DNA from: Planctomycetota bacterium | Lineage (GTDB): Bacteria > Planctomycetota > GCA-002687715 > DRQF01 | DNA length: 38,019 nt | Assembly (NCBI GenBank): GCA_027001995.1 | Contig: JALTLO010000019.1 | Span: forward strand, 48,874 to 86,892 | Direction: 5' to 3' | Shown: in pieces, positions 1 to 38,019 of the stretch | Layout of the letters: each line of letters begins with the position of its first letter | How positions within the stretch are numbered: position 1 is the stretch's first letter | Program-made: the position numbers and the translations under genes | Notes under the pieces: model-generated | What the model was told of the DNA's origin: nothing | Databases searched by the model: none | What the model saw: only the letters and a program-made list of their open reading frames with translations

Positions 1-2
1 GC

Positions 3-1151
3 TTTGACAATAGCCTGTTGAATCAAGACACTGGGCCGAAAAGCATAGGATGTACTCAGCAAGTTACCCCGTGCTCCAGAACGAAACATCGTCTTGAAAA
101 CCAAGGACTCGGCCTCGTTCTCCACCGCATAACCTGCCCGCGTCTTATCACCCCGGCGACCACCCCGGCCGATCCTCTGAAGCAGAGAAGCCACGTCGGG
201 CGGTGGGCCAACCAAAAGAACGTAATCCACTGTGCCGATATCTATGCCCATCTCTAAGGTCATGGTGGCAAAACAAACCGCGGCTTGAGACGTCAAAAAC
301 TGACGTTCCGTACGCTCTCTTTGCTCTCGAGAAAGAGAACCATGATGAGTGAAGATCGCCTCACGAAAGAGACTCCGGTTGCGAACACCGTTGCTTAGAT
401 TCTCACAGTCATTTCTGGAATTGCAGAAGACCAGAAGTTTGCGAAAACCGCCCCGGGCCAATTCGTTGAGATGCTCAACCAAATCTTCCTTGCCCCGGCC
501 CATGAACTCCTTGCCATGAATGCGCCGGGCCCCAGGCACCTGCACCACTTCCGCATCATGAAGGTAACGCTTAGCCAAACCGATAGGGTCATCGACCGTG
601 GCACTGGCAGCAATGATTTGAGGCCGCACTTCGCAGACATGATCAAGGCGTTTTAGCAGGATCCGAAGCTGATCTCCCCTTGGGCTGTTATCAAGGACAT
701 GGATCTCATCGAGAACGATCAGGCGTGTGTTCTTAAGTCGCTCTGGCCGTCTGGCAATGGTGGAGTCCAGGGATTCTGGAGTGGTAATAATGATCTGGGG
801 GAAGGCCCCCCCAGTCACCTCTTTGTACTCACCTGTCCGGCGACCAAAGCTAACACCGACTTGATCCATCTTTCCTTCCAAACGCCGAAAAAGATCGTTT
901 GCTAAGGCCCGCGTTGGACTCACGATCACAACAGAAGCTGACCCGCCAACCAAGGCACGGACCATCTGGGCCGCTGGCGCAGCATACGCTTCAGTTTTTC
1001 CGCTGGCCGTGGCTGAACAAAGCAAGACATCCCGTCCTTTCATGATGACGGGAATGGCCTTCTCTTGGATTTGAGTGAGTTTGCGAAACTGCCCAAAGAA
1101 GGCACGAAAAGAAAATGGAAGAAGGTCGAGAAGTTCAGAGGCCACGGACAT
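3..1151 (-). CDS. Lhr-like DEAD/DEAH-box helicase (BrxHI/SngC-like), 3' end runs off the window
   Basis: Missing from the ORF track because it has no stop in the window. Manual translation from ATG 1151 gives MSVASELLDLLPFSFRAFFGQFRKLTQIQEKAIP (Q motif), SATASGKTEA (Walker A), LIVLDEIH (motif II), ASAT (III), ATMTLEMGIDIG (V) and LLQRIGRGGRR (VI). It starts 1 nt after the upstream TAG. Confidence 0.9.
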   Translation of the reverse strand, partial: MSVASELLDLLPFSFRAFFGQFRKLTQIQEKAIPVIMKGRDVLLCSATASGKTEAYAAPAAQMVRALVGGSASVVIVSPTRALANDLFRRLEGKMDQVGVSFGRRTGEYKEVTGGAFPQIIITTPESLDSTIARRPERLKNTRLIVLDEIHVLDNSPRGDQLRILLKRLDHVCEVRPQIIAASATVDDPIGLAKRYLHDAEVVQVPGARRIHGKEFMGRGKEDLVEHLNELARGGFRKLLVFCNSRNDCENLSNGVRNRSLFREAIFTHHGSLSREQRERTERQFLTSQAAVCFATMTLEMGIDIGTVDYVLLVGPPPDVASLLQRIGRGGRRGDKTRAGYAVENEAESLVFKTMFRSGARGNLLSTSYAFRPSVLIQQAIVK

Positions 1152-1152
1152 G

Positions 1153-2601
1153 CTAAGCCTCTATGCCCAAACGGCGTTCGTCCATGAGGTAGACACATGA
1201 CCGAACAGCAGCTCGGAAATTAGCATCGTGTGCGTCCAGCCCTTCGCCACAGATTTCAACCAGATCCTCCAAGAAAGGCGCTACTTCGAAGTCTGGATAA
1301 GACACCTCATAGATGTCACCGATGCGCCGGGCAAGCTCAACCATGTCCCGCTTTCTTAGAGGGCGCAGAGCGACATCGTATTCATCAGACTCTGTGATTT
1401 CGCCGAAATGCGCTTCGATTTCTGGCAAGGGAGTCAGGGCAAAGATGACGCAAAGAGGCTGATCTTCTTGAAACTTCAGCGACAGGGCTTTGTGAACGCC
1501 CTGACCGCCCCGATAGAGTTCATGTTCGGCAGAAAAGAGCAAGTCATCTTCTGCCATCGTCACCGCCGAGAAGTGCTTCAATACTTCTAAGGCGTACCCT
1601 TGCTGTCCTTGGCTCAAGGCATCAATGCGCTCCACTTCATCAAAAAGGAGTACGAGGCCATTGGCACCAGCACCCTTGGCGAACGCTGCCAAGGTGCCAA
1701 TCATGTGGGTGTACATCCGCCCGTAGGTGCGAAAGTCCGAGAGAGTCAACGGCATTTCACCACGCCATCTCAATCGCCGTAAGATCTTTCGCAGCTCATC
1801 GCTGCCGATCTTGTCAGCATGAACATAGTCGCGAAACCAGCCAATATCTTCCTCATTGCCATGATTCAACACAAAGAGGTAGGAAGAAAAGAAACGACTA
1901 AAACAAGCCCCGTCCGCGTTGTTGAACGCTTCATTTTCAGTGAGGTCATCGAGGATAGAACCTAGCCCACCAGATGCGGCTCCAGGCATATGGATCGATT
2001 CCGCGATTCGACGATAAAGCCGGAGAGGGTGGCTAAGGGCATTCTCGGTCGGGTCTAAGGTAATTCTCGCAGTGGCAAAGCCCGCCCGCCTAGCAAGCTG
2101 CTCGGAGACATCCAACAAATGAGTCTTACCCGTGCCGTAGTCGCCCCAAATGACGCGGCAACCCTGGGTGTCATCCAGCAAAGCGGAGATCGAATCCATC
2201 TCTGTTTCTCGTCCAACTGTGTAGGCGTCGACTCCATGCTGGGGCACAACACCTAAACGCAGCGCTTCCAAAATCTGAAAGGCATCGATTTGTTTTGACT
2301 TTTCGTCGACCACCGCCGACTTCCTCTGGGAAACACGCTTCTTGCTGGTTCTCAGCCGTCGGAGAGACTTTTGGGCCGGAGTTTCGTCTTGGGGGGTTGC
2401 CGTCAATGTGCTGCCACCATTTATTGACTCTTCGACGTTCTCAAGGACGATCTCAGTCAAATCCCCTTTCTGAACGTTAAGAGGTAAACTAGGCCTCAAG
2501 TCAAATGCCACGACGATCCCGCTGCCCGCCCTCTTCTTGAGAACACGCCCTTCACCGTGCTCCGCATGGCACACCCGGTCGCCTACTGAGAACTCTAGCA
2601 T
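1153..2601 (-). CDS. BrxD/DUF2791-like P-loop ATPase with an N-terminal Tudor/SH3-like domain
   Basis: LEALRLGVVP...VGR, Walker A GDYGTGKTH and Walker B GLVLLFDEVE are typical of the BrxD/DUF2791 family. The N-terminus FSVGDRVCHAEHGEGRV resembles the CarD/UvrD C-terminal Tudor motif. Confidence 0.8.
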   Translation of the reverse strand: MLEFSVGDRVCHAEHGEGRVLKKRAGSGIVVAFDLRPSLPLNVQKGDLTEIVLENVEESINGGSTLTATPQDETPAQKSLRRLRTSKKRVSQRKSAVVDEKSKQIDAFQILEALRLGVVPQHGVDAYTVGRETEMDSISALLDDTQGCRVIWGDYGTGKTHLLDVSEQLARRAGFATARITLDPTENALSHPLRLYRRIAESIHMPGAASGGLGSILDDLTENEAFNNADGACFSRFFSSYLFVLNHGNEEDIGWFRDYVHADKIGSDELRKILRRLRWRGEMPLTLSDFRTYGRMYTHMIGTLAAFAKGAGANGLVLLFDEVERIDALSQGQQGYALEVLKHFSAVTMAEDDLLFSAEHELYRGGQGVHKALSLKFQEDQPLCVIFALTPLPEIEAHFGEITESDEYDVALRPLRKRDMVELARRIGDIYEVSYPDFEVAPFLEDLVEICGEGLDAHDANFRAAVRSCVYLMDERRLGIEA

Positions 2602-3881
2602 TAGAAGAACTCCTGTTCGCCATCGAGGGAACTAGGCTCTGACCCACCAACAGTGTCCAGCATGTTTGAAACCTCGGTTGAGCTCAGGGCGTGTTCTTCA
2701 CCAGCGGTTTGTTCCCCAAGCATGCGGATGGTGGTCTTGACGAAGTCACGTCGGCGGCCACCTTCCAACACTTGCGAGCCCAATTCATCAGCCAAGAGTT
2801 TGACGTTCGCCTTCTGCAATTCCTTGTCGAAATTGCTGTCAAAGGCGATGTCATAAATGTCCAGCAGCTTCTCGCCGAGCACACCCATGAGCTTGACTGG
2901 CCCCATAGACAAGCGTTCGAGATCGATGAGTGGCATGAGCGGGTTGTTCTGTGACATACCAGCCACAACTTTGAGCCGCTGGGCCAAGGCCGGATAATCT
3001 GGGACAACCGTGCTCATGAATTCCGGTGGTACGGCGTAGCACCAAAGAACTCCAGGCAAAGTGGCCTGGCCACATTGGTCGATCATTTGTCGAAGATTGT
3101 CGCCGATTGCCCGCCTTCGTTTTGGTGGCAAGCTCATGTTGCGGTCCATTTCGTCAAACAGCATCACCAAGCCTGGGAGCTGCAAATGAGACAGGCTTTG
3201 AACCAAGCTCTTCAAGAATCCAAAGGCATTGGTGTCCGAAAGTTGCTCCCGGATACGGAAAGGGGTGAGCTCGGAGGCTGGCACACGTGTGCCACGCAAA
3301 TAGTCAGCAAGCAAGTCCACACAATCGTAATCATCGTCCACCACCCCAGCCATGTAGCAAGACACAGCTTTGCGGAAGTTGCGGCTTTCTACCGGAGATT
3401 CTTCGAATTCTCGTCGCAGCCAGTGTTTGAAGTCAGCAGCACCAATTTCTTTGGCTCTTTGGCGGGCGATGGTTCGCAAGACCACGTCGATGCCCGGTTC
3501 TGGCTCTAAATCCAGTGATTCTGGGGGCAGCTCCAACCCCTTAGCCACTGCCTCGTAGATCTTCTCGGGCTTATCAAAGGGGCATTCTTTCGGTGAAAGA
3601 TCAACTCGTGCAGTACAGAAACCTTCTTGCCATGCGATCTCGCGCAAGCTCATTAGGAATTGCGTCTTGCCGCCGCCGAAAGTCGCTTGGATCAATTTGA
3701 AGGAGCTGTTGCGGCCCGATTCTTTCATCTGCTTGAGATATTCAATTCGCAACATCTCCAAGAGATCATTAGTAGCCACATTCACAAAAAGTGCACCCCG
3801 CTCCGGCGGTTGACCCGTCTCTCCCATACGCTGGATGATGTGCCTTGCCAATGCTGGATCAAGATCTTCGTTGTAGAGCAT
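2601..3881 (-). CDS. Second BrxD/DUF2791-like P-loop ATPase
   Basis: Walker A ATFGGGKTQ, Walker B GLVMLFDEMD, LRQMID and YPALAQRL. It overlaps both neighbours by 1 nt (TAATG and TGATG junctions). Confidence 0.8.
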   Translation of the reverse strand: MLYNEDLDPALARHIIQRMGETGQPPERGALFVNVATNDLLEMLRIEYLKQMKESGRNSSFKLIQATFGGGKTQFLMSLREIAWQEGFCTARVDLSPKECPFDKPEKIYEAVAKGLELPPESLDLEPEPGIDVVLRTIARQRAKEIGAADFKHWLRREFEESPVESRNFRKAVSCYMAGVVDDDYDCVDLLADYLRGTRVPASELTPFRIREQLSDTNAFGFLKSLVQSLSHLQLPGLVMLFDEMDRNMSLPPKRRRAIGDNLRQMIDQCGQATLPGVLWCYAVPPEFMSTVVPDYPALAQRLKVVAGMSQNNPLMPLIDLERLSMGPVKLMGVLGEKLLDIYDIAFDSNFDKELQKANVKLLADELGSQVLEGGRRRDFVKTTIRMLGEQTAGEEHALSSTEVSNMLDTVGGSEPSSLDGEQEFF

Positions 3882-4771
3882 CAGGAGTCCTCTTTGCTGA
3901 AGAATACGGTCAACTTAAATTCGCCATTGCCCTGTTCATCTTCGAAGAAAATAACCCGGCTTTTCTTCGATGCACTTGAGCCTGTGGCCACACCCAAGTT
4001 CAACCTACGATTCTTATGAACCAAGGCTTTTTCGCGGCGCAAACGCAAGACATCCCAGGCAAATTGCGCCCGGGTATAGTCCTTAAAACTCTTCTGCCGT
4101 GGATCTTTGAGAAAAGCTGGCTTCTGCCGGTGAATCGCCAAATAGGGCAAAAAGTCGACAATCTCGACTCGGTCGCTTTTGGCGCCAGTAGCAGCTCGAC
4201 AAGCCTGCCACGCGCTATAGCAATGTTCGTGAAAAACTTGAGGATCAAAGGGTGTATTGAGGACTTTCAAAGCCTCATCATAACCCGCGAGAATCGCATC
4301 ACATTCTGCCGGGACTTGCAACAGAGTCTCCTTGGCAAATTGAAGTGACGCTTTTCCTTTGTCGCGGTCAATCACGATAGCCAAGGGAGGTGTGCGCACT
4401 TCGATAGGCCCTTCCCGGCGCAAGACTCGCATGGCCAACCCTCTGGCCTTAAAAGCGTCCCCCAAGTCTTGGCCCAAACGCTCCGTGGCTTGTTTGACGC
4501 GATCCTCCAAGTGGGCCCGGATATGATCAATAATCTGGCCCCCATTGACCGCAGAAGTAAGCCCAGTCGGCACTTTCTTAGAAGCCTTCTCTACAGCTAT
4601 CAAAGCCTTCTTGACGTCTTCGTAAACCTTAGGCTTATTCAAAGGCCCTAGGACCGTAGCCATTTTCCCCAGCTCTTTCGCTGCTGCCTTCAGGGCTCCC
4701 TGCTGTATCACAACCCATTTGTGAATGGGGACAGTCTCCCCCTCTTGAACATCATTTTCCGACTGATTCAT
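3881..4771 (-). CDS. Hypothetical protein, first gene of the ATPase-ATPase-helicase operon
   Basis: 296 aa ORF whose stop overlaps the next ATG. No family motif recognised. Confidence 0.75.
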   Translation of the reverse strand: MNQSENDVQEGETVPIHKWVVIQQGALKAAAKELGKMATVLGPLNKPKVYEDVKKALIAVEKASKKVPTGLTSAVNGGQIIDHIRAHLEDRVKQATERLGQDLGDAFKARGLAMRVLRREGPIEVRTPPLAIVIDRDKGKASLQFAKETLLQVPAECDAILAGYDEALKVLNTPFDPQVFHEHCYSAWQACRAATGAKSDRVEIVDFLPYLAIHRQKPAFLKDPRQKSFKDYTRAQFAWDVLRLRREKALVHKNRRLNLGVATGSSASKKSRVIFFEDEQGNGEFKLTVFFSKEDS

Positions 4772-5131
4772 GTTTTCTTCTTTGTTGGCTTCGTTCTATT
4801 GGTCGGCATCCCTGCCACCGCCCACTGTCATTGTGAACGAGACCACAGATTTGCTCAAGATCATGAGTACAAAACGCCCAATTGCCTAACAACTGGAGGG
4901 CCAAGAATGGCATTCTATGACCAATTCGTCAACTGGGTGAACTTGACCAAGATTCGCCGATTTTCTTGATGGTTTTGGGGATAAAGAACAGGCAAATGGC
5001 GCGTCGAGAGCGGGAGAACCGCCAACGTGGCGCAAGACAGTCGGCACCAAATGGACTCACTGAATACGATGCGAGCAGCTTTTCTTGGATTGAATATGCA
5101 AAAAACGACGCCAAGAATTCCTTCGACAGTT

Positions 5132-5383
5132 TCAGGTGGCGACAGTGTGGCTAACTGTTGAAGTAGAAGAACTATCGGCAACATGGATCGTGACCGATTG
5201 CCCCGCTTCCGGTGCTTTGAAGCAGATTGTCACCGTATGTTTGGCTGGGTTATGTTTCAACTTTAGGCTAACGGCGGCCCCAGAACTCAAAGCGCGTGCG
5301 GAAAAACCAGCACCAACGCCAGAAGCCGTTATGCATACTGTAGAGCCTGGCTCCACAAAAATTGGCCCGGTGATTGAGATCAT
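5132..5383 (-). CDS. Small beta-rich two-Cys protein, cassette 1 (Ig-like fold inferred)
   Basis: 83 aa, one of five paralogues with consensus MI-x-I/L-x-G-P/S...V-E-x-G-x-x-V-C-I/L-T...NP...C-F...HTV. ATGA overlap with the upstream gene. Confidence 0.8.
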   Translation of the reverse strand: MISITGPIFVEPGSTVCITASGVGAGFSARALSSGAAVSLKLKHNPAKHTVTICFKAPEAGQSVTIHVADSSSTSTVSHTVAT

Positions 5384-5865
5384 GACGCCCTGATCGTGGC
5401 AATAAGGTCTTCGATCCGCGTGCGGAGCTTAGCATGTTTGATTGAACCCAAGGTGGATTCAATCACCCCCTGAACAGGCTTTAAGGCGACAGGGTCAATA
5501 GACTGTAGAACCCTGAGAGCTGTCAAACGCGTTTGGATAAACCGATCTTGCAAGGAGTTGCAGACCAGATCGTACAAAGCGACATGCCCTCGATCCCCAA
5601 TCCAACTCAATGCCACATTCCTCTTTTCCTCAGTTCCATTCAGCAACCTCGCAACAATCCTAGGGCGACCAGATGAAGCATAGAGAGTATCGAGAATCCC
5701 GTACTCCGCCACGAGGATTGCATCAACACTGGACAATGAGGGAGCCGTCTCAGACTCCCCAACGAAACGGTTGAGGCCGAGGGCGGTGATACCCACAATC
5801 CCAATGGCGACAGCGGTTCGACGAAAGAACTGGCGGCGCGCGATATCCACGGTTTGAACTTGCAT
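5380..5865 (-). CDS. Twin-arginine-leader HEAT-like protein, cassette 1 (leader type A)
   Basis: Start moved to MQVQTV (ATG 5865), which follows AAAGGA. ARRQFF plus a hydrophobic stretch; helical C-terminal domain with W-I...H..YDLVC..L.D and LKP. Confidence 0.8.
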   Translation of the reverse strand: MQVQTVDIARRQFFRRTAVAIGIVGITALGLNRFVGESETAPSLSSVDAILVAEYGILDTLYASSGRPRIVARLLNGTEEKRNVALSWIGDRGHVALYDLVCNSLQDRFIQTRLTALRVLQSIDPVALKPVQGVIESTLGSIKHAKLRTRIEDLIATIRAS

Positions 5866-5941
5866 AGGGATTTCCTTTCGACGGCAAACTCCAAACATAA
5901 ACATTCCAAATTACCTGACGCCGTCTTTCGCAGGGGTGGAC
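5747..5941. repeat. Type-A leader/upstream direct repeat, copy 1 (~195 bp)
   Basis: Matches 7621-7815 with about 5 substitutions counted by eye. Confidence 0.95.
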
Positions 5942-6057
5942 CATAAAATTTCGTGGAATCCGAAAAAACTCAGAGAGCCTTAGAGCCCAACGCCGACAAG
6001 GTCACGCAAGAACATATCGTGCGTTAGACTTCACTATCAAGAATAAATCTCCGGCGA

Positions 6058-6315
6058 TCAAAATCTGCTGATTACTGTATGGCTAACGCCTTTTGGCCCA
6101 CTATTATCGCCAACATGCACGATCACACCGGCACCCGCCGCAGGGGCAACAAAACAAACCGTCGCGGTACGCTTCTTGGCATTGATGATGATAGTCACCT
6201 TAACCGGAAGTCCAGACGACACCGCCGTGGCAGAAAAACCTGGGCCGACATTCGACGCGGTTATGCACACATTGGACCCTGCTTCAACGAAACTAGGGCC
6301 ATTCAACCGAATCAT
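6058..6315 (-). CDS. Small beta-rich two-Cys protein, cassette 2
   Basis: 85 aa paralogue MIRLNGPSFVEAGSNVCIT...VCF...SHTV; ATGA overlap. Confidence 0.8.
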   Translation of the reverse strand: MIRLNGPSFVEAGSNVCITASNVGPGFSATAVSSGLPVKVTIIINAKKRTATVCFVAPAAGAGVIVHVGDNSGPKGVSHTVISRF

Positions 6316-6788
6316 GACGCCTCAATCTCGACCAACAATCTGTCAACTTGCGCGCGGAACTCACGACTCTTAATTCTGTCGTTTGTTTCTCCAATCAACT
6401 GCAGATGTGGTTTCAACGCTGGATACCCGATTCTGGCTAAAACGACGAAGGCTGCCTTTTGAACTTCTTTGTGTCTTGCCCCAAGAGAAACACAGACAAG
6501 ATCATACATCGATGCATGCTTACGATCTTCAATCCATTGGAGGGTCCTAACGGCCTGTGATGGAGTCCCATTGGCAACGACAGCCTCAATCTTGGTGCGA
6601 CCAAGTGTGGCGTAAAATACATCGAGAGACCCGAAATCGGCTACGATTTCAGCCTCGATTCCGTTCGGCACAGCCGCCTTCATCTCGCCAGCAGAGTAAC
6701 GAACGCCCAAGGCAGCGATTCCAACAATTCCAGCGGCGGTCCTAGCAAAAAAGAGTCTGCGCGAGAAAAACGACCTGGGAATAGACAT
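6312..6788 (-). CDS. Twin-arginine-leader HEAT-like protein, cassette 2 (leader type B)
   Basis: SRRLFF plus a hydrophobic stretch ending MKAA; conserved WIEDRKHASMYDLVC and LKPH; AGGAG upstream. Confidence 0.8.
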   Translation of the reverse strand: MSIPRSFFSRRLFFARTAAGIVGIAALGVRYSAGEMKAAVPNGIEAEIVADFGSLDVFYATLGRTKIEAVVANGTPSQAVRTLQWIEDRKHASMYDLVCVSLGARHKEVQKAAFVVLARIGYPALKPHLQLIGETNDRIKSREFRAQVDRLLVEIEAS

Positions 6789-6887
6789 GACTGCGATAAT
6801 CTCCTGCTTTTATCTCAAACAATGTGAGCGTCTATTGTTCTTGACGTAACTTCGTGAACTTGCGGACCGGGAAATCTTTGTTCTTTG
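6671..6887. repeat. Type-B leader/upstream direct repeat, copy 1 (~217 bp)
   Basis: Matches 8565-8782 with roughly a dozen differences, including a 1-nt indel. Confidence 0.95.
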
Positions 6888-6999
6888 ACGAAAATTGTGA
6901 CAAATAGCGAATAACGTCAGCAAAATTCGGTAATTCGCTGTGAGAATTCTTGGAAAGAATGAACCCGCCAGCGAAAAATCCAAGTCACACGGGCAGACT

Positions 7000-7257
7000 C
7001 TACCGGCGTACGATCACAGTATGATTATTGGCTTCCGATTTGTTGTTGCCCGTAACATGAACGGTAACCGTGCTACCGCCCGCAGGTGCGACGAAACAAA
7101 GTACGGCTGTGTGATTTTGCGGATTGATCGTCACTTTCAACTTGACCACGGTTCCCGGTGAACTCGCAATTGCGCTAAACCCACTTCCAATGTTTGTTGC
7201 CGTAATACAAACATTGGAGCCTGCTTCCACAAAGCTTGGTCCACTTAACGGAATCAT
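7000..7257 (-). CDS. Small beta-rich two-Cys protein, cassette 3
   Basis: 85 aa paralogue MIPLSGPSFVEAGSNVCIT...LCF...NHTV; ATGA overlap. Confidence 0.8.
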   Translation of the reverse strand: MIPLSGPSFVEAGSNVCITATNIGSGFSAIASSPGTVVKLKVTINPQNHTAVLCFVAPAGGSTVTVHVTGNNKSEANNHTVIVRR

Positions 7258-7739
7258 GACGATTCTATTTCCACCAACATCCCACGAACTTCTGACAGGA
7301 GCTCCCCATCCTTAATACTGCGACTCACTGCCTCAAGCGCGGCGGCATGGGGCTTCAGAGTTACGCGGTCGAGACCATTCAGCGAAGCATATGCAACTTT
7401 CTGAATTTCTTTCCTGCCGTCACCCAAATACAAGCACAACAAGTCGTACATTGGCGCATGTCGCCGTCGGCCAATCCAAAGTAGGGTGCGAGACACTTGA
7501 GAAATCGTGCCCGTCGCCAACACCAGCTCTATCTTGGAACGACCAGCCGTCGCGTAAAAAGTGTCTAAGCGGGTGTAATCAAGGGCGATGTCTAGCTTGG
7601 CTGCATTGGTCGGGCCAGCAGTCTCAGACTCCCCAATGAAACGGTTGAGGCCGAGGGCGGTGGTACCCACAATCCCAATGGCGACGGCGGTTCGACGAAA
7701 GAACTGGCGGCGCGCGGTATCCACGGTTTGAACTTGCAT
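7254..7739 (-). CDS. Twin-arginine-leader HEAT-like protein, cassette 3 (leader type A)
   Basis: Start moved to MQVQTV (ATG 7739), which follows AAAGGA. Leader nearly identical to cassette 1; WIGRRRHAPMYDLLC and LKPH. Confidence 0.8.
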   Translation of the reverse strand: MQVQTVDTARRQFFRRTAVAIGIVGTTALGLNRFIGESETAGPTNAAKLDIALDYTRLDTFYATAGRSKIELVLATGTISQVSRTLLWIGRRRHAPMYDLLCLYLGDGRKEIQKVAYASLNGLDRVTLKPHAAALEAVSRSIKDGELLSEVRGMLVEIESS

Positions 7740-7815
7740 AGGGATTTCCTTTCGACGGCAAACTCCAAACATAAACACTCCAAATTACCTGACGCCGTCT
7801 TTCGCAGGGGTGGAC
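7621..7815. repeat. Type-A leader/upstream direct repeat, copy 2
   Basis: Matches 5747-5941 at an offset of 1874 bp. Confidence 0.95.
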
Positions 7816-7948
7816 TATGAAATCTTTAGAAATTTCTATTTTCTGCTCACATCCGACAGCCGAGCGCCCATGGATGCCAGATGGAACCCTGGGGCAAGGC
7901 TAACCAATGAAAATCTTCGGCGATCTGAGAAGCCGAGGGACTTAGCCC

Positions 7949-8203
7949 CTACAATCCAAAGACTGTATGGGTCATTCTCTCGCTGGCAGTGTTCTTCACA
8001 TGAACAGTCACAGCCCTTGCGCCCGGGGGTATAGTGAAGCAGATTTTCGCCCTGTGTTTCGCAGGATTATGGATCACCTTCAGCTTGATCCTTTGGGATC
8101 CGCTCACAGCGGCGTTTGCCGAAAAGCCCGGGCCAACTCCAGTCACCGTGAGACACACCTGGGCACCCACTTCAACGGCGGATGGGCCGCTTATTTTGAT
8201 CAT
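7949..8203 (-). CDS. Small beta-rich two-Cys protein, cassette 4
   Basis: 84 aa paralogue MIKISGPSAVEVGAQVCLT...ICF...THTV; ATGA overlap. Confidence 0.8.
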   Translation of the reverse strand: MIKISGPSAVEVGAQVCLTVTGVGPGFSANAAVSGSQRIKLKVIHNPAKHRAKICFTIPPGARAVTVHVKNTASERMTHTVFGL

Positions 8204-8682
8204 GACAATTCGACATCATTCAGCAGTCGCGTGAAGACTACTTTAAGCTCATTCCGCTTTACCCCTGGGGCAGCGGATTGAAGAATCCCTAGATGGGGCT
8301 TCAAGAGAACTGGGTCCATATTCACCAGCAAACGCAATGCAACTTCTCGCACCTTCATTCTTCCGTCTACCACCGACCTACATATCAGGTCATAGAGAGG
8401 CTTATGCCCCCGCATTTCAATCCACTCCAGGGCATAGATTTTCTTCTCAACTGTTCCGTTTTGAAGTCGTGCTTCAATCCTAGGCCGACCAAGGCTCGCA
8501 AACTGAGCATCGAGTAGCGCGAATTCAGAAGCCTCCGCTACTGCCAAGACTTGCTTGGTCGGGCCAGCCGCCTTCATCTCGCCAGCAGAGTAACGAACGC
8601 CCAAGGCGGCGATTCCAACAATTCCAGCGGCGGTCCTAGCAAAGAAGAATCTGCGCGAGAAAAACGACTTGGAAATAGACAT
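8200..8682 (-). CDS. Twin-arginine-leader HEAT-like protein, cassette 4 (leader type B)
   Basis: SRRFFF leader nearly identical to cassette 2; WIEMRGHKPLYDLIC and LKPH. Confidence 0.8.
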   Translation of the reverse strand: MSISKSFFSRRFFFARTAAGIVGIAALGVRYSAGEMKAAGPTKQVLAVAEASEFALLDAQFASLGRPRIEARLQNGTVEKKIYALEWIEMRGHKPLYDLICRSVVDGRMKVREVALRLLVNMDPVLLKPHLGILQSAAPGVKRNELKVVFTRLLNDVELS

Positions 8683-8782
8683 GGCTGCGATGATCTCCGT
8701 GCTTTTGTCTCAAACAATGTGAGCGTCTGTTGTTCTTGACGTAACTTCGTGAACTTATGGACCGGGAAATCTTTGTTCTTTG
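8565..8782. repeat. Type-B leader/upstream direct repeat, copy 2
   Basis: Matches 6671-6887 at an offset of about 1894 bp. Confidence 0.95.
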
Positions 8783-8838
8783 GGCAAAAGACAAGGAAAA
8801 AGAAGTAGCACTATCCAGACCCATAAGTCCACAAAGGA

Positions 8839-9096
8839 TCATCGGCCAAAAACGGTGTGCGTAACCTCCTCTGCCCCTGAATTATCCGAGACCACGATCG
8901 ACACGCTTTCCCCAGAAGCTGGGACGGTGAAACATACAGTAGCCGTATGAGCCGCCGGGTTGATGGCGACCTTGAGCTTGACTGCTTTCCCCTTCCGCTT
9001 GATTGCGGTTGCATTGAAACTTGCGCCAATGCCAGAAACCGTGAGACAGATCGTGGATCCAGGTTCTCCGAAATGTGAACCGCTGATCGAGATCAT
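8839..9096 (-). CDS. Small beta-rich two-Cys protein, cassette 5
   Basis: 85 aa paralogue MISISGSHFGEPGSTICLT...VCF...THTV; ATGA overlap. Confidence 0.8.
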   Translation of the reverse strand: MISISGSHFGEPGSTICLTVSGIGASFNATAIKRKGKAVKLKVAINPAAHTATVCFTVPASGESVSIVVSDNSGAEEVTHTVFGR

Positions 9097-9605
9097 GATG
9101 ATTCGACATTTCCAAGCAAGATAGCCAATTGCCGTTTGAAGTCTTGGCTCTTACATGCACCCTGAGCTTCTGAAATCAAGTTTATGTGTGGTTTCAATGC
9201 GACAGGGTCAAGGATGCTCAGGGCACTAGCAGCATAAAGCCTCACTTCCATATTCCCATCTTGAAGACAGCGACATACGAGATCGTACATGTTCGCGTGC
9301 TTGCGACGAACAATCCATTCGATGGCGGATTTCCTCCTGGCGGGGGTTCCATTGGAGATTCGTGCAGCAATACGACCTTTGCCAGAAGTTGAATAGTGAG
9401 AATCCAAGACGACAAAATCAGCCAGAATTTTGTCCTTGCCCGTCAATACGGGCACCGCAGTCTCAGACTCCCCAATGAAACGGTTGAGGCCGAGGGCGGT
9501 GATGCCTGCGATGCTGGCGGCGGCGGCTGTGCGGGTGAAGAAGCGGCGGCGACTGGCACGTTTGCGGTCAGCGATGTTCTTCTTGGCTTGGTCCGCTGCG
9601 GACAG
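9093..9605 (-). CDS. Twin-arginine-leader HEAT-like protein, cassette 5 (A-like leader; start uncertain: CTG 9605 or upstream ATG 9752/9758)
   Basis: SRRRFF...GITALGLNRFIGESETA; WIVRRKHANMYDLVC and LKPH. The in-frame CTG at 9605 follows AGAGGA-ttttcct, the same layout as AAAGGA-aatccct-ATG in cassettes 1 and 3. Confidence 0.7.
   Translation of the reverse strand: MSAADQAKKNIADRKRASRRRFFTRTAAAASIAGITALGLNRFIGESETAVPVLTGKDKILADFVVLDSHYSTSGKGRIAARISNGTPARRKSAIEWIVRRKHANMYDLVCRCLQDGNMEVRLYAASALSILDPVALKPHINLISEAQGACKSQDFKRQLAILLGNVESS
9457..9501. repeat. Partial third copy of the type-A leader repeat (45 bp)
   Basis: gcagtctcagactccccaatgaaacggttgaggccgagggcggtg is identical to 7618-7662. Confidence 0.9.
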
Positions 9606-10179
9606 AGGAAAATCCTCTGTGCCCCCGTGGACAATGGGGCCACAGAAGTAGCAATTATCAATATGGAGTTTTGTGTCCCCTGATCGATAGCCCAATTGCC
9701 ACGACTTCAGATAAATCTCACAACTAAATGGTCCTGGTGCGTTCGTTTTCATCGACATGATCTCATTGCAGAGTTCTCAAACTAACCACCTGCGGCAAAC
9801 AGGCCTGTATCAACCGCTCCATAATAGTCACCCCAAGTCGTCTGTAAAGAACTATTCCTGGACGATCTTGATCACCTTGGAAGCTCTCTGCGCCGACTCT
9901 GGCAGAAAACGCCTCACACTGAGAAAACGCGGAACAATCAGATAGATACTTGGCCATGGTCAGGCCCTGGATTAAACCCCAACGAATTCTCCTTAAACAA
10001 CAACCCCACAACAACTTAAGAATGAAGGTGGGCCCGTGGCTTCGGTGATGTCGGATTGGCCCAAAACTAGGGTTTCGGAATAATCAAAATGAAGCCGCGA
10101 TATGAGAGCTATCGAAACTCATGCAGATTTCTAAGATGCTCCCTGGGCGTCGCACACACAAATTCCACGGAGAGAGAAG

Positions 10180-12669
10180 ATGAATCGGCTCATTCTTGTT
10201 GTTGGAGTTCTTCTGTTGCTGGGGAGCGGGCTTGGATGGCTCTTCTTGGACAACCAAGACATTCAAGAAATCGGCAGCACCGGTATAGCGACGACGAGGC
10301 AAATGACAGAACCTCGAAGGGGCAAGTCCATTGTCCCAGAAATACAGGCACCACAACAAACAACAGAAGAAAAACGAGCACCCTTATCGTCAACACCCAA
10401 GAAGGAGTATGAGAACTGGTCAGATCTCAATGAGTCCAACAGCCAATTTGCTCGCATCATTGATCGCGAGACCAAAAAACCTGTTGCTGGGGCCACCCTC
10501 GCGGTTCTCGCCATCTCAAGATCAACGGACGAAAATCTCCGCAAGAAGATGCTCGAAGACATCGTCCGCTTTGCTGAGGAGAATGGCAAACTCTACCTTT
10601 CAGACGAAGCTGGCCAAGTGCGTATCCCCAAGGTCACGGCACCCACCGTCCTTACCGCAAGAAAAGACGAGAGAGTTGCGAGCAAGCAGGCCTTGGGCCG
10701 AGAAACGGATGCTCTTGTCTTAGCCATTGCACCCCGGTCTGAGATCAAAGTGAGAGTCACCACGATGGCCGGAAGACCTCTTTCAGCCATACCAACAGCA
10801 GTTTGTCTTCGGTATCGGGTCCAGGACAGGCAGAGCATTCCCCTGCTCTACGGGACTACAAACGACCGGGGAGTGGCCAAATTCAGCATCGTGCCGGGAA
10901 CCATCGAGCAGTTTCCCATGGACCAGTTCAATTTGAGGGTGGCGGCACTTGGAATTTTCAACCCACCATTAGAGCAATCCATTGAACGGGATAACCTTCC
11001 TTCAGAAGCCGTCCATCTGCGGCTTGGCCCTTTTGGCAGCATGGAAGTCAACATTCTTGACCAAGAAGGCAAGCCCTACGGGCAAAAAGTCTACGTTTCC
11101 TTCAACTTGGACACAGAAGAAAACAAACCTCTCTTCGCCAAGACCACCCAAGACGGCACCGTGAATGTTCCCATCGTGAGTTGTGGACTTGACCTCAAGA
11201 TAACAGCAATGCCTTACCCCGGGATCGACCTGAAACCTGTCAGTAGATCGGTCCAGAGTGCGACCAATCCAGGAGAGAAAAGCAGTATCACCCTGCAGTT
11301 TGGGTCCGCATGGGGCACCTTGAAAGGTCGACTGATAGATGAGGCCGGGGAGCCCATAAAGGACAGCAAGATCTTTCTCCAGGTCTTCGCCGACAAAGGC
11401 CAGGGAACACGAGGTGATTCCCACTATGTGTCCACCACTAGAACCGGCCAATTTAAGGTTCCCCTCTCCAGAGGATTCGATTCTAGGGTGTTCAAAAGAG
11501 AGATCGAAATAAGCACGGAAGCCCGCGAAAATACTCCCCCTTTAACAGTTCGCCTCCCGATGTCCTCAGAAGCACTCAAAGACGACATAGACTTAGGCAC
11601 ACTGACATTGAAAGGGCCGAGCCTATTGGCATCAGGTCACATCCGAGACCTTGCCGGCAATCCTATTGCGGGAGCTCATTTTGACATCAGAAATGGAAGG
11701 GATGAAGCGCCGGACGCCACCACCAAGAAAATCGGGCGGCTCCAATCAGACAAACGCGGGGCTTTCCAAATCTATGGCGAAACCACAGCTTCCACTTTGC
11801 ACATCAGTGCTTATGCCGCCAACCATTTCCAAGAGGGTGTCGAGGTCAAAACCGGCGCGCCCAATGTCAATATCTCCTTAAGCCGTGTCTGCAAGCTCAA
11901 AGGCCGGCTCATCATGCCAGAAGACATCGATGGCCGTTTCTTTTGGGTTCTGGCCGTCAAAGGCCAAACCCATGATGTGCAACCCGACGGACACTTCGAG
12001 CTGAGCTACTTAAAACCCGGGCCCCACAAGTTCGCTGTCCTGAGACGAGGAAAGGCTCGCCCATACGCCTTCGAAAAAGAAGTCATCTTGAAAGGCGGAG
12101 AAACCCGAGACTTAGGAGACATCCCCGTTCAAGTGTCGGGAACCAAGTTAGACATCGTGGTGAAGAGCCCCGTTTTCAAAGGACGCTACAACGGTCTTCG
12201 CATCGACCTCTTCGCACCTGGCAGCAAGAATCACTTGACATGGTTCTCCATTGACGAACAAAAGGACACCATCTTGATGCCCGCTGATGTCTGCGACATC
12301 TATGCCAGCAAAGTCGGGTTTCGAACAGAACTCTATGAGAGTGTTGCGAAAGGCGAGCTCACAATCAAACTCAAAAAAGGCATTCCTATTCGCATCCAAG
12401 TGGAGAATAAAGAAGAAATCCCCAAGGGCGGGTTCATCAACTTCGCCGCCGAAAACGCGAGCCCAATGTGGTACTACAGCCCGCGTGAAACTGCTGACGA
12501 AAAAGGCCGCATCTTCATCATGGAGCCCGGGGAACACAAGCTCAAAGCCTTCCTCAAGACCAAGATTGAGCAGAGGTTGGGCAAGGCTATTACCATCACG
12601 CCCAAGAGCATCTACGTCTTAGACAGTCACCAAGAACAGGTTTTTCAAGTGAAGATTGAGCCAAAGTAA
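10180..12669 (+). CDS. Membrane-anchored protein with repeated carboxypeptidase-regulatory-like (prealbumin-like) domains
   Basis: N-terminal hydrophobic anchor; repeated G-R-x-x-D-x-x-G-x-P-I/V-x-G-A motifs (RIIDRETKKPVAGA, GRLIDEAGEPI, GHIRDLAGNPIAGA). Confidence 0.75.
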   Translation: MNRLILVVGVLLLLGSGLGWLFLDNQDIQEIGSTGIATTRQMTEPRRGKSIVPEIQAPQQTTEEKRAPLSSTPKKEYENWSDLNESNSQFARIIDRETKKPVAGATLAVLAISRSTDENLRKKMLEDIVRFAEENGKLYLSDEAGQVRIPKVTAPTVLTARKDERVASKQALGRETDALVLAIAPRSEIKVRVTTMAGRPLSAIPTAVCLRYRVQDRQSIPLLYGTTNDRGVAKFSIVPGTIEQFPMDQFNLRVAALGIFNPPLEQSIERDNLPSEAVHLRLGPFGSMEVNILDQEGKPYGQKVYVSFNLDTEENKPLFAKTTQDGTVNVPIVSCGLDLKITAMPYPGIDLKPVSRSVQSATNPGEKSSITLQFGSAWGTLKGRLIDEAGEPIKDSKIFLQVFADKGQGTRGDSHYVSTTRTGQFKVPLSRGFDSRVFKREIEISTEARENTPPLTVRLPMSSEALKDDIDLGTLTLKGPSLLASGHIRDLAGNPIAGAHFDIRNGRDEAPDATTKKIGRLQSDKRGAFQIYGETTASTLHISAYAANHFQEGVEVKTGAPNVNISLSRVCKLKGRLIMPEDIDGRFFWVLAVKGQTHDVQPDGHFELSYLKPGPHKFAVLRRGKARPYAFEKEVILKGGETRDLGDIPVQVSGTKLDIVVKSPVFKGRYNGLRIDLFAPGSKNHLTWFSIDEQKDTILMPADVCDIYASKVGFRTELYESVAKGELTIKLKKGIPIRIQVENKEEIPKGGFINFAAENASPMWYYSPRETADEKGRIFIMEPGEHKLKAFLKTKIEQRLGKAITITPKSIYVLDSHQEQVFQVKIEPK

Positions 12670-12745
12670 ATTAGCCCAACAGGCACTCACAACAGCGGTG
12701 GAGAGAGCGGAGAGGCTTCCAAGCCGTCCTCCCAAGAAAAGTCGA

Positions 12746-13465
12746 TCACCTTGTTGCAGCACACGCCTCATCAAGCCACTCTCTCAACGGCGACCTATCC
12801 CCATCATCACCCAATTCATCCACTTTCGAGTAAAGATGATCACGCCAAAAGGGAAGAAAATCTTGCCACCGCGGAAGAGCCCTAACACTCGCCGAAATCA
12901 TTGCAGCAAGTGGTTTGTAGTTGCCATAAAGAAAGGTCGATTTTTCTAAGACTTCGAAAATCGCTGAGGCTCGTTTCTCAAGAGGCAAGGAAAAATAAGT
13001 TGTGACGGCGTATTCTGTGGTGGCAAAATTCATGTCGTAAGAAAGAACCTCACTGGGGCACTCATCAAAACCCAATAGGTCGAACGTCAATTCGCGCAAG
13101 CCCAACATCACGTGGCTAAAAATAAAATGTGAGCGCTCATAGGAACCTCGCACCAACAGAGAAGAAGCGAACCTCAGCAACTCATCCAGTTCTTCAGAAA
13201 CGAGCTGCGCCCCACTTCGAAGACTCTTCGCAACTTGCTCGGCCATTCTCCAGTCGTCGTCAGACTCCTGTGGCAAGTTCCACTTCGAATCTTGCTTGAT
13301 CGTGGCACGGATAATTGAGTCTTGAAGGTGATTCGGGCCGTTCTCAATGTACTTCCAATCTCGGTAGAATTCGCGAATGGTTGTTCGCAACTCCTCCACG
13401 CTGAGGCGGTCAAGGGCCTGGTGGAATACTTCAACATTGTCAGTCGTGGTCCGAAATTTATGCAT
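12746..13465 (-). CDS. Hypothetical protein (helical, acidic)
   Basis: 239 aa ORF lying between two well-supported genes; no motif recognised. Confidence 0.55.
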   Translation of the reverse strand: MHKFRTTTDNVEVFHQALDRLSVEELRTTIREFYRDWKYIENGPNHLQDSIIRATIKQDSKWNLPQESDDDWRMAEQVAKSLRSGAQLVSEELDELLRFASSLLVRGSYERSHFIFSHVMLGLRELTFDLLGFDECPSEVLSYDMNFATTEYAVTTYFSLPLEKRASAIFEVLEKSTFLYGNYKPLAAMISASVRALPRWQDFLPFWRDHLYSKVDELGDDGDRSPLREWLDEACAATR

Positions 13466-13525
13466 GGCTAAGTGGTTAAGTTTTCGTATGCGCCCATCTG
13501 GCGACGAAGAGAACGAAAGGTCCTA

Positions 13526-15667
13526 TCAGCGCTTCCTTAACTCGTCGAGGAAGGCTTCCATTTCGACTTTCAGGGCTTTCATGTCCAATTGGCCGAAGAC
13601 TTCTTCGATAGCTTTCTTGCTGGTCATCCCAGATTTGAGTTTGTCATGAAGAGAGGTGAGGACCTTCTTGTTTGTCGGGGTCGAATGGCGAAGAAAATAG
13701 ACCAACGCCCAAGCCCGCGCATAATTGAATGAGGCTGAGCCGTAGAAGTCTCGATAGGAAATGCGTACGAAGCGTCCGAGATCGCGGACCCCTCCCGCTA
13801 ACTCGGAGAGATGATCCTTGCGAATCGGCGTATTGCTCCATCTGCCGGAAGTCGCCGTTTCGTAATACTCGGCGGTTCCTTCGTTCAACCAGTTGGGCAT
13901 CTCTTCCGTGATACTATCGACGTATTGATGAAAACCTTCATGCTGAACAGTCTTGAGCATGCTCTTGCGATCAGGAAGATTCCAGATCAAGAGCTGCTTG
14001 AGCAAAGGGAAGTAAAGACCAGCCGTATGTGTCTTGGGTGTACCGATGAGGCTGCGCACGTACTCATGGTAACCAGCCTCTCCCGAGAAAATGTAAACTT
14101 GGAATCGACGTGGAGCCTTGGTTTTCGTTCGCCCCATGTAAGTTGAGTAGGCGGTAAATGCTTTCTCGAGAATTCTCGATGCGTCTTCTGCCGTCTTCTT
14201 ATCAATGTCGGTGTGGACTTCATAGTGTCGCGATTTCCAGTGGTAGACATTTTGCCACTTGGGCCCATGAGAAGCCCGAAACAAAGTGTCTTCCAACGCT
14301 TTGATCTGACGACTTCTCAAGCCCCTTTTAATGGCGTCTTTGATGACGGCATCGGCGGCAGGAAGTTCGTTATGCTCCATGAGCAAATAAGCCAAGGAAG
14401 AGTAGGAGTACGCTTCCTGAGGATGGCTCTTCAAAAGAGATCGCCAAACTTTGCGGGCCTCCTCCTTGCGGCCAGAGCGCGTCAGCAAGTCTGCCCACAT
14501 GGATCCGGATTCATAAAACGTCGGGTCAAGTTTGGCGCTGATTCCAGCATTCTTGAGTGCTAAATCCCACTTGTCCAATTTCGTCTGATAAAGAGCCAAA
14601 AACCAAGAACGAGTTGCTTGAGGAATCTCAGGAGAAAGAGCTTCTGCCTTTTTGAGAGCAAGCTCCCAATTCTTGAACGTTGCCAAGTCGCGCATGGACT
14701 TGAGCGCTTCGTGTTGACTTGGGGTCAACTCTCCGGGATAGGCTCGGTCGTCTCTCTTGACTTTCTTAACCTTGGCCACAGGAGGCCGGCCGTTGAGCAA
14801 CCATCTCGGTGCTACCCTTTCAATGCGAAAATCACTGGCAAATGTGGCTCGGTCTTTCTGCCTTTTTTCGTCAATCAGTCCCTTGATCCAGGCAGGTTGG
14901 ATCGCCCCCTTCAAGGTTACTTTGTCCACCGCGGTGTTGTCGTCGAAACCCCAGTAGCCCCAGTGATTGCGTTTCTTCTTTCCCTGCAAATAACCACGGT
15001 TGTTGTAGGACGCTTGGATCGAAGTGGACTTCACTTTGATTTTGAACTTAAACTTCTTGCCACCCTTAACCGGAGAGATTTCTTTGTAATCGAGATCAAC
15101 CCATTTGCCATTCTTGAGCCCACGAAGGCGAGCCGGAAACCAAGAATCGTTCTCCTGTTCGCAGCCGAAGAGAACGGTATAAGCGTTATCCTTGTAGCTA
15201 TCGATCATGACCATGAGCTGCTTGCCAATAGGGTGCTTGGGGCCGGAGACTTCAATCGTGGCGGGCCCTGTCAGCCTGGCCTTGTGAATGCGAAGGCCAT
15301 TGCTGCGCTCGAAATCGCGAAAATTACCATTGTAGGTGATTTTAATGGTGCCTCGTTTAGGATCGTACGATTTGAGGTCACCAGAAACGACGTCTTTGGG
15401 CTTGGCATCTGGATACTTACTGTGAAAGGCACAGCGTTCGAGATATTCGAGGATTTCGCGCCTACGACTGAAGACATAAGGAGCGCTTGCATGTTTGGTC
15501 AGTAGATCATCGAGCAAATCCCCAGCCTTTGTCCAGCGATTGATCTTTGTGAACCTGAGGACCTTAGCGTAATCGGCGTTAAACGCCTTCTCGTCGTCTT
15601 GTGCCTGCAAAGGACAAAAACAACCGAGATAGAGGCCAAGGCACAAAAGAACGATTCGACAAGTCAT
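13526..15667 (-). CDS. Secreted TPR protein with a C-terminal DUF1570/peptidase MA-like zinc metallopeptidase domain
   Basis: Signal peptide ending LQA; TPR-like helices in the middle; HEGFH followed by PNWLNEGTAEY and YARAWALVYFL. Confidence 0.8.
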   Translation of the reverse strand: MTCRIVLLCLGLYLGCFCPLQAQDDEKAFNADYAKVLRFTKINRWTKAGDLLDDLLTKHASAPYVFSRRREILEYLERCAFHSKYPDAKPKDVVSGDLKSYDPKRGTIKITYNGNFRDFERSNGLRIHKARLTGPATIEVSGPKHPIGKQLMVMIDSYKDNAYTVLFGCEQENDSWFPARLRGLKNGKWVDLDYKEISPVKGGKKFKFKIKVKSTSIQASYNNRGYLQGKKKRNHWGYWGFDDNTAVDKVTLKGAIQPAWIKGLIDEKRQKDRATFASDFRIERVAPRWLLNGRPPVAKVKKVKRDDRAYPGELTPSQHEALKSMRDLATFKNWELALKKAEALSPEIPQATRSWFLALYQTKLDKWDLALKNAGISAKLDPTFYESGSMWADLLTRSGRKEEARKVWRSLLKSHPQEAYSYSSLAYLLMEHNELPAADAVIKDAIKRGLRSRQIKALEDTLFRASHGPKWQNVYHWKSRHYEVHTDIDKKTAEDASRILEKAFTAYSTYMGRTKTKAPRRFQVYIFSGEAGYHEYVRSLIGTPKTHTAGLYFPLLKQLLIWNLPDRKSMLKTVQHEGFHQYVDSITEEMPNWLNEGTAEYYETATSGRWSNTPIRKDHLSELAGGVRDLGRFVRISYRDFYGSASFNYARAWALVYFLRHSTPTNKKVLTSLHDKLKSGMTSKKAIEEVFGQLDMKALKVEMEAFLDELRKR

Positions 15668-15840
15668 GCATCATCTCTCCACGTTGCTGAGGCTGGTATG
15701 ATACTGAAATGTTGATCGGCTGTCACGCTTTCCCGGGAGGGTTTTGCTGCGTCTAGGGTGTCCAGCTTTATTCGACGTATTGTCGCAGTTCCTGCGTAAG
15801 CTAAGAAACACCTATTCTCTCGATGACTCTGGAGGTCTAC

Positions 15841-17748
15841 ATGCGGTCCTTTTCCTTTGTTTTTTCTCTGTACCTATTCACCCTGCTCACCGGCACTTTG
15901 TCCGCTCAAGACAGTCGTGAGCGTTATGCTCTTCCCAAGAACACCCACGCCTTCACCAAGGCCCTTGAGAAAGGCACCAGAACCAAAGAAGGGAAGCCAG
16001 GGCCGAATTATTGGACCAACCGCGCTAACTACAAGATAGTCGCGAGCTTAGATCCCAAGACTGCAATCGTAAAAGGGGTCGCGACCATCACCTACTTGAA
16101 CAACTCGCCAAAAAGTCTTCGGTCTGTGCGAGTCCACTTGCGCCAAAACCTCCATCGGGATGATTCGCCCAGATCACAGAAAGTCGAAATCACAGGGGGC
16201 GTCACTCTGGGGGATGTCACAACGTGGGATCCAAACACTATGCAACCCACGGATGGAGTTCGGCGCCTGAGAAGATCCGGGACCGTGCTGAGTATTTCTC
16301 TCCGTAAGAAAATCGTTTCTGGCGGAAAGGTCATTCTACGAATTCCCTGGTCATACAAAGTCCCAAAAGTTGGAGCTCCTAGGAACGGACGGATCGGGGA
16401 AGATCTGTTCTACTTGGGGTACTGGTATCCACAGATGGCTGTCTTCGACGATGTCGAATCTTGGGTGGCAGATCCCTACATGGGCAGCGGCGAGTTCTAC
16501 ATGGGATATGGAGACTACGACGTATCTCTCACCGTCCCGAGTAACTTCATAGTCAGGGCCACAGGTTCGCTGGCAAATGCCGAGGAGGTCTTGAGCGCCC
16601 GATCCAGGGACCGATTAGAAATGGCCAGTCAAACGGAAGACGTTGTTCACATCGTCACCGCCGCAGAGGTCGCTAAGCCAGGCATCATGGCGGATGCCGA
16701 TGATGGCAAACTCACTTGGCGCTTCGTTGCCGAAAACGTGCGCGACTTTGCTATTGGTTGCGCCAATAACTACATGTGGGATGCCACTCATGCCAAGACT
16801 GAGGACGGTAAAACAAGCATGATCCATGCAGTTTATCGTCAGAAAGCTCAGCGGGGTTGGCGAGACGCCGCCGCCTACGCCCGCCACACCATCGAATTCA
16901 TGTCGAAGCACGTCTACCCCTACCCATATCCCCACGTTTCCGCCTGCGAAGGTGCCTCCGGTGGGGGCATGGAATTCCCCATGATGACCACCATTGCCGC
17001 CGGAAACCGCCAACGATCGATCCACGGAGTCGTGACCCACGAGCTGATTCACATGTGGTTCCCCATGATCGCCGGGAGCAACGAGAAACGCTACGCCTGG
17101 ATGGACGAAGGCATGACCAGCGCTTTGACCGCCCTTGCAACCAATGACTACTGGAAAGAAGATCGATCAGACGAAGGCGAGATCGCTCAATACGCCGCCA
17201 TGGCAGGCAAAGACTGGGAGCGCCCCACTATGACCCACTCCGACCACTACGGCGTGGGAGCCATGGCCTATGGTATCGCCACCTACGCCAAGACATCCGC
17301 CGCCTTTCTCCAGCTCCGTGCCATGATCGGAGCAGACACCTTCTATCGCACACTCCAAGACTATGTGAAGAATTGGGCTTTCAAGCACCCACGGCCAGAA
17401 GATCTGTTTGCAACATTCTCCCGTGTTTCAGGCCTGGACTTAGGTTGGTATTTCCGCACTTGGTTCTTTGAAACTTGGACCCTCGATCAGACGATTACCA
17501 ACGTCGAATTCAAAGACGGCAAATCCTTCGTCACTGTGGCTGACATGGGGACCGCCACCGCTCCCACCACAGTTGAAGTGACCATGGCCGATGGTTCCAC
17601 CCTCAGACAGACAATTCCTGTGACCTTCTGGATGAAGGGTGACCGCAGCAAAGTCTTAGAGTTCGATGGTGAGGTGATCAAAGCCACCGTCGACCCGGAT
17701 CGATGCGCTGTCGACAACAACCGTCGCAACGATCGCTGGGCGAAATAG
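15841..17748 (+). CDS. Secreted M1-family aminopeptidase
   Basis: GGAGG before ATG 15841; signal peptide; GGMEF, HELIH..WF and WMDEG (HEXXH-x18-E) motifs. Confidence 0.92.
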   Translation: MRSFSFVFSLYLFTLLTGTLSAQDSRERYALPKNTHAFTKALEKGTRTKEGKPGPNYWTNRANYKIVASLDPKTAIVKGVATITYLNNSPKSLRSVRVHLRQNLHRDDSPRSQKVEITGGVTLGDVTTWDPNTMQPTDGVRRLRRSGTVLSISLRKKIVSGGKVILRIPWSYKVPKVGAPRNGRIGEDLFYLGYWYPQMAVFDDVESWVADPYMGSGEFYMGYGDYDVSLTVPSNFIVRATGSLANAEEVLSARSRDRLEMASQTEDVVHIVTAAEVAKPGIMADADDGKLTWRFVAENVRDFAIGCANNYMWDATHAKTEDGKTSMIHAVYRQKAQRGWRDAAAYARHTIEFMSKHVYPYPYPHVSACEGASGGGMEFPMMTTIAAGNRQRSIHGVVTHELIHMWFPMIAGSNEKRYAWMDEGMTSALTALATNDYWKEDRSDEGEIAQYAAMAGKDWERPTMTHSDHYGVGAMAYGIATYAKTSAAFLQLRAMIGADTFYRTLQDYVKNWAFKHPRPEDLFATFSRVSGLDLGWYFRTWFFETWTLDQTITNVEFKDGKSFVTVADMGTATAPTTVEVTMADGSTLRQTIPVTFWMKGDRSKVLEFDGEVIKATVDPDRCAVDNNRRNDRWAK

Positions 17749-17793
17749 GACGAGGCCAGTCCACAATTGCCCTGAGTCATCCACATCCACAAG

Positions 17794-17823
17794 AAGCCCA
17801 GAGGAAACTCTGGGCTTTTTTTT
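17794..17823 (+). terminator. Rho-independent terminator after the M1 peptidase
   Basis: aagcccagag-gaaa-ctctgggctt followed by a T-tract. Confidence 0.9.
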
Positions 17824-18124
17824 CGATGAACCCGTGAGGCGTTTTCTTGCTGACTCGTAACCCTCGGGTAACACACTGGCGAGATATTAAGAGCAATTAA
17901 AGATACAAGGCCCATCTTGGTCGTCAACCTCGATTTCACCGGAGGAAACGACCAAAGAACGTGCTTCATGAATGGCACGCCTTGTGCTTCTCCACGTTTG
18001 GAAAAGTGGCGACACATAGGCGTTTCCACATCACCATCACCTGCTCATCCGACTCGAGAGTCATCACCTCTTGAGTCGACACAGTTCTCAGATTTCAACA
18101 ACAATTGTCTTGCGGAGTAACAAC

Positions 18125-19795
18125 ATGAAAGCTTTGTTTATGCGGGAGTTCGCCTTTGTCTTTATTTTTGGTCTATGCGCGTGGCAAAATTTGAGCGCGC
18201 AGCCCACCGTTGCGTTTACATTTTCTGGAAACAACGTGCAAGAACACCTAGGAGAGGCAGCCATTGGACTCGGTGACGTCAACAGTGATGGTATTCCAGA
18301 TATTCTCGTGGCCTCTCCAGGGTTTCACTATCAGGCAACTAATCCAACTGCTGGGAGTGTTCGCGTGTACTCAGGTGCAGACGGCTCCTTGATCCATCAG
18401 ATCATCGAACCCATGACAGGCACCTCATTCGGCTTTTCCGTCGGCAACGCCGGCGATGTGAACAATGATGGCTTCCCAGATTTTATTGTTGGCGCTCCTG
18501 GCGACTCGACAATGGGCCTAAAAGCCGGAAGGGCCGACGTCTACTCTGGTTTTGACGGCAGCCTCCTTCATCGAGCCTTCGGTCCAAACGCTGGAGACCA
18601 ATTCGGTTTCTCCGTTTCCGGGGTAGATGACCTAAACGGAGACGGTTCAGCCGACTTCATTGTGGGCGTTCCGAATTCAGATTTCGTTGGCGTGAATGCC
18701 GGGGCGATCCAAGTGTTTTCAGGTGCCAACGGAAGCGTTCTCTATACTATCTTCGGGTCAGCCCCAGGAGACATTTTCGGAGTTTCGGTTTCAGGTTGCG
18801 GTGATGTAAATGGGGACAACACTCCCGACTTCATCGTTGGCGCCGCAGACGCTGGGCTCAGCCTCCAAGGCCAAGCAAAAGTATTCTCAGGTGCCAATGG
18901 TGCCACCCTTCATGTTGTCACTGGTCCATCAGGAACCCGCGTAGGAGTTGCTGTGGGTTCCATTGGCGACATCGACCAGGATGGCTATGACGACTTCATT
19001 GTAAGCGCACCTGGTGTTGGGCTCAGCCTTGCCGGAAAAGGAAAAGTAAGAGCTTATTCTGGCATCAATGGAGCGCCGATCTTCACTGTTTCAGGGCAGC
19101 ACGCGGCAGAGGAATTTGGCAGCCGTTTAGGGCCTGCTGGAGATGTCAACGGAGACGGCTTTAATGACATCATCGTAGGGTCTCCTCTCAGTGATGCAAG
19201 CTTCGTCGATGGAGGCCGTGCGACGATTATTTCGGGAAAGGATGGAGCAATTCTCCACAACCTCCCAGGGTTAGGGTTTCAATCCATTCAAGGAATATCG
19301 GTTGCAATCATTGGCGACATTAACTTGGACGGCTTCTCCGACTTCATCATCGGGGCGTCTGCTGAATCAGACAACGCTCCTCACTCTGGGAATGTGCGCG
19401 TCTATCTTGCTCCAACTTTGCCCATCCTGAAATACGATTCCAAAGTAGGGGATACTCAATTGGATTTGAATTGGATGCCGGACAGCGGAGACATCAACTC
19501 GCTTACTGGAACCTTGTCATGCACTGGTGGAACCCCCGGCGGCTTTGGCATTGTTGGCTTGAGCTTTGCACCAGCAGATCTCATTATCTTTGGCATTCCC
19601 CTCTTGGTCGCATCTGACAGCACGAATCTCATCGAAACTGGCAATTTCGGATTCGACCTCCTCGGCGAACTTCAAGTGCCAAACGTCTCCCGCCAGTCAC
19701 CCTTCATCGCTGGGTCACTCGTCCACATTCAGATGTTCGAAAGTAGCCCTGCCATCAGAAGTTCCAACGGGATTCGGATGCTCATGACACCCTAG
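18125..19795 (+). CDS. Secreted FG-GAP/integrin-alpha beta-propeller protein with a C-terminal beta domain
   Basis: GGAG before ATG 18125; signal peptide; seven G-D-V/I/L-N/D-x-D-G-x-x-D-x-x-V-G/S-A/S-P-type repeats. Confidence 0.9.
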   Translation: MKALFMREFAFVFIFGLCAWQNLSAQPTVAFTFSGNNVQEHLGEAAIGLGDVNSDGIPDILVASPGFHYQATNPTAGSVRVYSGADGSLIHQIIEPMTGTSFGFSVGNAGDVNNDGFPDFIVGAPGDSTMGLKAGRADVYSGFDGSLLHRAFGPNAGDQFGFSVSGVDDLNGDGSADFIVGVPNSDFVGVNAGAIQVFSGANGSVLYTIFGSAPGDIFGVSVSGCGDVNGDNTPDFIVGAADAGLSLQGQAKVFSGANGATLHVVTGPSGTRVGVAVGSIGDIDQDGYDDFIVSAPGVGLSLAGKGKVRAYSGINGAPIFTVSGQHAAEEFGSRLGPAGDVNGDGFNDIIVGSPLSDASFVDGGRATIISGKDGAILHNLPGLGFQSIQGISVAIIGDINLDGFSDFIIGASAESDNAPHSGNVRVYLAPTLPILKYDSKVGDTQLDLNWMPDSGDINSLTGTLSCTGGTPGGFGIVGLSFAPADLIIFGIPLLVASDSTNLIETGNFGFDLLGELQVPNVSRQSPFIAGSLVHIQMFESSPAIRSSNGIRMLMTP

Positions 19796-19877
19796 TTCTA
19801 CTTGGCGACATTCAGTGAGACATGCTTGATTCTATGAACCAAGTCGTGTTCACGGGATCATCCAAAGAGCCAATATC

Positions 19878-19912
19878 GAGGGCGGCCACAAACTGGCTGC
19901 CCTCTTTTCTTT
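19878..19912 (+). terminator. Probable rho-independent terminator
   Basis: gagggcggcca-caaac-tggctgccctc (one G-U pair) followed by ttttcttt. Confidence 0.7.
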
Positions 19913-20280
19913 GAACTATGGAGAATCTTCATTTGACCGAAGTTCAAAGACATAGATCGAATAGAGAAGTCTGTTCAGATCAAGCAGAAGTCATTCGAGG
20001 CAGAATTGGCCAAGCAAAATGTTCGTTGCTGGCACGCTCCGAAAGCACCGCGTGCACGCCCATGTGCCCCAGAAAATGACGGGTCATGAACAAGTCGTGA
20101 CAGTTGAGCGAATGCTAAACAAACCCTGAATCGACGTGTGCCCAAGCCAAACTGCCCGTTGCCATAAACAACGGACAGGATTAGAATTCCCACCGGAAGT
20201 GGTGCCATACAAATCATCGCTCTCCGCCCGCAGTTCTGCTCGCCACCATAGCCCAATGAACAACGGAGAAATCACTCCTC

Positions 20281-23200
20281 ATGACCACTTCTTCCACCTT
20301 GGCACCATGGTGTTCTCCCAACCTAATTCGAGTTTTCTTGACGATGGCCATGATGGTTCTCCTTGCTCCCTCAGATTCTCATGCGCAAACCGGCGGACGG
20401 GTGCCGAAAGCTGAGGACATCAAGAACGGCAAAACCCACAAGCCAGCGCCGCGAGGGGCTGTGGTTAAGCGCATTGATCTGCGGCGGCACTTTCCACCAG
20501 TAGGCGAGCAATCAATGAACGATTGCTCTGCCTGGACAGCCGCAGCCATCAAGAGCTTCTTGGAGACAATTGACCAAGATTGGAAGGCTGATCAACCTCA
20601 AACTATTTTCTCGCCTAGCTTTCTCTACTCGCAAACGAACTCGGGAAAAGACAAAGGATCCAATCTCATCGCCCTTGGTCGCCTTATGGAGAAGTCCGGA
20701 GCGGCGACTCTGAAAACCAATCCTTACATCGCAAAGGACTTCAAGACTCAACCTTCCCCTTCCGCATTCAAGGAGGCAGCCCACTTCAAGAACCGAGCCA
20801 CCTACTTGCTCAAGAACAAGGAGCAAATCAAGATGGTCTTGCAGCAGAATATGCCTGTCGCACTGGGAGTACGATTGACCCCCGGATTCTTCTCAGGCCG
20901 ATTCCAGGTCTACACTCAAGAAATGCACGCCTGGGGCATGAAGCGCCGCAAGCCCAATCAACGCCACGCTCTCCATGCTATGGCGATCGTTGGCTTCGAC
21001 GATGACATCGGTGGCTTCCTCCTGAGAAACTCCTGGGGCAGTCGTTGGGGTAAAGGTGGCTATTGCTGGGTTGGCTATGACGCATTCGAAAAATTCGAGC
21101 CACAAAAGAACAGCGAAGCTTTTGTCATGTTAGCCGTTGCATTTGAAGACGAAAGGAACAAGCGGACTTTGGGCACCCAGACTGACCAAGCACCAAAGCA
21201 GCTCAAGATTCGGGTTCGAAGCGAAGCCAACGGTTATCACTTAGAGGAAAAGAAAACGCTGTATCGCTACTACGCCGAATTAGAAGGCTCCAAAGCAGCA
21301 ATACAAAGCGTAAGAGACGTCGTATGGCATGCCCCAAGCTTGGGCAACAAACTGCCGAGCAAATTGCGAACGGATGATTCGTCGAGACATTTTCAAATAT
21401 GGTCAGCCGTTCTTGGTGGGCAGCACCAGCTTGTTGCCGACCTCGTATTTCAAGACGGAAGCAAACGCACCCTCAGGCAGCCCGTGTCGTTTCACCCGCC
21501 CATAGGTCAACAAAGAAGTGTGTCCATCTCTGTGGAAGACCGCTACTGGGGTCTCATGGATACAAGCCAAGGGAACAGCAAACGCCCCCATTGGATTCGT
21601 ATCATTCACTTTCATGGATCGGTTGCGGATATCCGAAGCGTCGACCGCATCATCATCGACATCGGTGACGAGCATCAAGAAATCAATCCCATGGGGCAGA
21701 AATCGAAGCTCGCAAGGCGCGAGTTCACTGTTGAATCTCCCGAACCCATCTCCGTACGTTTCATCTTCTTCGATGGCTCAGAGACCCTCAGAAGATACGA
21801 TTCAGAGACATTCTCAGACCCGGCGAACGATCTTGTCATTCTCAAGTCAAAACTCCACAAATTTGGCGATGGAAGCCGATCGGCGTACAGACTTCACCTT
21901 CGAATCCCTGTGGGTTTGGCCAATTTCGAAGTCGACCGGGTCGTATGGCAGCTTGACGGAAGCCAAGGCCATCGCCAATTCATTGTGCGCAGCGGCCAAA
22001 ACTACCTCAACGGTTTTCAAATGACTGGTGTCGCCTCCAAGGATTTTCGGGCTCGGGCAACCATTCATTGGAAACGCAACATGCGTGAAACCATGGTGCT
22101 TGAGAAGTGGGTGGAGCTTCCTGACAAGAAGACGGCCTACGACGGTCCCCACAGAGTGGAACTCTACGGAACATCCGCCTATGCCGGTCGGAGCAAGAAC
22201 AAAGTCCCAACCTGGAATCATCAGGTCCGACTCAGTGGCGACTGGCTCACAACAAATAAGATCGAAAAGGTGACTTTCCATTGCAAGGACGAGAAGGGCA
22301 GAAAACACCTCATCGAGGGCAAGAAAGACAAACACGGTGACTTTGCCGTCGAATTCAAGGGCCTAAGTCAAACGATCACCGTGTCTGCCAAGGCAAAACT
22401 GAAGACCGTCTCTTTCGAGAAGAAAGCAACTTTCACATCACCACGGCCAGCAGTCGATGTGGCCTTTCTTGATAAGCGTCTTGCGTCAGTCACGAAATAC
22501 GTCGATGGTCATAAGGACATCACTTGGTGGACCAAGATCGGTGGTCCCATTTGGTGGGGATCGGCGCATACTGTCCAATATGTCTACCAAGCCCCATCGC
22601 TGATTCTTCCCCGAAAAAATCCCGGGGACCCAAGAGTCTACATCCCTTTCCCCCATCAATGGCAAACGACCTTGAGTTTGAAGGACGGAACGAATTCACC
22701 TCGATGGCGCTTTCAAGGGGTCGCCAAAGAACCTGGCCCGATTCAAGCACGGCTGCACTACGTGGATGGTGGTTGCCAAACGCTAATCACGAGGGTGCCA
22801 CAATCTTCGACCTCTTGGAATAACAGCCCACAGTCGGTGATAAACATTCGGGCCATTGAACGATTCACTGGAGAGTGGGGTGGCAATGCCCTATTTCGGC
22901 TAAGACTTCAAGTCGAAGGCCCCGATTCCGAAATGGCAAAATTAAGTCATGCCTTGATTCGAATTAGCGCCACCCCAACGAAATCTGACGTTCGATTCAA
23001 CAAGGATTTTCGCGCCTCTGCCACCTATGCCAGCCCTCAAGCCTTCACCGTCACCCTGGTCTTCAAAGACGGCAGTTTTGAAACAAGAACTGTCCTTGGA
23101 TCATGCCAAGCCAAACGCTTTCATGGTTTAGGAATCCAAAGGCAAAGAAATGTCATAGGAATCACCGGGCCGACGAAACTTATTAGCTCCATCAAATCTG

Positions 23201-23982
23201 TCCGCTTCGAGATCGCCTCGAAGAAGGAAAAGCCCATCATCATGAAGGGGCATGGCTATCTCTTCGGTGGATTCAAATGGGGCTGCTCCGTGAAAGACCA
23301 AGGCCCTGTCCAGGTCAAAGCCACCATCCAATTCACAAGGGGAAAAGAAAAAACCATCATTGCATTCCTCCCATCTCTTAGCAGCCATTCCTTGCAGCTC
23401 CACGGGCGGGACCGCTTCTGGGGGCACTTCAGAAATCAGCCCCTTTGGTTGGCTAGCTACTCCATCTCAGGGGCAGCTCATCAAGGGCAAACCCCAACCT
23501 CTCTTCATTTCGGTAGTTTCGGTATTTCGAGCGACGGATTCCCGAACTTCGAAAAAACCGAACTCCGTAGCACGCCGAGAGCAGTCAAAGGAAGTCTCGA
23601 ATACGCCGACAAAAGTACTTCCAGCCTCCCCCCTCAAGTATTCAAGTTCAAATCCAAAGAGATGAAGAAAACGAGGCTCACCGTTGAACAACTTTGGAGC
23701 AACAAGCAACGGGGGAATCGCGCCATCAGCGAATGGATCATTCGCCTCCAAGGCCCTATCAGTCATCTCGATCAGTTTGCCTTCGTTGAGTACAAGATTA
23801 AATATCTCAAAAATGGCAAAACCCGCATGGCAAACTGGAAGGAAACTGAACGTTTCTCCCTCGATGGCGATGGTTTCCGTGCACTTCTCTACGGCACCCA
23901 AGTCAAATCCATCACCGCAACCGTGTTTGGCCACAACCAAAAAGCAATCCGGATTCTTAACTGGACAACGTCACCGAAGTAG
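20281..23982 (+). CDS. Secreted papain-like (C1) cysteine peptidase with a long C-terminal array of beta-sandwich (pYEATS-like) repeats
   Basis: Signal peptide ending SHA; GEQSMNDCSAW (oxyanion Gln, catalytic Cys), HAMAIVGFDD (His), RNSWGSRWGKGGY (Asn); about 930 aa of ~100 aa repeats follow. Confidence 0.88.
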   Translation: MTTSSTLAPWCSPNLIRVFLTMAMMVLLAPSDSHAQTGGRVPKAEDIKNGKTHKPAPRGAVVKRIDLRRHFPPVGEQSMNDCSAWTAAAIKSFLETIDQDWKADQPQTIFSPSFLYSQTNSGKDKGSNLIALGRLMEKSGAATLKTNPYIAKDFKTQPSPSAFKEAAHFKNRATYLLKNKEQIKMVLQQNMPVALGVRLTPGFFSGRFQVYTQEMHAWGMKRRKPNQRHALHAMAIVGFDDDIGGFLLRNSWGSRWGKGGYCWVGYDAFEKFEPQKNSEAFVMLAVAFEDERNKRTLGTQTDQAPKQLKIRVRSEANGYHLEEKKTLYRYYAELEGSKAAIQSVRDVVWHAPSLGNKLPSKLRTDDSSRHFQIWSAVLGGQHQLVADLVFQDGSKRTLRQPVSFHPPIGQQRSVSISVEDRYWGLMDTSQGNSKRPHWIRIIHFHGSVADIRSVDRIIIDIGDEHQEINPMGQKSKLARREFTVESPEPISVRFIFFDGSETLRRYDSETFSDPANDLVILKSKLHKFGDGSRSAYRLHLRIPVGLANFEVDRVVWQLDGSQGHRQFIVRSGQNYLNGFQMTGVASKDFRARATIHWKRNMRETMVLEKWVELPDKKTAYDGPHRVELYGTSAYAGRSKNKVPTWNHQVRLSGDWLTTNKIEKVTFHCKDEKGRKHLIEGKKDKHGDFAVEFKGLSQTITVSAKAKLKTVSFEKKATFTSPRPAVDVAFLDKRLASVTKYVDGHKDITWWTKIGGPIWWGSAHTVQYVYQAPSLILPRKNPGDPRVYIPFPHQWQTTLSLKDGTNSPRWRFQGVAKEPGPIQARLHYVDGGCQTLITRVPQSSTSWNNSPQSVINIRAIERFTGEWGGNALFRLRLQVEGPDSEMAKLSHALIRISATPTKSDVRFNKDFRASATYASPQAFTVTLVFKDGSFETRTVLGSCQAKRFHGLGIQRQRNVIGITGPTKLISSIKSVRFEIASKKEKPIIMKGHGYLFGGFKWGCSVKDQGPVQVKATIQFTRGKEKTIIAFLPSLSSHSLQLHGRDRFWGHFRNQPLWLASYSISGAAHQGQTPTSLHFGSFGISSDGFPNFEKTELRSTPRAVKGSLEYADKSTSSLPPQVFKFKSKEMKKTRLTVEQLWSNKQRGNRAISEWIIRLQGPISHLDQFAFVEYKIKYLKNGKTRMANWKETERFSLDGDGFRALLYGTQVKSITATVFGHNQKAIRILNWTTSPK

Positions 23983-24149
23983 ATTTGATCTCGAAGAGAC
24001 TAAGCCATAACCTGATCGACACAGAATTCTTGGTCCCAGAAAAATAAACCAAAATAGATGTGGCACATCCTCGAAGACTCGCGTCTATCCCTGTGAAGGC
24101 CAAGGATGATTCAGCTTTCTTAGGAAGAAGCGGAAGGCGAGGGGTGCAC

Positions 24150-25466
24150 ATGCGTAATCTTATCTTGAGTTGTGTTGCGAGTTTCTGCCTGTTCTCCATG
24201 GCCCAAGCACAAGCTGGGGCGGAAGATTCCTATAAGGGCATTGACTGGCAACCTCATTTCGAAAAAGCCCTCAAGCAAGCCAAGAAGGAAAACCGCCCCA
24301 TCATGGTCGCCTTCATCCTGCGAGGTGAATCAGCCAACGAATCCATCTGCGGCGATCATTTCTTGGACAAGGATCTCATCGCTTTGAGCCGCAACTTCGT
24401 CTGCCTCTTGGCCTACGCGGAATACGTTTCTGGTGACAACAAAGGCGACACAAAAACCAGTGAGGCCTATGTTCAATCCATCTCCCATCGTTTGAGCCGC
24501 AAGCAACTCAAGACTCTCGAATACGCAGCCCGATGCGAATACATGGAATCGGGGCAGGTATCAGCTCCTCAATTCCTTTTCGTTCACCCCAATGGCGAAA
24601 CGATTCTACTGCGCCACATCTGGCTCTTGTCTGCAAACGAATTGAAGAAAAAGATGCACAAGGCCCTTCACTATTTCGACAAGTCCCATGCCCTCCCGAA
24701 AGAACTAGCCACAGAATCACGATCGGAGCTCGAAGAAATCCGAGCGTTACTCGCGGACGCCGATAGCAACAACATGATGAAACGTCGGGCATCTTTGTCA
24801 AAAGTCGCAGTGAAGGAACACCCCGCTGTCATAGACTTCTTAATCAAACAGACAGGCAAGGATGTCGACCAATCGAAACGGTTAGAAGCCATCCGAGCCA
24901 TGGGCCAAGAAGGTCAAGTGAAGTACTTGCCCCAACTGCATCGGCTTCTTCGCAAAGAAAGAGGATTTCAGATTCGCACCAACTTGGCCCAAGCCATTCG
25001 CGACATCGGTTTGGTGGAAAGCGTAAGCCCTATTCTTCAGGTGCTCAAGAAAGAGAAGAAGAAACAACTTCGATCTATCCTCATACAAACAGTCATGACC
25101 TGCGGAAGTGGAAATACGGAAGTCTCAAAGGCCCTATCAAAAGTGCTCCGAAGTGGAGGCGACCTTGACAAGATCAGCATTCTATATCGCATTGCGGACG
25201 GCACTTGGGATGACACCTACAGCAAAGCATTGCTCAAGTGTTTGAAATCAACAAACGCGCAAGTGAGAGCTGCGGCTTATTTCGCCATAGGGAGCCACAC
25301 CCGATCGAATCTAGTGAAGCGTGTGAGAAGTCGATTGTCATCGGAAAAGAACATGGCTCGAAACGCTTGCGCCTGGTCGTTGAAGCAAATGGGCGAAGAC
25401 ATCAAGTTCAAGACCAAAAACCCAAACAACGATATCAACATGCTCTTGCCCTCGGCCAGCTACTGA
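24150..25466 (+). CDS. Secreted thioredoxin-like (no CxxC) plus HEAT-repeat protein
   Basis: Start MRNLIL after GAGGGG; signal peptide; IDWQPHFEKALKQAKKENRPIMV...SAPQFLF thioredoxin-like pattern; C-terminal HEAT-like repeats (RLEAIRAMG, VRAAAYFAIG). Confidence 0.75.
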   Translation: MRNLILSCVASFCLFSMAQAQAGAEDSYKGIDWQPHFEKALKQAKKENRPIMVAFILRGESANESICGDHFLDKDLIALSRNFVCLLAYAEYVSGDNKGDTKTSEAYVQSISHRLSRKQLKTLEYAARCEYMESGQVSAPQFLFVHPNGETILLRHIWLLSANELKKKMHKALHYFDKSHALPKELATESRSELEEIRALLADADSNNMMKRRASLSKVAVKEHPAVIDFLIKQTGKDVDQSKRLEAIRAMGQEGQVKYLPQLHRLLRKERGFQIRTNLAQAIRDIGLVESVSPILQVLKKEKKKQLRSILIQTVMTCGSGNTEVSKALSKVLRSGGDLDKISILYRIADGTWDDTYSKALLKCLKSTNAQVRAAAYFAIGSHTRSNLVKRVRSRLSSEKNMARNACAWSLKQMGEDIKFKTKNPNNDINMLLPSASY

Positions 25467-25698
25467 CCGCTCACTGTGTTCTCTTCTCATCTAAACTGAT
25501 GGCCGTGAAGACAAAGAGCAGACAATCGCAGCTCCCTGTCGTGGCATATTTCCCTTTCCGAATCAGGAACAATCTCCTCGTTGCAATCGGGAAATTATGT
25601 TGGTTGTGGTAAGGCCAAGGCGGTGTCATCGTTTGCCGAACGATGTAGGAATGACTGAATTCCAACCAAACATTTGAAGATAAAATGGAAAGAGAAAC

Positions 25699-26181
25699 AT
25701 GAACGGTTCAGATATCGCCAAGATCTTCACTTTGAATTCCTTTGCCTTAGCCAAGAACGTTGAAGGCATCAGCGAAGAAGCAAGCCTAAAAGACACCGGG
25801 GCCGGAAGCACAATCAATTGGGTCTTGGGCCACATTCTCAGCACACGACGCGCAGTTTCCAAAGTCGCCGGACTTGAGCTACCTTGGACAGAAGAGGGAG
25901 CCGATGCCTACGGCCGGGGCAGCAGTCCCGCAGCCAATACGAATCCAACAGCCATGGAAGATATACACGCACTTCTTCACGCGCACACCGAAACTCTTGT
26001 GGCGTGGCTGGAAGAACAAACGGATACGGACCTCAAGAAAGCGAATCCCGATGGCCCTCACGAGATTTTCGGCGCCACAATCGGGGGGATCCTCCTGGGA
26101 TTGGCTTGGCACGAAGGTTATCACGTAGGCCAAGTGGGAACTCTCAGGCGATTGATCGGGCTCGACGGTGCGATCGCTTAA
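25699..26181 (+). CDS. DinB/YfiT family protein
   Basis: TINWVLGHI and WHEGYHVGQV histidine motifs. Confidence 0.85.
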   Translation: MNGSDIAKIFTLNSFALAKNVEGISEEASLKDTGAGSTINWVLGHILSTRRAVSKVAGLELPWTEEGADAYGRGSSPAANTNPTAMEDIHALLHAHTETLVAWLEEQTDTDLKKANPDGPHEIFGATIGGILLGLAWHEGYHVGQVGTLRRLIGLDGAIA

Positions 26182-26319
26182 GTAAGAGAAAGAGCCAGGG
26201 CCGCAGGATTTCTCCTATGGATGAGGCTGCATGATTACCCTTTACTTTCACTTTCTTGGGGTGAGTGGGTATCAGGTCGATAAGAACATGAGACACTTCT
26301 TTTCGACTCGAGGAATCCT

Positions 26320-27147
26320 GTGGTTCTTGGCATCAATACGAACTTGTTTTCAATCAACGCCCAGCGCAATCTGGCGAAAGCGCAGTTTCGATTGGGCAAG
26401 AGCCTCCGGCGACTTTCCTCTGGTCAAAAGCTCAGGAGCGACGATGCCGCTGGGTTTGCCATAGCCGATCGCTTGAGAGCGCAAGTCAGGAGCTTAGCCC
26501 AGGCTTCCCGTAACATTCAAGACGGCATCAGCGCCACCCAAATTGCCGAAGGTTCTTTGGACGAAAGCTCAAGTATTCTCATTCGTCTCCGGGAGTTGGC
26601 TATTCAAGCATCCAACGGCACCTTGTCCTCAAGTGATCAAGCCTCTCTACAAAGCGAATTCTCATCGCTGCGCAGCGGCCTCGATCAGATTGCCAGCACC
26701 ACGTCCTTCAACGGACTCAACTTGCTGGACGGATCTCTTTCTTCCATCGACTTGCAAATAGGTTCCGGAACGAGCCTGAGTGATGTTTTTTCGATCGGAC
26801 TCTCAAATACCAATGCTTCCACCCTTGGCCTCTCAAGTTTGAGTATCTCGGCTGACCCAGCCAGTGCCATCGATGCCATCGACCTTGCCATCAATTCGGT
26901 GGCATCCATTCGTGGCACTTTTGGTGCAGCCCAAAGTAGCCTTGAATCACGCCTTAATTTTGTTGGGATTCAAGCGGAGAATCTGGAAGCAGCTCGATCA
27001 AGAATCACCGACTTGGATTACGCCAAAGAAAGCGCAAAGTTCACCAGAAACCAAATCATGCTCCAAGCATCCTTGTCGATTCTGGCCCAGGCAAACCTGC
27101 AACCACAGGCACTCTTGGGCCTCATCGAAGGCGCAAGGATCCCTTAG
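26320..27147 (+). CDS. fliC: Flagellin (minimal, D0/D1 only)
   Basis: INTN..SINAQRNL...RLSSG...DDAAGFAIA at the N-terminus; NLEAARSRITDLDYAKE...QAN.QPQ at the C-terminus; GTG start after GAGG. Confidence 0.93.
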   Translation: MVLGINTNLFSINAQRNLAKAQFRLGKSLRRLSSGQKLRSDDAAGFAIADRLRAQVRSLAQASRNIQDGISATQIAEGSLDESSSILIRLRELAIQASNGTLSSSDQASLQSEFSSLRSGLDQIASTTSFNGLNLLDGSLSSIDLQIGSGTSLSDVFSIGLSNTNASTLGLSSLSISADPASAIDAIDLAINSVASIRGTFGAAQSSLESRLNFVGIQAENLEAARSRITDLDYAKESAKFTRNQIMLQASLSILAQANLQPQALLGLIEGARIP

Positions 27148-27233
27148 GCACGATTCAAAGCCTGAAACAGAATGGTTTGGGCAATCATGAGATCGCTGGG
27201 GCATGGCCCCGGCGACCTCATGAATTGCAAAAC

Positions 27234-27965
27234 TCAACGCGTGGCGTCAATAACTCTCACCTGGACATGACATGTACGGCACTTACTCTCCAGAGCAATA
27301 GCCGGAATTCTCTTGTGGACAATTGCTGGAGCCCCACTGATGCCATTGTCATGACACATACGACAATCATCCTTCAGCCAAGCCTTCCTGTGGGACTGGG
27401 AAGCCGGTATTGACGGAGGAAATGCAAAGCTCGCGAAGCCTCGATCTTCTGCGATCTTACTCTTCGCTTTTTCCTTGGCACCCCAATGAGGCAACTCGTT
27501 GGGGATCTCAACATGGCACGTGCGGCATTTCGCCGTCTTCAAGATTGGTGACATGCCCCGATGAACAATCTCCGGTGCTTTGCCAACGCCCGTTTCGTGG
27601 CAACGCAGACAATCGTCTTGTTGCCATGCGGACGCGTGCCAAGCGCTATCCGAGATGGTCGGCGGAAAGGCGTCGTCCTCAAATGGCGTTTCTGATTGCC
27701 TAACAGCAACAACTTTAGCCGGTGCTTCCACGGGCTTGGGCTTCATCGGGACCTTTGCCTTGACTTCCTCTTGGGATGCTGGCAAGGACTCGGCCAATTC
27801 AGTTTCTCCTTTCGTCGTTTCCTCAGGCGGGTGTGAGGCCAAAACAACTGGTGTGGCTTCTTCTCCTATGGCCTGGGGCTCGTCGCCGTTCTCATGACTT
27901 GTACAACTCAGTACAACGAGGAGCAGCGCCGAACACAACAGGCTCGAACAAATCCATCTATACAT
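27234..27965 (-). CDS. Lipoprotein tetraheme cytochrome c with two NapB-like diheme units
   Basis: Lipobox-like VLSC; four CxxCH motifs (CLRCH, CRTCH, CRMCH, CRTCH) in two repeats of FPP-x-I...H...CxxCH...AP-x-I-V-H...CRTCHV; directly downstream of napA. Confidence 0.8.
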   Translation of the reverse strand: MYRWICSSLLCSALLLVVLSCTSHENGDEPQAIGEEATPVVLASHPPEETTKGETELAESLPASQEEVKAKVPMKPKPVEAPAKVVAVRQSETPFEDDAFPPTISDSAWHASAWQQDDCLRCHETGVGKAPEIVHRGMSPILKTAKCRTCHVEIPNELPHWGAKEKAKSKIAEDRGFASFAFPPSIPASQSHRKAWLKDDCRMCHDNGISGAPAIVHKRIPAIALESKCRTCHVQVRVIDATR

Positions 27966-28025
27966 GATGTTTCTCCTTCGGATCCAGTTTGCGGGTGTTG
28001 GTCGAATTTAGCTGAACAACACGGG

Positions 28026-30347
28026 CTATGCCTTCTCCAACTTCACAGCGCACATCTTAAACTCTGGTTGTTTCGAACCAGGATCGAAGGCGTCTATGGT
28101 GACTAAGTTGATAAGACTCGGAACGTCTTCCCAGTGCATCGGGACAAAGATCATGCCGGGCTGAGGCGCTTGGGTGATCCGCACTTTGACCGTAGCCTCA
28201 CCTCTCCGCGAGGTGATCTTGATCTTCTTGCCATCTCGAATTCCCAGTTTCTTAGCGTCGTCTGGATGCACCTCAACAAAGCATGTGGGGTAAGCACGGC
28301 GCAATTCTCGAGCCTTCATGGTCATAGTGCCTGTATGCCAATGCTCCAGGACTCGACCAGTGGTGAGAACGAAAGGATAATCAGCGTCAGCAGGTTCGGC
28401 CGGACCAAGGGCGGGCCTCAGCCATACAGTCGCTCGATGGTTGGGGGCGGCGTAAAATTTCGTCTCGCCCGGCTTCAAAGTGAGGTCGGCGTATGGGCCG
28501 GCATCGAGACATGGATCTTCTCCCTTGACGAACCGTCTCGCGGTTCCAGGATGGCCCACTGTTGGGGCCGGCCACCTCACTCCCCTTTCCTTACGCAACC
28601 GCTCTCTTGTGATACCGCGGAAGTCGTATGCGGTGTCTTTCGACGCCAACATCATCTCTTCCCAAACGTCGTCTGTGGTCTTGAACTTACTGGACACATA
28701 GCCCTTAGGGACGACTCCATGGGCCTCCAAGCGACCAGCGAAATCAAGAAGGAAATCGAAGTCTGAAACGGTTCCTGCTGGGGCTGGAATCACTTGAGGG
28801 TGCAGTTGATAGCGGCGTTCGGACATGCCGAAGACACCCGTTTTTTCTGACCAGATGGCCGCTGGGAGCACCACATCGGCTAGCTCTGTTGTCCTGGTGG
28901 GGTAGCCGTCAATGACGCAAATAAACGGTTTGTTAGGCCGAGGTTTCCCCATAGCATCGCGGTAAACCGAGACATTGGGAAGACTATGCCCCGGGTTGGT
29001 GGTCAAGATGAGCATGGCTTGCACCTCATCTCTTGCCAAGGCCTGGAACATGGCGATGGTATGCAGACCTGGTTTGGGCTTGATGGTGCCGGGTTTACAA
29101 CCCCAGATCTTCTCCATCTCTTCTCTGTGCTTGGCTTTCTTGATGGCGCGGCCATAAGGAAGAATGTGGCACAAAGAACCGGTGTCGCGGACGCCACCAC
29201 AGGCATTGGGTTGCCCTGTAAGGGAAAATGGTGTTGCCCCAGGTTTGCCGATTTGCCCGGAGATGAGATGCAGATTGTGCATCAGGTTATTGACCCAGAC
29301 ACCTCGGGTTCTTTGGTTGAGCCCCATAGTCCAGAATGAAGTTGTTGGCCCCACAGCGAAGATTTTCGCTGCTTCCTCGATCTTGGCTTGAGAGACACCG
29401 GTCTGAAGCTCAGCCTGCCGCGGAGTGTAGTTCTTGCTGAGCCACTCAAAGTACTCATCAAACGTCACATTGGTGGGCTTTTTGTCTTTGACGATCTTGA
29501 ATTGGACGTTCTTTTCGATGAAAGCCTTGTCATGCTTCTTGTCTCGGATCATGCAGTAGGCCATAGCGTGAAGAACGGCTAAGTCATAGCCCGGCACTGG
29601 GTCGAGATGGACGTCAGCGATGGTGTCGATGGGGCTCTTTCTCGGGTCAAGGGTAATGATCAACACATCACGATTTTGTTGTTTGCGGGCCAAGATTTGG
29701 TCGTAAATGACGGGATGGCATTCAGCCGTGTTAGAACCGACCAAGAAGAACACTTTGGCGTGTTCAATGTCGTCGTAACTTCCCATGGGTTCATCTTTGC
29801 CGAAGGTAGAAACATACCCTCCGACGGCGCTGGCCATGCACAGGCGTGGATTACCTTCAACATTGTTGGTGCCGATGCCACCTTTGAACAAACGATTGGC
29901 GAGATAGCTTTCTTCGCTCATGGCTTGGCCCGAGCCATAGTAGGCCACAGAGTCTGGACCGTGCTTCTTGATGGCACTGGCAAACTTCTCGGCCACCAAG
30001 GTCATGGCCTCGTCCCAGGTAGCTGGTACGAGTGTGCCGTTCTTGCGAATCATGGGGGTCTTAAGACGGTCCTTGGCATGGACGATTTTAGGCAAGAACA
30101 AGGATTTGGCGCAGACCAATCCTTTCGTGGTGGGATGCTCCACATCTCCTCGAAGGGCCACCAAACGATCGTCCCGCACCCCAAGCATGACCCCACATCC
30201 GGTGCCGCAGAATCGGCAAACAGATTTGTGCCATTTGAGGGGGCTTGGAGCTTCGAACACCTTGCCCATCGCTTTCTGACTACTCGTGGCTGTAACAACG
30301 GCTGCCATCGCTGCCGCCTTCATGAAATCTCTTCTTGTATTTTCCAT
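28026..30347 (-). CDS. napA: Periplasmic nitrate reductase catalytic subunit
   Basis: AAGGAG before MENTRRDFMK (Tat motif); CRFCGTGC [4Fe-4S] motif; NPRLCMASA Mo ligand; SLTGQPNACG; LTTGRVLEHWHTGTMT; SKQPEFKMCAV. Confidence 0.95.
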   Translation of the reverse strand: MENTRRDFMKAAAMAAVVTATSSQKAMGKVFEAPSPLKWHKSVCRFCGTGCGVMLGVRDDRLVALRGDVEHPTTKGLVCAKSLFLPKIVHAKDRLKTPMIRKNGTLVPATWDEAMTLVAEKFASAIKKHGPDSVAYYGSGQAMSEESYLANRLFKGGIGTNNVEGNPRLCMASAVGGYVSTFGKDEPMGSYDDIEHAKVFFLVGSNTAECHPVIYDQILARKQQNRDVLIITLDPRKSPIDTIADVHLDPVPGYDLAVLHAMAYCMIRDKKHDKAFIEKNVQFKIVKDKKPTNVTFDEYFEWLSKNYTPRQAELQTGVSQAKIEEAAKIFAVGPTTSFWTMGLNQRTRGVWVNNLMHNLHLISGQIGKPGATPFSLTGQPNACGGVRDTGSLCHILPYGRAIKKAKHREEMEKIWGCKPGTIKPKPGLHTIAMFQALARDEVQAMLILTTNPGHSLPNVSVYRDAMGKPRPNKPFICVIDGYPTRTTELADVVLPAAIWSEKTGVFGMSERRYQLHPQVIPAPAGTVSDFDFLLDFAGRLEAHGVVPKGYVSSKFKTTDDVWEEMMLASKDTAYDFRGITRERLRKERGVRWPAPTVGHPGTARRFVKGEDPCLDAGPYADLTLKPGETKFYAAPNHRATVWLRPALGPAEPADADYPFVLTTGRVLEHWHTGTMTMKARELRRAYPTCFVEVHPDDAKKLGIRDGKKIKITSRRGEATVKVRITQAPQPGMIFVPMHWEDVPSLINLVTIDAFDPGSKQPEFKMCAVKLEKA

Positions 30348-30396
30348 GACCTGCTCCTTTTCCTTGAGCATGACCTCAAGGCGTTGCCGGTTGCCC

Positions 30397-30675
30397 TCAG
30401 GCTTCGGCGATTCTGTCTGGATCTTCTTCGAGTTCGACGGACACCGGCCAAGCTCCCCAAACACCAGGAGTAGCCTTGATGGGCCCTTCGAGAATCTCTT
30501 CGGCCCCGGCGGCGTCTTTGGTTTCGATCAGGATTCCGACGCGGTCTTGGTCGTCTAGATCGAAGGTTTCAACTCCGGGAATCTGGTTTAGTCGTTGTCT
30601 GACTTTCACGGACGCCCCAGGTTCGATGCGGGCGAAAGCGCCTACCACAGCAAGGGTTTCAATGTCTTGTCTCAT
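30397..30675 (-). CDS. napD: NapD chaperone
   Basis: ~92 aa ferredoxin-like protein (LNQIPGVE...RVGILIET) immediately upstream of napA; ATGA overlap with the preceding gene. Confidence 0.75.
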   Translation of the reverse strand: MRQDIETLAVVGAFARIEPGASVKVRQRLNQIPGVETFDLDDQDRVGILIETKDAAGAEEILEGPIKATPGVWGAWPVSVELEEDPDRIAEA

Positions 30676-31124
30676 CCCATTCCCCCACAACTGGCCAGGC
30701 TGTCTGCTGCGCGGCAGAGGCTTGCGTAGTATTCATCAACAGAAAGTCCGAGGAGGGCGGAGCCGTAAAGCTCTGCCTCCTCGGACGTGACGATTTCGCC
30801 ATAGTTAATACGTGCCACGTGATAGGCAACGATCGCAGGGAGAACGGGGTCTGAGCGAAACTTCGGGTGGACAAAAAGCTGATAACCATCTTTTGGCCCC
30901 GTGTCCTTCGGTTGTGCCCAGGCGAACTCACCGTCTTGCAAGTTGGAAGCGTCGAAGATGAGGTCCGTAGCGAATCGAACACACTCCGCATCTTGCAAGT
31001 AAGCCATCAAGGATGCCTCACCATTCAGATCTGGATGACGTTTCTTTGTCGCCATGGCTTTCTCGACCACATGATCGCGCAGGGCAATCTTTCCGTCTTG
31101 TTCTGTCGGCTCGTGTCGCTTCAT
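30672..31124 (-). CDS. Hypothetical cytoplasmic protein in the hao-nap operon
   Basis: 150 aa with no signal peptide or CxxCH; coupled to napD by ATGA overlap. Confidence 0.75.
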   Translation of the reverse strand: MKRHEPTEQDGKIALRDHVVEKAMATKKRHPDLNGEASLMAYLQDAECVRFATDLIFDASNLQDGEFAWAQPKDTGPKDGYQLFVHPKFRSDPVLPAIVAYHVARINYGEIVTSEEAELYGSALLGLSVDEYYASLCRAADSLASCGGMG

Positions 31125-31159
31125 TTCACAGCTCTTTCTCTCTGCTTACGTCGCTGAAA

Positions 31160-32620
31160 TTACTTGGCGTAGCGCTTTAGGAAATCCTTCCGCGCTGCAT
31201 CTCTTCTGGCTTTTTCTTTCGGATCGAGCTTGTCGATTGCCCACCGGTGATTCTTGGTGTTCATCGTCTCAGTGATCTTGGCATCAAGATCCTTCGCCGC
31301 TTTCACCATGGCCGGGTCCTTTGATTCTTTGCCATCTTTCACCATGTGCCGCAATGCGGGAATATAGTGAGAGTAGAAAGTCTTGGCCAAATCGTAGGTT
31401 CCATGCCAGTGGGTGTAATCAGGAGCCATCATGGAAGCACCGTGACGAGCACGACGACCTTCATGATGCCAAAGCTCAAACCAAATCCAATCGACCTCAT
31501 GGGAGAAGGGCGCCTTATATGGCTTTAGCTTCTTAGCCAAAGCATACAGAGCCATGCCTGGTTTGGCATACTTCTCGTTATAGAGTTCGATCATTCCGTC
31601 GTACTGAATGTAGAAGTTCTCCACCCAGTTCTTGTTGTGGCAATTGCTGCACACATCCTTCATATTGGCGCGACGGACTTGCCAAGGGACGTCCTTACCA
31701 GGAAGTCCCATTTTGGCATCCGCAACCTCGGGGCGAACCGAAATCTTGGGTCTGTTGTTCCAACTGATCCGCATGCCAATGTCATGGGTAACCGGTTGAT
31801 TCTTGGTTTGGGACATATGGCATGTCGCACAGGTAGGTGCGGCCCAATAGTCTTCACCAACAATCCACTTGTTGGAATCCAGGTTCATCTTGTCAATATT
31901 CGAAAAGAAGGCGATACCGTGCTTCGACTCCTCGTAGATCTCCTTTTGAGGATGATCGGGTCCGAGGTGACATTTGCCGCATGTATCTGGATGCCTTGCT
32001 TGCGCCGCAGAAAATGTGTGGCGCGTGTGACAGGCGTTGCAAGATCCTTCAGTTCCATCCGGATTCAAACGGCCGATGCCGCTATTAGGATAGGTTGCAG
32101 GATCGAGCTTGCCATCAGGCAGAACTTTGATTTGAGAACCATGGCATTGCCAACAACCATTGACGGCAGCAGCAGAGTTACCATGGGGAAATCCAGGTGT
32201 GACGAAGTCGCGGTTTCCTTCAACAACTTCCGCGAGGACGTTGTCGAGAGATCCCAGAATTCGACCGGCCTTCGCATGATGCGAACCGGAGAACTCTTTG
32301 ACTTCCTTCTCGTGACAGCGTGCACAGTCTTTGGGGGAGACAATGACCGCTATCGTGTTGTTGTAGTGATTGACAGCATCCACATCCGATTTCTCGGCTG
32401 CATGACACTCATAACAACCAACATTGGCGCGATAGTGTTTGCTTTCGCCCCATTGCTGGTAGATACCAACGTTTTGCTTTTTGTGGCAATCGATACATTC
32501 TTTCGATTTCGCCGAGACTTCCGGCAGACCAAAGGCCTGCGCTTGGGCCATAGAGGCCGTTAGGAGTCCAACAAAAACGCAGAGAATGGCGCGCATTGTC
32601 CACTGGGTTAGATTTCTCAT
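31160..32620 (-). CDS. Octaheme cytochrome c of the hydroxylamine oxidoreductase (HAO) family, reductive-type signature
   Basis: AAGGAG before MRNLTQW; signal peptide ending AQA; eight CxxCH motifs (CIDCH, CYECH, CARCH, CWQCH, CNACH, CGKCH, CATCH, CSNCH); GPDHPQKEIYEESKHG, APTCATCHM and C-terminal MMAPDYTHWHG. Confidence 0.9.
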   Translation of the reverse strand: MRNLTQWTMRAILCVFVGLLTASMAQAQAFGLPEVSAKSKECIDCHKKQNVGIYQQWGESKHYRANVGCYECHAAEKSDVDAVNHYNNTIAVIVSPKDCARCHEKEVKEFSGSHHAKAGRILGSLDNVLAEVVEGNRDFVTPGFPHGNSAAAVNGCWQCHGSQIKVLPDGKLDPATYPNSGIGRLNPDGTEGSCNACHTRHTFSAAQARHPDTCGKCHLGPDHPQKEIYEESKHGIAFFSNIDKMNLDSNKWIVGEDYWAAPTCATCHMSQTKNQPVTHDIGMRISWNNRPKISVRPEVADAKMGLPGKDVPWQVRRANMKDVCSNCHNKNWVENFYIQYDGMIELYNEKYAKPGMALYALAKKLKPYKAPFSHEVDWIWFELWHHEGRRARHGASMMAPDYTHWHGTYDLAKTFYSHYIPALRHMVKDGKESKDPAMVKAAKDLDAKITETMNTKNHRWAIDKLDPKEKARRDAARKDFLKRYAK

Positions 32621-33894
32621 GAGACAGTCTCCTTTGACTTTTGGTCGGACTCCCCAGTGCCGACCGTTTCCAACGAATAGCTGTGATCGTAGGTAAGTTT
32701 CCCCGTGAGGACGGGAATCGTAATGCGTACAAAAATGGTGTAGGCCAAAAGACCGAAGGCCCAGATGCCCAAGCACACCAAGATCTCATTGGCAGTTGGG
32801 GCATACTCGACAATCTCGCCAAGTGGTGACGGGATGAATGCCGGAATAATCAGGCCCATGCCTTTTTCGATCCAGATGCCAACAATCATGGCCACACAGG
32901 CGATATTCAACCAAGCCACCTTCTTTACCGCCGGGGTGTAGAGAATCAAGAGTGCGATGGTGTTGAGTCCGATGGCACTCCAGATCCATGGCACCAGGGC
33001 TTCGTAGCGCCCAAGCCCGTGGTGGTTATCAAGACCGAAGAACAGGTACTTGGCAGAAATACTGTGGGCTGCCCCCGTGTAGAACTCGGTGAACAACTCA
33101 CACCCCAACAAGAAGGCATTGATAGTGAGGGCCACGGTGACGATGCGACGGAGCAAAGCCAAAGCCTCATCGGGCACATTGTAGTCAGTGAATTTGCGGA
33201 TAATCTGCAAGGTCAAGATGATAAATGCCGGGCCAGCGGCAAAAGCCGAAGCCAAGAAGCGAGGGGCAATGATGGCGGCGTTCCAGAATGGACGCCCTCC
33301 TAAACCGACGTAAAGGAATGCCGTCACCGTGTGAATACTGATGGCCCAGAACACCGCCAAGAAGACAAATGGCATATAGAACTTCTTGCCGGGTTTCTTC
33401 TTCTTATAGGCACACCAAACTAAGTAGCCACAGATGTGAAGGTTGAGCATCAAGTAGACGTTCAGAACCACAACGTCCCAGGTCAACATCGACATAGGAA
33501 AGTTGAAGCGCAAGAACAGATGCATGAAACGATCAGGGCGTCCCAAATCAACGGTCACAAAGGCCAAGCACATAAGAATGGCCGCCACCGCCAAGAGCTC
33601 ACCAAAGATGACGAGGTCATGAAGGGCCGTCTTCTTATAAATGTAAACCGGAATCACCATCATGGCTGCGGCCGCGGCCATCCCCACCAAGAAAGTGAAG
33701 TTGGCGATATAAAGGCCCCAAGAAACCTGGTCGGTCATACCCGTTGTGATCATGCCATCAACAAGCTGCTTGCAATAGGCGTTCAGGCCCAACAATGCCA
33801 CAACGGTCAGCAGTAGCATCCACAAGCGATAGCGCCAATCTCCGATGAAACTCAGAGCAAAGCAACGTTTCAGAAAGACAAGATAGGCACCCAT
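32617..33894 (-). CDS. NrfD/PsrC/DsrP-family quinol-oxidising membrane subunit
   Basis: About 10 hydrophobic segments; VSWGLYIANFTFLVG, VDLGRPDRF and SIHTVTAFLY motifs. Confidence 0.9.
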   Translation of the reverse strand: MGAYLVFLKRCFALSFIGDWRYRLWMLLLTVVALLGLNAYCKQLVDGMITTGMTDQVSWGLYIANFTFLVGMAAAAAMMVIPVYIYKKTALHDLVIFGELLAVAAILMCLAFVTVDLGRPDRFMHLFLRFNFPMSMLTWDVVVLNVYLMLNLHICGYLVWCAYKKKKPGKKFYMPFVFLAVFWAISIHTVTAFLYVGLGGRPFWNAAIIAPRFLASAFAAGPAFIILTLQIIRKFTDYNVPDEALALLRRIVTVALTINAFLLGCELFTEFYTGAAHSISAKYLFFGLDNHHGLGRYEALVPWIWSAIGLNTIALLILYTPAVKKVAWLNIACVAMIVGIWIEKGMGLIIPAFIPSPLGEIVEYAPTANEILVCLGIWAFGLLAYTIFVRITIPVLTGKLTYDHSYSLETVGTGESDQKSKETVS

Positions 33895-33896
33895 GA

Positions 33897-34853
33897 TTAA
33901 TCCCCTTTCTCTTCTGAACGATGATAATCTTCATCGAAGTAGTAGAAGAATCGAGGAATCGTGCCGACTTCTTCCTTCAAGACAAAAACTCGTTTGTGCT
34001 TCAGCACCTGAGACACATCGCTATTCGGATCTTTGATGTCACCAAACTTGCGAGCGCCAACGGGGCAGACTTCTAGGCACGCAGGATTTTGACCATTGCG
34101 TGTGCGATGCAAGCAGAAGTGGCACTTCTCCATCACCCCTTTGTGACGAGGGCGATTGGAAAGATAGGACATGGTCGGATTCACTTCTTCCTTCGGAATA
34201 GAAGGTTCTGTGAAGTTGAATCGTCGAGCAAAGTAGGGGCAAGCAGCTTCGCAATAACGACAGCCGATGCACCAATCATAATCAACAACGGTGATGCCGT
34301 CGGGCTCGGTCCAGGTCGCTTCCACAGGGCATACCTTGGTGCAAGGAGGGTTCTCGCACTGATGGCATTGGATGGGCATGTAGAAGTGGTCGTCTTTCGG
34401 CACCTTGGGGTGATCATAGGTGTGATCCCCCTTCTCGATGTCAATCGTGCCTCGAGGCATTTCCAAGACGCGGATGTACTGAATTTCAGGATCGCGACTT
34501 TGATTGTTTTCTTCCACGCAAGCATGGACGCACTTACGACAGCCAATGCAGGCTCCCAAGTTCAAAGCATAAACAAACTCGACACCATCTTTAGGTTTGA
34601 TGTCGCGGATGTCCGGACGAACCTTGTATCGTTCTTCCACTTCCTTGGTGATGCGATCCAAGACCTTGGCCATCTCGGTCTCGTCCAGCTCTTTGTAATG
34701 CTGTTGCAAGAATTTCTCGACGGTAAAGTCAGAGGTATCCAAAGACTTCAGAGGTGATAGGGCTGCAACCAAGGCGGCCATGCCCCCCGCTGCGCCTGTG
34801 GCGGCCCGGAAGAAACTCCGCCTATCCATGCTGCCATTGCTCGAGCAACTCAT
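33897..34853 (-). CDS. Tat-exported 4Fe-4S ferredoxin subunit (NrfC/DsrO-like)
   Basis: DRRSFF Tat motif; CIGCRKCVHAC, CHQCENPPCTKVCP, CIGCRYCEAACP and CHFC...PACLEVCP. Confidence 0.92.
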   Translation of the reverse strand: MSCSSNGSMDRRSFFRAATGAAGGMAALVAALSPLKSLDTSDFTVEKFLQQHYKELDETEMAKVLDRITKEVEERYKVRPDIRDIKPKDGVEFVYALNLGACIGCRKCVHACVEENNQSRDPEIQYIRVLEMPRGTIDIEKGDHTYDHPKVPKDDHFYMPIQCHQCENPPCTKVCPVEATWTEPDGITVVDYDWCIGCRYCEAACPYFARRFNFTEPSIPKEEVNPTMSYLSNRPRHKGVMEKCHFCLHRTRNGQNPACLEVCPVGARKFGDIKDPNSDVSQVLKHKRVFVLKEEVGTIPRFFYYFDEDYHRSEEKGD

Positions 34854-35488
34854 TTGTGTGATTCCTTGTTCGGGTGCATACGCAAGGTGTTGGGTCCTGG
34901 AAGAGGTGTCACAGGTGACATCGCCGGCGTCCGCGGGTGGTGAGGGTCATGGCATTCCGTGCAGGTCAGCTTCTTGCGCTCTCCCGCAGTCGAATCCCAA
35001 AATCCATTGGTGCGACCATGGATACCATTGTCCCAGTCTTTGCGCTTGCGCACATGACACTGGCCACATTGATCCACGACATCGGCATAAGGCATTTCAC
35101 TGCCGTCCAAGCCAGCCAACTTGTCACGATTCTCCCAGGCGTGACATGTGGAGCATTTCACATTGGGACCATGATTAAGCTTCACGTTTTGGTGCCGCAG
35201 AAGCTTGCGAGGCTTGTCACTCTTACTCACAACGCTGGTATGACAGTGCATGCAAGTGGCATCGTTCCCAGCTAACTTAATGGTGGGAGGATCTGTCATG
35301 GGAACGCGCCGGGGTGCTGCGGATAACAAAGCCCGATCGAACTCAGGGGTTGCAGCGTTGGGCAAATCGTCCAGATTAGGTCCCCAAAGGAACCACGCTG
35401 CCAGTCCGAACAACAAAGGACCGATGGCCCACCCTGGCACCCAGGGGGATCCAGGCTCTGTCGTTTGGTTTTGTTTGGTGTTGCTCAT
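34850..35488 (-). CDS. Membrane-anchored tetraheme cytochrome c
   Basis: N-terminal TM segment; CMHCH, CSTCH, CGQCH and CTECH followed by DPH; ATGA overlap with the ferredoxin gene. Confidence 0.85.
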   Translation of the reverse strand: MSNTKQNQTTEPGSPWVPGWAIGPLLFGLAAWFLWGPNLDDLPNAATPEFDRALLSAAPRRVPMTDPPTIKLAGNDATCMHCHTSVVSKSDKPRKLLRHQNVKLNHGPNVKCSTCHAWENRDKLAGLDGSEMPYADVVDQCGQCHVRKRKDWDNGIHGRTNGFWDSTAGERKKLTCTECHDPHHPRTPAMSPVTPLPGPNTLRMHPNKESHK

Positions 35489-35638
35489 CTCTCACTTTCT
35501 TCCTGTCCACCAGCCCGTGCTTCCCAAGGGCGGCACCGAAAGACTCGAAATCGGGGACCTACCCCCAGTTTCCGAGCCGGGACAGAAGGGAACGCAAAAC
35601 CGTGGCCATAAGGCTCAGAAATTCGAGTTTTCTGAAAA

Positions 35639-36268
35639 TTAGAAGATCAGGTGAGCAACGGTGACAACAAAGAAGGTCCACAACGTGGCGTAGGCCGACT
35701 CACGCATGCCAACGCGCTTGAGACCTTGGCGTCCGCCAGAACCACCAAGAGAAAGCGATTTCCTCACTTCTACCGTTCGCCAACAAAAAAACGGCAGCAA
35801 AAGAATAAGCAAACCAAAGGCACAAACATAAGATGCACCTCCGGCCACAGCAGCGCAGGGTGCGGCCAAAGCCAAAGCCCCCACAAAGAATGTCAGCGCT
35901 GGCAAAGACTGAAAACCCAAACGATAGGCGAGGTATGCCCCAAGTAGCCCGGGCAGGGCTGCTAAAGACCCCACAACAAAGAAGACCGGATTGGCCCCAA
36001 TTGAAATGGCAATCACAGGAGCGACCACGGCCAAGGTCAATCCAAGAAGAAAACGCAAGCGATCCCGCTGTCCGAATCTCTTAGCCAGCACACAACTCGT
36101 CAGGAAGATCCCTACGAACCCCAGGATGGCGAAAGAGGCGGCAACAAACTGCCCCCCCGCAAAGGTCAAACCCGCCAAAGCCGAAAGCATAAGAAACACC
36201 CAAGCCCCATGAGACCGAGTCGGATCTGGAAGCCCTCGCCGCCAAGATGGAAGGGATAAATCGAACAT
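35639..36268 (-). CDS. YwiC-like integral membrane protein
   Basis: N-terminal P..SHGAW motif typical of YwiC-like proteins; multiple TM segments; GGGAGGG before ATG 36268. Confidence 0.65.
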   Translation of the reverse strand: MFDLSLPSWRRGLPDPTRSHGAWVFLMLSALAGLTFAGGQFVAASFAILGFVGIFLTSCVLAKRFGQRDRLRFLLGLTLAVVAPVIAISIGANPVFFVVGSLAALPGLLGAYLAYRLGFQSLPALTFFVGALALAAPCAAVAGGASYVCAFGLLILLLPFFCWRTVEVRKSLSLGGSGGRQGLKRVGMRESAYATLWTFFVVTVAHLIF

Positions 36269-36617
36269 ACCCTCCCAACCCCGCAATCAGAATGCCAACA
36301 AGCCCAACACGCCGAATCAGACCGCGCCATGAGGAATTTCACCCCACACTGCGCCATTTAACCCAAGCCATTCTTTCTCTCATGCCCCCCCTCTCTGAAG
36401 GAGTTGATTCGGGGCACTTCCTACACTCGTCTCACTGTCTTGGGAATTCTCGCTTTCTGATCAGGCTATTCTATCGATCGTGACAAACAGCGGCTTAGAA
36501 CTACCTCCCCACCAATCCAGAGAGTTGCCGGCGACCTTCAGTGCCTGTCAGTCATGATTGTCAAGAAATTCGGCTGATTCGTGTATACCAGATACTCACC
36601 CCAGCCGTCTTCACAGC

Positions 36618-37778
36618 ATGAAAACCATGAACACTTACCGCAAAGTCGGTTTCGTTGTCATCCTTGGCGCAACAATTTGCCTATCCGGCTGTCTGAAACG
36701 CAAGGAGACAATCGTTGTCAACTCAGACGGGAGCTTCGATATTCACCATCAAATCAAAGGTGATGTCGAAGACATGGAAACTGGAGCAGCCAAGTTACCT
36801 GGATCCGCGACTGGGTTTGTTGTCAAGAATTGGGTTTCCCTCAGAATCGCCGAATCGGCGAAAGGAACCGTCAATGGCCGTCCCTTGGACAGGAAGAAGA
36901 ATACTGAACACGTCCATGAAGCGACAGCTCACTTCGACAACGCTGCCATGGTTCCCACATCGTACTTGGCGTCCGGAACGCCGCTGGCAGAAGCGGCCCT
37001 ACGATTCACCACAGAACTTGAAGTCGTGGAAGAGAAAACCAGAACAATCTATCGATTCACGCGCCGCTATTTCCCACGAAAATGGGCAAATTATGACACA
37101 TTCTGGCGTCGTTCGTTCGCCCCTGACCTCCAAGAATTGATGGACAGCGACAAACTTGATTGGAAGAAACTCGATCAAGAGACGCGGCGCAGATTCGTGG
37201 CGGCCATGGTTGATTGGGAAAGGGCGAAGATTACTTTCTGGGCCACAGAGGCGCTTTCGTCTTTGAAACTGTCGCCACGGGACAGGGCGGACCTGAGAAT
37301 GAACCTCCATGCTGATCTCAAGCTCTGGACAGAGCAGGAAATGCCGGTGCAGTGGGTGAAGGAACTCATGAACCAAGGTGACGATCGAATCGAAGATGAA
37401 ACCCGCAAAGTCCATCGACGGGTCCTGGATTTCCTGTGCAAGCGCATCAAAGACTTCGCCAAAGCTCAACCCGCAGCGCTGGCCCGATTCCTTAAGTCTT
37501 ATGCTCTAGCAAGACGGGAATACGATGTCACAGAAGATCTCAATGACGAAGACTTTGTCGTCGAAGTGAAAATGCCCGGTACGATCTTGCGTCACAATGG
37601 TAGATTAGCAGGTAAGGGACTCAAGGGCTGGTCCTTCACAGACAAGAAAGTAGCCGACCGTATCCGTCGAAGCTTGTCAGGTAAGGGTATTCTGAAATGG
37701 AGCTTCAATCACAAAGATTTGCGCGACAGAATTGTTCTGTTGGAGGCTGTCTCGGTGGTGGAGAAACAACCCAGGTGA
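36618..37778 (+). CDS. Hypothetical lipoprotein
   Basis: Lipobox LSGC after a hydrophobic stretch; start likely ATG 36618 or 36627; stop overlaps the sigma factor GTG. Confidence 0.75.
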   Translation: MKTMNTYRKVGFVVILGATICLSGCLKRKETIVVNSDGSFDIHHQIKGDVEDMETGAAKLPGSATGFVVKNWVSLRIAESAKGTVNGRPLDRKKNTEHVHEATAHFDNAAMVPTSYLASGTPLAEAALRFTTELEVVEEKTRTIYRFTRRYFPRKWANYDTFWRRSFAPDLQELMDSDKLDWKKLDQETRRRFVAAMVDWERAKITFWATEALSSLKLSPRDRADLRMNLHADLKLWTEQEMPVQWVKELMNQGDDRIEDETRKVHRRVLDFLCKRIKDFAKAQPAALARFLKSYALARREYDVTEDLNDEDFVVEVKMPGTILRHNGRLAGKGLKGWSFTDKKVADRIRRSLSGKGILKWSFNHKDLRDRIVLLEAVSVVEKQPR

Positions 37779-38019
37779 CCCCTCGCGCCCAAACTGACAT
37801 AGGGCTGTTCTTGTCCGATCAGCGGCGACGTTTAGTCGCCCTCGCCTCGTCCATTCTAAATGACAGCACGGAGGCACTCGATGTCGTGCAAGACGCAATT
37901 CTCAAGTATCTGCAGCACAAGGAAACCATCGCAACCCAACACGATGCTGCTTGGCTCATAAGGGTTGTTACCAATCAATCATTAGATCTGCTGCGCAAAC
38001 GACGCCCAAGAATTAATGA
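37775..38019 (+). CDS. ECF RNA polymerase sigma-70 factor (5' part only)
   Basis: Manual translation from GTG 37775 gives ...RRLVALASSILNDSTEALDVVQDAILKY...AAWLIRVVTNQSLDLLRKRR, which is ECF region 2. Confidence 0.88.
   Translation, partial: MTPRAQTDIGLFLSDQRRRLVALASSILNDSTEALDVVQDAILKYLQHKETIATQHDAAWLIRVVTNQSLDLLRKRRPRIN

Follow-up and report, generated by a model that had tools for sequence, protein, structure and literature searches.

The window, as we call the whole 38,019-nt stretch of planctomycete DNA analysed here, carries on its minus strand, between positions 5132 and 9758, five consecutive pairs of open reading frames (ORFs). Each pair comprises a large and a small gene in the same order, and the ORFs overlap by 4 nt in all five pairs. 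Large protein 1 (9093–9758) is the full-length form, in which a Cys/His domain at the N terminus leads into a twin-arginine hydrophobic segment, followed by a HEAT/ARM-like C-terminal domain; its ORF encodes 221 aa, and a probable start at 9752 gives 219 aa, the length of the database gene call P0150. Its partner, small protein 1 (85 aa, 8839–9096), is followed by large 2 (160 aa, 8200–8682), which has a short 'type-A' head of 8 residues ahead of the two arginines and lacks the zinc-finger domain, and by small 2 (84 aa, 7949–8203). The remaining pairs comprise large 3 (174-aa ORF with a short 'type-B' head, 7254–7778) and small 3 (85 aa, 7000–7257), large 4 (158 aa, type-A head, 6312–6788) and small 4 (85 aa, 6058–6315), and large 5 (174-aa ORF, type-B head, 5380–5904) and small 5 (83 aa, 5132–5383); small proteins 2–5 were delimited from the ORF list and the family alignment. 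The probable starts of large 3 and large 5 are internal ATGs at 7739 and 5865, 13 codons into the ORFs, which give 161 aa each; near-identical proteins in the database are called from these positions. Profiles of the two families, searched against the same genome, recovered exactly the array copies and two further adjacent pairs elsewhere (E values of 1e-18 to 1e-84), a total of seven copies. The large and small genes adjoin in all seven, either end to end or with a 4-nt overlap, and this adjacency is kept in all of the relatives' loci examined. A five-pair array is far beyond chance, and the five same-order cassettes described in an earlier sequence-only reading are confirmed by the ORF list, the alignments and the profile search.

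In an alignment of the five large proteins, copies 2–5 are 40–44% identical to large 1, and the invariant residues include RR-x-FF, L118 D119, W148 I149 R152 H154 Y158 D159 L160 C162 and L188 K189 P190. The predicted C-terminal domain has seven helices (pLDDT >90), and its best VIA structure match (Z 12.1, root mean square deviation (r.m.s.d.) 4.5 Å over 115 residues) lies in the range that helical repeats give in general. Matches to the Pfam HEAT repeat (PF13646) reach at best 20.2 bits, against a cut-off of 27.7 bits. On the basis of these models the C-terminal domain is HEAT/ARM-like, in agreement with the HEAT-like character read from the sequence. The sequence-only reading recognised neither family, and rightly so: no Pfam, NCBIfam or PADLOC family matched the large or small proteins at cut-off. 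The pair is an undescribed and fast-diversifying family.

The small proteins (83–85 aa; copies 2–5 are 48–54% identical to small 1) share invariant C17, C55, G6, F27, F56 and H80 T81 V82, and have no N-terminal hydrophobic stretch, starting directly at strand A. The description of a leaderless protein with two invariant cysteines thus applies to the five array copies, but the first cysteine is missing in some distant members, so that a disulfide is not universal. The modelled fold, a β-sandwich as had been proposed, matches filamin (Z 9.6, r.m.s.d. 1.9–2.0 Å over 82 of 85 residues). None of the five has a Pfam match to IPT/TIG (PF01833) above the cut-off; the small-protein profile matches tandem TIG repeats of giant proteins, and Pfam calls TIG in 8 of the 11 long matches scanned. 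From its model, the small protein is a filamin/TIG-like immunoglobulin (Ig) domain. Its homologues of 113–144 aa have signal peptides of their own, which suggests that relatives of the small protein work outside the cytoplasm. A leaderless Ig-like protein with a cysteine pair conserved in this genus, related to giant TIG-domain proteins that are assumed to lie at the surface, could be a subunit of a filament, an adhesin or a surface layer, freed outside by a large protein that serves only as export carrier or chaperone. We consider this very unlikely, because the neighbours scanned include no linked usher, pilin, sortase or secretion genes and because the N-terminal domain of the large protein is homologous to an anti-sigma head (see below), for which a chaperone has no need. 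Nothing points to the filament or adhesin subunit that the sequence-only reading had put forward as its first option.

Structure prediction, run on alignments built in this analysis, lends support to a complex between the small protein and the C-terminal domain of the large protein. The model of small protein 1 with this domain has an ipSAE of 0.86, compared with 0.00 for the best of three controls; this level, a measure of model confidence and not a measurement of binding, is attained by 116 of 157 solved complexes and by 2 of 215 mismatched pairs. The contacts of the three runs coincide to at least 98%, with a pLDDT of 91 for the partner. Consistent with joint evolution of the two proteins, the distances among bodies correlate with those among partners (Mantel r 0.75–0.83, p ≤ 4e-4).

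An N-terminal domain of around 65 aa with the pattern C-x18-H-x3-C-x2-C is present in large 1 and in most of its relatives. In large 1 it spans residues 3–48 (9615–9752, minus strand), and all nine full-length members share C13, H32, C36 and C39, which make up an H-x3-C-x2-C motif with an upstream cysteine as in ZAS/zf-HC2 domains. Pfam zf-HC2 (PF13490) matched none of the nine domains at E ≤ 10, and a six-frame search of the genome with this model found 10 other places, none of which is a large-protein gene. Profile comparison by hhalign gave a probability of only 38% against seven zf-HC2 proteins of the same genome, and of 89.7% (E 1.9e-6) against a 539-aa protein of genome G297 in which the cysteines and the histidine are spaced identically and a hydrophobic segment comes next. 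This protein, which contains HEAT_2 and HEAT_PBS repeats, is encoded with a 4-nt overlap behind an extracytoplasmic function (ECF) sigma gene, an arrangement found in three of the four genomes of g173, another planctomycete genus (G297, G240 and G311); in the fourth, G210, the second gene is unreadable in the ORF list. The homology indicates that the large protein descends from a ZAS-like anti-sigma factor, an origin that was overlooked earlier because the zinc-finger-like domain had not been seen. The g173 proteins share the head, the hydrophobic segment and the HEAT repeats that follow, but differ in that they are 536–551 aa or longer with many HEAT_2/HEAT_PBS repeats, overlap with the sigma gene and are not followed by a small Ig gene; the array family has a short body (around 120 aa) coupled to an Ig partner and no sigma gene. 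None of 80 neighbour proteins scanned beside the pairs is a sigma factor, and copies 2–5 of the array have no signalling domain.

The sequence-only reading took the large protein for a Tat-leader protein. The RR-x-FF motif and the other invariant residues are as it described, but large 1 is more than a leader protein: R70 and R71 stand behind the Cys/His domain, followed by a 16-residue uncharged h-region, and together form a candidate Tat signal-anchor (9483–9551, minus strand). All 24 family members, from five genera, have two arginines directly ahead of the hydrophobic stretch, never replaced by KR or RK; among nine ordinary zf-HC2 proteins encoded in the same genome, two do. The Tat consensus is S/T-R-R-x-F-L-K, and two genera have SRRRFLK (G005) or NRRRFLK (G008). 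In g1, the genus of the array, the h-region comprises 13–22 uncharged residues in nine of ten members (37 in the C105 copy) and is mildly hydrophobic, with peaks of 1.5–2.3; the window's own Tat-signal enzyme has 1.3. The Pfam TAT_signal model (PF10518) gave 15.3–15.4 bits for G005 and G008, against a cut-off of 22.7 and 20 bits for a shortened positive control, and no match in three window segments. The genome encodes TatC (226 bits).

The low scores of this model would also fit a large protein that Sec/YidC inserts as an ordinary single-pass protein, its C-terminal domain outside and the small protein in the cytoplasm, or a hydrophobic stretch that does not cross the membrane and two proteins that both stay in the cytoplasm, with neither Tat nor hitchhiking. 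In G007 and G003, five of seven hydrophobic segments are strongly hydrophobic (peaks of 3.0–3.4) and resemble an ordinary Sec/SRP-type anchor, and arginines ahead of membrane helices are common under the positive-inside rule, which could account for those seen here. The invariance of the two arginines and the secreted relatives of the small protein argue against this reading, and a C-terminal domain outside with its partner inside could never form the tight, co-evolving interface predicted above; we regard it as rather improbable. The small partners in G007 and G003 are also without signal peptides. The invariant arginines, TatC, the secreted homologues and the precedent of FecR (see below) fit the proposal that the small protein is a Tat hitchhiker, and we infer that it probably crosses the membrane together with the large protein.

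A conserved-head, variable-body mosaic, unnoticed in the sequence-only reading, runs through the array. The heads of the copies are near-identical (about 94–100% DNA identity over around 210–230 nt), whereas the bodies are around 35–47% identical, or about 50% at the DNA level. By repeat comparison, the type-A head block of pair 2 (8559–8789, with around 106 nt of upstream sequence and 124 nt of leader codons) is 92–94% identical to that of pair 4 (6665–6894), and the type-B block of pair 3 (7617–7823) is 96% identical to that of pair 5 (5743–5949), all on the minus strand; a DNA repeat, D2, that overlaps the twin-arginine segment of large 1 matches the type-B heads at 80% identity. Head and body combinations also vary between assemblies: P0136 joins a large 1 head (95%) to a large 3 body (84%), and P0143 carries a large 1 body (87%) behind a short head. 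Two tandem pairs in another genus have identical 95-aa heads.

Loci of the CDI/Rhs type consist of a full-length first gene followed by orphan cassettes of C-terminal and immunity modules. The array resembles them in its full-length first gene, its variable 5'-truncated cassettes, each with a small cognate gene, and their short homology to the main gene. It might be a polymorphic conflict module, effector/immunity-like or a defence sensor, in which recombination swaps the truncated 'orphan' cassettes with their cognate partners behind a common head, as it does in orphan arrays of the CDI or Rhs type, a reading that we find doubtful. The mosaic itself speaks for such a module, although the recombinants on short contigs may be assembly chimeras. 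Predicted contact residues are more variable than those elsewhere in both the large protein (2.29 versus 1.52 bits, p 2e-5) and the small protein (1.80 versus 1.22 bits, p 0.005), in comparisons made without a control for solvent exposure. Defence-like genes are neighbours at 8 of 15 loci examined, around 6 of them independent, a count that has no background control. Against a conflict module, and against the effector/immunity option raised earlier, searches with Pfam, NCBIfam and PADLOC found no toxin, effector, nuclease or delivery domain in the pair proteins or scanned neighbours, and the large protein has only around 160–220 aa. The 5'-shortened copies keep start codons, a Shine–Dalgarno-like GGAG and intact twin-arginine leaders, and are thus not silent fragments; unlike CDI/Rhs orphans, they look independently expressible.

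Taking these data together, we give about an even chance to a model in which each pair is a two-subunit extracytoplasmic module, made of an anti-sigma-derived, Tat-inserted sensor and a co-exported Ig partner. A zinc-finger (ZAS-like) anti-sigma ancestor with a HEAT-repeat outer domain would have given rise to the large protein, which ancestrally would have had a cytoplasmic Cys/His domain of around 65 aa, a twin-arginine hydrophobic segment and a helical-repeat domain of around 120 aa. Produced by coupled translation, the leaderless small protein would form a 1:1 cytoplasmic complex with the helical-repeat domain, and the folded heterodimer would be carried across the membrane by Tat through the twin-arginine segment of the large protein, after which the head may be kept as an anchor or cut off. 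Like FecR or RseA/RseB, full-length copies might signal across the membrane; the recipient, a sigma factor or another partner, would have its gene elsewhere. Copies 2–5 would have lost the signalling domain and kept only a short Tat-type leader. Gene conversion would keep the heads alike as bodies and partners diversify jointly, mostly at the contact surface.

In the sigma-E system, the anti-sigma factor RseA crosses the membrane once, and its cleavage is controlled by RseB, the periplasmic product of the next gene, which attaches to the outer domain of RseA. The array pairs share the one-segment anti-sigma-type protein and the next-gene partner on its outer domain, but RseB carries a Sec signal of its own, there is no relationship between the folds and a sigma gene lies in the operon. 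Known Tat hitchhikers, such as the small and large subunits of hydrogenase and PaoABC, also combine one twin-arginine subunit with a signal-less partner and are exported as a folded complex (PMC4273604, PMC10924467, PMC12036975). They are mostly cofactor enzymes, whereas the array pairs have no cofactor motif, are multiplied and hypervariable, and carry the signal behind a zinc-finger domain. In layout, the full-length large protein resembles Escherichia coli FecR, which has a cytoplasmic N-terminal domain and then a twin arginine at about residue 70–80 ahead of one membrane segment. Tat inserts FecR by way of R79/R80, and a separate C-terminal fragment that has no signal is co-translocated and binds in the periplasm (PMC12036975). 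The partner of FecR is, however, its own autoproteolytic fragment and not the product of a separate gene, and FecR is linked to a sigma factor and a TonB receptor, neither of which is seen for the array pairs. No pair protein matched the Pfam FecR or DUF4880 domain at E ≤ 1, and in two of the three readable sigma-linked g173 relatives, which have no adjoining small partner gene, the two arginines are absent.

If this model is correct, a Tat hitchhiker pair without a cofactor enzyme would widen the known Tat cargo, and would add to FecR a second, independent case in which a sigma-regulator-type protein is inserted by an internal twin-arginine anchor along with a signal-less partner. Conserved-head, variable-body arrays suggest a route to vary the outer part of a sensor while its targeting and signalling stay constant. 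We also consider, as quite unlikely, that the array serves as a specificity switch by recombination, with one signalling-competent zinc-finger head, behind which cassettes, each holding a sensor body and its cognate Ig partner, could be moved by means of the near-identical leader block, comparable to pilE/pilS or to CDI orphan modules. With such a switch the planctomycete could redirect an anti-sigma-type sensor, perhaps at phages or competitors, targets suggested because the pairs often adjoin defence genes. The family is present in all nine genomes of one uncultured planctomycete family (G000 and eight relatives), with one marginal match among 392 other genomes of the phylum. Confined to this family among the genomes searched, it offers a clean case for the birth and decay of a module.

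An ORF listing confirmed the central observation of the sequence-only reading: five consecutive couples of a large and a small gene lie in the same order on the minus strand at 5132–9758, and we number them from the high-coordinate end. In every pair of the array, the small ORF shares 4 nt with the end of the large ORF. Large proteins 2–5 are 40–44% identical to large 1, and the residues that had been called invariant (RR-x-FF, LD, W-I..R.H...YDL.C and LKP) are present in a five-copy alignment; the small proteins (83–85 aa, 48–54% identity to small 1) all carry the residues listed for them, including the two cysteines and HTV. Profiles of both families recovered exactly the array copies and two more adjacent pairs, which lie on contigs C99 and C105 of this genome (E values of 1e-18 to 1e-84). 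As the earlier reading had held, neither family is a recognized one, because no Pfam, NCBIfam or PADLOC family fits at cut-off. In Pfam, HEAT_2 stayed below threshold on large 1 (20.2 bits against a cut-off of 27.7 bits) and the five small proteins gave no meaningful match; NCBIfam and PADLOC scans returned no match for either protein. The literature searched, supplements aside, describes such pairs nowhere, and the family is undescribed.

The small protein is a beta-sandwich, as had been proposed: its AlphaFold model is a seven-strand sandwich with a pLDDT of 82.5. Foldseek, a check suggested with the sequence-only reading, matched it to Ig V and filamin domains, and filamin Ig domains were the best unfiltered structural matches (Z 9.6, rmsd 1.9–2.0 Å over 82 of 85 residues). 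Against 1.84 billion representatives, the small-protein profile found 121 proteins at E ≤ 1e-3, comprising 45 stand-alone proteins of at most 100 aa, four of 113–129 aa and 72 long proteins with several matched stretches; Pfam assigned IPT/TIG in 8 of the 11 long proteins scanned. The first cysteine is absent from some distant members. Several stand-alone relatives (P0029, P0053, P0093, P0130 and the copies of genus g6) have their own N-terminal signal peptide, and the domain therefore acts outside the cytoplasm in other contexts. In all three genomes, the g6 relatives (loci L021, L022 and L023; 116–144 aa, secreted, each with its own signal peptide) are encoded just 3′ of a ClpB-like ATPase gene and a DksA/TraR zinc-finger gene and have no large partner.

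The large protein was modelled as three short helices, one long low-confidence helix containing a hydrophobic stretch, and a set of seven helices whose pLDDT exceeds 90. Its description as HEAT-like holds in part: the C-domain, or body, matches HEAT/ARM solenoids, but generically (best Z 12.1, rmsd 4.5 Å, 115 residues), and Foldseek returned no match to the model at E ≤ 0.001. For large 1, the view of a simple leader protein had to be abandoned, because a domain of about 65 aa before the twin arginine had been overlooked. This N-domain is conserved in large 1, in both other copies of the genome and in relatives from four other genera, with C13, H32, C36 and C39 invariant in all nine sequences. 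Their pattern, C-x18-H-x3-C-x2-C, resembles the motif with which ZAS anti-sigma factors bind zinc. Three results speak against a link to those factors. Pfam zf-HC2 matched none of the nine N-domains at E ≤ 10 and, searched across the genome, recovered ten other genes and none of the family's large genes. The N-domain profile aligned with seven of these zf-HC2 genes of the genome at only 38% probability, and a PDB sequence search with it gave just chance-level ribosomal zinc-ribbon matches (E ≥ 0.22). For residues 1–100, a protein atlas gave scores of 0.83–0.85, which serve as leads only, with zf-HC2 on 18% of the members of one cluster.

Beyond the family, the large-family profile matched a single protein, in G297, a genome of the planctomycete genus g173. 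A 539-aa ORF encodes it and shares 4 nt with the ECF sigma gene (Sigma70_r2/r4) that lies upstream. The protein has the identical Cys/His spacing, with a hydrophobic segment after it and HEAT_2/HEAT_PBS repeats beyond that, and hhalign of the family profile against it gave a probability of 89.7% (E 1.9e-6, 79 columns), which speaks for the link. The order of sigma gene then head is clear in three of the four g173 genomes, and in the fourth, G210, the second gene could not be resolved from ORFs. We conclude that the large protein goes back to a protein of anti-sigma type that had HEAT repeats in its outer domain, an ancestry that is well supported. No sigma factor was found among 80 neighbour proteins scanned beside family loci. 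We counted at least 13 ECF-like sigma genes in the genome and could name none of them as a trans-acting partner; the closest match to the g173 sigma is just 35% identical and lies at a contig end. We also considered whether the large body might hold a metal or cofactor site, and dropped the idea because C162 and H154 are not kept in distant members.

In 24 of 24 family members, which come from five genera, the twin arginine immediately precedes the hydrophobic stretch, with contexts such as SRRRFLK (G005) and NRRRFLK (G008). It occurs at the equivalent place in two of nine ordinary zf-HC2 proteins of the genome and is not kept in two of three readable sigma-linked g173 relatives, which have no small partner. 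Within the window's genus, the stretch is short, with 13–22 uncharged residues in nine of ten members and 37 in the C105 copy, and its hydrophobic peak is mild (1.5–2.3; the window's Tat-signal molybdoenzyme scores 1.3). Peaks of 3.0–3.4, resembling firm anchors, were found in five of seven members from G007 and G003. The Pfam TAT_signal model gave sub-threshold matches in G005 and G008 and none in the window copies. TatC is encoded in the genome. The products of a respiratory cluster at 27234–35488 on the minus strand are a Tat-signal molybdopterin oxidoreductase, an NrfD-like membrane subunit, a 4Fe-4S protein and several multihaem cytochromes; the cluster shows Tat in use for a classical substrate in this organism.

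We predicted the complex of large 1 (residues 100–221) and small 1 from custom alignments. Three runs gave an ipSAE of 0.85–0.86, compared with 0.00 for the best of three controls; the partner had a pLDDT of 91, and the runs had at least 98% of their contacts in common. Among reference cases, 116 of 157 solved complexes attained this mark, as did 2 of 215 mismatched pairs. Binding of the small protein to the large C-domain is thus well supported by modelling. Predicted contact residues were more variable than all other residues, buried and exposed pooled, in both the large protein (2.29 versus 1.52 bits, p = 2e-5) and the small protein (1.80 versus 1.22 bits, p = 0.005), and body distances correlated with partner distances (Mantel r 0.75–0.83). 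The arginines before the segment suggest that the C-domain lies outside the membrane; if so, a partner that is bound to it and has no leader must be carried across with the large protein, as a hitchhiker. There is a precedent for Tat insertion with a co-translocated separate polypeptide: Tat inserts FecR by way of R79/R80, and the C-terminal fragment of FecR, a separate polypeptide, is translocated along with it and afterwards binds in the periplasm (PMC12036975). The likeliest reading of the pairs is a module of anti-sigma descent that Tat inserts together with an Ig-like partner exported alongside it, and that has been multiplied into an array; we infer the Tat export, hitchhiking and signalling.

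The heads, meaning the leader-coding part of the large gene and its upstream DNA, are shared between copies. Pairs 2 and 4 have a common block of about 230 nt (about 106 nt upstream plus leader codons; 92–94% identity) and pairs 3 and 5 a common block of 207 nt (96%), and identity drops abruptly to about 50% on either side of both. At the protein level, heads are 92–94% identical, compared with 34–47% for bodies. The pattern recurs in another genus: two tandem pairs of G005 have 95-aa heads that are identical and bodies that differ, and G007 has three tandem pairs. In the proposed module, targeting heads would be kept alike while sensor bodies diversify. Head/body combinations vary between assemblies: on a 60,730-nt NCBI contig, P0136 combines a large 1-type head (95%) with a large 3-type body (84%), and P0143 has a short head and then a large 1-type body (87%); in two ENA contigs, each about 1 kb long, the head type of pairs 3 and 5 is joined to a near-identical large 1 or large 4 body. 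Contigs from the sequencing run that best matches the window break exactly at the repeated heads, which neither supports nor contradicts the window's head/body linkage, and a 45-nt exact repeat connects two heads; the short-contig recombinants, and even the window's own linkage, may therefore reflect choices made in assembly. In run X3, one 257-nt contig (depth 3.3, 8 mismatches) joins window position 5009 to 9496, skipping 4486 nt, and so connects the large 1 head directly to DNA 3′ of small 5; it may come from a related strain in which the whole array is deleted.

The large family is present in this genome and in all eight others of the same GTDB family, and in none of 14 genomes elsewhere in the order. 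A 401-genome sample of Planctomycetota gave one marginal match among the 392 genomes outside the GTDB family, and searches of genome contigs (single-protein query) and metagenome contigs (alignment query) found no related locus. Decayed or rearranged members lie at L040:7374–7916, L041:6752–7123, G002:C49:17533–17793 and G003:C79, and comprise a head fused straight to the last body helices, bodies interrupted by in-frame stops and a fragment consisting of a head alone. Such remnants indicate that family members arise and die fast.

Defence-like neighbours are frequent, as a raw count at family loci alone, and include a Shango/BrxD-BrxHI-like cluster in the window and G002 and, at other loci, mad3/8-like, DpdE/ZorD-like, PD-Lambda-2_B/RmrA-like and AbiE genes. 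These neighbours and the variable contacts favour a rival reading of the couples as a conflict system, either a polymorphic pair or a defence sensor, which we consider less likely than the Tat-inserted, anti-sigma-derived module. Directly 3′ of the array, the window's four-gene cluster (3–4771, minus strand) encodes a 296-aa protein without a family, two BrxD/SngB-like ATPases and an SngC/BrxHI-like DEAD helicase cut by the window edge, and resembles a defence module of the Shango-like or BREX-accessory-like kind. It also adjoins a pair in G002 (L024), inverted relative to the cluster, and the two 296-aa proteins are 56% identical. Divergent from pair 1, the plus strand at 10180–12669 encodes an 829-aa membrane-anchored protein with CarboxypepD_reg/Ig-like repeats, a paralogue of which adjoins the C99 pair (L013:62–1072, minus strand; 23% identity, E 4e-13); there may be a loose linkage between these two families.

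An uninformative promoter and terminator scan found eight promoter-like sites against 4.5 expected, with one 10-of-12 site 5′ of pair 1. A short AAAGATTTC...GGTCC-like motif occurs in all four intergenic spacers (5905–6057, 6789–6999, 7779–7948 and 8683–8838), about 60–100 nt 5′ of the large-gene starts, and may act as a shared promoter or operator.

Follow-up and report, generated by a model that had tools for sequence, protein, structure and literature searches.

The window, a stretch of 38,019 nucleotides from a Planctomycetota bacterium, contains five two-gene cassettes of one protein family, all in direct orientation (Table 1), and comparison with relatives shows that their C-terminal cargos have been linked to different leaders where a hydrophobic stretch ends, including onto a full-length gene with a zinc domain. 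Each cassette unit is built from an N-terminal leader or anchor, a HEAT-like domain and an Ig-fold partner as its three modules, and the last two travel together as cargo. This two-gene family from a Planctomycetota lineage is undescribed: relatives were found almost only in one order of Planctomycetota, and no Pfam, NCBIfam or PADLOC model matched over its cut-off except the Tat signal. Every short cassette has an intact ORF and RBS and keeps its start and export motif.

Table 1. Features of the cassette locus, in window positions.
Feature	Position	Strand	Remarks
A5 full-length gene, 219 aa	9093..9752	-	zinc-motif domain, RRxF, hydrophobic stretch, linker, HEAT-like domain (AF2 pLDDT 91, fold search); alternative ATG at 9758
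A5 N-terminal zinc domain (CHCC, ZAS-like)	9552..9752	-	C11-x18-H30-x3-C34-x2-C37; missing from A1-A4
45-nt stretch identical to 7618-7662	9457..9501	-	end of hydrophobic stretch and linker, A5 and A3
Cargo 5 HEAT-like domain	9093..9455	-	behind short leaders in P0003 (104/120 aa) and P0171 (119/120 aa)
B5 Ig-fold partner, 85 aa	8839..9096	-	two Cys; ATGA overlap with A5
Leader block B, copy 2	8565..8782	-	about 100 nt upstream, GGAG RBS, 39 codons of short RR leader
A4, 160 aa	8200..8682	-	B-type short leader and cargo 4 HEAT domain; P0174 cargo 112/121 aa
B4 Ig-fold partner, 84 aa	7949..8203	-	P0186 79/84
Leader block A, copy 2	7617..7823	-	84 nt upstream, AGGA RBS, 41 codons
A3, 161 aa	7254..7739	-	A-type short leader and cargo 3 HEAT domain; P0167 full-length gene carries cargo 3
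B3 Ig-fold partner, 85 aa	7000..7257	-	P0184 77/85
Leader block B, copy 1	6671..6887	-	206/217 nt identical to copy 2, one 1-nt indel
A2, 158 aa	6312..6788	-	B-type short leader and cargo 2 HEAT domain; P0179 has cargo 2 after an A-type leader
B2 Ig-fold partner, 85 aa	6058..6315	-	P0182 78/85; P0182 and P0179 contigs equal in size (1013 nt)
Leader block A, copy 1	5743..5949	-	199/207 nt identical to copy 2
A1, 161 aa	5380..5865	-	A-type short leader and cargo 1 HEAT domain; P0178 cargo 89/120 aa
B1 Ig-fold partner, 83 aa	5132..5383	-	seven-strand beta sandwich; AF2 pLDDT 83

Leader blocks and their edge

A preliminary description of this DNA had proposed near-identical leader blocks in cassettes 1/3 and 2/4, with a period of about 1.88 kb. 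Both are real: the blocks are 94-97% identical (190/195 nt in the core of block A, 5747-5941 versus 7621-7815), and the copies lie 1874, 1894/1895 and 1839 nt apart. The perfect 45-bp piece reported for cassette 5 is present as well (7618-7662 versus 9457-9501, 45/45; A1 versus A5, 43/45), but cassette 5 had been read as a third short leader, and it is actually the full-length gene, whose N-terminus carries a zinc-motif domain of 67 residues. As claimed, identity stops at the leader end, dropping almost to the level of chance. The next 30 coding nt match at only 8/30, 11/30 and 12/30, and no more than two steps from the boundary, which is the Ala codon closing GESETA (5743, 7617, 9456) or GEMKAA (6672, 8566), 36-nt sliding windows have gone from 93-100% to 36-47%. 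Nearby repeats are not rare in this assembly, with 26 pairs on one and the same contig, each at least 150 nt long, at least 90% identical and less than 6 kb apart, two of them the leader blocks; the unusual feature is the position of the boundary, not the existence of repeats.

The boundary had also been taken for the probable cleavage site. Cleavage there is not supported: signal peptidase I favours small residues at -3 and -1, a rule that residues -3 to -1 (E-T-A or K-A-A), with Pro at +1/+2, fit poorly as judged by eye. On the same basis, signal peptidase might use G-E-S or S-A-G, which lie slightly further upstream. In a related genome (G005), the equivalent boundary comes after ...ASKYV.

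Past the boundary, the mature domains and small partners are divergent, as had been described, yet they are not unrelated: the five cargos are deep paralogues of one HEAT-like domain (32-46% aa identity) with LD, W, RxH, YDL and LKP motifs in common, and identity among the partners is 45-59%. The homology of the cargos, the zinc domain of cassette 5 and the movement of the Ig partner with the cargo were absent from the preliminary description.

Exchange of cargos between leaders

The earlier proposal that leader blocks act as recombination anchors that swap cargo is supported by the contrast in synonymous divergence (leader dS 0.08 for A1/A3 and 0.09 for A2/A4; cargo dS from 1.27 to saturated, with dN/dS below 1) and by reassorted combinations in other assemblies. 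P0167 is identical to A5 at 95/99 aa up to the boundary, past which it matches cargo 3 at 100/120 aa versus 43/120 for cargo 5; in the HEAT tree, wA3 and P0167 are joined at 100/100. P0003, probably in the same related genome as P0167, combines a short leader with cargo 5, and on two other contigs P0171 combines the A1 leader with cargo 5 (identities in Table 1) and P0179 combines an A leader (39/41) with cargo 2 (117/119 aa); these reassorted proteins are known solely from protein records, co-location being read from a shared contig size of 60,730 nt, and P0171 may be chimeric through misassembly. The pattern of a constant N-terminus and a variable C-terminus recurs in three other genomes of the family: G005 has a repeat of 294 nt at 99% that ends after the hydrophobic stretch, with a cargo dS of 1.6; G007 has three mosaic cassettes (93%); and G002 has a full-length gene and a truncated copy (92 nt at 89%) with the same DTAES edge. 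No near-identical block was found in the tandem pairs on contigs C120 of G007 and C169 of G006. We regard shuffling of cargos among leaders as very probable.

With each cargo lying between two leader blocks, homologous recombination or gene conversion between like blocks (A with A, B with B, and A with A5 via the 45-nt identity) would replace, add or delete whole cargos, and homology ending at divergent cargo would keep the edge sharp. Switches between unlike leaders would need a rarer microhomology event at the junction; the A and B leader ends in the window have at most 8 nt in common, and A3 and A4 have 14 nt in common across the junction.

An alternative is that a 1.9-kb unit of two cassettes was recently duplicated and that the mature parts then came under strong diversifying selection. 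This would fit the A-B-A-B period of 1874-1895 nt and the observation that strains differ more in the cargo (74-93% aa) than in the flanking gene (280/296). However, cargos 1/3 and 2/4 are not mutual closest relatives (32% and 34% aa), and non-coding DNA outside the blocks has diverged too. Because downstream synonymous sites are saturated (dS >1.2, versus 0.08-0.09 in the leaders), with dN/dS below 1, duplication followed by positive selection is ruled out, and we give hardly any weight to the strong diversifying selection that had been offered as an explanation. This account is refuted for the array as a whole; individual sites within cargos may be under positive selection.

Collapse or chimera at the repeats is a concern in a short-read assembly, and Logan contigs do end within each block and leave the window's 45-nt repeat unphased. 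Nevertheless, the unique segments are all covered with 0 differences (depth 9-14 in run X1), pieces continue from each cargo into its own block, block copies differ at 4-6% of sites, and the pattern is seen again in the three other genomes, making an artefact highly improbable. We see a similarly slim chance for a dedicated diversifier at the locus (a DGR, shufflon or integron). The junction is sharp and repeated, and one attC-like pair (GTCTAAC ... GTTGGGC) follows B2, but cargo mismatches show no adenine bias of the kind expected for a DGR, contig C19 has no reverse transcriptase or tyrosine recombinase (PF00589) matches, all cassettes are in direct orientation, cargo 3 differs at only 4/593 nt in run X3, and the junctions have no conserved site beyond a few bases.

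The HEAT-Ig cargo and its probable export

Each HEAT-like domain is followed by a gene for a signal-less Ig-fold partner; no signal peptide was seen in B5. A2 matches HEAT_2 under the cut-off (E 0.008), and a fold search with B1 finds a filamin Ig domain (Z 9.7, rmsd 2.0, 75 aligned). The B proteins are small and basic, with two Cys. Among nine genus-level cassettes, HEAT identity is correlated with B identity (Mantel r 0.64, p 0.0005) but not with leader identity (r -0.08); with the five window cassettes alone the HEAT-B correlation is not significant (p 0.10). P0025 is an A-B fusion protein. Structure prediction gave weak support for a HEAT5-B5 complex (score 0.54 versus 0.00 for the best control), with at least 33% of contacts agreeing between runs and a partner pLDDT of at least 77, using our own alignments as input. 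The mark for this score was reached by 116/157 solved pairs and 2/215 mismatched pairs, and the pairs reaching it with scores of at most 0.60 comprise only 18 solved pairs but both mismatches.

The RR pair is invariant in 46/46 family rows, with F at +2 in at least 90%; a moderately hydrophobic stretch follows RRxF and TatC is present in the genome, together the signature of a Tat substrate. TIGR01409 matches 10 of the 46 rows at E up to 0.1, three over cut-off, and none of the five A proteins of the window. The internal twin-arginine motif would insert the protein via Tat as in FecR, moving the folded HEAT-Ig pair outward, and we consider HEAT-Ig pairing and Tat co-export fairly probable. The E. 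coli sigma regulator FecR, as described in PMC12036975, has its internal twin-arginine after a cytoplasmic domain (R79-R80; R68-R69 here) and provides a precedent for Tat co-export of a signal-less folded piece. In contrast to FecR, no TonB receptor or FecI neighbour is present here, the hitchhiker would be a separate gene, and the cassette proteins have no sequence match to FecR families.

Output of the full-length protein

A5 carries the ZAS motif as defined in PMC2893595, His-x3-Cys-x2-Cys with an upstream zinc ligand, and C11, H30, C34 and C37 are invariant in 11/11 rows; the full motif is present in 29/46 family rows and lacking in 17/46. The N-terminal helices of the AF2 model (11-19, 26-33, 37-42, 52-91) have an order that fits the ASD three-helix bundle, the fold-search rows being filled by the HEAT domain. 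For zf-HC2 (PF13490), no cassette gene is among the 12 matches over cut-off in the genome and none of 11 N-terminal domains exceeds it; hhalign against the genome's own zf-HC2 domains gave a weak match (probability 14.5, E 0.002). The Cys-His spacing is 18, compared with 25 in RsrA and 21 in DdvA, and NF052375 'anti-sigma' matches cover only the basic and hydrophobic stretch, far below cut-off. Most zf-HC2 genes of the genome adjoin a sigma gene, unlike A5: the nearest sigma match on the window's contig is 28 kb away, contigs C99 and C105 have none, and none of 50 neighbouring ORFs picked from related loci encodes a sigma factor. The zinc domain is the part most conserved between genomes (73-90% aa versus 28-42% for HEAT; A5, C99, G001 and C156 of G002), as expected for a fixed cytoplasmic partner.

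The full-length protein may be a sensor anchored in the membrane and organised like a ZAS anti-sigma factor, with the zinc three-helix bundle in the cytoplasm. Ligand binding to the HEAT-Ig pair outside would release an ECF sigma factor encoded elsewhere, and the short cassettes would be translatable exported copies without the signalling domain as well as a reservoir of alternative specificities. The chances of an anti-sigma output are about even. As the best explanation overall, we lean towards a membrane sensor with a recombinationally swappable receptor; the complete version, an anti-sigma factor whose receptor, a Tat-co-exported HEAT-Ig heterodimer, is replaced through recombination with a neighbouring cassette bank, is tentative. 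DdvA, a transmembrane ZAS anti-sigma factor of Myxococcus xanthus, is described in PMC11506125 with a CHCC zinc three-helix N-terminus (ligands C6, H28, C32 and C35, paralleling A5 in ligands and helix layout), one membrane span and a periplasmic helical-repeat domain, a layout like the one predicted here. It is also linked there to a defence island, and a BrxD/SngB-BrxHI/SngC cluster adjoins our locus. Our locus differs from DdvA in its outer domain, a 120-aa HEAT fold that lacks CHAT and is exchanged among cassettes, in the presence of an Ig partner and in having no adjacent sigma gene.

The same shuffling might serve another output, receptor-ligand or kin-recognition cassettes, by a logic comparable to Rap-Phr-like or IdsD/E-like systems. 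Each Ig protein would be exported as an identity signal or adhesin to which the cognate HEAT domain binds; the zinc domain would be structural or address something other than a sigma factor. HEAT-B co-variation, the small basic B proteins with two Cys, the intact short cassettes, the many relatives without a zinc motif and the lack of an adjacent sigma gene all agree with this reading, but the strong conservation of the zinc domain counts against it, and we think it unlikely.

Still less probable is a polymorphic toxin that is Tat-exported, acquires new C-termini from orphan cassettes and has B as its immunity protein. The layout resembles mafB/mafB-CT/mafI (PMC4287609) and rhs main/orphan loci (PMC3967940) as described there: a full-length gene comes first, followed by N-terminally truncated copies, each with its small cognate gene, and C-terminal modules recombine onto the main gene, a swap that is seen here too. 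However, every swapped C-terminus here is a paralogue of one HEAT-like fold, with no catalytic or toxin family matches, rather than one of diverse toxins; the partner is Ig-fold, the constant part combines an anchor with a predicted cytoplasmic zinc domain, and the short copies retain start, RBS and export motif, unlike an Rhs orphan. PMC3482391 names HEAT repeats among immunity proteins and reports that Ig domains had not been found there, which also argues against a toxin.

Antigenic variation offers a further parallel. In pilE/pilS and vlsE, a main locus draws variable segments by gene conversion from nearby copies via shared flanks, and here too one main locus is fed by neighbouring copies. 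The donors in our case are intact translatable genes, whole domains and a second gene move, and the changes are known from comparison between strains rather than within a clone.

Weapons and surface antigens are known to vary by swapping cassettes onto a constant N-terminus. At this locus, a non-catalytic binding pair is exchanged, and the part that stays constant resembles a transcriptional switch; the zinc-finger copy, probably a signalling switch, could change its sensed target via swapped outer modules. If this is true, the five HEAT-Ig pairs would form a naturally occurring collection of small, orthogonal binding pairs, and the locus would add a further non-redox case of Tat hitchhiking. 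The bacterium would then rewire by recombination what a sigma factor responds to, applying the orphan-cassette logic of toxin loci to signal input, and strains would gain a sensor that is both heritable and reprogrammable, perhaps one that detects molecules of phages or competitors.

Constant leaders and divergent cargos

The array consists of five two-gene cassettes in head-to-tail order, in each of which an ATGA overlap joins the first gene (A1-A5) to the second (B1-B5). A5 is full length, with an N-terminal zinc-motif domain; in A1-A4 a short start that has an RBS of its own takes the place of this domain. The leader repeats reported in the preliminary description were confirmed: block A (cassettes 1 and 3) is identical at 190/195 nt (199/207 when extended), block B (cassettes 2 and 4) at 206/217 nt, and A3 and A5 share a piece identical at 45/45 nt. 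The sharp edge was borne out as well, since identity stops at the Ala codon that closes GESETA or GEMKAA and the following 30 nt match at only 8-12/30 positions. The mature parts, described as highly divergent, are indeed so, but they are paralogues (32-46% identical) rather than unrelated cargo.

Features in and around the array
Feature	Position	Strand
Defence-like cluster immediately downstream of the five cassettes: an unknown of 296 aa, two BrxD/SngB-like ATPases, BrxHI/SngC-like helicase	3-4771	-
Five-cassette array	5132-9752	-
Block A upstream pairing stretches	5873-5918 and 7747-7792	-
Imperfect hairpin after B2	5985-6030	-
Second A5-like N-terminus in run X1	9559-9755	
1233-aa protein, N-terminal papain-family peptidase domain, ~950 aa without Pfam match	20281-23982	+
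Respiratory cluster: multiheme cytochromes, 4Fe-4S protein, NrfD, Tat-exported molybdopterin oxidoreductase, YwiC-like protein	27234-36286	-
Sigma-70 region 2 match at contig end, 28 kb from the array	37823-38005	+

It had been proposed that the cargo might be under strong diversifying selection, which would here follow duplication of a 1.9-kb unit. Leader dS is 0.08 (A1/A3) and 0.09 (A2/A4), whereas cargo dS ranges from 1.27 to saturated in all ten pairs and that of the B genes is 2.25 or saturated. Moreover, cargo pairs 1/3 and 2/4 are no closer than other pairs, the intergenic DNA has diverged outside the leader blocks, and dN/dS is below 1. The saturated cargo dS, the lack of special closeness within these pairs and the intergenic divergence exclude a recent duplication followed by selection; the cargos had diverged long before the leaders were copied or recombined.

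An Rfam search of 4700-10200 gave 0 matches at E up to 1, and none of eight upstream and intergenic stretches folded into a clear structure (z +1.5 to -1.7). Scans found 8 promoter sites (3.9 expected) and 7 terminator sites (5.8 expected), none recurring in the blocks. Upstream in block A, GACGGC can pair with GCCGTC directly before the RBS, with a folding energy not better than that of shuffles. The hairpin after B2, of which no counterpart was seen behind the other B genes, is bounded by GTCTAAC and GTTGGGC, which we take to resemble short attC ends. A sixth, decayed cassette considered at 4770-5130 was rejected, as the HMM gave no match.

Reassorted relatives and the proposed exchange

Ten database proteins, including an orthologue (280/296) of the flanking 296-aa gene, are each recorded at NCBI from a contig of 60,730 nt; given this shared length and the flanking orthologue, we infer a single contig, syntenic and from a related strain. 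P0167 has the A5 N-terminus (95/99 aa up to the boundary) and then cargo 3 (100/120), and P0003 has cargo 5 behind a short leader (104/120); the inferred contig also holds relatives of cargo 1 and cargo 4 and two more short forms. On short ENA contigs, P0171 joins an A leader to cargo 5 and could be a graph chimera. P0179 joins an A leader to cargo 2, with a B2 relative on an equally long contig, and is hard to explain in this way because, within the window, no more than 8 nt are common to the ends of the A and B leaders. All of these forms are known from proteins alone.

We also self-compared 20 related loci for near-identical N-terminal blocks between family copies. G005 has a 294-nt block at 99% that ends after the hydrophobic stretch, with a cargo dS of 1.6; G007 (C297) has three cassettes at 93% with mosaic edges; and in G002 (C156) a full-length gene and a truncated copy at the contig end share 92 nt at 89%, with the same edge. 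The block in G003 (C134) is weak (177 nt at 78%), and none was found in the tandem pairs of G007 (C120) and G006 (C169). Internally deleted and fused family forms occur on G006 C209: at L076 3290-5034, a zinc-domain gene without the hydrophobic stretch and most of HEAT precedes a B gene, which is followed by a short-leader gene with an in-frame fusion to a B-like domain.

Contig pieces from sequencing run X1 cover all unique array segments with 0 differences, so these segments exist. The pieces break inside the leader blocks and leave the 45-nt repeat of A3 and A5 unphased; one extra break, at 5003-5021, falls where the genome has no repeat. Depth in X1 is ~9 in cassettes 4-5, 11 in the flanks and 12-14 in cassettes 1-3, a difference within noise. 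In run X3, a single low-depth contig (257 nt, depth 3.3) joins 9496 to 5009, skipping 4486 nt and with them the array body; a short near-match lies at the joint. The second A5-like N-terminus in X1 (depth 3.5-4.8) differs at 10 or more positions and has loose ends, and a leader in X3 is a variant of that of A5, differing at 18 of 164 nt.

The dS contrast and the reassorted relatives support the original suggestion that the leader blocks are recombination anchors that swap cargo, and recombinational shuffling of leaders and cargos is well supported. Since each cargo is flanked by two leader blocks, crossovers in like blocks would exchange, add or delete HEAT and Ig as a unit. Cargo divergence would halt the recombination tract at the constant edge, and joins of unlike leaders would depend on microhomology; across the leader/cargo junction, 14 nt are common to A3 and A4. 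Neither a reverse transcriptase nor a tyrosine recombinase was found on the array's contig, and the cargo mismatches show no adenine bias.

HEAT and B identities correlate across 9 genus-level cassettes, a set without the outgroup pair C105 and G002 C157 (r 0.64, p 0.0005; p 0.10 for the five window cassettes alone), and leader and HEAT identities do not (r -0.08). P0025 is an A-B fusion protein. The predicted HEAT5-B5 complex scores 0.54 (runs 0.01, 0.54 and 0.88) versus 0.00 for the best control, a weak pass of a mark reached by 116/157 solved and 2/215 mismatched pairs; of the pairs that reached it, only 18 solved ones and both mismatches had scores up to 0.60. Contacts agree to at least 33%, and partner pLDDT is at least 77.

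Distribution and neighbourhood

The family was detected in 13/23 genomes of the order, among them all 8 other members of the source's own family, and in 14/401 genomes drawn from the phylum, with only 7 candidates scored per genome. All named relatives are titled Planctomycetota MAGs; no relative was found among phages, plasmids, viral contigs or JGI metagenome contigs. Pfam, NCBIfam and PADLOC gave no family over cut-off, except that a few relatives matched the Tat signal model; A5, B5 and A1 were all unmatched in PADLOC. The family appears undescribed, as no paper listed in literature searches of a library with few subscription journals seemed to report it. In G016 (L078 652-2319, C127), three distant HEAT relatives stand in tandem; their N-terminus is hydrophobic, the zinc motif is missing and a B partner was not detected.

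In G002 (L028), the same defence-like cluster lies beside a family gene, on the other side and in opposite orientation. Copies in other genera (L025, L026, L030, L032) are often near AbiEi/AbiEii-like pairs, SNF2 helicases, an HTH-bearing DUF6036 nucleotidyltransferase or an IrrE-like regulator.

Protein anatomy and function

The AF2 model of A5, built from 46 rows, has a pLDDT of 91. Residues 103-219 match alpha-solenoid HEAT/ARM proteins with a best Z of 11.2 (rmsd 4.0, 116 aligned), which helical repeats often reach. B is a seven-strand Ig-like sandwich (model pLDDT 83) matching a filamin domain (Z 9.7, rmsd 2.0, 75 aligned); the window copies have two Cys, and no N-terminal signal was seen. 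Foldseek searches of PDB (A and B) and BFVD (A) returned nothing at E 0.001. As leads only, ESM Atlas gave a first match of 0.84 for A5(1-95), to a cluster in which 18% of members carry zf-HC2, and 0.82 to unnamed clusters for B5.

The boundary had also been taken as the probable cleavage site. By the signal peptidase rule, this is not supported: position -3 is Glu or Lys, with Pro at +1 or +2, and G005 has the identical edge position after ASKYV.

The first 67 residues of A5 bear C11-x18-H30-x3-C34-x2-C37, a motif shared by C99 and C105, the two single copies that the genome has outside the array, and present in 29/46 family rows; the zinc domain is the best-conserved part between genomes. 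RR is kept in 46/46 rows, with F two places on in at least 90%, and the source genome encodes TatC. For FecR, both an internal RR and Tat-dependent co-export of a piece that has no signal have been shown (PMC12036975).

DdvA, with zinc ligands C6, H28, C32 and C35, has a zinc three-helix domain, membrane span and outer helical repeat in an order that the predicted layout of A5 would match (PMC11506125). Several results speak against an anti-sigma role. The Cys-His spacing of A5 is shorter than that of RsrA (PMC2893595), the zinc domain gives no zf-HC2 hit, and its profile match to the genome's own zf-HC2 domains is weak. No sigma gene was found among 50 chosen neighbours of related loci or near the three own loci; the genome encodes roughly 40 sigma factors. 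The best PDB sequence hit of the zinc-domain profile is at chance level (E 0.12), and an anti-sigma domain is absent from the VIA rows, which cover A5 residues 103-219 only.

Rhs and MafB orphan cassettes have a locus layout like this array (PMC3967940; PMC4287609). However, the toxin domain that defines those systems was not found here, and HEAT is listed among immunity folds (PMC3482391). A5 would resemble an anti-sigma factor in layout, as a candidate member of that class at most. The function of the array is probably sensory.

Follow-up and report, generated by a model that had tools for sequence, protein, structure and literature searches.

Which enzyme would reduce nitrite, and which quinol dehydrogenase would drive it, is the question raised by a gene cluster of a Planctomycetota bacterium (GCA_027001995.1, contig JALTLO010000019.1, positions 48,874–86,892 of the forward strand; this whole stretch of 38,019 nt is called the window here). 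The scoring of metagenomes for nitrate retention as ammonium versus loss as gas relies on nrfA, nirS and nirK. The cluster occupies window positions 27,234–36,268 and consists of nine open reading frames (ORFs) in the following order.

35,639–36,268, minus strand: YwiC-like membrane protein, accessory and lineage-restricted (PF14256, E 2.6e-4; six hydrophobic helices)
34,850–35,488, minus strand: tetrahaem cytochrome c of the module (four CxxCH; in 52 of 80 loci)
33,897–34,853, minus strand: Tat-type 4×[4Fe-4S] protein of the DsrO/QrcC/NrfC family (RR leader; 16 cluster Cys)
32,617–33,894, minus strand: DsrP-type membrane protein of the NrfD/PsrC family (NF045798; PF03916; ten predicted helices)
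31,160–32,620, minus strand: periplasmic octahaem cytochrome c, probably of the reductive HAO family (eight CxxCH; best PDB match 4qo5)
30,672–31,124, minus strand: conserved 150-aa protein with no signal peptide (in 40 of 80 loci; no Pfam or NCBIfam match)
30,397–30,675, minus strand: NapD chaperone (PF03927, E 1.4e-4; precedes napA in close loci)
28,026–30,347, minus strand: NapA periplasmic nitrate reductase of the Desulfovibrio desulfuricans type (Tat signal; Fe4S4 and molybdopterin domains)
27,234–27,965, minus strand: tetrahaem cytochrome c of two tandem NapB-like dihaem units (four CxxCH; internal repeat)

The intergenic gaps are, in order, 150, −4, 2, −4, 35, −19, 49 and 60 nt, with −19 becoming −4 when the ATG at 30,675 is used. 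The nine co-oriented and overlapping or closely spaced genes described in the initial annotation are thus real, and the ORF list and profile searches confirmed that napC, napG/H, nrfA and nirS/K are missing from the cluster. Promoter and terminator scans yielded nothing useful beyond shuffled sequence, with 3 promoter candidates (6.1 expected from shuffles) and 17 terminators (10.3 expected), none of them between genes; no FNR- or NsrR-like boxes were found upstream of the cluster.

NapA exhibits the Tat signal, the Fe4S4 and molybdopterin domains and the Cys-Met active site of a Nap enzyme. Its best PDB match is 2jio (E 1.6e-232), with an identical active-site stretch (RLCMASA), and its score of 647 bits for NF010055 lies below a cut-off of 904, the NCBIfam NapA cut-offs being suited to the proteobacterial type. 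The Pfam match of NapD is weak (22.4 bits, cut-off 28) and its start is uncertain, the frame being open from 30,690. The last gene had been labelled NapB-like. Dihaem NapB was rejected, since the protein has four CxxCH motifs and matched NapB neither directly in Pfam nor in a single-sequence PDB search, but a relationship remains, in that the tandem repeat aligns with tetrahaems matching Pfam NapB at an hhalign probability of 98% (solved NapB, only E 0.26). We infer that this tetrahaem donates electrons to NapA in the role of NapB or NapM.

The tetrahaem, FeS and DsrP-like genes make up a module that had been read as NrfC/D-type, a label that the profiles do not bear out. The FeS protein scored 170.9 bits for DsrO (cut-off 200), 146.8 for QrcC and 108.8 for NrfC (cut-off 377.6), and the membrane protein passed the DsrP model NF045798 (410.7 bits, cut-off 350) while reaching only 27.1 bits for NrfD (cut-off 347.6). 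NrfCD proper was rejected on these scores, with only the wider NrfD/PsrC Pfam family matched, and NrfABCD also because the pentahaem NrfA with CxxCK is absent. DsrMKJOP was rejected too: DsrP is matched, but the cluster has no dsrM/K, the cytochrome is a tetrahaem and not the trihaem DsrJ, and dsrA was not found in the genome. The DsrP-type protein is the presumptive quinol-oxidising subunit, and the tetrahaem, whose haem motifs are invariant across 65 homologues and whose N-terminal anchor was left unresolved by a hydropathy scan, would serve as the electron outlet in a role like that of NrfB or QrcA. The YwiC-like Pfam match is weak (21.7 bits, cut-off 25), and among 364 loci only two have homologues, which lie in same-family genomes and directly precede the module. 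For the 150-aa protein a zincin/IrrE-like fold lacking the HExxH motif is predicted (model pLDDT 94.9; VIA-align Z of 8–9, a middling value), and Foldseek matched nothing at E ≤ 0.001.

The octahaem contains eight CxxCH motifs and no CxxCK. At the columns of Tyr467 and His459 of oxidative HAO, fixed via Ruegeria HaoA against Nitrosomonas HAO, it carries Trp405 and Met397; the Trp is found in 76 of 77 close rows and the Met eight residues before it in all 77, a pair that an excerpt of PMC8940962 gives as the epsilon-Hao signature. The best PDB match is IhOCC (4qo5), both by sequence (E 5e-52) and in a fold search (E 1e-12), and neither OTR nor MccA is among the significant PDB matches. In a quick tree that included no characterised Campylobacterota epsilon-Hao, BOGUAY_0691 or cable-bacterial pMHC sequence, the window octahaem was split from HAO, HDH and the anammox paralogues (SH-aLRT 99) and grouped with octahaems of sulfur oxidisers (Thiotrichaceae and Sedimenticola); it is 61% identical to the Candidatus Thiomargarita nelsonii homologue. 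The structural model, built without haems, superposes too poorly (TM 0.34) to serve as a guide to active-site geometry. The Tyr-less column and the tree bear out the earlier proposal of a reductive-type octahaem, and the eight CxxCH, the HAO fold and the Trp/Met pair support placement in the reductive HAO family (epsilon-Hao/pMHC/IhOCC type) at the level of sequence. Oxidative HAO was rejected as an identification, and oxidation of hydroxylamine with electrons passing through the module into the quinone pool is extremely unlikely: the cross-link Tyr is absent, identity to Ruegeria HaoA is only 23%, the HDH model gives 57.9 bits against a cut-off of 900, the cluster has neither haoB nor c554, and Tyr-less enzymes exhibit negligible oxidase activity (PMC8042395, in excerpt). 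What speaks for it is that close homologues are named 'hydroxylamine oxidoreductase/dehydrogenase' in databases and that the native orange protein is reported as multifunctional in part of PMC6449678.

The earlier supposition of a nitrite reductase outside the canonical families extends to the genome, as searches of the 92%-complete assembly found no nrfA, nirS, nirK, sirohaem reductase, hcp, napC, napH or dsrA; nosZ was not found either. The genome encodes a separate narGHJI besides Nap, two qNor (one next to norR, the other next to an Rrf2 gene) and another NorB-like pair, a second octahaem encoded on contig C79, an alternative complex III, a bc-type complex, Psr/Ttr-like molybdoenzymes, and aa3 and cbb3 oxidases; the host is a facultative aerobe. 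That it is a non-anammox planctomycete, as had been suggested, is supported by its two HAO-family genes, against 9–12 in anammox-type genomes of the phylum. Because no canonical nitrite reductase was found in the assembly, the octahaems are its only nitrite-reductase candidates, and the one on C79 could be the real enzyme. Reduction of a sulfur compound (tetrathionate, polysulfide or sulfite) by module and octahaem, an alternative raised for the Thermosulfurimonas locus (PMC5276818, in excerpt), would agree with DsrO and DsrP as best family matches; it is rendered very unlikely by the lack of dsrA and sirohaem reductase in the assembly, the missing OTR and MccA matches, the nap neighbours and the Psr/Ttr-like enzymes encoded elsewhere.

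Comparison with relatives, which are common in the phylum, was based on tblastn locus counts, all-against-all clustering being noisy through shadow ORFs. Of 80 related loci, 56 share the core order cytochrome c–FeS–DsrP–octahaem, far more than chance would give. An NrfA-family gene was found in 0 of 13 module-plus-octahaem genomes and 2 of 18 octahaem–napA genomes (2/31 together), against 14 of 24 module-plus-Nap genomes without an adjacent octahaem, and, among 284 sampled genomes of the phylum, in 11 of 90 with an HAO-family gene against 61 of 194 without, although the genomes are incomplete and related, so that co-occurrence statistics overstate. This near-exclusion agrees with the NrfA independence initially proposed. 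A nirS survey at E 1e-60 gave 0 of 58 with no control match in the survey itself (a separate positive control scored 8.8e-130). Neither napA nor narG was found in 4 of the 13 module-plus-octahaem genomes, one of them anammox-type, but NapA counts are minima, as known napA genes of G000, G262, G128, G252 and G068 escaped the family search at E 1e-170.

These distributions bear on the product. If the octahaem reduced nitrite only to NO, which qNor would convert to N2O, the host would carry out a truncated denitrification without nirS/nirK. The two qNor and missing nosZ of the host fit this reading, as do qNor in all four same-family genomes tested and NO formation with a mild donor by the Tyr-less HAOr of Kuenenia (PMC8042395, in part). 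HAOr-type paralogues, however, lie in the opposite part of the tree, the exclusion pattern concerns nrfA, and 19 of 31 octahaem-bearing genomes have no qNor match; in a survey of qNor only, the gene was equally frequent with and without octahaem (5/13 module-plus-octahaem, 7/18 octahaem–napA and 10/24 without). With no enrichment of qNor alongside the octahaem, the data do not favour an obligate NO product; we consider this reading unlikely and ammonium the likelier product. Detoxification of nitrite, NO or hydroxylamine in place of growth-supporting respiration has been proposed for the orange Beggiatoaceae protein (excerpt of PMC6449678), and plasmid homologues in Desulfosarcina (38–40% identity) adjoin hcp, norR and qNor; the facultatively aerobic host with its aa3 and cbb3 oxidases also fits this reading. 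It is nevertheless decidedly unlikely in view of the dedicated four-gene membrane module, the repeated joining with three different napA lineages and the absence of a stress regulator from the cluster.

The link to nap is looser than first supposed. The four-gene core is conserved, but nap is only an optional neighbour, found within 16 of 80 octahaem loci and, where both flanks reach at least 8 kb, within 8 of 36 module loci. The earlier inference that NapA and the octahaem draw on a single quinol dehydrogenase likewise goes further than the loci show. The cluster may instead be two units side by side, the module serving the octahaem alone and NapA, its napGH lost, being idle or fed by the alternative complex III or bc-type complex encoded elsewhere; C. 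jejuni Nap is reportedly supplied by Qcr (PMC6195509). We rate this reading, which is compatible with the chemistry of our preferred explanation, as a serious contender somewhat short of an even chance. Of 16 close napA loci whose downstream DNA is available, 12, including one in a same-family genome, retain napG/napH-like genes, so Nap in most relatives comes with a quinol dehydrogenase of its own. The window DsrP falls in an octahaem-associated clade of which all 11 sampled rows adjoin an octahaem, the relative order of module and nap varies from genome to genome, and 18 octahaem–napA loci lack the module in genomes without napH or napC matches, so other electron donors must exist. A shared module, on the other hand, is favoured by sister modules that adjoin napA without octahaem in 14 of 14 fetched loci, with a napH match in 0 of 24 such genomes, by the module being present in 3 of the 4 close loci lacking napGH, and by an intact napA, no gap in the nap half exceeding 60 nt.

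Taken as a whole, our preferred explanation, NrfA-free conversion of nitrate to nitrite and ammonium via NapA and the octahaem, is slightly favoured, and its steps differ in strength. It is quite probable that the DsrP-type protein would oxidise quinol and hand electrons on, by way of the DsrO-type [4Fe-4S] chain and then the tetrahaem, to the octahaem, which would reduce nitrite. Given nitrite reduction, ammonium would rather probably be the main product, with the octahaem standing in for NrfA. By a narrow preference, NapA would supply the nitrite and, napGH having been lost here, draw on the octahaem's module via the tandem tetrahaem, with the alternative complex III or bc-type complex as conceivable substitutes; the separate NarGHI would be a further source of nitrite for that octahaem. 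A broader proposition, which we advance tentatively and consider doubtful, is that tetrahaem–DsrO–DsrP may, after NapC and NapGH, be an unrecognised third kind of quinol dehydrogenase for Nap, swapping between NapA and HAO-fold octahaems and driving both here, and that such octahaems take the place of NrfA in much of the non-anammox Planctomycetota, forming a sizeable guild of ammonifiers.

The host combines two nitrate reductases with none of the three marker genes, and our sample suggests the same for many planctomycetes. With ammonium as the product of the octahaem, nrfA surveys would undercount the capacity for dissimilatory reduction of nitrate to ammonium (DNRA) and 'hao' matches would be wrongly taken for nitrifiers or anammox; with NO as the product, the enzyme would be a source of N2O that goes uncounted.

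The idea of NrfA-free nitrate ammonification via nap and an octahaem has already been put forward for other bacteria, and the window presents a napGH-less variant with a different electron-supply unit; the gain is in breadth and testability, not a new pathway. According to excerpts of PMC5276818 (2017), Thermosulfurimonas dismutans and Dissulfuribacter thermophilus, which have an 11-gene nap cluster, ammonify nitrate without NrfA, and a four-gene locus (cytochrome c, 4Fe-4S, NrfD-family and HAO-like multihaem proteins) was proposed for nitrite reduction. Compared by gene description and not by the TDIS_0606–0609 sequences, the window has the same four gene types beside napA/napD and a tetrahaem, with no napC, napB or nrfA. 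Those thermophilic sulfur oxidisers, as excerpted, have napMADGH with NapM before napA, hcp and OTR, whereas the window has no napGH or hcp and a tandem NapB-like tetrahaem after napA. Desulfobacterota loci L326, L327 and L331 match window genes at 35–53%. The eight CxxCH, the Trp/Met pair, the co-location with nap and the absence of NrfA are shared with the epsilon-Hao/reverse-HURM systems of Nautilia, Campylobacter and Caldithrix (napMADGH–epsilon-Hao in the latter; PMC5317091), as far as the excerpted sources describe them, but the window genome lacks their NapC/CycB-type donor and hcp, its putative donor being an NrfD/PsrC-family module. E. coli NrfABCD, as outlined in part of PMC12285233, likewise comprises an NrfD-family membrane protein, a [4Fe-4S] subunit, a small multihaem and a terminal multihaem nitrite reductase per operon, and differs in that the window has an HAO-fold octahaem without CxxCK, a tetrahaem as small cytochrome and subunits scoring as DsrO/DsrP. 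IhOCC of Ignicoccus hospitalis (4qo5), described as an octahaem nitrite reductase in an excerpt of PMC9250108, has the solved structure nearest in both sequence and fold and lacks P460; it is archaeal, about 28% identical in the fold alignment, and has Phe, not Trp, at the Tyr column. The cable bacterium Candidatus Electronema, in the available part of bioRxiv 2020.02.22.960823, performs DNRA by 15N without nrfA and has an octahaem pMHC beside nap. Like this pMHC and BOGUAY_0691 of orange Maribeggiatoa, the window protein is a Tyr-less octahaem, probably soluble and, judging by the 61% Thiomargarita match, probably of the clade that includes large sulfur bacteria and Nitrospirota; the recombinant orange Beggiatoaceae protein showed very weak nitrite reductase activity (PMC6449678, in part). 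That preprint text gives cable bacteria both NapAB and NapGH without assigning pMHC a quinol donor, whereas in the window the octahaem shows translational coupling to a DsrO/DsrP-like module. The module is a concrete candidate for the quinol donor of the cable-bacterial enzyme, and likewise of those Nap systems that lack NapC or NapGH.

All nine genes of the cluster (27234..36268) were confirmed; they are encoded on the minus strand and follow one another as originally assigned (ywiC-like, tetrahaem cytochrome c, FeS protein, DsrP-like, octahaem, 150-aa gene, napD, napA and tetrahaem NapB-like), with intergenic gaps of 150, -4, 2, -4, 35, -19 (or -4), 49 and 60 nt. Because a convergent flagellin gene closes the cluster at its downstream end, the lack of napGH is no contig-end effect. 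This flagellin (26320-27147) is short (275 aa), its variable domain being almost missing. Elsewhere in the window, two adjacent BrxC/BrxD-family ATPase genes (1153-3881) possibly belong to a phage-defence locus, and five minus-strand ORFs of 158-221 aa, spaced by ~0.9 kb (5380-9758), have no Pfam match.

The membrane protein passed the DsrP profile (410.7; cut-off 350) and scored 27.1 on the NrfD profile, and the nearest profile of the FeS protein was DsrO (170.9, below the cut-off of 200), so the NrfCD-like label of the initial annotation was abandoned. No dsrA was found in the genome, and the DsrO/DsrP-like pair therefore stands outside the Dsr pathway; together with the tetrahaem cytochrome c it forms a candidate quinol dehydrogenase (hereafter, the module). 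NapA is closest to that of Desulfovibrio desulfuricans (2jio, E 1.6e-232). The last gene is NapB-like in that its profile matches napA-following tetrahaems of other lineages, themselves matching Pfam NapB (6/7 tested at E <= 0.001, 5 above cut-off), but it carries four haems, arranged as two tandem units, and its profile reached solved NapB at E 0.26 at best. For the 150-aa protein the predicted model was confident; it matched the zincin/IrrE-like fold to a middling degree (Z 8-9), but the protein lacks an HExxH motif.

The octahaem contains eight CxxCH and no CxxCK motifs, and among solved structures the Ignicoccus hospitalis octahaem (4qo5) came first in sequence, profile and fold comparisons, with Kustc0458 and Nitrosomonas HAO behind. 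In an alignment of a 135-hit set, from which rows >720 aa had been removed beforehand, the column of Trp405 held Trp in 76/77 close rows, with Met eight residues before (Met397) in 77/77, and Tyr in Ruegeria HaoA and the anammox HOX/HDH-type rows. Alignment of Ruegeria HaoA with Nitrosomonas HAO over 496 residues fixed this column as precursor Tyr491, which we take to be mature Tyr467, with His459 opposite Met397, by subtracting an assumed 24-residue signal. Such a Trp/Met pair is described as the epsilon-Hao signature (PMC8940962). As expected for a reductive type, the Trp/Met group split from HAO/HDH with an SH-aLRT of 99, the only support measure, in a quick tree of 65 selected, uncharacterised rows that omitted near-duplicates, fragments and long frames; the window octahaem fell in a 31-row clade (SH-aLRT 99) with Thiotrichaceae and Sedimenticola, and is 61% identical to its Ca. 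Thiomargarita nelsonii homologue. Weak activity is described for the recombinant orange protein of Beggiatoaceae (PMC6449678). Related genes occur in other settings: two same-family genomes carry a second octahaem copy (67%), in front of which a c554-like tetrahaem takes the module's place (L164:5460-8138, L165:6982-9015); NapC/NirT and octahaem are paired on plasmids of Desulfosarcina and Desulfobaculum (L143:8341-10359, L144:8284-10281), the L143 pair being surrounded by hcp, norR and qNor genes; and a 2758-aa frame with 41 CxxCH lies upstream of the octahaem as the first ORF of L056 (Myxococcales MAG).

The genome assembly (5.2 Mb, 204 contigs, 92.1% complete) has Planctomycetota MAGs as nearest named relatives and two HAO paralogues, compared with 9-12 in the anammox-pattern genomes of the phylum sample, which rank merely as same phylum; by inference, as initially proposed, it belongs to a non-anammox planctomycete. 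Its narGHJI and narK lie immediately upstream of an alternative complex III (ACIII) operon (contig C123:22000-41000, locus L094), the layout described in PMC10732223. It also encodes aa3-type and cbb3-type oxidases, a bc-type complex, two qNor and one divergent NorB-like pair. Searches of this 92.1% complete assembly found no nrfA, nirS (with a positive control), napC, napH, hcp or sirohaem nitrite/sulfite reductase, and only weak sub-cut-off matches to nirK and nosZ. With two nitrite-producing routes and the canonical reductases unfound, the HAO-fold octahaems would be the only candidates for nitrite removal, as far as an assembly of 92% completeness can show. The second Trp/Met octahaem, 32% identical to the first, has no redox neighbours:

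Contig C79:42086-43357 (L093:8126-9358), second octahaem, separate planctomycete clade, no quinol dehydrogenase nearby

Two further loci drew attention: a formate dehydrogenase-like gene containing a single in-frame TGA that probably encodes selenocysteine (C197:62497-64506, L097), and a dihaem cytochrome with a very divergent haem-copper oxidase subunit (C193, L098:5999-8193; COX1 E 7e-15), which may represent a NO reductase of non-canonical type.

Synteny was conserved for the module-octahaem core but less so for its linkage to nap. Among the 80 closest octahaem loci, a DsrP-like gene lay directly upstream of the octahaem in 56 (54/71 with sufficient DNA), accompanied by the tetrahaem in 52, the 150-aa gene in 40 and ywiC in none, but napA (above 300 bits) in just 16; where both flanks reached at least 8 kb (n = 47), the module was present in 36, 8 of them with nap. 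A second set of 80 loci, from anammox-type Planctomycetota, Hydrogenedentota, Myxococcota, Nitrospirota and Gammaproteobacteria, had a DsrP-like gene in 44, in the order octahaem-cytochrome-FeS-DsrP in 18. Viewed from napA, 10/12 close loci contained an octahaem, in either gene order. These counts are not independent, as several loci recur between searches or stem from related MAGs. Anammox-type genomes (Brocadiaceae and Scalindua records; L162, L187-L193) carry the same cytochrome-FeS-DsrP-octahaem module at ~60% identity, its genes separated by insertions in some loci.

Across the phylum, 63/301 sampled genomes had a DsrP-like gene (E <= 1e-60). In 12 of the closest loci, the octahaem adjoined it in 11 and the contig ended in one; in 20 more distant loci, napA and a tetrahaem stood beside the module without an octahaem in 14, and other neighbours in 6. 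A third arrangement, octahaem-napA-tetrahaem without the module, made up 18/20 further napA loci.

Table. Genomes with each gene, by arrangement
Module+octahaem (n = 13): nrfA 0, nirK 0, qNor 5, nosZ 1, narG 6
Module+Nap (n = 24, ten added by coordinates alone): nrfA 14, nirK 2, qNor 10, nosZ 4, narG 2
Octahaem-napA (n = 18): nrfA 2, nirK 1, qNor 7, nosZ 3, narG 8

napA or narG was present in 9/13 module+octahaem genomes. An NrfA-family gene occurred in 11/90 genomes with an HAO-family gene versus 61/194 without (odds ratio 0.30, p 4e-4), in analyst-defined groups of non-independent kin that leave out 17 anammox-type genomes. Tyr-less HAO-family enzymes reduce nitrite, and the Kuenenia HAOr forms NO (PMC8042395), a precedent for NO as the octahaem product; the spread of qNor (5/13, 10/24, 7/18), however, gives the octahaem no tie to NO reductase, and we regard this outcome as unlikely. 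The co-occurrence pattern fits an octahaem substituting for NrfA, and the cluster would most likely carry nitrate to ammonium, a reading we favour by a modest measure.

Whether one module serves both NapA and the octahaem, as first proposed, is finely balanced on these comparisons. In favour of sharing, none of the 24 module+Nap genomes had a napH match, and their 14 NapC-family matches lay mostly beside nrfA, which would leave sister modules as the sole nap-linked quinol dehydrogenase there. Such modules adjoin napA without an octahaem in L167-L180, L358, L360, L361 and L363 (divergent in 12 loci, co-oriented in others) and are candidates for a new Nap quinol dehydrogenase; the napA-tetrahaem-module arrangement also appears in Acidobacteriota and Desulfobacterota loci. 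In a 45-row DsrP tree, moreover, octahaem-linked and Nap-only clades interleave. Against sharing, the window DsrP belongs to an all-octahaem clade of that tree, and napG/napH-like genes were kept in 12/16 close napA loci with downstream DNA (19 loci, 3 ending too early). Also against it, compact octahaem-napA-tetrahaem operons (L267-L284) are carried by 18 genomes of planctomycetes, the window's genus among them, with no match to the module, napH or napC; electrons must therefore be able to come from other donors, ACIII for example.

A literature search, with most subscription papers outside its reach and supplements excluded, found none naming the module as a Nap quinol dehydrogenase and none on nrfA exclusion in Planctomycetota; the supplements of PMC10732223 and PMC12758564 may include module proteins. 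For Planctomycetota MAGs, Suarez et al. 2023 describe clusters of NrfD type, mainly ACIII-like, in the vicinity of nar/nap (PMC10732223). Nap occurs with epsilon-Hao in Caldithrix (PMC5317091), and cable bacteria express nap and an octahaem and perform DNRA, the available preprint text identifying no quinol donor for the octahaem (bioRxiv 2020.02.22.960823). In two NrfA-less nitrate ammonifiers, Slobodkina et al. 2017 described a four-gene locus (HAO-like multihaem, NrfD-family, 4Fe-4S, cytochrome c) beside napMADGH, with a proposed role in nitrite reduction or sulfur metabolism (PMC5276818). Desulfobacterota loci built in this way match the window genes at 35-53%. Judged by gene content, the cluster is a real, intact, napGH-less variant of this NrfA-independent nitrate-ammonification type, itself published as a proposal.
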